Below, piece after piece: positions 1 to 40,988 of a stretch of 40,988 nt of DNA. The DNA is taken from contig JAISLO010000006.1 of NCBI GenBank assembly GCA_031290815.1, positions 1-40,988 on the forward strand. The letters run 5' to 3'. The translations under genes and the position numbers were made by a program. The notes beneath the pieces were generated by a model. That model searched no databases. It was not told the origin of the DNA and saw only the letters and a program-made list of their open reading frames with translations. Each line of letters begins with the position of its first letter. Positions within the stretch are counted from its first letter, which is position 1. The DNA is from Synergistaceae bacterium (GTDB lineage Bacteria > Synergistota > Synergistia > Synergistales > Synergistaceae).

Positions 1-979
1 TAACCTTCATATCCTTCAATAGTGTCATTATATCAAAGTTATCCGCCTTTTTTCCGGCTGGACAATTATTTATCACGGACATCCCCCATTCTTCGACGAA
101 CGCGGACACCTTGGGGTCGTAGGGAAACATGGCCACCTCGAGCCCGGCTTTCATGGACAGCACTGCAAAATGCAGCCTCATGCCCACTGCTATCGACGCA
201 TCCTTGGCCTCGTCCAAAAATTCAGAGGCGCTCCCGACGAGGCGGATTTTCGCCAGAGGGACTCCGCAGCGGTCCCTGATCTCCTCGATGGCTGATACAT
301 CCTCTCTGGCAAATGCAATTCCCCTCAGATCGAAGCCCATGTCAGCACACTTGCGCGCGGCCTCTGCAAGGACATCGGCGGCGCTGCTTCCGCCGCGAAT
401 GGGCCTCGCGTTGAGCAGAACAGTCTTTCCGGCATGATCGCGCGATGCCGTTATCTCCATTCCCATCACGATATCCGGCATCACGTCTGGCGACAAGCCT
501 AGTTCCTTCGATGCGTCAAGCGACGGCGTGTCCCTGACCGCAAGATATCTGCTCGATCTGAGCGCGTCGCGAGCAAGGGATTTCGTAACCGGCCTGGAGA
601 GCGGGCCTACGGATTGTCCCAGAGCCCACACGGAACACGAACACAGCCGAGCGATGCGGGCCAAGCCCCAATAATAAAGCGGGGAGCGGGCGCTCGTGGA
701 ATCCTGGAACAGACCGCCGCCGGCGAAGAGCAGGGACCTCGACCTGCGCAGCGCGGACATCACCGAACCCAGTTTCCATCGATTGAAGGCATTTATTCCA
801 AGCCTCAGCGATGAACATTCAGGATCGCCCGACAGGATCGCGATTCTGTCCGAGGACACCCCGCACTCGTTTAAAAAGGCCAGCGACGCCGAGGCGAGAA
901 GTTCGTCTCCAAGGTTTCCAAAACCAAAATAACCGGCCATGAGCACGTCAAACTCGCGCCTCCATGGAGAATCTCCCAT
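1..979 (-). CDS. csaB: Polysaccharide pyruvyl transferase CsaB; 3' end runs off the window, about 326 codons visible
   Basis: Missing from the ORF track because there is no stop inside the window. Manual minus-strand translation from the ATG at 979-977 is uninterrupted to position 2: MGDSPWRREFDVLMAGYFGFGNLGDELLASASLAFL..FAGGGLFQDSTSARSPLYYWGLARIA..WALGQSVGPL..YLAVRDTPS..GMRLHFAVLSMKAGLEVAMFPYDPKVSAFVEEWG. These match remembered CsaB hallmarks (GY[YF]GFGNxGDE, GGGxxQDxTSxxSxxYY, GQxxGP, RLH...YDPKV). The ATG overlaps the TGA of the upstream ORF (ATGA). Confidence 0.85.
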   Translation of the reverse strand, partial: MGDSPWRREFDVLMAGYFGFGNLGDELLASASLAFLNECGVSSDRIAILSGDPECSSLRLGINAFNRWKLGSVMSALRRSRSLLFAGGGLFQDSTSARSPLYYWGLARIARLCSCSVWALGQSVGPLSRPVTKSLARDALRSSRYLAVRDTPSLDASKELGLSPDVMPDIVMGMEITASRDHAGKTVLLNARPIRGGSSAADVLAEAARKCADMGFDLRGIAFAREDVSAIEEIRDRCGVPLAKIRLVGSASEFLDEAKDASIAVGMRLHFAVLSMKAGLEVAMFPYDPKVSAFVEEWGMSVINNCPAGKKADNFDIMTLLKDMKV

Positions 980-3057
980 CAATAAAAGATCTCCCTGCCG
1001 CCCCTTCTCCAGATCGGCCCGCCTATTCTGTCTATCAGGACGAGGGCTATGAAGCCGACGAGAATCCCCAGCCACCAACCGTTCACGACGCGGACCATCG
1101 TGAGGGGGAGCATGGTGTGAAAGTGGCAAAAGGTGTTTGCGGCCGAGGCGAAAGCCAGGCTTGAGCCCAATCTGAACACTTCCCTGAATCGCACTGCCCA
1201 GCCTCTTCTCACCAGAGCGTAATAAATTATCAGACACGGATAACCCACCAGGAATTCCTTGGTGCGAGGCCTGACCCAGAGCGCTCTCTCCAGCGCGTCT
1301 CGAAAGCGTATCTCCCACCCAGGAACAAACGACACGTTGTCGCTTCGAAGGGCGAGCACCATCGCGGCAGCGATCAACGCGCCAGCCAGCATCAGTTCGC
1401 CCCAGATCGGGGGCCTGACCATTATGTCGGCGAGGGATTCCGGGTGAACCCTGTTCTTTAAATCGTTGGCTAGTATCAGGACCGGAGGCAGCAGCAGCGT
1501 GAGCTTCACTCCTGAGAACGGTTCGATGCGAAGCATCGCCGCGGTCGAACCATATCCCGCCGCTATGCAAAGACCGCCGGCCGTGACTATGACGAGCCCG
1601 GCCAAGAGCCCCGCAAAGGGGCGTTCATAGTTGTCCAGCGACCTGATGGCAGCTTCCGTGGCTACGAACGCGGCGCAGAATCCCCCGAGAAACTTTGCGG
1701 CCGACGGCTCCCTCCAAAGCACAATCCCGAGGATGGCGGCAAAGATCACGAAAGCGCCGGCTTGGATAACGCTCACGAACGGTTTGCCGGCGCGGAAGTA
1801 CCTGCGGGCAAACGATGAAAAGCAGACGAGGAAAATGGTCGCCACAGCCATGGATCCGAGCTTGGACACGCGGAGCATCTCCAGCGGCTTGGGCCACCTG
1901 AAGGAGTAGCCTCTCTGCCTCAGTGCGTCGCAGATGCGCCCGACATCCTCGATGAAAACCGGCAGCTTCCCAGAGTTGTAGATATCATAAGGACGCACCA
2001 GCACGAGGCGAATCGATCTCTCGTGGACCGCCCTGACCATTCGCTCGACCACCTGATCCCTGCTCAGCCTTCGGGCTATCAGCTCGTCCCTCACCAGGCT
2101 GTGCAGTGGAATTACCTCTGGGAGCATGGCCCGAAACAGCTCGGCTGAGCCTATCTGACGCAAAAATTCGGCCTGCGCGACCGAAATCCCGTTCTCCTTC
2201 AATGTCCCGGCCAGGAGCCGTATGTTAGGATAGCCGGCCACTATCAGGCCCGACGGCATGACGCACGAAACAGACGTATATTTTTTTCCAAGCCAGGATA
2301 TGGCCGCCGCGGTGTGCTCGCTGTCGATTCCGGCCGCAGCCGCCGGCCGGTAGATCGCCCAAACATTAGCGCCCTCCGAGAACTCGAGCGCCGAAAAATC
2401 TGGCAGAATCCCCGAGTCGGCGATCTCGTCCACAGTGTATGGCAGCACCATCAACGTATGATCCACGCTAGTGCCCTGTGCCAGGACCGAGTATCTCTTC
2501 GCGTCCGGCATCTTCACTCTGATGTAATCGACGACATCGTTCCTCATCGGCTCAGACGAGTTGATCAGAACGCAGGCGCTGTCGAAAGGGTGCTCCAGTA
2601 TGGCGCGAAAGGAGGGCTGAAGACTGGCCAGTGGGCCATACTCAAGCGGAAGCACTCCAGAGGCGAGGTCCTTGCCGGTAAACTCGGCCACAGTTATGCC
2701 CCTCACCCCTTTTTGGGCCATTCGCCCGTAGATATCCCCCGGCAGGCTGCCGTCCTTCTTCGAGAGTGAGACGAGATCCCTGTAATCGGCGACCATCGCC
2801 ACAACTCTATGCCCCCACTCGGCGCGCAGTCTGTAAGCGAGGTCGGGACCGGCCATCAGCACTGACAAGGTCAGCATCACCCAGAAAAAAAGCTCGGCCG
2901 AACAGACGGGATGTTTAAACAGGCCAGTCCATAACCCGCCTCGTGAGAGGGCATCATCCTCGTCCTTAGTTCTACTTCTCTTTGTCTCGTGGCCGTCCGT
3001 TTTCTTATGTTCTTCATCCCGATTGCCGGGCATCCGCTTCCACCCCCAGTCCCGCAC
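979..3057 (-). CDS. Large polytopic membrane protein, DUF5693-like, translationally coupled to csaB. It has an N-terminal TM helix, a soluble domain of roughly 350 aa, and a C-terminal multi-TM domain.
   Basis: 692-aa ORF. Charged N-terminus (KKTDGHETKRSRTKDEDD), then TM helix ELFFWVMLTLSVLMAG, then many hydrophobic helices in the C-terminal 300 aa. Its stop overlaps the csaB start. The DUF5693 name is from memory of csaB-adjacent genes and is not verified. A start at M9 (3033) has the better SD (GGGGGTGGA). Confidence 0.75.
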   Translation of the reverse strand: MRDWGWKRMPGNRDEEHKKTDGHETKRSRTKDEDDALSRGGLWTGLFKHPVCSAELFFWVMLTLSVLMAGPDLAYRLRAEWGHRVVAMVADYRDLVSLSKKDGSLPGDIYGRMAQKGVRGITVAEFTGKDLASGVLPLEYGPLASLQPSFRAILEHPFDSACVLINSSEPMRNDVVDYIRVKMPDAKRYSVLAQGTSVDHTLMVLPYTVDEIADSGILPDFSALEFSEGANVWAIYRPAAAAGIDSEHTAAAISWLGKKYTSVSCVMPSGLIVAGYPNIRLLAGTLKENGISVAQAEFLRQIGSAELFRAMLPEVIPLHSLVRDELIARRLSRDQVVERMVRAVHERSIRLVLVRPYDIYNSGKLPVFIEDVGRICDALRQRGYSFRWPKPLEMLRVSKLGSMAVATIFLVCFSSFARRYFRAGKPFVSVIQAGAFVIFAAILGIVLWREPSAAKFLGGFCAAFVATEAAIRSLDNYERPFAGLLAGLVIVTAGGLCIAAGYGSTAAMLRIEPFSGVKLTLLLPPVLILANDLKNRVHPESLADIMVRPPIWGELMLAGALIAAAMVLALRSDNVSFVPGWEIRFRDALERALWVRPRTKEFLVGYPCLIIYYALVRRGWAVRFREVFRLGSSLAFASAANTFCHFHTMLPLTMVRVVNGWWLGILVGFIALVLIDRIGGPIWRRGGREIFY

Positions 3058-3337
3058 TGATTGCGGAAGTTATAATAACATGAAAAAAGACAAGCGGCGT
3101 ATAGAACAAAGAAATTACGGGATACTTTGACCAGATGAAAGCGAATGTCTCCAAGCATAAAGCGCTTAGTTACGGTCATGCCTGTAAATTGGAAACGCAA
3201 TTGAAGGAGGAAATAGAGCAGCTATTAGCGCGAAGCCGCACTGTGGATGAAAAAGAGAGGCTTGAAGGCGGATGGGCTGTTTACGTCCGACAGGCTTCTA
3301 GCCTCGTCCTCCTGATTCGCGATGCGTGTCAAAAATG

Positions 3338-4372
3338 TCAAAAATTCTTCAGCTCGAAGGATGCCCTGTACGCGAACAGCCTGTAGTGTCTGGCCTCCGG
3401 CGGGATGGTTGCCGCGTATTGCTCTGGCCACCCCTGTGGAGCCGTTTTACTGATTTCGTAGTCATATCTCTTATTGCCCCTGGTTATCAGGAAAACTCTG
3501 AGAAGGTTGTACGATGGAGCAACAATCTCGAATCTGGCGTCTATGACGCCTATTACCTTGGGCTGCGCTCCGCTGCCGACGTGATTGTTTGAAAAGAGCG
3601 CGAAGTCGTTTTTGTAGGCTGCGGCCCAGCACTCCATGGCGCGTACGGCGCACATCTCGTCGTTCTCAGGAATAAACAGCTCCTTGGAACTGTCGGACAA
3701 CGGATTGACAAAACCAAGTGAAAACGTCGTCTCCTTGGCGCTCCTCTGCGGAGGAGCCACGAGCCAAAACGGACAGCTCACCGGCAGAGCCGCGCCAAAG
3801 ACGACCCAGTTTTTTGTCGAACTTGGCCCCGTTCTGTGATTCGCCGCCTCAGTCGCGTCAAATTTTCCATCAGTCGGGATGAGAGCGCTGCTCCCTGAGA
3901 CAACCGTTCCCCGTTTTGTCCTGATCCTCGTTGGAATGGCGTAAACAAGCCTACAGACTGCGTTCTTCCGCGAGTTCCCCGCCGACGTGAAATCCGTCAC
4001 GCTCGCCGGTCCTGCCCAGTTGAACGGGCTCGCTGCGATGTTTTTGAACGCCCGCGCGAACTTCTCGCTCTCCTTGGGCATTCCGTAACCGCAATGAGCC
4101 GTCGGGAGTTTGAGTATGGCGAAGACATTCTCCGCCCTGTCCAGGGACGAGCGTCTGTCGATCGTGGTGTTGGCGATGGAGGCGAGGAAACAGAGACACG
4201 TCACGATGGCCGCGGCCATTATGGATGTCACGAGCGAGGTTATCGATACCTCCAACAGGGTAAAACCGCGTCGCTTCTTTTTACAGCATCGTTTGACATT
4301 CGCATGAAAGGTTGATAGCACAGCGCTCACATCCGTCGATTGTTCTGTCATGACGCCCGCGCGGCAATCCAA
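3338..4372 (-). CDS. Prepilin-type N-terminal cleavage/methylation domain protein (large pilin/pseudopilin-like)
   Basis: 344-aa ORF containing KKKRRG|FTLLEVSITSLVTSIMAAAIV. This is the class III signal (G/FTLLE with Glu at +5) followed by a hydrophobic helix of about 20 aa. The leader is 36-43 aa from the ATG starts; an in-frame GTG (VLSTFHANVK..) would give about 18 aa. Confidence 0.75.
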   Translation of the reverse strand: MDCRAGVMTEQSTDVSAVLSTFHANVKRCCKKKRRGFTLLEVSITSLVTSIMAAAIVTCLCFLASIANTTIDRRSSLDRAENVFAILKLPTAHCGYGMPKESEKFARAFKNIAASPFNWAGPASVTDFTSAGNSRKNAVCRLVYAIPTRIRTKRGTVVSGSSALIPTDGKFDATEAANHRTGPSSTKNWVVFGAALPVSCPFWLVAPPQRSAKETTFSLGFVNPLSDSSKELFIPENDEMCAVRAMECWAAAYKNDFALFSNNHVGSGAQPKVIGVIDARFEIVAPSYNLLRVFLITRGNKRYDYEISKTAPQGWPEQYAATIPPEARHYRLFAYRASFELKNF

Positions 4373-4592
4373 GCAACAACTAACCGACGTCGTTCAAGCG
4401 TGACGCCGTTACGAAGGATGGCCGCGCCGAGCGTTATTCGGCTTACTGCCGCTCAAAAATTATATATTGTGCATCGAATGTGAATTATACGCAGGTAAAA
4501 CTTTTTATCATGCGCAAAACTACGTAGAATTTAATGTATAACTCGCCAATTACAGAAAGATAAGTTGTTACAATGCGGCGTATTCGATTGAA

Positions 4593-5806
4593 TCACTCAT
4601 ACTTCAACGCGTCTATGGGGTTCAGCAGTGAGGCCTTCCATGCCGGGTAGAAGCCGAATCCAACGCCAACGAGGGCGGAGAACGCAAACGCGAGCGCGAC
4701 TGATTCCACACCGAATATGGGAGGGCTCTGCATGATTTTGGATAAGCCGATACCGGCCGCCGTTCCCAACAGTATGCCCAGCACGCCGCCGATGAGGGAC
4801 AGCGTCAACGCCTCTATCAAGAATTGAAGGCGGATGTCGCCCGATTTCGCGCCGACCGCCATTCTGATCCCTATCTCCCTTGTGCGCTCCGTCACGGACA
4901 CCAGCATTATGTTCATTATGCCTATGCCTCCCACGAGGAGCGATATGGCGGCTATCGCGCCAAGGAGCAGGGACATCGTCTGAGTCGCCCTCCGCCTGAC
5001 GTCTAGAATCTGGCTCACGTTCATCACCATGAAGTCGTTCGGCCTGTCAGGGCGTATGCGGTGGCGTTCGCGCAGCAGATCGTTGATTTGAATTTCGAGA
5101 TAGTCGAGCGCCTTCATCGACACGCCCTTGACCATTATCGCTCCGACCCTCCCGGTGTTCGCGTTTCGAGTGAGGCGACGCTGGGCCGTGGTGATCGGAA
5201 CCAAGATGAAGTCATCCTGATCGTACCCGCCCATCAAGCTCCCCTTCGACGCGAAAACCCCAACGACGGTGAAGGGGACCGTGCGAATCCTGATGACCTT
5301 GCCAACCGGGTTCTCTCCGTCGAACAGTTTGTCCGCGACGGTACGTCCAAGCACGCAGACCTTTGATCCAGCCCGGATGTCGCCGTCCATCAGGTCTCTG
5401 CCGGACTCGATCCGCCACTCCCTGACGACTGAGAATCCTGGGGTGCTGCCGCTGATCTCGGCGCTCCAGTTTGCGTTGCCATAAATCGCTTGAGCGGTCG
5501 TTTCGACGAGCGGAGCCACTGCCATGACCCCCGAACACTCCCTGTCTATCGCCTCCGCGTCAGACACCGTGAGGTAACGCGGGTTGGAGTACGAGCCGAC
5601 CGAGCTCCTGTCCGGCAGCACGTACATGAAATTGCTGCCGAGCATTGATATCTGCTTGTCTATGACGCTGTTGGCGCCCTGGCCGACCGCGAATGCCGCT
5701 ATCACGGCTCCTACGCCTATTATGATGCCCAGCGTGGTCAGGAACGACCGCATCTTGTTGGCCAGGAGAGCCCTCCCCGAAACCTTGATTATCTCCGCAG
5801 TCGATA

Positions 5807-5810
<4 letters not shown>
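4593..5810 (-). CDS. ABC transporter permease, MacB/FtsX family (4 TM with a large periplasmic domain)
   Basis: 405 aa. N-terminal TM (FLTTLGIIIGVGAVIA), a periplasmic domain of about 220 aa, and a C-terminal FtsX-type 3-TM bundle (ERTREIGIRMAVGA motif). Overlaps the upstream ATPase gene by 4 nt. Confidence 0.92.
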
Positions 5811-6517
<707 letters not shown>

Positions 6518-6538
6518 GAGAATTCTCCCGTCACGCTG

Positions 6539-7765
6539 TCATTCGATAGGGATGTCGATCCCAATTATTATCTCCGTTCCGGGTTCTAGGCCGGAGGTTA
6601 TCTCCGTGTCCTTCCCGTCGGTGATGCCGGTCTCGACCTCTATTTTCAACGGGACGCCGTCTTTGAGCCCATATACCGCCGGTTTTCTCGAAAAGCCCTC
6701 ATCCTCGGCCGTTTCGTCTCCCCCTCCGCCGCCTCGCCTTCTCATTCCAGGACCTCCCGACGCCGGCGTCGAAGCGTTCTTTTCGTCGGTGAGCGGACGA
6801 AAGCGCAGGGATGCGTTCGGGACTTTTACCACGCCGGCCTTTTCCTCCACTATAAGGGTGACGTTGGCCGTCATGCCTGGGATGAGGTTATGTCCCTCGA
6901 TTTGTTCGTTCAGGAAGGACACGATCGCCTTATACGATATTACGTTGTTCTCCGTCGTAGGTGAAAGGCGTATCTGCGTGACCGTCCCGCTGAACTTTCT
7001 CTCGGGAAAAGCGTCGACGTTGAATTCTACCGCCTGTCCCTTGCTGACGCTGCCGATGTCGGCCTCGTCGATGTTCACCTCGACCTGCATTCGCGACAGA
7101 TCTTCGGCTATCTCGGCGATAGTCGGCGTGTTGAAGCTCGCCGCCACCGTCTGGCCGACGTTCACGTTTTTAGTGACCACCACGCCGTCGACCGGCGAGT
7201 ATATGCGGGTGTAGTCCAACTGGAGCTTGGCGTTCTTTACGGCCGCCAACTGGGCGGTAACCCTCGCCCGGGCTGACGAAAGCCTGGCCTTTGACGTCTG
7301 GAGCGAGGTCTCGTCAGCATCGAGCTCGGACCTCGCTATCAGATCCTTGGAGTACAGCTCTTGCGACCTGCGAAGTTTGTCCCGCGAATGTTTGAGGTTG
7401 GCCTCAGCCTCGGCGACGTCGGCCTCGATCGCCAGAAGCGACGCCCTGGCCTGTTCCAGCCCGGCTTCGTGGGGCTCCGGGTCTATGATGGCGATCAACT
7501 GTCCCTTCCTCACGACGCTGTTGTAGTCGACATACAGCTCCTTCAAAGTTCCGGAGATCTGTGTGCCGACGCTTATCATGGAGACGGCCTGCACCTTTCC
7601 GGTGGCGAGGATTACGGACCTCATGTCCCCTCGCTTGGCGGCGGCCGTTATATATTCGATCGGCGGCTCCTTCGACGAGTCGACGTACAGCCATGCTCCG
7701 CCGCTCAGAAGCCCGGCTAGAACCAGAAATATCAGAATCCGCCTCAGCGCCTTGCCCTTCTTCAT
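6539..7765 (-). CDS. Efflux periplasmic adaptor (membrane fusion protein, MacA/HlyD family)
   Basis: 408 aa. Signal/anchor helix, lipoyl-like segment, long coiled-coil hairpin (EADVAEAEANL..ARVTAQLAAVKNAKLQLDYTRIYSPVDGVV) and beta-barrel domains. Contains a Gly/Arg-rich insert, GGPGMRRRGGGGGDE. Confidence 0.9.
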   Translation of the reverse strand: MKKGKALRRILIFLVLAGLLSGGAWLYVDSSKEPPIEYITAAAKRGDMRSVILATGKVQAVSMISVGTQISGTLKELYVDYNSVVRKGQLIAIIDPEPHEAGLEQARASLLAIEADVAEAEANLKHSRDKLRRSQELYSKDLIARSELDADETSLQTSKARLSSARARVTAQLAAVKNAKLQLDYTRIYSPVDGVVVTKNVNVGQTVAASFNTPTIAEIAEDLSRMQVEVNIDEADIGSVSKGQAVEFNVDAFPERKFSGTVTQIRLSPTTENNVISYKAIVSFLNEQIEGHNLIPGMTANVTLIVEEKAGVVKVPNASLRFRPLTDEKNASTPASGGPGMRRRGGGGGDETAEDEGFSRKPAVYGLKDGVPLKIEVETGITDGKDTEITSGLEPGTEIIIGIDIPIE

Positions 7766-9120
7766 CGAAGCATACCTCCAATCGCCCTGAGAAGATCGAC
7801 CTCAGCTGCGTTCTTGTTGTAAAGGGCGTTTGCGGCGCTCATGCGGGCCCTTGCGTATCCGTCGACGGCGTCCGAAATCTCTAGGGACTCTCCAACCCCG
7901 GCGGTGTAACGGCCCTCGGCCAGCCTGAGGGTTTCGAGCGCTTGCTTCTCCGCCTCCCTCGCCGCTGCGACCGACTCCCTTGCCTCCTCCAAAGACGTAC
8001 AGGCTGTGCGAACCTGCGAGATTATGTTCTGCCTGACGCTCTCTCCGCTGGCCCTGGCGCCTTCGAGATCGGCTTCGGCCTGCCTCACCCGCGTTCTAGT
8101 CTCCCCTCCATCCGTGACGGGGATGGAGATGCCCACCGACAGACGCCAGCCCTTTCTGTCAATCGGGTTGTTCTCGCCGGAGTATGTATACCCCGCGTTT
8201 CCGGTCACCGTTGGGGACATTCCTTTTTTGGCAAGCGCCAGGTTGGTCTCGGCCGCGTCTATGCGGATGTTCTGCGCCCTGTACTCGTCCCGGTTCCGCA
8301 TGGCCGTCTCGATCGCCTCGTCTACGCTGACGTCCAGATTCAGAAAACCGGCATCCAGCATGTCCTTGACGTTTCCCGCAGGCATATCCGGGACGCCGGC
8401 AGCATACGCCAGGTTGGACTCGGCCTTTCTGAGCGTCCCCTCCGCGGTCACGAGATCCAGCTTTGCGTTTGCGAGGTCCGTCTTAGCCTTCGTCACCTCT
8501 ATCTTGGCCTTCGCCCCGGCCTTGTAGAAGTCCGTGGCCCATTCGAGCCGTCTTTCATAGTTTCGAAGCCTCTCTTTGGCGATAGCGAGCGTCCTGTCCC
8601 CGCAGTTCAGGGAGAAGTATGCCTTGATCACGTCCCTGATCACATCCTGCTCCGATGCCGACTCGTCGGACTGCCGAGCCTCCAGCTCCTGCCGCGCCGC
8701 CTGGATGGACAGATTGGTCCGGTTCCAGTCGAAGATCGTCTGGGAGAGCGTGATATCGGTGTTTATCGAGCCGGCCTCTCCGCCGCCCTCATTGTATGAT
8801 CTGGCGTAGGACGACGAAACCCGAACCTGGGGCCGCGTCTGGGCGGCCGTCCCATCGACCCTGAAGCCCTGCGACTCGACTCCGCTGCGCGCCTCCCTCA
8901 AACGGGGATGCGCCTCCAGAGCCAACTCTATACAGCGGTCTATCGTGATGACCCCGTTTGGGTTGACATCGCCGGACAACTCGCCGGCAAGGGCCGGTCC
9001 GCATATCACCGAGGCGAGCAGCGATGCCGCAAGGGCCGAACGTATGAGCGTGATATTTTTTTTCAAAGAGATCCAACACCCTCCAAGCGGAATTCGGCGC
9101 AAATCCACCCCATGTTTCAA
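7762..9120 (-). CDS. TolC-family outer membrane efflux protein
   Basis: 452 aa with the typical TolC two-repeat coiled-coil/beta pattern (LTLSQTIFDW, NLALAKKGMSPTVTG). The likely true start is the TTG at 9066, giving MKKNITLIRSALAASLLASVICGPALAGE with a signal peptide. First gene of a 4-gene operon with overlapping stops and starts. Confidence 0.9.
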   Translation of the reverse strand: MKHGVDLRRIPLGGCWISLKKNITLIRSALAASLLASVICGPALAGELSGDVNPNGVITIDRCIELALEAHPRLREARSGVESQGFRVDGTAAQTRPQVRVSSSYARSYNEGGGEAGSINTDITLSQTIFDWNRTNLSIQAARQELEARQSDESASEQDVIRDVIKAYFSLNCGDRTLAIAKERLRNYERRLEWATDFYKAGAKAKIEVTKAKTDLANAKLDLVTAEGTLRKAESNLAYAAGVPDMPAGNVKDMLDAGFLNLDVSVDEAIETAMRNRDEYRAQNIRIDAAETNLALAKKGMSPTVTGNAGYTYSGENNPIDRKGWRLSVGISIPVTDGGETRTRVRQAEADLEGARASGESVRQNIISQVRTACTSLEEARESVAAAREAEKQALETLRLAEGRYTAGVGESLEISDAVDGYARARMSAANALYNKNAAEVDLLRAIGGMLR

Positions 9121-9482
9121 GGGGCATGATAAATCAAACCAACTATATTATCATCGTATCTTTTGCCACACATTGCATTGTATAAATACGTCAGAAATAA
9201 GATATTATATGTTAAATTGAAGCTGTTCAGCTGAAAACGAAAGAGTTTGACGCTATATCTCTTTATTCTCAAAGTGGACTCCGCCAGATTCAGGCGCCCG
9301 CTTGTTCGGGCCTTTGCGGCTCTCCGCCATGCCGTATATAATATCACTTGAACGCCGGCCCGCGAGGCGGGAATAGACCGCGACCCTGTCTTTTGTATAA
9401 ATGTGCGATTTCAAGGCTCGCGGCTCGTGTATGATACTCTGAAGGCTAAACAAAAACAATTATAAAACTCGGAGGTCGCCAA

Positions 9483-10151
9483 ATGACAATACGCATCCTC
9501 ATCGCGGACGATCACCCGCTGACCAGGTCGGGGCTCGCCGAATGGATCAAGAGGAACGCCAATTTCTCGCTTACCGCGGAGGTCGAGGATGGGATCGAGG
9601 CCTGGAGGAGCATCCAGGAGTCTCAGCCGGATGTAGCCCTCCTCGACATACAAATGCCGGGCGAGAACGGGATCGCGGTGGCGCAGAGGATAAAGGAAGC
9701 ATCGATTCCAACCAGGGCGATAATGCTGACCTCTTTCAACGCGCAGCCGTATGTGATGGCCTCGCTCAGGGCCGGGGCAAGGGGTTTTGTGCTCAAGACG
9801 ACCGCGGTCAGGGAGCTCGACGTGGCCGTGAAACAGGTGATGGACGGCGGATTTTATCTCGACTCGAAGGTGGCGGGAGTGCTCGGCGACAGGGACTCCA
9901 TGCCCGAACCGCTCTCAGCCCGCGAGCGAGAGGTCCTGCTGATCATGTCGAAGGGATTTTCGATAAAGGAGATCGCCGCGAAGCTGTGTATTACCGAACG
10001 AACGGTCCAGGCTCATCTGACGTCCGTTTACTCCAAGTTTTGCTGCAGGGGAAAGGGAGAAGCGCTTCTCGTCGCCCTCAAGTTCGGGATAATAACTCTG
10101 GATGAGCTCCTGGAGGGCACGTCTCTGGACGAGGCCGGCAATCAGTGCTGA
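9483..10151 (+). CDS. Two-component response regulator, NarL/LuxR family (REC + LuxR HTH)
   Basis: 222 aa. IRILIADDHPL..., phospho-acceptor context ALLDIQMPGENG, C-terminal LSAREREVLLIMSKGFSIKEIAAKLCITERTVQAHL. SD GGAGG lies 8 nt upstream. Confidence 0.93.
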   Translation: MTIRILIADDHPLTRSGLAEWIKRNANFSLTAEVEDGIEAWRSIQESQPDVALLDIQMPGENGIAVAQRIKEASIPTRAIMLTSFNAQPYVMASLRAGARGFVLKTTAVRELDVAVKQVMDGGFYLDSKVAGVLGDRDSMPEPLSAREREVLLIMSKGFSIKEIAAKLCITERTVQAHLTSVYSKFCCRGKGEALLVALKFGIITLDELLEGTSLDEAGNQC

Positions 10152-11629
10152 GGCGCAGGCTGCTCACCATCCTTTTTATATGCACGCTGCTGCCGGTGCT
10201 GATCGTCCTCTTCGAGTCGGCGGCCACGGTCTTCTCTCAGAAAAAATCCACGACGGAGATCTCCGGGCGCTACGTCGAAAGCCTCGCCAACTACGCCGCC
10301 GACCGCTGGAACGAGGGCAACGTCGAGCGCATAAACGCCTTCCTGTCGCTCGTCGCCGACCAGGGGTACGACAGACTGGTATCCTCGGAGCGCGCGGACT
10401 CGTTCGCTCCAAACCGCCGCATGGAGCGGTTCAAAATCAGCATGAAGGGCAAGTTCATACCAGGCCTGGTGGCCTATGTGACGCTGGATGGCAATCTCAT
10501 CTCCTGCTCCCAGAACGCGACCATACTGACGAAAATCTACGAGAGGACCGTCGCGGAGGCGCGATTTCCCGGCGCATCCGCTGAGGGGCGCATAGTCGGC
10601 AGCATCAGGACCGGGTCCGACTATATAACATACGTCGCCCACACGGCGCCGACGAACGATCCGATGGTCTACGCGGTCGCGGCAGTCACAATGCTCAGCT
10701 GGATGGGAAGGAACGACTTCAACATGATGAAGCTCGCATTCGCTGGAACGATGGGGATGATGATCTGTCTCATCGCGCTGTTCTTTCTCCGCAGGTCGGT
10801 CATAACGCCGCTTCAGGCGCTCTCAGCTCAGGTGAGTACGCTGAAATGGGGCAAAGAGGCGCCTGAGCCCATTCAGGACGGAGCTGCCAGGAGCATAGGC
10901 AAACTTCAGGTCGATGAGATCTCCTCGCTTCGCAGCGCAATATTCGACCTCGCCCTCAGGATGATAGAAAAGGACGAGCTGGAAAAGCGATACCTGGGCG
11001 ACATAATAAAGGCGCAGGAACTGGAGAGGAGCCGCATCGCGCAGGATATTCACGACGGCCCTATTCAGGTCGTCTCGGCTTTCATTCAGCGCATACAGAT
11101 CGCCAATATAACGTCGAAGGACCTCCCCGAATCCACCAGGGAGGAGTTGTCGACCGTCGAGAGCATAGCCGGGGATTTGGTGGAGGACCTGCGAGACATC
11201 TGCGATTCCCTTGTCCCCCCGTGGGTTTCTCTCGGCATAGTGTCGTGCATGGAGGAAGCGGCAAGCAGATTCGAGCGTCAGCATTCCATCACCATATTCA
11301 CGAACGTGGATCAGACGCTCGATATCTCACAGGAAGCCACGCTGGCCATATTCAGAATTTTTCAGGAGGCTGTCTCCAACGCGGTCAGGCACGGGGGGGC
11401 GACCGAGGTGACCGTGGACGCGCGGCGCGACCCGGAAGGCAAGTCCGCAGAGTTCGTGATATCCGACAACGGCTCGGGCTTCAACCCCAACGACAAGATA
11501 ATGAGCGACCTCGTCCGTGACGGAAAGCGAGGCCTCAACGGAATGAGGCAGAGGGTCGAGCTGCTCGGCGGCGAATATGAACTGTGGTCCGAGCCAGGGC
11601 ATGGCACGAGGATCATGATAAGGATATAA
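10145..11629 (+). CDS. Sensor histidine kinase, HisKA_3 (NarX/LiaS/DegS-type), with a periplasmic sensor of about 165 aa between two TM helices
   Basis: 494 aa. TM1 LLTILFICTLLPVLIVLF, TM2 FAGTMGMMICLIALFFL, H-box ERSRIAQDIHDGPIQ, N-box FQEAVSNAVRHG, G-boxes DNGSGF and GLNGMRQR. Overlaps the regulator gene by 7 nt. Confidence 0.92.
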   Translation: MLRRRLLTILFICTLLPVLIVLFESAATVFSQKKSTTEISGRYVESLANYAADRWNEGNVERINAFLSLVADQGYDRLVSSERADSFAPNRRMERFKISMKGKFIPGLVAYVTLDGNLISCSQNATILTKIYERTVAEARFPGASAEGRIVGSIRTGSDYITYVAHTAPTNDPMVYAVAAVTMLSWMGRNDFNMMKLAFAGTMGMMICLIALFFLRRSVITPLQALSAQVSTLKWGKEAPEPIQDGAARSIGKLQVDEISSLRSAIFDLALRMIEKDELEKRYLGDIIKAQELERSRIAQDIHDGPIQVVSAFIQRIQIANITSKDLPESTREELSTVESIAGDLVEDLRDICDSLVPPWVSLGIVSCMEEAASRFERQHSITIFTNVDQTLDISQEATLAIFRIFQEAVSNAVRHGGATEVTVDARRDPEGKSAEFVISDNGSGFNPNDKIMSDLVRDGKRGLNGMRQRVELLGGEYELWSEPGHGTRIMIRI

Positions 11630-11724
11630 GAAAACCTGCCAAGAGGGAGATTGCGATAGCCATGCCCTGTAGGGTAGATCTCGCCAAGGTGGGGCTCGAA
11701 GAAAATTTGAGCGGGCCCGACGTA

Positions 11725-11753
11725 TGGACAAGAGCGGGCGATTGTCATATAAT
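11725..11753 (+). promoter_or_regulatory. Sigma70-like promoter upstream of the tRNA-Ser pair
   Basis: TGGACA (11725-11730), 17-nt spacer, TATAAT (11748-11753), about 40 nt upstream of the first tRNA. Confidence 0.5.
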
Positions 11754-11793
11754 CCGCTTTGTTGGCTGGCAGAGACGCGTTGATATGTTTTGC

Positions 11794-11886
11794 GGAGGGG
11801 TGGCCGAGCGGTCGAAGGCGGGCGACTCGAAATCGTCTTAGCGGTGCTGAGCCGCTACGTGGGTTCAAATCCCACCCTCTCCGCCA
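11794..11886 (+). tRNA. tRNA-Ser (anticodon CGA), CCA encoded
   Basis: Hand-folded cloverleaf. Acceptor GGAGGGG/CCTCTCC, anticodon stem GGCGA/TCGTC with loop CTCGAAA, long variable arm (GCGG..CCGC), T-arm GTGGG-TTCAAAT-CCCAC, discriminator G, then CCA. Confidence 0.9.
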
Positions 11887-11932
11887 AGTACAAGCAGTCG
11901 TATGACGCCAGTCAGAGCAAAAGCTATGCAGC

Positions 11933-12027
<95 letters not shown>

Positions 12028-12237
12028 TTCTGAACAAATTATAATCCTTATCGTTACTAATATCGTCATAGTCAGCATTTACGGTGTTTTTTCGACTCTC
12101 CTGCAACTCCAGACAAATTATCAGCGGCCGGATTCCATTCGAACTCCACTTCATTCCGAGGATGACGACATGGCAAATGTAGGATATAATATAATAGTGG
12201 TACGTGGTAGATTCGCGCGCCGGAGGAGGGGCGGTCT

Positions 12238-12855
12238 TTGAAAAGGGTTGCCCTGTATGTCTTGCTTGCTTCTGGAGTGTTGATAGGGCTTATCTGGCAT
12301 TTTGCCCTCGATCAGACGACGTTCGCTTTTGTGGCCGTTCTTCTGATTCTGCTCATCCCTGTGCCGCTGATATGCATTGCGACAAGGTCCAGCGCTCAGA
12401 GGGAGGAGGAAGTCAGAGGCGCGCTCGAAGCGGCTCGGAACTTTGTCCTTGCGCGCAAGGAGATCCGGTCCAGGATTCCCAAGAACAATCCGCGCAGAGA
12501 ATCGCCCGCGGCGTTCGAGGGCGCGGCTAAGATCGGCGCTGTCCGTTCCATGGCCCCGCTTCTCCGCAAGCCGAACCTGCGGATGATCGTTTTGGAGGTG
12601 TGTGACTTCGCGGACATGGTGCTGGAGACTATAAGGCGGATGCCGTGCGACTCGCCGGCTGCGGTCTTCTTCTCTGAGAACCTCCTGTCCCGCCTCGTGG
12701 ACGCGCTGGATATATGCTTCGAAATAAGCTGCCGAGACAAGAACGCCGCCTCCCCAACGGCTGACGCGCGAGAAATAGAGTGTTTCAGCTTCTTCATAAC
12801 CGCCATCAAAAAACAGCAGGATCTCATCCTGTTCGAGGGAGAAAGCAAGGGATAA
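12238..12855 (+). CDS. Hypothetical membrane protein (two N-terminal TM helices plus a helical cytoplasmic domain; architecture reminiscent of the XpaC/5-bromo-4-chloroindolyl-phosphate-hydrolysis family)
   Basis: 205 aa. TTG start 5 nt after the strong SD GGAGGAGGGG. TM helices VALYVLLASGVLIGLIW and FAFVAVLLILLIPVPLICI. Codon usage resembles neighbouring genes. The family suggestion is weak. Confidence 0.6.
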   Translation: MKRVALYVLLASGVLIGLIWHFALDQTTFAFVAVLLILLIPVPLICIATRSSAQREEEVRGALEAARNFVLARKEIRSRIPKNNPRRESPAAFEGAAKIGAVRSMAPLLRKPNLRMIVLEVCDFADMVLETIRRMPCDSPAAVFFSENLLSRLVDALDICFEISCRDKNAASPTADAREIECFSFFITAIKKQQDLILFEGESKG

Positions 12856-12945
12856 TCATATGTTATACCCTTGCCATTCGGGCATCTGACATAAAACCAC
12901 GTGAAAGCCCACGTGAAACCATCCTTAAATCCCTTGCAATCATCC

Positions 12946-12973
12946 TGGAAATGCCGAGGAATTGTGCTAAAAT
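12946..12973 (+). promoter_or_regulatory. Candidate extended -10 promoter for carAB
   Basis: TGGAAA (12946-12951), 16-nt spacer ending in TGc, TAAAAT (12968-12973), about 55 nt upstream of the carA start. Confidence 0.35.
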
Positions 12974-13027
12974 GAGAAGTATATTGGGCATGTGATATAA
13001 ACTTTGGTTTTATTAGGGGGAAATCTA

Positions 13028-14113
13028 GTGTCGTCTGCATATCTGGTTCTCGAAAACGGCGGAGTTTTCGAGGGGGAGTCCTTTGGCCTGGCGGCGGATG
13101 CCGAAGGGGTTACCGGCGAAGTGGTGTTCACTACCGGGATGACCGGTTACCTCGAGACTCTGACGGATCCAAGCTATCATGGACAGATTATAGTGCAAAC
13201 ATGGCCTCTGATAGGAAACTACGGAGTGATACGCGATGATTTCGAGAGTTTGTCGCTGCAGCCGAGGGGGTACGTGGTCAGGGAATGCTGCGACACGCCG
13301 TCCAACTTCCGCAGCGAGGGTCCTCTCGCTTCGCTGCTTGCCGAGCGCGGAATAGTCGGAGTCAAGGGAATAGACACGCGAGCCCTCACCCGGATTATAA
13401 GGGAGAAGGGCGTGATGAACGGAATCATAACGAGCGATCCTGAGAACGTCAGCCTCGACTCTCTCCGGAGCTACGCGATACGCGACGCCGTGGCCGGTGT
13501 TTCGACGCGCGAGGTTTTTGTCGTAAATCCCGACACTTCCGAAGGCAGCGGACATCACGTCGTGCTATGGGACTTCGGGGCCAAGGCGAATATCGCGCGC
13601 TCCCTGGCCTCAAGAGGCTGCAAGGTTACCGTGGTCCCTCACAGCCTCACGGCGGAACAGATCCTGAAACTCGAACCGGACGGCGTGACGTTGTGCAACG
13701 GCCCCGGCGACCCGGAGGAGAACGCGGGCGTTATAGCCGAACTCAAAAAATTTACGGAGAGCATGACACCGGTGTTTGGCATCTGTCTCGGCCATCAGAT
13801 CCTGGCCCTGGCCATGGGCGCCTCCACGGAAAAGATGAAATACGGCCACAGAGGGTCGAATCAACCAGTGCGCGATACTCGGACGGGATCTATATCCATA
13901 ACGACTCAAAATCACGGTTACTCCGTCGCGCCGGACAGCCTTCCGCGCGGCGCGATTCTGCGGTACGTCAACGCGAACGACGGAACGTGCGAGGGGATAG
14001 ACTACGAAAACATACCTGCCTTCAGCGTTCAATTTCACCCGGAGGCGTCGGCGGGACCGCTGGACACATCGTTCCTCTTCGACCGTTTTATCCTCATGAT
14101 GGAGGCTGAGTAA
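13028..14113 (+). CDS. carA: Carbamoyl-phosphate synthase small (glutamine amidotransferase) subunit
   Basis: SSAYLVLENGGVFEGESFG..GEVVFTTGMTGYLETLTDPSY.., catalytic triad context GICLGHQ and ..QFHPEA. The GTG at 13028 follows SD AGGGGG by 7 nt and aligns with the canonical CarA N-terminus. The ORF track starts at a TTG at 13004. Confidence 0.95.
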   Translation: MSSAYLVLENGGVFEGESFGLAADAEGVTGEVVFTTGMTGYLETLTDPSYHGQIIVQTWPLIGNYGVIRDDFESLSLQPRGYVVRECCDTPSNFRSEGPLASLLAERGIVGVKGIDTRALTRIIREKGVMNGIITSDPENVSLDSLRSYAIRDAVAGVSTREVFVVNPDTSEGSGHHVVLWDFGAKANIARSLASRGCKVTVVPHSLTAEQILKLEPDGVTLCNGPGDPEENAGVIAELKKFTESMTPVFGICLGHQILALAMGASTEKMKYGHRGSNQPVRDTRTGSISITTQNHGYSVAPDSLPRGAILRYVNANDGTCEGIDYENIPAFSVQFHPEASAGPLDTSFLFDRFILMMEAE

Positions 14114-14114
14114 A

Positions 14115-17100
14115 ATGCCTCTCTACGGCGGTGTGCGCAAGGTTCTCGTGATAGGCTCGGGCCCGATAGTCATAGGGCAGGCGGCCGAATTCGACTATGC
14201 CGGCACCCAGGCGTGCAGGGCGCTGCGCGAGGACGGGCTCGAGATAGTGCTCGTCAACTCAAACCCGGCCACGATAATGACCGACTCCGCGATGGCCGAC
14301 GTGGTGTACATCGAACCGCTCACGGTGACGACGCTCAAACGAATCATCGACAAGGAGCGCCCCGACAGCATACTGCCGACGCTCGGCGGACAGACGGGGC
14401 TGACGTTGGCCATGATGCTGGCGAAGGAGGGATTTCTCGCCGAGAGAGGGATAAAACTTCTGGGCGCCAGCCCCGAAACGATAGACATGGCCGAGGACAG
14501 ACAGCTCTTCAAGGATGCGATGGAGAGGATCGGGCAGCCTGTGATTCCGTCCAGGGTCGTGGAAAATGTCGCCGACGCGCTGACATTCGCGGATGAGATC
14601 GGATATCCTCTCATAGTGCGGCCCGCGTTCACCCTTGGGGGGAGCGGGGGCGGGATCGCGTCGTCCGCCGGCGAGCTAAGGCGCGTCGCCGAAGACGGCC
14701 TGAGGATGTCGCCCATCGGACAGATACTGGTAGAGCGGTCCGTAGCCGGCTGGAAGGAGATAGAGTTCGAGGTGATGCGCGACTCCGCAGGCAACGTCGT
14801 CACAGTCTGCGGCATGGAAAATTTCGACCCGGTCGGGATCCACACGGGGGACAGCATAGTCGTCGCCCCCACGCTCACGCTCTCCGACAAGGAGTATCAG
14901 ATGCTCCGGACGGCGGCCCTGGACATAATATCCGAGCTCGGCATAGAGGGCGGATGCAACTGCCAGTTCGCCCTCTCCCCCGACAGCTTCGATTACGCCG
15001 TGATAGAGGTGAACCCGAGGGTTTCGCGTTCGTCGGCCCTCGCCTCCAAGGCCACCGGGTACCCCATAGCTAAGGTCGCCGCCAAGATCGCGATAGGTTA
15101 CAGGCTGGATGAGATTCCCAACGCCGTGACCGGCAAGACCAGCGCCTGCTTCGAGCCTGCGCTTGACTACGTGGCCGTGAAGTTTCCGAAGTGGCCGTTC
15201 GACAAGTTCGCCCGCGCCCCAAGGACGCTCGGCACCCAGATGAAGGCGACCGGAGAGGTGATGTCGCTCGCGCCGTCGTTCGAGATGGCTCTGATGAAGG
15301 CGGTGCGCGGCGCCGAAATACACCAGCAGACGCTTTATCTGTCGAAACTCGGAAAACTCGACGACGCCAGCCTCATGGATGCGCTGCGCACGGCCACGGA
15401 CGAGCGGATATTTCAGATCTTCGAAGCCATGCGGCGAGGCGTCTCATGCGACGAGATACATGGAATCACCAAGATAGACAGGTGGTTTCTATACAGGTTG
15501 GAAAACCTCGTCCGCTTCGAATCGGAGCTGAGGGAAACGGGCCTCACCGACGCCATGCACCGAGAGGGAAAGCGGCTCGGGTATCCCGACAACGTGCTGG
15601 AGACGATCTCGGGAGGAACCGTGAGCCGGCATATTCCGGCATCCTACAAGATGGTCGACACGTGCGCGGGAGAGTTCGCGGCGGAGACCCCTTACTTTTA
15701 CTCGACCTTTGACGATGACAACGAGGCTGAGGATTTCATCAAGTCGAGGAGCGCCGGAAACAAGGGGACCATAGTCGTCCTCGGTTCCGGCCCGATTCGC
15801 ATCGGGCAGGGTATAGAATTCGATTATTCCAGCGTCCACTGCGCTTGGGCGCTGAGGCGGCTCGGATATGAAGTCGTGATAATAAACAACAACCCGGAGA
15901 CGGTGTCGACCGATTTCGACACTGCCGACAGGTTGTATTTCGAACCGCTGACACCTGAGGATGTCAGAGACATCCTGAACCTCGAAAAACCCGTCGGAGT
16001 CGTCGCGGCGTACGGCGGGCAGACCGCCATAAAGCTGGCCGGTTACCTCAACGAGCACGGCTTCGATATCCTGGGCACCTCGTTCGACAGCATAGATCTG
16101 GCCGAGGACAGGGAGAGGTTCGACGCCCTTCTCGGCGGGCTTGGAATTTCGCGCCCCGACGGAGGAACGGCAGTCACCATGGACGAGGCGCTCTCCGCAG
16201 CGAGACGTCTCGGCTATCCCGTCCTCGTCCGGCCGTCGTACGTGCTGGGCGGTCAGAACATGAGCATAGCGTTCTCCGACGACGACGTGCGGGAGTTCAT
16301 GGAGATCATCCTGGACAGCGACGTTCGCGGCCCTGTGCTGATCGACAAGTATCTGCGCGGAACCGAGATAGAGGTGGATGCCGTGTGCGACGGTACCGAC
16401 ATATTGATACCCGGCATCATGGAGCATGTCGAGCGGACCGGCATACACTCCGGCGATTCCATAGCTGTTTATCCGGCGCTCAACGTGACCGACAGGCTGA
16501 TCGATCTCATAGTCGACCACACCGCCAAGATCTCGCTCGCCATGAAGGTCAGGGGAATAGTGAACGTTCAATATATAATCTACGATGACGACGTTTACGT
16601 CATCGAGGTCAATCCCAGGGCGTCCAGGACCGTGCCTTATATAAGCAAGGTCACGGGGGTCCCCATTGTGGATCTGGCCACGCGGGCGATGCTGGGCGAG
16701 CGCCTGTCGGACATGGGATATGGGACCGGGTTGTATCCTCCGGCACCGTACGCGGCCGTCAAGGTCCCGGTGTTCTCGTTCGAAAAACTTCACGGCGTGG
16801 ACACTCATCTCGGCCCCGAAATGAAGTCCACCGGAGAGGTTCTGGGCATCGGCAAGACGCTGGAGGAGGCGATGTACAAGGGACTGCTGGCCGCCGGTTA
16901 CAAGCTGCTGAGGAGCGGAGGCGTTCTCTTCACCGTCAGGGACAGCGATAAGCCCGAGATCGTCGACGTCGCGAAGAAGTACGCGTCACTGGGTTTGAAC
17001 CTCTACGCGACGCGAGGGACGGCGTCCGCCCTCTCCCGCTCAGGGCTCCCCGCCATAGTCATACACAAGATCAGCGAGGCCTGCGACAATGTGATCACGC

Positions 17101-18161
17101 TCATGGAGAGCGGCAAGGTGCAGTACATAGTGTCGACGTCGGCGCGAGGCCGCGATCCTGCGAAGGAGAGCGCTCAGATCAGGTCGCTCGCCACTCGCCT
17201 GGGCATCCCGTGCCTGACTTCGATAGATACCGCGACCGCCCTCGCCGACAGTCTGAAGAGCAGATACAGCGAGGGGAACACCGAACTGGTGGACATCAAC
17301 GACATGAGGCGCGAGCGCAGGGCGATACGCTTCTCCAAGATGCACAGCTGCGGTAAGGACGACCTGTACTTCGATTGTTTCGATCAGGACATAGAGTCCC
17401 CTGAATCACTGTCGATAATGCTCGCGGACAGGCATTTCGGGGTGGGCGGTCACGGCGTCGTGATGATGTACCCATCGGAACGGGCGGACGCCACGATGAG
17501 GCTCTTCAACACCGACGGAAGCGAGGGATTCATGAGCGCGTCCGCGATAACCTGCATCGGCAAGTACCTGTACGAGAGCGGGAGGACGGGCGGCCGCAAG
17601 GATATGACGATCGAGACCCAAAGCGGCGTCATGAGGCTCGATATATACACGAGATACGGCAGAGCGGTCTCCGGAAGGGTGAACCTCGGCGCGCCCAGGT
17701 TCCTGCCGGCCGACATCCCGGTCCTCCTGGCCGGAGCGAGGGTCATGGGCCGCGTCGTCGAAATCGGCGGCAAGGCTTTCTCCATCACATGCGTGTCGAT
17801 GGGAAGTCCGCACTGTGTGATATTCTGCAATGATATCGACAATTGCGGCATAGAGACTCTCGGTCCGTTGGTGGAGACCGCTTCGATATTCCCGATGAGG
17901 ACTAATGTAGAATTTGTCAAGGTTTTGGACGACCGGACCCTGAGGATGCGGATATGGGAGCGCGGGGACGGCGAGACCCCCGCGAGCGGAAGCGGCGCCT
18001 GCGCCGCTGTCGTATCGGCTGTCCAGAACGGCTTTTGTTCCAGGTCAGGCTTAGTCCGCGTGATCCAAAACGGAGGGGACATGACGGTGGACTATTCGGG
18101 AGACGAGGTTATCCTGAACTGCAGGGTGCACAAGGTCTTCGACGGCGCGGTGGAAATATAA
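14115..18161 (+). CDS. carB: Carbamoyl-phosphate synthase large subunit (residues 1-1070) fused in frame to a DapF-like domain (residues 1071-1348)
   Basis: 1348-aa uninterrupted ORF. Both ATP-grasp halves are present ([22 protein letters not shown].. and [21 protein letters not shown]..), as is the MGS-like allosteric domain ([22 protein letters not shown]..). After ..ELVDINDM the frame continues into a DapF homologue. Confidence 0.93.
   Translation: [1348 protein letters not shown]
17325..18161 (+). other. DapF (diaminopimelate epimerase)-like C-terminal domain of CarB with catalytic Cys-to-Ser substitutions
   Basis: [13 protein letters not shown].., [83 protein letters not shown]. These align end to end with E. 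coli DapF ([92 protein letters not shown]). Confidence 0.85.
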
Positions 18162-18170
18162 ACAAAACAA

Positions 18171-18207
18171 GGGCCACAAAAACCGGGTCGCCCGGTTCAT
18201 GTGGCCC
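18171..18207. terminator. Bidirectional stem-loop between convergent carB and the OmpM-like gene
   Basis: Outer stem GGGCCACA (18171-18178)/TGTGGCCC (18200-18207), inner stem ACCGGG/CCCGGT. Lies in the 65-nt convergent gap. Confidence 0.65.
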
Positions 18208-18226
18208 AGCACATTGAAATCGCGCG

Positions 18227-19774
18227 TCAGAACGCCACGTATGTGCGGAAACGCACTATGTTGTCGCTGCCATTGCGCAACTCGTCACCGTTTCTTTCGC
18301 CATAGTCTATCGCATCATAGACCAGTTCGAACTCGACCGCGTCGTTCAGGCGATATCCGACTCCTACGCTCCAGTTGAACGCGTCGTCGATGCCGGCGGT
18401 GTCATGATCGGCCGCGAAGTAGCGCAGATAAGTCCTCCACTTGTCGTTCCACTCCTGATCCATCCTCACCCCGTAGATCTTCGTGCTGTTCATGTTGATC
18501 GGCATATTGGCCAGAAGGCTTGCCCCGCCGTCAGTGTACGTCGCGCTGACTCCGAGATCGGAATAAACCGAAAACCTCTCGTTTGTGAGGAAGTTATTGT
18601 CGATCTGGCCATATTCGACCCATACGCTGGTGAACTTGAGCACATCCTGCTTGACGTCGAGGATAGCCTTCCACGCCGACGCGCTGTCGTCATAGTTGGT
18701 CGCCGTTCCGCTCAGCAACTGAGCAAGGGTATCCCCCTGAGCCTGGTGGTAGTAAATCACCTTGCCCTCCACGCCTGGGGTGAACGTAAACCCGGCATAC
18801 GCGCCGATGATTCCGACGCTGGTGTCCGTCTCACTGTTGTCAGTCAACGGAATCTCCTCATCCGCAAAAATCCAATAACCTATCAGACCTCCGCGGAAGC
18901 GCTCGGAAAAGTTGAAGTCGGCGAGGCCCGCCACCAGGAAGCGCTCTATCGGTGATGTTGGGTCATCGCCAAGGCTGGGCACTCCGGCGTCGTCGTTAGC
19001 GCGGCCCGCAAGCAGCTTCAGGTTCGCGATGCCCCAGTCCTTCTCGAAGAGGAACATGTTGAACGTCCAGTCCCCGATTATGGGCTCGTTATCCACGTAC
19101 AGTTCGAGGTCGCCCTCCCAGTCCAGATCGGCCAGACCGACGGTCAGGCTGATGTCATACGGCAGGACAGTCGTCACGTAGTAGTTCGCCCACACCACCA
19201 CATTTCCAGAATCACGCTCCAGCCTCGCGGCGAAGTTAGTGGTATCGTTCACTCGCTTTCTGAGCCACAGCACGTAGTCAGCAAGTTCGAACTCGTTCTC
19301 CCCGGCGTAGTCAGCGTCGTCGCTGTACCAACCCTTGTCGGCCGCCTGGCCGAACTTGGCGTTGAAGGTGAGCTCGCCAGCCAGGCTCCAGCCGCCTATG
19401 TCCTCCTCCAGAACCGCGATGCGCTCGTCCAGATTGTCCACCCTAACTCCAAGCGCGTCCAGCTCGTCCTTGAATTCGACTATGAGACGCCTCATCATCT
19501 CGACATCCTGCTTGCTCGCCTTGTCGAGGTCGATATTCGCGAGAGCCCTGGCGATAATCGACGCCATTTCGTAGCGGGTAGAGGGCTGGGCGCCCTTGAA
19601 AGAACCGTCTGGATAGCCCGATATGACGCCCCTGGAGGCGAGCTGAGCAACCGCGTCATACGCCCAATGGCTTGCTGGGACATCCATGAACGGATTGGTC
19701 GCCGCAACCGACTGTGACGCGAACGATGCGAGAATAACCGCAATTGCCGCTGCAAGAAGTGCTTTTCTCATCAT
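18227..19774 (-). CDS. SLH-domain outer-membrane porin (OmpM/Mep45-like: signal peptide, SLH domain, coiled coil, beta-barrel)
   Basis: 515 aa. Signal peptide MMRKALLAAAIAVILASFASQSVAA. SLH motif NPFMDVPASHWAYDAVAQLASRGVISGYPDGSFKGAQPSTRYEMASIIARAL. Heptad region DVEMMRRLIVEFKDELDALGVRVDNLDERIAVLEEDI. Alternating beta-strand pattern ending in ..RFRTYVAF (C-terminal Phe). SD AAGGAG. Confidence 0.88.
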   Translation of the reverse strand: MMRKALLAAAIAVILASFASQSVAATNPFMDVPASHWAYDAVAQLASRGVISGYPDGSFKGAQPSTRYEMASIIARALANIDLDKASKQDVEMMRRLIVEFKDELDALGVRVDNLDERIAVLEEDIGGWSLAGELTFNAKFGQAADKGWYSDDADYAGENEFELADYVLWLRKRVNDTTNFAARLERDSGNVVVWANYYVTTVLPYDISLTVGLADLDWEGDLELYVDNEPIIGDWTFNMFLFEKDWGIANLKLLAGRANDDAGVPSLGDDPTSPIERFLVAGLADFNFSERFRGGLIGYWIFADEEIPLTDNSETDTSVGIIGAYAGFTFTPGVEGKVIYYHQAQGDTLAQLLSGTATNYDDSASAWKAILDVKQDVLKFTSVWVEYGQIDNNFLTNERFSVYSDLGVSATYTDGGASLLANMPINMNSTKIYGVRMDQEWNDKWRTYLRYFAADHDTAGIDDAFNWSVGVGYRLNDAVEFELVYDAIDYGERNGDELRNGSDNIVRFRTYVAF

Positions 19775-19943
19775 AACAACTCCTTATCTTTATAAATATA
19801 TTTGCGTACAGCTTCTATATCCTTCCTGCCGGTCTCCCTCAAAACGCCCCTCCTTCCAATCTCGCCGGACCGCGGATGAAGACAAAACCATAAAAGAAAG
19901 GCCGATTCACTCCTGCGCTCATATATGATTCGCAAGCACAAAC

Positions 19944-19971
19944 ATTTTATATCAGCAAAATTACTTGTCAA
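19944..19971 (-). promoter_or_regulatory. Strong sigma70-like promoter for the OmpM-like gene
   Basis: On the minus strand: TTGACA (19971-19966), 16-nt spacer, TAAAAT (19949-19944). Implies a 5' UTR of about 165 nt. Confidence 0.5.
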
Positions 19972-20121
19972 TAGCCCAAAATGGATATTTTGCACTGAAA
20001 CAGCCAATGGGACCGATTGCGAGTCATTATTCCGGAATAAAAGCAGATTATTTACTTAAAGTATCCGCGCGTACCGCAAATCATTTATTTTTATCAACAT
20101 ATCCAAGTCAGCCGAAAGCTG

Positions 20122-20150
20122 TTGACAAAGATATATTTCCGGTGTAATAT
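20122..20150 (+). promoter_or_regulatory. Sigma70-like promoter for the DUF3793-flavodoxin pair
   Basis: TTGACA (20122-20127), 17-nt spacer, TAATAT (20145-20150), about 65 nt upstream of the ORF start. Confidence 0.45.
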
Positions 20151-20215
20151 AAAGACGATGTTTGATATAACTAACACAATAAAATAGGCTTGTTTATGAA
20201 GGGATTGGCGTAAAC

Positions 20216-20821
20216 GTGCCCACTCTGCAAAGATTTATGATGTTCCTGAAGACCAGGGGCCCAGTGGAATTCATCGAGTCGATGATAGTATGTTTTGCCG
20301 CGCCGGTCGTGGCCGGCATCAAGTGCGGGGCTTTGATCAACCTTCGCAGAGGCGGGGAGGATCTGGGGCAGGTATGGTTTGCGATTAAAGACAAAATTAC
20401 GGAAAAACTCGGACTTGAATTTGCGGAAATTTCGTATTCGAAAAACTATATATTGCTGTTAGTATTCAGGAGCGACCTCCTTATGGACCGAGTCTCCTCT
20501 GCGGAGACGAGGAAGTTCCTGGGCGATCTTGGCTATGACTGTGAATCGGGCTCGGCTGTTTCTTACATTGAGAACTTGATCGAGCGGTTCAAGACGAGAT
20601 TTCCGCACGAAATAGGGGTATTCCTCGGGTATCCGATCGAAGATGTAAAGGGTTTTATCGAAAACAGAGGAAAAAATTCGAAGTTGTCGGGGTACTGGAA
20701 GGTTTACGGCGACGAGGCGAACGCGAGAAAAAAGTTCGACGAGTACAGAAAGGCCGAGACGGACAGTGCCGAGATGATTTTGAGGGGAATCGGTTTCGCG
20801 CCAATTAAAATCAGGGCATAG
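20216..20821 (+). CDS. DUF3793-family protein (unknown function)
   Basis: 201 aa. FPHEIGVFLGYPIEDVKGFIENRGKNSKLSGYWKVYGDEANARKKFDEYRK matches my recollection of the DUF3793 core. The family is commonly found next to flavodoxin genes. Not verified by search. Confidence 0.7.
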   Translation: MPTLQRFMMFLKTRGPVEFIESMIVCFAAPVVAGIKCGALINLRRGGEDLGQVWFAIKDKITEKLGLEFAEISYSKNYILLLVFRSDLLMDRVSSAETRKFLGDLGYDCESGSAVSYIENLIERFKTRFPHEIGVFLGYPIEDVKGFIENRGKNSKLSGYWKVYGDEANARKKFDEYRKAETDSAEMILRGIGFAPIKIRA

Positions 20822-20933
20822 ATCTGGAATCGCCTAAATTCGTTACGCCAAGCGAAGGATCCGGCGATTTTAGATAACGCCCTGCAGGGAGAATTGGTAG
20901 AAATAATCAAAATCAACATGAGGAGGAAGCGAT

Positions 20934-21362
20934 ATGGCAAAGGTTGGAATCATCTACTGGTCGGGGACAGGAAACACGGAGAAGATGGCCGAACTCATCT
21001 CGAAGGGCGCGGAGGAAGCAGGCGCTCAGGTGACGTGCAAGCATGTCTCCGCCGCGTCCGCGGATGAAATTGACGGTTATGACGTCGTAGTGTTGGGATC
21101 GCCTTCCATGGGCTCGGAGGTTGTGGAGGAGAGCGAGATGCAGCCGTTTGTCTCCTCGGTCGCTCCAAAGCTCAAAGGCCGCCGCACGGCTCTGTTTGGT
21201 TCCTACGGATGGGGCGACGGCGAATGGATGCGCAACTGGGCGGCGGAGATGAAGGGATACGGCGCGAATCTAGTCGACGACGGACTGATCGTCAATGAGA
21301 CTCCGGATGGCGCAAGCGCCGACGAATGTGTGGCGTACGGCAAGAAGATCGCCGCAGCTTAA
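20934..21362 (+). CDS. Short-chain flavodoxin
   Basis: 142 aa. FMN phosphate loop IIYWSGTGNTEKMA, then ..VLGSPSMG.., FGSYGWGDGEWM. SD GAGGAGGAAG. Confidence 0.93.
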   Translation: MAKVGIIYWSGTGNTEKMAELISKGAEEAGAQVTCKHVSAASADEIDGYDVVVLGSPSMGSEVVEESEMQPFVSSVAPKLKGRRTALFGSYGWGDGEWMRNWAAEMKGYGANLVDDGLIVNETPDGASADECVAYGKKIAAA

Positions 21363-21467
21363 TGAGCCGCATATGTATAACTTTTATACATATTCTATAT
21401 AGTACCTGTCAAATACCCACTCACAGATCCTCGCAACACGTCCGCTCAACGATCTGAGTACATCAGA

Positions 21468-21494
21468 GGGGGCCCCTCGCAACGAGGGGCCCCT
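21468..21494. terminator. GC-rich hairpin between convergent flavodoxin and amidohydrolase genes
   Basis: GGGGGCCCCTCG-CAA-CGAGGGGCCCC(T): 11-12 bp perfect GC-rich stem, 5 nt beyond the amidohydrolase stop, followed by TGTTCTT on the plus strand. Confidence 0.7.
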
Positions 21495-21498
21495 GTTC

Positions 21499-22956
21499 TT
21501 ACAGCTTGCTTATCGCCACTGGCGTCACGCCGGGCGGGATTGCGGAGCGGTATGTTTCGCCGTCCAGGCGCTCAGTCAGCTCGGCCTTGGCTCTCTTTAT
21601 TATCTCCTGCGACTCCATGACGTCCGCGATCCCGCCGGCCATTACCTTTGCGGCCAGGATCATTCCCTTATGGCCGATGGAACTTCCGGCCTGCGAGACC
21701 AATTGCCAGGAGTGCTCAGGAGTGCCCAGCGCGTAACAGGCTGTGACAACCTGCCCTGTCGGAGCGATCCAGCTCACATCGCCGACGTCGGATGATCCTG
21801 ACAACATGCGGTCAGGGTCTTCGAAGTAAAACGGCAGCGCGATGTCGCACATCGGCTTGTCCTTCAGCGCGTTGACGCACCGCTTCATGTCGTCTGGGTG
21901 CGCGTTGAGATAGCGTCCGATGTCGGACGAGGAGGACCCCGGAGATGTCTTTGCCATTTCCTCGGCGAACGCCAGCTCCTCTTGGGTATAGACCGGCATA
22001 TCCAGCTCCTTCAGGTTGTCGTACAGCACCTTGGAGAGCGTCTTGTTCGGAACTACGTTGGCGCAGGCCTTGACGAACTGTATCTCGAGTTCGGTCTCAG
22101 TCATCATGGCCGCGCCCCGCGCCACCTTGTTGACGCGCTGGTAGATCTCCTCGACCTGCGACGTGCGGGGCGCCCTTATTAGGTACAGCACCTCCGCGTA
22201 CGGCTGAACGACGTTGGGCGAGAATCCCCCGGAGTTGGTGATCGCGTAGTGTATTCGCGCCTCTTGGATGACGTGCTCGCGCAGAAAATTCACGCCCACG
22301 TTCATGAGCTCTGAGGCGTCCAGCGCGCTGCGGCCCTTGTCTGGAGCGGCGGCCGCGTGGGACGCCACGCCTTTGAATTTGTAGAGAATCTGGTAATTTG
22401 CCAGCATGCTCATGTCCAATACCGCGTTCACGGACATCGGATGCCACGCGAACGCGGCGTCCAGGCCGTCGAAGACCCCTGCCCTGGCCATGAAGGCCTT
22501 GCCAGATCCGCCCTCCTCGCCGGGACAGCCGAACAGCTTCAAAGTGCCCTGAAGTCCGCCGTTTTCCATGCGCTTCTTGACGGCTATGGCCGCTCCGACG
22601 GACGCTCCGGCGAAGAGGTTGTGGCCGCAGCCATGCCCGTTGCCTCCGGCGGCCGTCTCGCGCCTCTCAGTCGAGCCCGCCGCCTGGCTCATGCCTGAGA
22701 GCGCGTCGTACTCCGCGAGTATGCCGATCACAGGAGCGCCGCTTCCAAACTCGGCGCAAAAGGCGGTATCTATCCCCCCGGTCCCGCTCTCGACGTTAAA
22801 TCCGTAATCCAGCATGACGCCCTTGAGCAGATCGGCGGAGCGGAACTCCTCGAAAGCCGTCTCGGCGTAGTCCCATATCTTATCGGAGACATCGATCATC
22901 ACATCTTTGTTTTCGTCCAGATAACGGAACATCTCCCTCTTGTTCAACCTTGCCAC
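21499..22956 (-). CDS. M20-family amidohydrolase, AbgB-like (p-aminobenzoyl-glutamate hydrolase subunit B family)
   Basis: 485 aa. Close full-length resemblance to E. coli AbgB: IWDYAETAFEEF, GNGHGCGHNL, FGCPGEEGGSGKAFM, RIHYAITNSGGFSPNVVQPYAEVLYLIRAP, SSDVGDVSW, GTPEHSWQLVSQ, HKGM. Confidence 0.9.
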   Translation of the reverse strand: MARLNKREMFRYLDENKDVMIDVSDKIWDYAETAFEEFRSADLLKGVMLDYGFNVESGTGGIDTAFCAEFGSGAPVIGILAEYDALSGMSQAAGSTERRETAAGGNGHGCGHNLFAGASVGAAIAVKKRMENGGLQGTLKLFGCPGEEGGSGKAFMARAGVFDGLDAAFAWHPMSVNAVLDMSMLANYQILYKFKGVASHAAAAPDKGRSALDASELMNVGVNFLREHVIQEARIHYAITNSGGFSPNVVQPYAEVLYLIRAPRTSQVEEIYQRVNKVARGAAMMTETELEIQFVKACANVVPNKTLSKVLYDNLKELDMPVYTQEELAFAEEMAKTSPGSSSSDIGRYLNAHPDDMKRCVNALKDKPMCDIALPFYFEDPDRMLSGSSDVGDVSWIAPTGQVVTACYALGTPEHSWQLVSQAGSSIGHKGMILAAKVMAGGIADVMESQEIIKRAKAELTERLDGETYRSAIPPGVTPVAISKL

Positions 22957-24359
22957 CCCCGCTCCTCTGCGCGGACGGATTTTGAAACACGGCTCGATAA
23001 GGCGATCAGGACGACCGCCGCCGCGAGAAGCCCTCCCTGAAACGCCAAGTTCGGGCCGAAGCCGTATTGCAGCAGCAAATTCACGGTAATCGGCAGCAGG
23101 ACGAAGTTCAGGACGGATATGAAGGAGAAGCCGACGGAGTAGTCGTTCAGCGCAGGCAGTTCATAATCCGGGTCGCATATCTTGAGCAGCATCAGGCCTG
23201 TCAGGAACACGCCCGTGCAGGTGCCGAAAATCGCCATACCGCGCTCGAACGGGCAGCTGTCAAAGAACTTGCGGCACAGGAACATCGTAAAAGAGTAGGT
23301 TATCACATAGCCTATCACGACCATGACCAGAATCGGCGCCATGTACTGCATTATCGCGCGCACCGGCATACTCGCTATCGCGGCGGTTATGGCGTAATCG
23401 GAGCAGACCCCGGCTATGCGGGACTTTGTCTTGTTGTCTATGAGGGTTCCAAGACCGACTCTCTGCATCACGAAGTTGACGACGAACATTACGAGAATGG
23501 AGTAGGCCCAGATGGGTATTTGCATCAGCCCCGGAATTTTATAGGTCTTGGCGGCGTTCATTATGATAAACGCGATACCGCAGCCAAGCAGAATGACTGA
23601 CGTGTGAAACGAGATGGACTCTATCGACGAGTTATAGGTCGTCTCCAGGCCGAGGCTCTTCTGTTTGCCCGGGTCGCTCTGGAAGCCCTTGCCCATGTCG
23701 AGCGGTATGTCGCCCGGCTTCTTCAGTATCGCGGTCCTTCCCCGGCGCGCGGCGATGTTTATGGCCGCGATTCCGATTATCATTCCGCCGACGATCCCGA
23801 ACGTCGCGGTAGTGGTCGTCACCCCCTGCGCCAGCTCCCAATACGGCAGATCGAGCCCCTTGTAAAAATTGCCTATCACGCCGGCGGTGCCGTGCCCGCC
23901 GGAAAAACCCTGAGACAGTTCGAATCCGAACGGAGCGTACAGGTCCAGATCAGGTTTGATCGTCATGAAAAACTCCCTGGCGCAGAGACCGATCAGCATC
24001 TGCGCCGTCAAGACGGCCAGCATCACCCCGAACATCTTGATGATGTTCGCCGACGTCCTGCCCGCCGAAACTCCGCCTCCGCCAAACTTCATCCCAAGCG
24101 GGACGCTCGCCACGACAGGGACGATCAGTATGCCGGGCAGCGCGGACCAGGTCGAAATCCACTCCTTCGGAAACGGAATCCCAGCCTCGCCCCATATAAC
24201 CGGACCGACCAGCAAGCCGGCGAAACCGCCTATTACGGACGCTGGCAGGAAGAGCTTCCTGAACAGCGGGATCGCGCCCCTCAGGTATGCGCCTAAAAGC
24301 AATAGAGCGCTTAAAACGCAGAAGCAATACATGAGCTGAGTCAATTGTGTTGATGACAT
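22944..24359 (-). CDS. gltS: GltS/ESS-family sodium:glutamate-type symporter
   Basis: 471 aa, polytopic. N-terminus LLLGAYLRGAIPLFRKLFLPASVIGGFAGLL and the GFSGGHGTAG motif resemble GltS. Overlaps the downstream amidohydrolase gene by 13 nt. Substrate unknown. Confidence 0.75.
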   Translation of the reverse strand: MSSTQLTQLMYCFCVLSALLLLGAYLRGAIPLFRKLFLPASVIGGFAGLLVGPVIWGEAGIPFPKEWISTWSALPGILIVPVVASVPLGMKFGGGGVSAGRTSANIIKMFGVMLAVLTAQMLIGLCAREFFMTIKPDLDLYAPFGFELSQGFSGGHGTAGVIGNFYKGLDLPYWELAQGVTTTTATFGIVGGMIIGIAAINIAARRGRTAILKKPGDIPLDMGKGFQSDPGKQKSLGLETTYNSSIESISFHTSVILLGCGIAFIIMNAAKTYKIPGLMQIPIWAYSILVMFVVNFVMQRVGLGTLIDNKTKSRIAGVCSDYAITAAIASMPVRAIMQYMAPILVMVVIGYVITYSFTMFLCRKFFDSCPFERGMAIFGTCTGVFLTGLMLLKICDPDYELPALNDYSVGFSFISVLNFVLLPITVNLLLQYGFGPNLAFQGGLLAAAVVLIALSSRVSKSVRAEERGWQG

Positions 24360-24616
24360 GTTGCACTCGCCTCCTCGTATATTTAACCCCGTGTCGGGGA
24401 TATTTAGGACATATAAGGACTTAACATAAAACTATAGTATTATCGCTCGAAAAAAATGTTTTGCAATACTATTTATTGCAGTATTATCAAGCATTTCAGT
24501 CGGTAGTAATACTGAAATCTATTTATATCGCTCAATGGGAATCAATATAATTAAGTCTTTATATGTCTTTAATATCGGTTTGCGATATGCTGTTTTTTTG
24601 TTAATATAAAAGTGAG

Positions 24617-25942
24617 ATGGGGGAGGGAATCTATCTGAGACCGTCAATTGGCATTATCACAGCGGAACGATCGATGGAGCTGATCCGAAAAGCGCACGGC
24701 GAGATGAGCCGCATGTGTGATGTGACGTATCTCCCGTATGTCTCCATGCGGAATTTGGCCGACGTATACGAAAAGAACGCGCACCGGTTCGACGGGCTGA
24801 TCTTCAGCGGGAGGTTCCCGTACTCTTATATAGTGAGCCAGGTCGGCGGCATCCTCAAGCCTCACGATTACTTCGAGCTGACCGACAGGGACTACTACAG
24901 GGCGTTCGCCGGCATACTGTATAGATTTCCGGGAATAAGCGTCTCGCGAATTCTCATAGACAAGCCGTACTCAGCCGTGGATTTTGGCGACGTGTTTCGC
25001 GGAGACATCCCGATGTTCTTCGATCCCTTCGTGGAAAACGACGCCTCGAGCCTCGAAGCGGCGTATGAGAAGACCATGAGGCAGTCCGTCGCCCTGTGGC
25101 GCGAGAAAAAAATAGACCTGGTAGTGACTCGCCTCACCAATTTAGCGGAGATGCTCGGCGCGTCGGGCATACCGTTCGAGCTTTTGTTCCCGTCCGTCGC
25201 CTCGATGCTGGATGTGTGCGGTTCGCTGTTCAGTCTGATCCAGTCTCGCATGCTGACCGGCGCCATGGTCGCCTCGGGGATAGTCTCGTGGGCCGAACCT
25301 GCTGGGGCGGAGGAGAACAAGAATCTCCTGTCCCTGCTGAACAAGTTTAACGGAAAAAACGGCATGTCGCTCGTGATCAGGAGAAACGGCGGAATATTCG
25401 AGCTCACCACCTCGAACGAGACGCTTGAGGACATCACCTATGGATACACGGACTGCGTGCTCTCAAATTATCTCCAGAGCGAGCTCGGGGAAGGAGTCTG
25501 CGTAGGCTGGGGGCTTGGCATGGATATCGTCTCCTCGGGGCAGAACGCAATGAGGGCGTTCAGGGAGTCAATACGCAGCGCCAGGCATCACGCGTATCTC
25601 GTAAACGACATCGGGGATCAGATAGGCCCTATGGCTGGCGGAAAATCCGTCACGATGTCTGGCGTCACCAGCGCAGGCATCGAGGAGACCGGGCGCAGGC
25701 TGGGCATATCCCCCGCCAACCTGCAAAAAATTATCAGCCTTCAGGAGCATCGTGGCATCAAAACCTTCAGCAGCGCCGACCTCGCGTTCTACCTCAACAT
25801 CACCGCGCGCAGCGCGGGTCGCATACTCTCTCGCCTGGCCGAGAACGGATGGGCCAGCGTAGTGCGGCGCGACCAGCCTAACGCAAAGGGACGTCCATAT
25901 AAAATATACGACGTGGATTGCGAAAAACTGGGGCAGGGCTGA
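24617..25942 (+). CDS. Putative transcriptional regulator (N-terminal PrpR_N-like sensory region, C-terminal winged-HTH)
   Basis: 441 aa. C-terminal ADLAFYLNITARSAGRILSRLAENGWASVVRRDQPNAKGRPYKIYDV looks like a wHTH. Transcribed divergently from gltS/abgB-like. The start codon is uncertain: an SD-like GGGGGAGGG lies just after the annotated ATG. Confidence 0.6.
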   Translation: MGEGIYLRPSIGIITAERSMELIRKAHGEMSRMCDVTYLPYVSMRNLADVYEKNAHRFDGLIFSGRFPYSYIVSQVGGILKPHDYFELTDRDYYRAFAGILYRFPGISVSRILIDKPYSAVDFGDVFRGDIPMFFDPFVENDASSLEAAYEKTMRQSVALWREKKIDLVVTRLTNLAEMLGASGIPFELLFPSVASMLDVCGSLFSLIQSRMLTGAMVASGIVSWAEPAGAEENKNLLSLLNKFNGKNGMSLVIRRNGGIFELTTSNETLEDITYGYTDCVLSNYLQSELGEGVCVGWGLGMDIVSSGQNAMRAFRESIRSARHHAYLVNDIGDQIGPMAGGKSVTMSGVTSAGIEETGRRLGISPANLQKIISLQEHRGIKTFSSADLAFYLNITARSAGRILSRLAENGWASVVRRDQPNAKGRPYKIYDVDCEKLGQG

Positions 25943-26151
25943 GGAGCGCTGGAATTTTAATCCGCACACACGGCGTCCTCCCTGCCGAGTGGATTGGAGA
26001 TTCGAGCCCGACGTCTCCTCCGGCTGTTCTTTTGGAAAAAAACAACAGCGATGGATAATTATGTGGTACTATAGATTTGTGAAAGCAGGTCGCGTCAGAT
26101 GGTTTGTAAAAAAGATGATAATATGCCTGACTGGAAGCGAGGCTGTAATAT

Positions 26152-27207
26152 ATGTTCAAGTTCTTATCAGGTCTGTTCAGCCGGGATATTGGTATAGATC
26201 TGGGCAGCGCTAATACCGTGGTTTATGTTAAAGGACGCGGCGTGGTGATCGATGAGCCTTCTGTCTTAGCCGTTCGCAAGGTGGGAAATAAAGGCCGCAA
26301 AGAGGTAATCGCCTTTGGCCATCCCGCAAAGAGGATGATCGGCAAGACCCCGGTGGGCATAGAGACCATACGGCCGCTGCAGCACGGAGTCATAGCCGAC
26401 TTCGACATGACCGAGCAGATGGTCGGTCATTATATGACGGCGGCCAACCAGGGACGCCGGCTGATGGCCCATCCCCGAGTCGCGATATGTGTGCCGGCGT
26501 GCGTCACCGAGGTCGAGAAGCGGGCCGTCGTGGACGCGACCCTCGGCGCGGGGGCGAGGGAGGCGTTTGTGGTCGAGGAGCCCCTGGCCGCGGCGCTCGG
26601 CACCGGACTGCCCATCAACGAGCCGCGCGGCAACATGGTGGTCGACATTGGAGGCGGCACAAGCGAGGTTGCTGTCCTTTCGCTCGGCGGCGTGGTGATA
26701 AGCAACTCCCTGCGCACCGCCGGGGATGATTTCGACACCGCCATAGTATCGATGCTGAGGCAGAATTACACGCTTTCGATCGGCGAGAGCACGGCGGAGG
26801 AGGTTAAGATCAGCATCGGGTCCGTGATATCCCTCGAGGAGGAGCTCGAGATGGAGGTCAAGGGACGCGATCTCATGGATGGGCTTCCCAAGGTCGTAAG
26901 AGTGACATCCAACGAGGTTCGGGAGGCCATCGAGCCCTTCATCTGCCGTATCGAGGACATGCTTCGCTATGCGGTGGAACAGACTCCGCCCGAGCTGGTA
27001 AAGGACATAGTGGATCAGGGGCTGGTGCTGACCGGAGGCAGCGCGCTCCTGAGAGGGCTGAACGTTCGTCTTTCCGATGTCATGAACGTTCCCGTTCATA
27101 TGGCGGAGCAGCCGCTTTTCTCGGTGGCGTTGGGCCTGGGAAAGCTGCTCGAGACCGTGGATCGCGGTGATAAGATATCCGTCACCATCGATCACTCGAC
27201 AGTGTAG
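26152..27207 (+). CDS. mreB: Rod shape-determining actin homologue MreB
   Basis: 351 aa. DIGIDLGSANTVVY, DIGGGTSEVAVLSLGG, VLTGGSALLRGL. Confidence 0.97.
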   Translation: MFKFLSGLFSRDIGIDLGSANTVVYVKGRGVVIDEPSVLAVRKVGNKGRKEVIAFGHPAKRMIGKTPVGIETIRPLQHGVIADFDMTEQMVGHYMTAANQGRRLMAHPRVAICVPACVTEVEKRAVVDATLGAGAREAFVVEEPLAAALGTGLPINEPRGNMVVDIGGGTSEVAVLSLGGVVISNSLRTAGDDFDTAIVSMLRQNYTLSIGESTAEEVKISIGSVISLEEELEMEVKGRDLMDGLPKVVRVTSNEVREAIEPFICRIEDMLRYAVEQTPPELVKDIVDQGLVLTGGSALLRGLNVRLSDVMNVPVHMAEQPLFSVALGLGKLLETVDRGDKISVTIDHSTV

Positions 27208-27236
27208 CGTGAGAGCAGGGGAGGCGATCCTCCCGA

Positions 27237-28034
27237 ATGGCGGGCAAACTCAATTCCATTCTGGTAAACTCGCTTGTGGCGCTCTTCTGCGGCCTTATGA
27301 CGTTGTGGGTGTCGTACGCGTTTCCGGTTGCCGTGAGGTCGATGGCGGACAAAGTAGGGGCCGCCTTGTCATACCCAGAGATGCCGGCACAGGAGCTTCG
27401 AGCCCTGGTGCAGACCATCGGAAACTGGGTGATGGAACGAAAGAGCCTCCAGGACAGAAACAGGGAGCTTGAGATAGAAAACCTCGCACTGCGCGCCGCT
27501 TTGCATGACGCGGCGCTTCCCCGCCCGGCGTCCGCGGCCGATATGATCGGCGCAAGGGTGACGCTGAGATACCCGGAAGCGTGGTGGAAGGAGGTTCGCA
27601 TCAACATGGGATCCTCCCAAGGCGTCAAGGTTGGGGCGCCTGTGCTCTCGGACGGATATATGATCGGGAAGGTCGCCATGGTTGGCGAGGATTATTCGTG
27701 GGTGGAGCTCATCACATCGGCCTCGTTTTTGTTGGCGGCGGTCGTGAACGAGACGTGGGACCTGGGCGTGATAAACGGCGATGACAGGGGAAATATCTGG
27801 CTCCTCTACATGCCGCCGGAGAGGGAGTTCAAGCGTGGGATGATGGTCTCGACCGCGATGGTTGGGGATTATCTGCCGCCGGGAATACCCATAGGCAGGA
27901 TATGGGGAAACGGCGAGACGAGAGATGGCTTCACGCCGCAGAGCGTGGTCTCAGGCGCGCATCTGACGCAGCTCTACAATCTGCAGGTGCTCTTGGTCTT
28001 CGGCGAGACGGAAGCCGGCGGAGCGCGGAATTGA
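27237..28034 (+). CDS. mreC: Rod shape-determining protein MreC
   Basis: 265 aa. N-terminal TM, coiled coil (LQDRNRELEIENLALRAAL), beta-rich C-terminal domain. Sits between mreB and mreD. Confidence 0.88.
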   Translation: MAGKLNSILVNSLVALFCGLMTLWVSYAFPVAVRSMADKVGAALSYPEMPAQELRALVQTIGNWVMERKSLQDRNRELEIENLALRAALHDAALPRPASAADMIGARVTLRYPEAWWKEVRINMGSSQGVKVGAPVLSDGYMIGKVAMVGEDYSWVELITSASFLLAAVVNETWDLGVINGDDRGNIWLLYMPPEREFKRGMMVSTAMVGDYLPPGIPIGRIWGNGETRDGFTPQSVVSGAHLTQLYNLQVLLVFGETEAGGARN

Positions 28035-28501
28035 TCGTGTCAGTCGCCGCCTGGCTGCTGCAGGACCTGCTTCAGGTCCTGACTATGGGCTTCATGCTGG
28101 TGCCGGAATTTTTCATGCTCGTGGTCGTCTACATGACGATATCGGGCCCGCTCGACGAGGGGCGGATATCGTTTTGGCTGTGGTTTGCCTTTGCCGGAGG
28201 AGTCCTGTGGGATCTTAGATGGGCGGCCGTTCCTGGTATGAGCGGACTGATAAACGTTGCGGCGGTCGCCACGGTTTTCTGGGTGTGGAACAGGACGCCG
28301 GCCGGGGGGAGGAGCGCCGTGCTCTTTGCCGGGCTTGCTGGCGGGATTCACTTTCTGTCGGGCATCGCGCACTACTTCTCGTGGGCCGTGCCCAGCCAGG
28401 CCGCCACGAGGATGTTCCTGATCCAGCAGCTGATGTCGGTTCCGGCGCTGGTGCTGCTGTGTTTTGTTTATGCTGTGAGGGTCAGAGATCAGCATGTATA
28501 A
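28031..28501 (+). CDS. mreD: Rod shape-determining protein MreD
   Basis: About 156 aa, polytopic. A TTG at 28031 overlaps the mreC stop (TTGA); a GTG at 28037 is also possible. The ORF-track start at 27902 lies inside mreC and is unlikely. Confidence 0.8.
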   Translation: MIVSVAAWLLQDLLQVLTMGFMLVPEFFMLVVVYMTISGPLDEGRISFWLWFAFAGGVLWDLRWAAVPGMSGLINVAAVATVFWVWNRTPAGGRSAVLFAGLAGGIHFLSGIAHYFSWAVPSQAATRMFLIQQLMSVPALVLLCFVYAVRVRDQHV

Positions 28502-30227
28502 GGCACTCGATCTCTTCGACATCGACCAGCGTCTGATATACGTCCGCAACATCTTCATATTCTCTCTGTCGCTGCTCATCATTGGCCTCGTGTACTTTCA
28601 GCTCGTGAAGGCCGACGAGTACGTCGAGCTCGCGTCGGGGAACAGGCTGAGAATGGTTCGCATCCTCCCGCCGAGGGGCAATATTTACGACGCGAGCGGG
28701 GTTCCTCTGGCCGTCAACGTGAGGACGTTCGATATAAAAGGTTATCCGATGGATCTCCGCAAGGAAGAGGATTTTGAAAGGATTTCGTCGCTGTTTGTCC
28801 GTCATGGAATCCCAATGACGCCGAACGGCTTGAAGGAGAGCGTCGAGAAACAGTACGTGGCGCCGTACAGGGCGGTTTCGGTAGCGACAAACCTGACTCT
28901 GGCCCAGATCGCCGATCTCGTCATGGATTCCGACTTCTCCGAGGCCCTCTTCCCCTCCCCTGTTTGGCGCAGAATCTACCCCGGAGGGGCGCTGGTAGCT
29001 CACGTCATCGGCTACGTCGGAGAGATAACGCGGGACGAGCTGGAGGACCAGAGAGACCTCTACTACCAGGCCGGAGACATCATAGGGAAAAACGGCGTCG
29101 AGGCCATGTACGAGGAGGACCTGCGCGGCGTCGTGGGCGATCAGGTCGTGGAGGTCGATTCGCGCGGGCGAAGGCTGAGGGACGTAAACTATAACGATCC
29201 TCAGAAGGGCGAAGATGTCAGACTGACGCTCGACCTCGCCGCGCAGAGGGAGGCGGCCAGGCTGATGGAGGGCAGGCGCGGCGCGATTGTGGCGATGGAC
29301 GTAAACGACGGTTCCGTGCTCGCGTTTCTGTCGTCTCCGACATTCGACCCCAACCCGCTCACATGGGGGATATCATCGAAGGAGTGGGACGCGCTGAGGG
29401 AGGACAAGGACAAGCCCATGATGAACCGGGTCATAGGCGGCGCTTACCCGCCGGGATCGACCTTCAAGGTTGTCACGGCATCTGCGGTCCTGATGGAGAA
29501 GGTCGCGAACACCCGTTCGACGGTGTTCTGCCCGGGAAATTTTCAGCTCGGCCCCCAGACGTTTCGCTGCTGGAGGCGGAGCGGCCACGGAACGGAGTCG
29601 CTGCTGGGAGCGTTTCGTGACTCGTGCGACGTATACTTCTATCAGATGAGCCTGAAAGTCGGAATAGACAAGCTGACCGAGTGGGGGCAGGAGCTCGGGG
29701 TGGGCGAACGCACGGGAATAGATCTGCCTGGCGAGTCAAGGGGAGTTCGGGCCGGCAGGGAGTGGAAGAGGTCGAGGTTTGGGGAATCATGGTACCAGGG
29801 GGACACTGTGAATTACTCGATAGGCCAGGGGTTTCTGCTGATGACGCCGATGCAGCTGGCCCGCGTGTTCGCGGTATTCGCGAATGGCGGCCGTCTCGTG
29901 ACTCCCAGGCTCAACACCGACAAGACCCCCGAGTCGAAGAAGGTCGGCGTTTCACGCGAGAACGTCGATTTCATCAACAAAAGTCTCCGCGAGGTCGTCG
30001 AAAGGGGCACCGGCAGGGCCGCCGGCGGTTATGGCGCGGCGGTAGCCGGCAAAACCGGCACAGCGCAGAACCCTCATGGGGACGATCACGCGTGGTTTGT
30101 CGGCTACGCGCCGGCATCCAACCCCAGATACGTGGCTGCTGTTCTAGTCGAGGGCGGAGGCTCGGGATCATCGACCGCCGGTCCTCTCGCCGCTCAGATG
30201 TTGTCATATCTGCTGGAGCATGACTAA
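28494..30227 (+). CDS. mrdA: Penicillin-binding protein 2 (elongasome transpeptidase)
   Basis: 577 aa. TM anchor, RGNIYDASGVPLA, active-site GSTFKVVTA (SxxK), SCD (SxD), KTGTAQ. Overlaps mreD by 8 nt. Confidence 0.93.
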   Translation: MYKALDLFDIDQRLIYVRNIFIFSLSLLIIGLVYFQLVKADEYVELASGNRLRMVRILPPRGNIYDASGVPLAVNVRTFDIKGYPMDLRKEEDFERISSLFVRHGIPMTPNGLKESVEKQYVAPYRAVSVATNLTLAQIADLVMDSDFSEALFPSPVWRRIYPGGALVAHVIGYVGEITRDELEDQRDLYYQAGDIIGKNGVEAMYEEDLRGVVGDQVVEVDSRGRRLRDVNYNDPQKGEDVRLTLDLAAQREAARLMEGRRGAIVAMDVNDGSVLAFLSSPTFDPNPLTWGISSKEWDALREDKDKPMMNRVIGGAYPPGSTFKVVTASAVLMEKVANTRSTVFCPGNFQLGPQTFRCWRRSGHGTESLLGAFRDSCDVYFYQMSLKVGIDKLTEWGQELGVGERTGIDLPGESRGVRAGREWKRSRFGESWYQGDTVNYSIGQGFLLMTPMQLARVFAVFANGGRLVTPRLNTDKTPESKKVGVSRENVDFINKSLREVVERGTGRAAGGYGAAVAGKTGTAQNPHGDDHAWFVGYAPASNPRYVAAVLVEGGGSGSSTAGPLAAQMLSYLLEHD

Positions 30228-30296
30228 TCACTGATCGATCATTTATGATATATTTATCGTGATGTTGAATCATAATTTGTTTAAGGGGGCGGCGTT

Positions 30297-30992
30297 TTGA
30301 TAAAGATCAAGGGTACGGCCGATTCCATGATGAGGTGCATCATCCCCGAGGACATGCCTTCCGATGAGATGCCCGCCGCGCTGTGCGACGTCAGGATCAG
30401 AGGACAACATATACTTGAGGGCGCCGAGATCATCCTGGATTTAGGGGCGAGAAAACTTGACGAGAAACTCGTGTCCTCGATCATGACGGATTTCGTGTGG
30501 TCCTCTGGGGCTCAGGTTGTGGCGTGGATTACGTATGACGCGGCATCTCAGGGCAACTTGAAGAGGATCGGGCTTTCTACATCCGAACCGGTCCCTTCAT
30601 ACGCGAAATCGCAGGGCATAAGGCCGTCGCTCGTGTTGGAGAGGTCACTCCGCAGCGGACAACGCGTCGAGCACCGCGGGGATGTGGTGATCGACGGACA
30701 TGTCAACGACGGCGCCGAGGTGTTGTCGTCCGGCAACATTACGATTCTCGGGCGTCTGAGCGGCCTTGTGCACGCCGGATATGAGGGCGACGAGAGCGCG
30801 ATAGTCATAGCCAGATCAATGGAGGCCATGCAGGTGCGCATAGGCGGCAGAATAGGTTCCCTCGAGCGAGGAGCGCAGTGGTGGGGCAAGATGGTCACCG
30901 TGCGCGTGGACGAGGGTTCTGTGCTGATAGATTATTGGCCCGCATTGAAGGGCGAAAGAGGAGAAGACTTCGCCCAGTTGGAGTCGTCATGA
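30297..30992 (+). CDS. minC: Septum site-determining protein MinC
   Basis: 231 aa. C-terminal beta-helix repeat RSGQRVEHRGDVVIDGHVNDGAEVLSSGNITILGRLSGLVHAG. TTG start after SD AAGGGGG. Confidence 0.88.
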   Translation: MIKIKGTADSMMRCIIPEDMPSDEMPAALCDVRIRGQHILEGAEIILDLGARKLDEKLVSSIMTDFVWSSGAQVVAWITYDAASQGNLKRIGLSTSEPVPSYAKSQGIRPSLVLERSLRSGQRVEHRGDVVIDGHVNDGAEVLSSGNITILGRLSGLVHAGYEGDESAIVIARSMEAMQVRIGGRIGSLERGAQWWGKMVTVRVDEGSVLIDYWPALKGERGEDFAQLESS

Positions 30993-31111
30993 TGGAACGG
31001 CTGATTGAATCGGCAGGACGACACTCAGCCGTTTTAAATGATGCCTCCGTCAGGGTTTTATTCCGATTTGAAGTCAACAGTTATTTTCTGTTTTATCGAG
31101 GAGGAGTTTAA

Positions 31112-31915
31112 ATGGAGTCGCGAGTGATCGTAGTGACCTCTGGCAAGGGAGGTGTGGGAAAGACGACGACGACGGCGAACCTCGCCGCGGCGCTTGCTCG
31201 CATGGGAAAAAAGGTCGTCGCGATAGACGGGGATGTTGGGCTCAGGAATCTCGACGTTATAATGGGACTCGAGAATCGCATTGTCTATACTCTGATAGAC
31301 GCGATCGATGGGGCTTGCCGTCTCAAACAGGCGCTGATCAAGGACAAGAGGATCGAAAACCTCTCCATGATCCCGACCGCGCAGAGCAAGACGAAGGATG
31401 CCGTGACTGCCGATCAGATGATAAAGGTCTGCGACGAGCTGAGAGCCGACTTCGATTACATCCTCGTGGACAGTCCGGCGGGCATCGAGGCCGGTTTTAA
31501 AAACGCGGCGGCCGGGGCCGACGAGGCCTTGGTCGTCACGACGCCCGAGGTGTCGGCCGTAAGGGACGCCGACAGGATAATAGGCCTTCTGGAGTCGATG
31601 GAGAAGTCCCCGATACGCCTGATAGTGAACAGGATAAAGCCTCACATGGTGAAGAAGGGCGATATGCTCGGGGTCTCCGACGTGCTGGATATACTGGCGA
31701 TCGACCTGATCGGAATGGTGCCCGACGACGAAAGCGTGGTCAGGAGCGCAAACACGGGAGAGCCGCTGACGATGTCCAGCGATTCCCCGGCAGCGCGGGC
31801 TTTCAAGAACATAGCTTCGAGGCTGGTTGGCAACGACGTCCCGTTCATGTCATTGGAATCGGCTGACGCTAGTGGCGGTCTGTTAGGCAAGCTGAAGCGG
31901 GCCTTAGGTCTGTAG
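31112..31915 (+). CDS. minD: Septum site-determining ATPase MinD
   Basis: 267 aa. Deviant Walker A SGKGGVGKTT and a C-terminal amphipathic helix GLLGKLKRALGL. Confidence 0.97.
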   Translation: MESRVIVVTSGKGGVGKTTTTANLAAALARMGKKVVAIDGDVGLRNLDVIMGLENRIVYTLIDAIDGACRLKQALIKDKRIENLSMIPTAQSKTKDAVTADQMIKVCDELRADFDYILVDSPAGIEAGFKNAAAGADEALVVTTPEVSAVRDADRIIGLLESMEKSPIRLIVNRIKPHMVKKGDMLGVSDVLDILAIDLIGMVPDDESVVRSANTGEPLTMSSDSPAARAFKNIASRLVGNDVPFMSLESADASGGLLGKLKRALGL

Positions 31916-31930
31916 GATGAGGGGAGAAGG

Positions 31931-32203
31931 ATGATGAGCCTGTTTTCGAGATTTTTCGGCAAAGAAGAGGGTTCCGGAAAGACCGCAAAGGACAGAATAA
32001 TCATGGTTCTGATGCAGGACCGCGCCGACATCTCCCCGGAGTTGATGGAGAATATGAAGCGTGACATAATAGCGGTCATAAAGAACTATGTGGATATAGA
32101 CGAGGAACGCATCGAGCTGGATCTCGAAAAGGAGAACACATCAGTCGCTCTGGTGGCTAACATTCCGGTGCTGACAGTTCGCAGACGCAAGAGGAGAGTT
32201 TAG
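31931..32203 (+). CDS. minE: Cell division topological specificity factor MinE
   Basis: 90 aa. SLFSRFFGKEEGSGKTAKDRIIMVLMQDRADISPELMENMKRDIIAVIKNYV. Confidence 0.93.
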   Translation: MMSLFSRFFGKEEGSGKTAKDRIIMVLMQDRADISPELMENMKRDIIAVIKNYVDIDEERIELDLEKENTSVALVANIPVLTVRRRKRRV

Positions 32204-32209
32204 TACGAA

Positions 32210-33340
32210 ATGGTGTTTGAATCAACTTACGGTTGGGGCGAGATTCGCATGGGACTCGATCGGATCATGCTGACCGCCGTTTTGTGTCTGTTCGCGCTGG
32301 GCCTCATATCCATATTCAGCGCTGGCGTCGGAGTCATGTCGTCGAACGCGACGAACGTTTTGAAACAGGCCGTCTGGGGGGTCTTCAGCGCCGTAGTGTA
32401 CGTCGTCATCCTGCGAATCGGATATCAGAACTTCGTGCGCGCAGGCTACTGGATTTATGGCGGCAGCATCGTGATGCTCGTGGTGCTCTTGCTGACTGGT
32501 TCTGCGTCGCGCGGTGCCGTCAGCTGGTTTCGCATCGGTTCGGTCGGGTTTCAGCCGTCGGAGCTCGGAAAGGTCGCGCTCATTCTCGCGATGTCGCGCT
32601 TCTGCTCGCGTTACCCTCCAGACACGCTGAAAAGGCTTGTGATCTCCCTTCTCATTACAGGAGTGAGCGTCGGTTTGATATTGCTGCAGCCAGATCTTGG
32701 CAGCTCGCTCGTCTACTGCGCCATAATATTCGCCATTCTCACGGTGGCGGGAGCGCCGGGCAAGTATCTCGGAGGACTCGTGCTGGCGGGGGTGTTTGCC
32801 GTGCCTTTTTTCTGGCAGACACTGAAGGAGTATCAGAGACTCCGCCTCAAGGTATTCCTCGATCCCTACATCGATCCTCAGGGCGCGGGCTACAATGTCA
32901 TTCAATCGAGGATAGCCGTGGGATCGGGCGGGCTTTGGGGGAAGGGGTTTCTTCGCGGAACCCAGGGGCGGCTGCACTTTCTTCCGGAGCCGCATACGGA
33001 TTTTATATTCAGCGTCTATGCGGAGGAATTTGGCTTTATCGGAGCGGTGATCGTCATCGTTCTCTTTTCCGTCCTCTTCTGGCGGATACTTCGCGCCGCG
33101 TTTCGCACGAAGGACATCAGGGCAAAGCTGATCTGCGTCGGCGTAGTGGCTTGGACGTGGTTTCAGGTGATGGAGAGCGTCGCGATGAGCATGGGATTGG
33201 CTCCGATAACTGGCCTTCCCTTACCCTTGTTCAGCTACGGGGGAAGCTCCCTCCTGATGACAGCCGTGGGGCTTGCGCTCGCGCAGAGCGTGGCCATTTC
33301 TCCGGTGCGCGGAAAATTGACCATGGTCGTGTCCCAATGA
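32210..33340 (+). CDS. rodA: SEDS-family peptidoglycan polymerase RodA (FtsW/RodA family)
   Basis: 376 aa, about 10 TM. QPSELGKVALIL, LLQPDLGSSL, HTDFIFSVYAEEFGFIG, LPLPLFSYGGSSLL. Genomic context is mre/mrdA. Confidence 0.92.
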   Translation: MVFESTYGWGEIRMGLDRIMLTAVLCLFALGLISIFSAGVGVMSSNATNVLKQAVWGVFSAVVYVVILRIGYQNFVRAGYWIYGGSIVMLVVLLLTGSASRGAVSWFRIGSVGFQPSELGKVALILAMSRFCSRYPPDTLKRLVISLLITGVSVGLILLQPDLGSSLVYCAIIFAILTVAGAPGKYLGGLVLAGVFAVPFFWQTLKEYQRLRLKVFLDPYIDPQGAGYNVIQSRIAVGSGGLWGKGFLRGTQGRLHFLPEPHTDFIFSVYAEEFGFIGAVIVIVLFSVLFWRILRAAFRTKDIRAKLICVGVVAWTWFQVMESVAMSMGLAPITGLPLPLFSYGGSSLLMTAVGLALAQSVAISPVRGKLTMVVSQ

Positions 33341-33359
33341 CGCCCCGCGGCAAGACAAG

Positions 33360-35147
33360 ATGAAAAGGGAGATTCCCGCCGGCTATTGGTCATTGCTGTC
33401 CATGGTCAAGCGCCCCGGAAGATACTCCGGCGGCGAGTGGGGCAGCATGGCGATCGAGGACGACGGCCGGGATGAAAAGAAGGTCCGCATCTGCCTGGCC
33501 TTCCCGGACGTGTACGAGGTGGGCATGAGCTACCTCGGGTTTCAAATACTGTACTCGCTGATCGGGACGCTCGGCTACGCGCGGGCGGAACGCGCTTACT
33601 GTCCGTGGATCGACATGGAGGCCGCGATGAGGGAAGCCGGTCTGCCTCTTTGCTCGCTCGAGACGGGCCGTCCTCTGTGTGACTTCGACGCCGTCGGATT
33701 TACCCTCCAGTACGAGCTGTGCAGCACGAACATCTTGACTATGCTGGACCTGGGACGCGTGCCTATCCGATCGTCAGAGCGGGGGGATGCCGACCCCATC
33801 GTGATCGGCGGAGGGTGCGGCGCGCTTGCCCCTGCCCCGCTCGAAATTTTCTTCGACGCGTTTTGCATTGGCGACGGGGAGGACTCGACGCCGGAAATTC
33901 TGACCGCTCTGCTCGAGACCAGGGGACGGCCCAGGTATGAGAGGCTGCTGGCGGTGTCCGCAGTCCGAGGGGTTTACGTCCCGGGACTGAGCGCTGTTCC
34001 GGCGCGGCGCAGGATCGTGGAAAATTTGGACGAAGGCTTTCTCCACAGGACCATGATAGTCCCGAATATGGGCGTGATTCACGACAGGGCTGTCGTTCAG
34101 GTGCAGCGGGGCTGCACTAGGGGATGCCGTTTCTGCCAGGCCGGAATCATAGACAGGCCGGTGCGCGAACGCGGTTTGGAGTCCGTGGCGCGGCAGATAG
34201 AGGACCTCCTGAGCTTCACCGGATGGGAGGAGGTCGGTCTCCTTTCTCTGTCAACGTGTGCCTGGACGCCGCTCGCCGGTCTGCTCGAATACATTGCTCC
34301 GCTCCTGGACCGGAATGGTATAAAGCTGAGCCTTCCCAGTCTCAGGATGGATTCGTTTTCGATCGAACTCGCGGCTAAACTAGAGGAGATGAGGCGCGGA
34401 GGCCTGACCTTCGCTCCGGAGGCCGGAAGCGGCAGGCTGCGCGCCGTGATCAACAAGAGCGTCACTGAACATGATATCGAGTCCGCCCTGGACGCCGTGT
34501 TCGAACACGGATGGGACAGGGTGAAGCTGTACTTCATGATGGGCCTTCCCACCGAGACATTTCAGGACCTGGACGGGATAGCGGATATAGCCTTTGAAGC
34601 CGCGGCCGCTGCGAGGCGGCATAAGCGGCGCGGCAACATCTCAGTCTCGCTCGCCGGGTTTGTCCCCAAGGCTCACACTCCGTTTCAATGGGAGGCGCAG
34701 ATATCGAGGGACGAGCTTAGGGAGCGGGGCCGGTATGTAAAGGGCAGAGTTCGGAACGGCAGGATCTCGCTGTCCTATCACGAGCCGAATCAGACGTTTC
34801 TGGAGGGAGTGTACGCCAGGGGGGATGGGAGGCTGGGGGAGGCCACTCTGGAGGCCTGGCGCAGAGGCGCGCGGTTTGACGGCTGGACGGAGTGTTTCAA
34901 CGCGAACCTCTGGACGGAGGTGTTCAGCGATTTGGACATCGATCCCGACTGGTATGCGTCGAGGCCTCGCGAGATCGACGAGCCGCTGCCGTGGGACATG
35001 ATCGACGTCGGAGTGACGAAGAAATTCCTCGCTTCCGAGAGGGCCGCTGCGCTCCGCGGCGAGACGACGGACGACTGCCGTCACGCCGGCTGCAACGGGT
35101 GCGGATGGCAGGGATGCGCGGAAGCGTGCCGAAATGCGCTGGGTTAA
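33360..35147 (+). CDS. Radical SAM protein with an N-terminal B12-binding-like domain (TIGR03960-type)
   Basis: 595 aa. N-terminal KRPGRYSGGEWG, radical-SAM cluster motif RGCTRGCRFCQAG (CxxxCxxC), C-terminal Cys-rich tail CRHAGCNGCGWQGC. Confidence 0.88.
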   Translation: MKREIPAGYWSLLSMVKRPGRYSGGEWGSMAIEDDGRDEKKVRICLAFPDVYEVGMSYLGFQILYSLIGTLGYARAERAYCPWIDMEAAMREAGLPLCSLETGRPLCDFDAVGFTLQYELCSTNILTMLDLGRVPIRSSERGDADPIVIGGGCGALAPAPLEIFFDAFCIGDGEDSTPEILTALLETRGRPRYERLLAVSAVRGVYVPGLSAVPARRRIVENLDEGFLHRTMIVPNMGVIHDRAVVQVQRGCTRGCRFCQAGIIDRPVRERGLESVARQIEDLLSFTGWEEVGLLSLSTCAWTPLAGLLEYIAPLLDRNGIKLSLPSLRMDSFSIELAAKLEEMRRGGLTFAPEAGSGRLRAVINKSVTEHDIESALDAVFEHGWDRVKLYFMMGLPTETFQDLDGIADIAFEAAAAARRHKRRGNISVSLAGFVPKAHTPFQWEAQISRDELRERGRYVKGRVRNGRISLSYHEPNQTFLEGVYARGDGRLGEATLEAWRRGARFDGWTECFNANLWTEVFSDLDIDPDWYASRPREIDEPLPWDMIDVGVTKKFLASERAAALRGETTDDCRHAGCNGCGWQGCAEACRNALG

Positions 35148-35211
35148 ATCTTCGCGCCGAGGCGGGTTTTTGTCCCCTCGCCTGGCCGCGATCGCGGCAA
35201 TGAGGTTCTGA

Positions 35212-35838
35212 ATGTCCAGGATAAGGATACACTTTTCTAAAACGGGATACGCGTGTTTCATATCCCACATCGATCTTCCGATGCTCTTCGGGCGCGCCGC
35301 GCGCCGCGCCGGTCTCGCCACGGAGTTCACTCAGGGTTTTTCACCCCATCCAAAGCTCGCGCTTGGCCCTCCTCTGCCTGTGGGCGTCTCCGCCCTCAGG
35401 GAACCGGCAGAGTTCTGGTTCTCGCTGTGGAACGATGATCTGTCGGAACGCTGGAGGCTGAATCTGCCGGACGGCATCGATATTATCGGCGCGTGCGAGA
35501 CGGACGGGCCGTCGCTCAACAAGCTCTGTTCGGCGGCCGAGTATCTGATAAGGCCGGTTTGCGGCGCGAGCCCCCGGGAGATCGCGGATGTCCTGGGGCC
35601 GCTGCTCGAAGGGCACGGCGCCCTGTACGACATCTCGGAGCGGGACGGCGGCCTGTCGGTCTCGTCTGGAGATCTCGAACGGAGCGGGGTATCGTTCATG
35701 GTGAAGGGGCTGGTATCATCGGGGGTCAAACCCGGCTGGCGCGGGCTCAGACTATCGAGGATGGCGGTCGGCGGCTGGAGCGCGGAGGAACACAGGGTCA
35801 TACCTTTGACGGAGGTCTTTTGGCATGAGCAGAAGTGA
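35212..35838 (+). CDS. Radical-SAM-associated protein (TIGR03936/DUF2344-type)
   Basis: 208 aa. RIRIHFSKTGYACFISHIDLPMLFGRAARRAGL..TQGFSPHPKLALGPPLPVG is typical of the partner protein that is fused or adjacent to TIGR03960 enzymes. Confidence 0.8.
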   Translation: MSRIRIHFSKTGYACFISHIDLPMLFGRAARRAGLATEFTQGFSPHPKLALGPPLPVGVSALREPAEFWFSLWNDDLSERWRLNLPDGIDIIGACETDGPSLNKLCSAAEYLIRPVCGASPREIADVLGPLLEGHGALYDISERDGGLSVSSGDLERSGVSFMVKGLVSSGVKPGWRGLRLSRMAVGGWSAEEHRVIPLTEVFWHEQK

Positions 35839-37339
35839 TAAAAACAGCGAGATGAAGCTGATAGTGAACGTGGCCGATCCAGAGGAGATGAGGATCGCCA
35901 TCCTGGACGAACGCGGAAGGCTGGATAACCTGTATATCGAGCGGATGCTCGAGAGGCAGAGGGCAGGGGAGATCTACAAGGCGAGGGTGGACAGCGTGCT
36001 TCCGGGAATGAACGCCGCATTCCTCAGCCTCGGTGACGGAAGAAACGGTTTTTTGTATTTGAACGACGTCAGGGACATGACGGTCAAACCGGGGATGGAC
36101 ATGGTGGTGCAGGTGCTGAAGACACCTAGAAGGGGCAAGGGCGCCAGGGTCTCTCCCCGAGTGTCGCTCGCCGGACGCTATCTAGTGCTGGTCCCCTATA
36201 ACAACGACGTCGGCGTGTCAAAGAGGATAGAAAACGACGACGAGAGAGCCCGTCTCAGGAGCCTCGCGCGGCGCTTGCGGCCCGATGGATTTGGAATAAT
36301 AGTGCGGACGGTGGCGGAGTTTTGCGACGAGGAGAGCCTGGCGCGCGATGTGAACGAGTTGATGGAGAACTGGGCGGAGGTTGAGAGGAAGGCAAAGAAG
36401 AACAGCGCGCCGTGCCTTTTGAACAGGGACATAGGGCTGGTGGAGAGAATACTGCGCGACGAACTCACTGACAGCATTGGGGAGATAGTGGTGGACTCCT
36501 CAGACGAATATGATAACATTTCGTCGTTCCTGCAGAGACTGACGGACGACCTCAAGCCCGAGCTCACCCTCTACAAGGGGAGCCTGCCGATATTTGACGT
36601 CTACGGAGTCGAGCGAGCCATAGAGGATCTGCATGACCGCAAGGTGTGGCTCCCCAGCGGAGCGTACCTCGTCATAGATCAGACGGAGGCCCTGACTGTG
36701 ATAGACGTGAACACCGGCAAGTTCATCGGGTCGAAGGACCTCCAGGATACCGTCTTTCACACCAACTCGGAGGCGGCGGAGGAGATTGCCAGACAGCTCC
36801 GGCTGAGGGCCATCGGGGGCATCGTGGTGATCGACTTCATAGACATGGAGAGCCAGGAGTACAGAGAAAAGCTCGTCGAACAGCTCCAGGAACTGTTTCG
36901 CGGGGACAGGTGCAAGGCCAGGGTTTACGGGGTGACCGCGCTGGGGCTCGTCGAGATCACGCGCAAGCGGGCCAGGCTCGACATGCGCTCTGTCATGAGC
37001 CGGGGCTGTCCGTTCTGCGGCGGTCTGGGCTGGGTCGACAAGGAGGAAACCGTGGCGATGAAGGTGAAGCGATTCCTCCGCAAGGCGGTGCTCGGCTCGC
37101 ACTCGGAGGCTTTCGTCGTCGAACTGCATACGACCATAGCGCGGTATATCGCGGAGACATACCTCTCATCCTGGGAGGAGGAATTCGACAGGAGGTTCTA
37201 CCTCGTCGAGTGTCCGGACTTTGGGTGGGACAAGTTCAGAATAGACTTTCAGGGCACCCTGACGCGAATCGTGCACCGCGTCGAACTCATGGAGCGCCGA
37301 GAGGATCGCGTAGTTGTACATAGCACGACTTCAGCTTAA
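35825..37339 (+). CDS. rng: Rne/Rng-family ribonuclease (RNase G-like)
   Basis: 504 aa. S1 domain (GEIYKARVDSVLPGMNAAFLSLG), DNase-I-like/5'-sensor region (LTVIDVNTGKF, GGIVVIDFIDM), Zn-link CPFCGG. Overlaps the upstream gene by 14 nt. Confidence 0.92.
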   Translation: MSRSDKNSEMKLIVNVADPEEMRIAILDERGRLDNLYIERMLERQRAGEIYKARVDSVLPGMNAAFLSLGDGRNGFLYLNDVRDMTVKPGMDMVVQVLKTPRRGKGARVSPRVSLAGRYLVLVPYNNDVGVSKRIENDDERARLRSLARRLRPDGFGIIVRTVAEFCDEESLARDVNELMENWAEVERKAKKNSAPCLLNRDIGLVERILRDELTDSIGEIVVDSSDEYDNISSFLQRLTDDLKPELTLYKGSLPIFDVYGVERAIEDLHDRKVWLPSGAYLVIDQTEALTVIDVNTGKFIGSKDLQDTVFHTNSEAAEEIARQLRLRAIGGIVVIDFIDMESQEYREKLVEQLQELFRGDRCKARVYGVTALGLVEITRKRARLDMRSVMSRGCPFCGGLGWVDKEETVAMKVKRFLRKAVLGSHSEAFVVELHTTIARYIAETYLSSWEEEFDRRFYLVECPDFGWDKFRIDFQGTLTRIVHRVELMERREDRVVVHSTTSA

Positions 37340-40300
37340 GGATTTCAAGAGTTTCGGCGGGTCTCACGATCTGAGGCTCGAACATGGCATGACGGCCATT
37401 GTAGGCCCAAACGGCAGCGGGAAGAGCAATCTGCTCGACGCGCTGAGATGGGTGCTGGGCGATACCCACGCGACAAAGCTCAGAATAACGAATCAAGGAG
37501 GGCTCATATTCCACGGCTCGTCATCCCGGCCGCCGGCGGCGGAGGCTGAGGTCTCCGTGCAGCTGAAGGAGGACATGAGGCTCTGCACGATAAAAAGGCG
37601 CGTGTCCGACTCCGGCGCCGTAGTCACAGTCGACGGTTCGCGCGTGACGCTGTCCGATCTCGACGAGGTGAAGCGCAGGTGGCAGCTTGCGGGCGACAGG
37701 TTCGCCTTCATAGGGCAGGGAGACGTGGCGGACGTCATCCAGCAGCGCCCGACCGGCCGCAGGGTCCTGCTTGAATCCCTGTTCGGCATAGACGAGTACC
37801 GGAAGAAACGCGCCGACGCCGCGGAGAGGCTCAGGGAGGCCGGGGAGGAGTACAACAGACTGCGGATATTCCTCGCCGAGTTATCGGCGAGACGGAGTGA
37901 GATCGCTCCCGAGGTCGAGAGGGCATCCGCGGCGAGGGAGATACTCGACCTGCTCGACCAGGACAGAAAACTGCTCTACTGGACGAGGCGCGCCGCGTGC
38001 GAGAGAACCCTTGCCAGCGCGGCGAGCGAGAGGGACGCGCTGGAGAGCGCGCTGAGGAGGCGTGAGCGGTGGAAGGGGCTCTGGGAGAGGGGTCTGGCGT
38101 TCCTGGAGGGGAACATCGCCGAGCTGTCACAGACGAGGCAGACGCAGGTTCGAGAACTGGAGGTCACCAAGACCAACCTGTCAAACATAACCAGGACGGC
38201 CTACGGACACGGGGCCGCGCTTACGTCATCGCGCCGCAGGATGTCGCAGATCGCTGAGGAACGGGTGGGGCTGGCGGAAAAGCTCGAATCGTTGAAGGCC
38301 GAGAGCGATAGGCTGAACAAGGAGGCCAGAAAGGGTTCCAGAGAGCTCGAAGGGCTTCGAAAAAAACTGGCCGAGGTTGAGGAGAGCTGCAGGATACAGG
38401 AGGAATCGGCGAAGCTCGCACGCGAGGCCAGAGAGCGGGCAAACCGTGAGCGCGGCGAGATCGACGGGGAGATGGCGACCTTGAAGGGGCGGATGAAATC
38501 GCTCGGACTGGCCTTGAGGGATGCCCGCGGCGGGGCCGCTGACAGCCCTGACCAGGCGGATGAATCGATGAGGGCGATAAAGCTGGAGATGGATGAGCTG
38601 GAGCGCCGCAATGCAGAGCTTCTCGACGCGCAGGAGGACGAGGCTTCGCGCTATCGCGACGTGTACGCGAATCTCCAAAGGACATCTGCCGATCTTCAAA
38701 GGGCCAGAAAGGAGTCGTTCAAGGCAAACGGACGGCTCTCAGGGCTTCAGGATCAAGCTCAGACGGAAATGTATCCCAGCCAGGTTCAGCACATCCTGTC
38801 GGCGGCGAAACTCGGCCGGCTTGACGCGCGTCCCTGCGCGGTGATCGACGCGTTCACGTGTCCGGTCGAGCTTGCGGCCGCGGTGGAGGCCTTTCTGGGC
38901 GGCAGGCAGTTCTGGCTGCTTCTCGACACGATGGACGAGGTTGGGGTCTGCATCGAAGCGCTCAAGAAGAAAGCTATGGGGAGGGCGACATTTCTCCCCC
39001 TCGAACGAAGCCGCCCGAGACAGCGCGACGCCTCCGGCAGACTGCCGAGGGAGGGGATCGTCGGATGGGCGATGGACTTGATCAAAACCGACGGCCACTG
39101 GCGAGCGTGCATAGAGCACATCATGGGCGATCTCCTGATAGCGGAGGATTACAGGACGGGGCAGGCGCTCGTGCGCGGCGGATTCAGGTGTCCCGTCGCG
39201 ACACTGGACGGCGAGGTATTTCAGCCCGGCGGCGCTATATCCGGTGGACGCGCTCAAAAGCCTGGAAGGGCGATAGAGATAAAGTCCGAGATATCGAGGT
39301 TGGAGGCGGATGCGGAGACCGCCCGCCGCCTCGTGGACACCCTCACGTTGGAGTTCTCCAAGCTCGAGGAAGAGGAGGCCCTGGCCTCGGCCAAGAAGGA
39401 GTCCATCTCGGCGGAGATCAGGGCGCTGTCGTCTAAGCGCAGCGAGCTCGACTCCCGGAGGGAGGAGATCGTAAAGCGCAGGGCCCGCCTCAAGAGCGAA
39501 CTCGAATCCATTGCCGCCTCTCTGAAGGAGGGGGCCCGTGTATATGCCGACCTTGCCCGCAGGAGGAGAGAGCTCCGTTCGGTTGCGCCCGAAAACGCCG
39601 GAGAGGTCGATATCGGCTTGATGAAGGAGACAGAGCGTCTCAAGAGCGGCGTAGCCGTCGCCGAGGAGAAGGGAAGATCGTCCTTTGTCATCTTGGAGAG
39701 GGTCATGTCGGAGATAAGGCAGACCGAAAAGGCCATGGCGGACCTGGACGAGGAGATGTCGTCGTGCGAGCAGGACGCGATGACCAACACGGCAAGCCTC
39801 AGAAGGCTTGCCGCGCGTTATGCGGAGGTCGCGGCCAGGAGGAGGTCGCTTGCGGGCGAGATGGCTGGATTCGTTGAAAGATACGAGGCGATCTCCGTCA
39901 GGCGTGATCGGAGGAGGGAGCGATTGGAGACGGCCAAGTCGGCCTGCCAGGCGGCGTCTTCGGATTTGACGGCCTGCGGCGTGAAGATTGCGGATTGCTC
40001 CAGGGAGAGGGGAGAGCTCATCCAGACATGGGAGGAACAATACCCATACGCCGGTCAGGAGAACACGTGCGGCGACAACCCCGATGATCTGAGGCGCTCG
40101 ATCAGGGAGCGGGAGAGGAGCTTGAGGTCGCTCGGCGAGGTGGACATGGGCGTGCTCTCCGAGGACAGAAATTTGAAGGATCGCATGGCCTTCCTGGAGG
40201 ACAATCTCGACGACGTCGACAAGAGCATGAAGGAGCTGGACAGGATCATATCCGATGCGGACAGACAGGCCCGGATTGTCTTCACCGAGGCGTTGGATGA

Positions 40301-40733
40301 GATAGACAAGAAGTTCAACTCGCTGTTTCAGCGCCTCTTCACCGGCGGCGACGCCAGGCTCGAGATGATAGAGGGCGAGTCGTTGTGGGACAGCGGCGTC
40401 GACGTGATCGCAAGACCACCCGGCAAGTATCCGGCCGGAATCGGGCAGTTGTCCGGAGGAGAGCAGTCCCTGTCGGCGATTGCCCTGCTCTTCGCGTCTC
40501 TCGAAGTGGCCCAGTGTCCCATAGCCGTCCTCGACGAAGTAGACGCGGCCCTGGATGAGGTGAACCTGCGGCGGTTCGCCGACCTCACGAGGGAGACGTC
40601 AAAGGAGCGGCAGATATTGGTGATGACTCACAGGCGCGTCACCATGGAACGGGCCGGCGTGCTCTACGGCGTGACCCTGGCCGAGCCGGGCCTCTCAAAG
40701 GTGATCGGCGTCCGGGTGGAGGATTGGGCATAA
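37314..40733 (+). CDS. smc: Chromosome partition protein SMC
   Basis: 1139 aa. TTG start giving MYIARLQLKDFKSFGG, Walker A GPNGSGKSN, long Glu/Arg/Leu coiled coils, hinge FQPGGAISGG, signature LSGGEQSLSAIALLF, Walker B AVLDEVDAALD. Overlaps rng by 26 nt. SD GAGAGGA. Confidence 0.95.
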   Translation: MYIARLQLKDFKSFGGSHDLRLEHGMTAIVGPNGSGKSNLLDALRWVLGDTHATKLRITNQGGLIFHGSSSRPPAAEAEVSVQLKEDMRLCTIKRRVSDSGAVVTVDGSRVTLSDLDEVKRRWQLAGDRFAFIGQGDVADVIQQRPTGRRVLLESLFGIDEYRKKRADAAERLREAGEEYNRLRIFLAELSARRSEIAPEVERASAAREILDLLDQDRKLLYWTRRAACERTLASAASERDALESALRRRERWKGLWERGLAFLEGNIAELSQTRQTQVRELEVTKTNLSNITRTAYGHGAALTSSRRRMSQIAEERVGLAEKLESLKAESDRLNKEARKGSRELEGLRKKLAEVEESCRIQEESAKLAREARERANRERGEIDGEMATLKGRMKSLGLALRDARGGAADSPDQADESMRAIKLEMDELERRNAELLDAQEDEASRYRDVYANLQRTSADLQRARKESFKANGRLSGLQDQAQTEMYPSQVQHILSAAKLGRLDARPCAVIDAFTCPVELAAAVEAFLGGRQFWLLLDTMDEVGVCIEALKKKAMGRATFLPLERSRPRQRDASGRLPREGIVGWAMDLIKTDGHWRACIEHIMGDLLIAEDYRTGQALVRGGFRCPVATLDGEVFQPGGAISGGRAQKPGRAIEIKSEISRLEADAETARRLVDTLTLEFSKLEEEEALASAKKESISAEIRALSSKRSELDSRREEIVKRRARLKSELESIAASLKEGARVYADLARRRRELRSVAPENAGEVDIGLMKETERLKSGVAVAEEKGRSSFVILERVMSEIRQTEKAMADLDEEMSSCEQDAMTNTASLRRLAARYAEVAARRRSLAGEMAGFVERYEAISVRRDRRRERLETAKSACQAASSDLTACGVKIADCSRERGELIQTWEEQYPYAGQENTCGDNPDDLRRSIRERERSLRSLGEVDMGVLSEDRNLKDRMAFLEDNLDDVDKSMKELDRIISDADRQARIVFTEALDEIDKKFNSLFQRLFTGGDARLEMIEGESLWDSGVDVIARPPGKYPAGIGQLSGGEQSLSAIALLFASLEVAQCPIAVLDEVDAALDEVNLRRFADLTRETSKERQILVMTHRRVTMERAGVLYGVTLAEPGLSKVIGVRVEDWA

Positions 40734-40740
40734 AACCCCC

Positions 40741-40759
40741 GCGTTCGGGAAACGAACGC
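40741..40759 (+). terminator. Short hairpin just after smc
   Basis: GCGTTCG-GGAAA-CGAACGC, 7 nt after the stop and followed by ATTGCTTTAT. A modest stem with a weak T-tract. Confidence 0.4.
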
Positions 40760-40988
40760 ATTGCTTTATAAAATGTCCCGGGAGACTTGAAGGATCTTCC
40801 GAGTCATGCCGCAAAAGGGTTGTGCCAGTTCGCTCGGGGAGCCAAGGAAAAACCAAAATCGGGAAATATCATATTGCGGTTTGCGATAAAATATGCTAAA
40901 TTCAACGTTCAAATCGATCATGCGAGTGACAGCAATGCTTCGCGGCGTTCGATTCGTCTGCGTGTCAGCCGGCGCACTTGACGTTTAT

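Follow-up and report, generated by a model that had tools for sequence, protein, structure and literature searches.

In the 40,988-nt stretch of DNA analysed here (hereafter the window), the Synergistaceae carB gene runs on in frame into a full-length DapF-like domain with serine at both catalytic cysteine positions, and because both cysteines are lost, this domain is most likely a repurposed, non-epimerase module. The gene spans 14115..18161 on the forward strand as one unbroken frame of 1348 codons followed by TAA (Table 1). The reading that we tentatively prefer, with somewhat less than even confidence, is that the fusion arose in Clostridia and that the domain is a DapF-derived pseudoenzyme, which has lost its epimerase activity and is retained in CPSase as a module for ligand binding or for structure.

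Table 1. Features of the carA and carB::dapF-like region, with positions in the window.
Feature	Position	Strand	Remarks
carA, CPSase small (glutaminase) subunit	13028..14113	+	NF009475 442 bits; alignment begins at residue 11 of the ORF as listed
CarB moiety, residues 1-1063: two ATP-grasp halves, oligomerisation domain, MGS-like allosteric domain	14115..17303	+	NF003671, TIGR01369, Pfam
Junction/linker, residues 1051-1070 (20 aa)	17265..17324	+	Holds Met1064 (ATG 17304); predicted flexible
DapF-derived domain, residues 1064-1348 plus TAA	17304..18161	+	TIGR00652, PF01678 twice; two-lobe fold; Ser/Ser 'dyad'
K1081-D1082-D1083, GKDD motif	17355..17363	+	Asn11 to Lys, Tyr/Phe13 to Asp
S1141-A1142-S1143	17535..17543	+	Replaces Cys73-Gly74-Asn75 (catalytic thiol, N-terminus of carboxylate-binding helix)
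S1231	17805..17807	+	Replaces Asn157, distal carboxylate ligand
E1282-R1283-G-D1285-G-E-T-P-A-S1291-G1292-S1293	17958..17993	+	Glu208 and Arg209 kept; Cys217 to Ser
GC-rich inverted repeat GGGCCACA...TGTGGCCC	18171..18207	.	Between the convergent carB::dapF-like and SLH-porin genes; read by eye; likely terminator, T-run on minus strand

The original prediction of a complete CarB, MGS domain included, joined in a single ORF to a full-length DapF homologue was borne out by profile searches. Residues 2-1050 match the CarB equivalog NF003671 with 1452 bits (cut-off 599) and TIGR01369 with 1405 bits (cut-off 1027), and the CarB set of Pfam domains is complete (CPSase_L_D1 and D2 twice each, D3, and MGS at residues 948-1035, positions 16956-17219). 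With this end-to-end equivalog match, duplicated ATP-grasp halves and a carA partner, the first part of the protein is a CarB. The carA stop is separated from the carB ATG by 1 nt; the listed carA ORF begins at TTG 13004, and its likely start is the GTG at 13028, 3' of a Shine-Dalgarno-like GGGGGA motif. The HMM comparison proposed for the extension confirmed it as a DapF homologue, as residues 1071-1346 match TIGR00652 with 199-204 bits (cut-off 114.65) over profile positions 1-268 of 270, PF01678 is matched twice, and serines fill the catalytic columns. A phmmer search of the PDB with the domain returned 2otn as top match (3.6e-56), and its AF2 model (mean pLDDT 90) had only DapF structures as top Foldseek matches (9mro_A, TMt 0.91). 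The domain is a homologue of DapF (EC 5.1.1.7; PDB 2otn, 9mro, 1gqz) over its full length, in sequence as well as in its two-lobe fold, and is 51-52% identical to the closest clostridial stand-alone DapFs. Between the two moieties, pLDDT falls below 50 at linker residues 1053-1062, and the full-length AF2 model showed no confident docking of the DapF-like domain on CarB (pTM 0.71, disordered linker), which fits a loosely tethered module and is neutral on allosteric coupling.

A lost stop or a frameshift at the junction had been named as a concern. In two public runs, one from a termite gut metagenome, contigs span positions 16900-17509 without an indel; these contigs are ~90% identical to the window, and the two runs were the only ones found to contain related sequence (4-7% of k-mers). 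When carB was followed into related genomes, 17 independent full-length Synergistaceae/Synergistales MAG loci proved to have the same frame with the same Ser/Ser extension (ORFs of 1318-1408 aa), and a continuous carB::dapF frame occurs in more than 100 clostridial proteins, including those of complete genomes. The ATG noted at 17304 exists as Met1064 and is kept throughout the fused family, lying within a junction motif, TELVDINxMR, that is common to Synergistaceae and clostridial fusions; unfused relatives terminate there (...INHM(NN)*), and a weak GGTGGA motif is located 10 nt 5' of the ATG. Database matches of 445-462 aa had been considered as stand-alone MGS+DapF proteins or products of a split carB, which we rejected: on the contig of one such match (entry P0070 of our table) carA and carB are broken into many small ORFs, which we read as frameshift errors of an error-prone assembly, and the match is thus the tail of an ordinary fusion.

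In alignments with solved DapF structures and about 260 Cys/Cys homologues, Ser1141 (AGC, 17535-17537) and Ser1291 (AGC, 17985-17987) fall in the two catalytic columns (numbered Cys73 and Cys217 in H. influenzae / E. coli), in agreement with the predicted replacement of both cysteines by AGC-encoded serines, and the Ser/Ser state is shared by 29/29 members of the clade. The rewritten motifs GKDD, MSASA, SMGSPH and ASGSG are all as first described. Of the motifs listed as retained, FNTDGSE, ERGDGET and GSGACAA were recovered, but the supposed C-terminal 'YDG' is FDG (F1342). FDG is also the usual state in clostridial DapF.

In DapF, Asn11 binds the reacting amino group, and Gly74, Asn75, Gly218 and Ser219 bind the carboxylate of that centre (PMC8225329). 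Three of the five ligands of this alpha-centre are replaced in the window protein, where Asn11/Gly74/Asn75/Gly218/Ser-Thr219 correspond to Lys1081/Ala1142/Ser1143/Gly1292/Ser1293. At the distal L-centre four of five are kept, namely Asn1132 (Asn64), Asn1264 (Asn190), Glu1282 (Glu208) and Arg1283 (Arg209), together with His1233 (His159); the fifth, Asn157, is Ser1231 in the crown group and still Asn in deep-branching Ser/Ser members. The Lys and Asp of GKDD are invariant in all 29 Ser/Ser sequences, whereas in the about 260 Cys/Cys sequences Asn11 is invariant and position 13 is always Tyr or Phe. A further new cleft residue, D1285, replaces the Ser of the ERGSGET motif (S211D; Ala211 in E. coli), and K1081, D1083, D1285, S1141 and S1291 are all invariant within the clade. 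Overall, 8 of 13 pocket residues are invariant compared to a domain average of 37%, a marginal excess (hypergeometric P = 0.06). At codon 1141, 18/18 loci carry AGC or AGT, and for Ser1291 the clade uses AGY as well as TCN codons. NG86 omega over the five closest pairs was 0.056-0.123 for the DapF-like part and 0.045-0.100 for the CarB part; the DapF-like domain is under purifying selection about as strong as that on CarB. Judged from its sequence, the domain thereby combines the two marks of a putative pseudoenzyme, loss of essential catalytic residues and purifying selection.

The fusion itself, implied to be unprecedented in the original prediction, proved to be common in sequence databases. 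All of the best 120 full-length matches are CarB::DapF proteins of ~1346 aa, mostly from Clostridia, with Intestinimonas, Dehalobacter, Sporotomaculum and Papillibacter among the carriers, many of which are cultured. The window protein conforms to this family, in which lengths are ~1345-1355 aa and DapF is joined to the CarB C-terminus through TELVDINxMR. Neither CarB-DapF fusions nor DapF pseudoenzymes turned up as the subject of a paper in our literature search, and the gene, maintained by vertical descent, belongs to a widespread fusion family that is undescribed in the literature searched. Naming within and around the family varies: the UniRef name of some members begins 'Multifunctional f...', PGAP calls fragments of the DapF-like domain 'diaminopimelate epimerase' (entry P0002), and some stand-alone DapFs are labelled CarB by JGI.

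About half of the fused proteins have a broken dyad, of the S/A, G/C, A/C, S/C and S/T types; as raw counts from searches seeded with the window protein, with kinship ignored, 79/166 fused domains are broken against 7/180 stand-alone DapFs. On a tree of 158 CarB-type proteins (131 fused), we counted 9-10 changes of the dyad state and four of the fused/unfused state, with unfused CarBs nested among fused ones; no dapF lies directly downstream of carB in the unfused close relatives. In the other broken-dyad fused clades that have more than a handful of members (S/A, G/C, S/C and S/T), the DAP-binding residues are nearly always preserved. This distribution of dyad states suggests a role beyond catalysis.

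On the same tree, Cys/Cys fusions form the sister group of the Ser/Ser clade (bootstrap 59/60). These sister genes lie in carA-carB::dapF-dapL operons (dapL: TIGR03542, 531-541 bits), and dapL likewise follows dapF in C. leptum. The clostridial Cys/Cys proteins (Intestinimonas butyriciproducens, P0322; P0288/P0289) share with the window protein the architecture, a length of ~1346 aa, the TELVDINxMR junction and 64-68% overall identity, but they keep the entire DapF active site and, in the sister group with its dapL operons, are presumably true bifunctional enzymes, whereas the window protein has neither the dyad, nor the reacting-centre ligands, nor a dapL neighbour. Its gene is flanked by carA upstream and a convergent SLH-porin gene downstream, away from dapL and other lysine genes; the inverted repeat between the convergent genes was not called by a consensus terminator scan. 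dapL was absent from the 41-kb window and from the Synergistaceae loci read, and the linkage to dapL is lost in these loci. A tblastn search of the window and all loci with a Cys/Cys DapF returned the fused copies only and no second dapF. The initial suspicion that the domain is probably not a DAP epimerase is strengthened by the replaced reacting-centre residues, by a state fixed and selected across the clade and by the lost dapL linkage.

The history that we tentatively prefer would begin in Clostridia, where the fusion most likely arose as carB came to abut a dapF-dapL operon. Since unfused relatives end at the junction Met, and the conserved F-x-K-M-H start of the DapF domain follows some nine residues later, we read this Met as the probable old start codon of dapF. 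The closest relatives of the termite-gut Synergistaceae copy are Cys/Cys fusions of the Firmicutes type, from which we infer horizontal acquisition. In the Synergistaceae lineage both thiols would then have become serine, the DapF moiety presumably ceasing to epimerise DAP, while the reacting-centre residues were swapped (Asn11 to Lys, Asn75 to Ser and, apparently later, Gly74 to Ala), the charged residues Lys1081, Asp1083 and Asp1285 became fixed in the cleft, and the distal half-site for an L-amino acid, including His1233, was largely kept. The resulting putative pseudoenzyme domain would hang by a flexible linker of ~10 residues from the C-terminus of the CPSase allosteric domain, its remodelled cleft may still bind an amino-acid-like ligand, and lobe closure and/or DapF-type dimerisation could alter the oligomeric or allosteric state of CPSase.

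A more specific version, which we regard as possible but doubtful, is that the domain is an allosteric sensor on CPSase, with dyad-less clostridial forms still binding DAP and the Synergistaceae form, through its rebuilt proximal cleft (Lys, Asp, Asp, Ser, Ser), sensing another amino-acid-like metabolite. The Ser/Ala fusions of Peptococcales/Syntrophomonadales (Dehalobacter sp. DCM, P0323; Sporotomaculum syntrophicum, P0319) are likewise fused, dyad-less and long retained. They represent an independent loss, in another clade of the CarB tree and with another second residue, and retain the DAP-binding residues in full (Asn11, Asn75, Asn157 and the others), whereas in the Synergistaceae clade the proximal half of the cleft has been rebuilt. 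A precedent for DapF acting on another enzyme by protein-protein contact exists in E. coli, where DapF is a non-catalytic activator of RppH (PMC4227774, PMC6061791; PDB 6d13). In contrast to the window domain, that DapF is a separate and catalytically competent protein, its partner is an RNA pyrophosphohydrolase, and the sequences give no sign of a link between that interface and the CarB fusion. If the sensor reading is true, the supply of carbamoyl phosphate and of pyrimidine, a UDP-MurNAc precursor, would be coupled to the availability of a cell-wall amino acid, and the family would hold a new mode of CPSase regulation, with the step from enzyme to receptor taken several times independently in one fusion family.

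Alternatively, CarB folding or oligomerisation may have come to need the DapF dimerisation module; with DAP epimerisation provided by another route or no longer required, both catalysis and ligand binding would have decayed, leaving only the fold as a scaffold. The recurrent loss of the dyad in a domain that many lineages retain, an omega like that of the CarB part, an intact fold and a pocket invariance barely above background would all be expected of such a ratchet. However, the larger broken-dyad clades keep DAP-binding residues for which a pure scaffold has no need, the replacement residues of the Ser/Ser clade are themselves invariant, and Ser1291 was preserved through a switch of codon family. 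Loss of the whole domain has also occurred, as the unfused CarBs nested among fused ones indicate that CarB can do without it, and we consider this explanation unlikely.

Rather improbable in our view, yet worth weighing, is that the cleft, with Lys1081, Asp1083, Asp1285, Ser1141, Ser1291 and His1233, has become the active site for another reaction, with an amino-acid-like substrate. The Lys and Asp newly fixed in the cleft could equally well serve a new catalytic apparatus or a new ligand. New charges have become fixed precisely in the half-site that surrounded the former reacting carbon, with the distal amino-acid half preserved, and the strong purifying selection is in line with an enzyme. 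Foldseek found the same fold in PhzF, trans-3-hydroxy-L-proline dehydratase and methylitaconate isomerase. These enzymes work with a general base (Glu, Lys) or a Cys/Thr pair and not with two cysteines, and in the proline racemase superfamily the replacement of one dyad Cys has turned a racemase into a different enzyme. The dehydratase of that superfamily (PDB 6r76, 4k7g) is of the same fold class, but it belongs to another family with 11-15% identity and keeps one Cys as base, whereas the window domain has neither. Moreover, there are no partner genes for a new pathway beside the gene, no candidate substrate can be named, and other fused clades with a broken dyad lack such remodelling, which makes non-catalytic retention the trend of the family.

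That the domain is still the DAP epimerase of the cell, working slowly with serine in the acid/base role or aided by the new Lys and Asp, is very unlikely. It does score above the curated cut-off of the DapF equivalog and has largely kept the distal residues that select the L-centre of DAP, but Cys to Ser mutants of DapF and related racemases have less than 0.1% of their activity left (PMC8225329), the reacting-centre ligands Asn11, Gly74 and Asn75 are replaced too, and the linkage to dapL seen among the sister genes is gone. An assembly chimera, a lost stop or frameshift, or a separate protein made mainly from ATG 17304, for which the conserved Met1064 with its weak upstream motif and the end of unfused relatives at that residue could speak, is least probable of all, given the same frame in MAG loci and Clostridia and the indel-free contigs, and internal initiation would supplement rather than supplant the fusion protein.

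We thus continue to favour, with the reservation given above, a DapF-derived pseudoenzyme kept as a module of CPSase. As the domain scores above the NCBI DapF equivalog cut-off, automatic pipelines and pathway reconstructions would credit a DapF to these bacteria and to many Clostridia with S/A, G/C and A/C forms, both of which probably lack one. In this large family the domain has outlasted about ten losses of the catalytic dyad, providing a natural experiment in the evolution from enzyme to pseudoenzyme, and this repeated loss with retention speaks for some role of the appended domain in CPSase. Knowledge of CPSase allostery comes mainly from E. coli, and an extra C-terminal domain of the ligand-binding type at the allosteric end would represent a new regulatory layer in anaerobic gut bacteria.

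The carB::dapF-like open reading frame is uninterrupted (1348 codons and TAA) and lies directly 3' of carA, with 1 nt between the carA stop and the carB ATG. Residues 2-1050 match the CarB equivalog NF003671 (1452 bits) and contain every CarB Pfam domain, with the MGS-like allosteric domain at 948-1035, and residues 1071-1346 match the DapF equivalog TIGR00652 over profile positions 1-268 of 270 (199-204 bits; curated cut-off 114.65 bits), bearing out the original prediction of a complete CarB joined in frame to a full-length DapF homologue. Both halves of PF01678 were also matched, and phmmer against PDB sequences returned only DapF structures and O-ureidoserine racemase (best match Bacillus anthracis 2otn, 3.6e-56), with Ser in the query at both catalytic Cys positions. 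The convergent gene 3' of the fusion codes for 515 aa; its product carries an SLH domain at the N terminus, matches porin weakly and resembles the OmpM-like tethers that diderm Terrabacteria typically have in the outer membrane. The ordinary chromosomal context includes a MacB-like permease/MacA-like adaptor/TolC-like efflux set, a NarL-type two-component pair, mreB-mreC-pbp2-minC-minD and smc.

Coordinates of features in the window and in collected genomic loci (L-numbers)
Sequence	Position (strand)	Feature
Window	14115-18161 (+)	carB::dapF-like ORF
Window	16900-17509	Span of related Logan contigs
Window	17304	ATG of Met1064
Window	17374-17483	Segment omitted in one X1 contig
Window	17535-17537	Ser1141 codon, AGC
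Window	17985-17987	Ser1291 codon, AGC
Window	18171-18207	GC-rich hairpin between carB::dapF-like stop and SLH-porin gene
Window	18227-19774 (-)	Convergent SLH-porin gene
Window	979-3057 (-)	ORF, sole domain match DUF5693
Window	3338-4372 (-); 12396-13040 (-); 24617-25942 (+); 32233-33363 (+)	ORFs without NCBIfam/Pfam match or with DUF match only
Window	4593-9120 (-); 9483-11629 (+); 26152-31915 (+); 37314-40733 (+)	Ordinary chromosomal context
L001	4175-9389	Fragmented carA and carB::dapF
L025	7001-9041	[Clostridium] leptum dapF-dapL
L027	6001-9198	Unfused carB
L029	8001-12068	Ser/Ala fusion
L030	8929-15353	Cys/Cys sister, carA-carB::dapF-dapL
L031	8926-15581	Cys/Cys sister, carA-carB::dapF-dapL

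The frame is not an artefact. Searching one genome per GTDB species, we found a close relative in 21 Synergistaceae/Synergistales MAGs, many bearing termite-style isolate codes, and the same Ser/Ser extension recurs in all 17 whole-gene loci, each with an open frame of 1318-1408 codons across the junction and the motifs GKDD, MS[AG][ST]A and ASG[STA]G. The junction is strongly conserved (...SRYSE.[11 protein letters not shown]....F.[9 protein letters not shown]), and in two public runs, one of them labelled as a termite gut metagenome, related Logan contigs cross it at ~90% identity with substitutions only and no indel over the compared span, which speaks against a lost stop or frameshift. One contig of sequencing run X1, from a related strain, omits 108 nt (36 codons, in frame) of the N-terminal DapF-like lobe, which could reflect either a naturally occurring in-frame deletion or short divergent contigs that were wrongly joined. 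On L001, a 114-kb ENA contig, carA and carB::dapF are split into many short called genes (78, 72, 149 and 462 aa), which we attribute to frameshifts in an error-prone assembly, and the 462-aa P0070 was therefore rejected as a separate 'MGS+DapF' protein.

For residue mapping we used an E. coli DapF sequence that reproduced the published residue numbers. Cys73 and Cys217 correspond to Ser1141 and Ser1291, in agreement with the PDB alignments and with the predicted loss of both thiols; further replacements are Asn11 to Lys1081, Phe13 to Asp1083, Gly74 to Ala1142, Asn75 to Ser1143 and Asn157 to Ser1231, and Asn64, His159, Asn190, Glu208, Arg209, Gly218 and Ser219 are retained. Since the mapping agrees, the earlier description was correct apart from the C-terminal YDG signature, which in the query is FDG. 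DapF catalysis relies on a thiol/thiolate pair, and Ser in place of Cys lowers the activity of DapF and related racemases to <0.1% (PMC8225329). The reacting amino group is bound by Asn11 and its carboxylate by Gly74, Asn75, Gly218 and Ser219, the distal carboxylate by Asn64, Asn157, Asn190 and Arg209, and the distal amino group by Glu208 (PMC8225329). Thus, compared to DapF, the query has both thiols and three of five proximal ligands replaced but keeps four of five distal ligands, from which we infer that the domain is not a DAP epimerase.

The fusion itself, of which the original prediction was aware of no description, is absent from the literature searched, where no paper on it was found, but is already present in databases. 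The best 120 full-protein matches are all ~1345-1355 aa with PF01678 and CarB domains; the top 17 (74-92% identity) are Synergistaceae and the remainder (64-68%) belong to Clostridia, with cultured organisms and complete genomes among them (Intestinimonas butyriciproducens, Dehalobacter sp. DCM, Sporotomaculum syntrophicum, Papillibacter cinnamivorans, Oscillospiraceae MB08-C2-2, Syntrophomonadaceae). Some UniRef entries carry a name starting 'Multifunctional f', and PGAP names a Ser/Ser fragment (P0002) 'diaminopimelate epimerase, partial'. JGI and one NCBI MAG name stand-alone 279-298-aa DapFs 'carbamoyl-phosphate synthase large subunit' or 'carB' (P0038, P0054, P0095, P0058), a cross-contamination of annotation. 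What is new is the Ser/Ser, pocket-remodelled form.

Among the query and its best 120 full-length matches, the Cys73/Cys217 dyad is C/C in 59, S/A in 29, S/S in 18 (Synergistaceae throughout), G/C in 7, A/C in 3, S/C in 3 and S/T in 2. In all DapF domains collected, the intact dyad is missing from 79 of 166 fused domains versus 7 of 180 stand-alone DapFs, raw counts from query-seeded searches without phylogenetic correction, in a sample biased toward the query's relatives. By parsimony, the CarB-part tree (neighbour-joining rather than ML; 1050 columns, 158 proteins, 60 bootstraps) requires 9-10 dyad-state changes and four fused/unfused changes. The S/A, G/C, S/C and S/T clades retain Asn11, Asn64, Asn75, Asn157, His159, Asn190, Glu208 and Arg209 almost without exception, and the large clostridial Ser/Ala clade (two Ser/Thr; in P0297-P0387, e.g. 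P0319 of S. syntrophicum and P0323 of Dehalobacter sp. DCM) keeps every DAP-binding residue; binding residues are more variable in the small A/C group. Catalytic residues have thus been lost repeatedly while the domain and its binding residues were kept, which points to a role of the fused domain independent of epimerisation. One or both Cys are likewise missing from a few stand-alone homologues (270-289 aa, 50%-identity cluster representatives) that have no relation to the Synergistaceae clade (P0173 and P0248 Ser/Ser; P0167 and P0195 Cys/Ser; P0135 Ala/Cys).

The Ser/Ser clade is monophyletic (60/60 bootstraps), and its sister (59/60) comprises three Cys/Cys fusions, one named 'Firmicutes bacterium'. 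In two of these (P0288, P0289) the next gene 3' matches LL-diaminopimelate aminotransferase (TIGR03542, 531-541 bits), and the stand-alone dapF of [Clostridium] leptum also precedes dapL, after glnA and an ANTAR regulator. Judging from these gene orders, the ancestral fused DapF belonged to the DAP pathway, and the fusion is suggested to have arisen where carAB came upstream of a dapF-dapL operon. No dapL was found in the 41-kb window or in any Synergistaceae locus (flanks up to 10 kb). Outside the clade, the CarB part best matches clostridial CarBs, fused and unfused (69-72%), and no named cultured Synergistota is among the 120 matches listed, suggesting horizontal acquisition from Clostridia. 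Close unfused CarBs end at the junction Met (...TELIDINHM(NN)*), ~9 residues ahead of the conserved F-x-K-M-H with which the DapF domain opens, so Met1064 is probably the former dapF start codon. Since unfused CarBs of 1055-1068 aa (P0392-P0402, P0419) nest among fused ones, end at this Met and have no dapF found 3', secondary loss of the domain is suggested.

Nei-Gojobori omega between the five closest pairs of loci was 0.056-0.123 for the DapF-like part, against 0.045-0.100 for CarB in these genes. All 18 sequences have AGC or AGT at codon 1141, one step from TGY, and Ser1291 is encoded by AGC/AGT in 15 and TCC/TCT in 3; as this switch takes two steps, yet Ser is kept, Ser at 1291 itself appears to be under selection. 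K1081, D1083, D1285, S1141, S1291 and C1336 are invariant and clade-specific. Because deep-branching members (L016-L018, L020) still have Gly74 and Asn157, with Thr or Ala at 219, the remodelling was stepwise. AlphaFold2 on residues 930-1348 (49-sequence alignment) gave a mean pLDDT of 90, with values <50 at 1053-1062 only ([10 protein letters not shown]), suggesting a flexible tether, and the top 25 Foldseek matches in the PDB were DapF structures or O-ureidoserine racemase (best 9mro_A, TMt 0.91, rmsd 1.8).

The original interpretation is partly supported: a non-epimerase is what the replaced residues argue for, but the fusion is not unique. The domain probably still offers a cleft recognising the L-amino-acid end of some ligand, its proximal half having been rebuilt with Lys, two Asp and two Ser. 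With the family-wide pattern included, we tentatively place first a pseudoenzyme descended from DapF that would serve the allosteric end of CPSase as a ligand-binding or regulatory module. A purely structural or oligomerisation role, compatible with the conserved fold but leaving the retained binding residues aside, is less probable, followed by a new catalytic activity in the rebuilt cleft, which seems somewhat unlikely. Residual epimerisation is very improbable despite the distal ligands kept, given the loss of both thiols, and an artefact, contradicted by the open junction of the relatives, or expression solely from the internal ATG is the least probable reading. CPSase supplies pyrimidines and hence UDP-MurNAc, to which MurE adds DAP; speculatively, the fusion would couple two inputs of peptidoglycan precursor synthesis. 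The more interesting result concerns the family, whose fused DapF domain has 'died' repeatedly.
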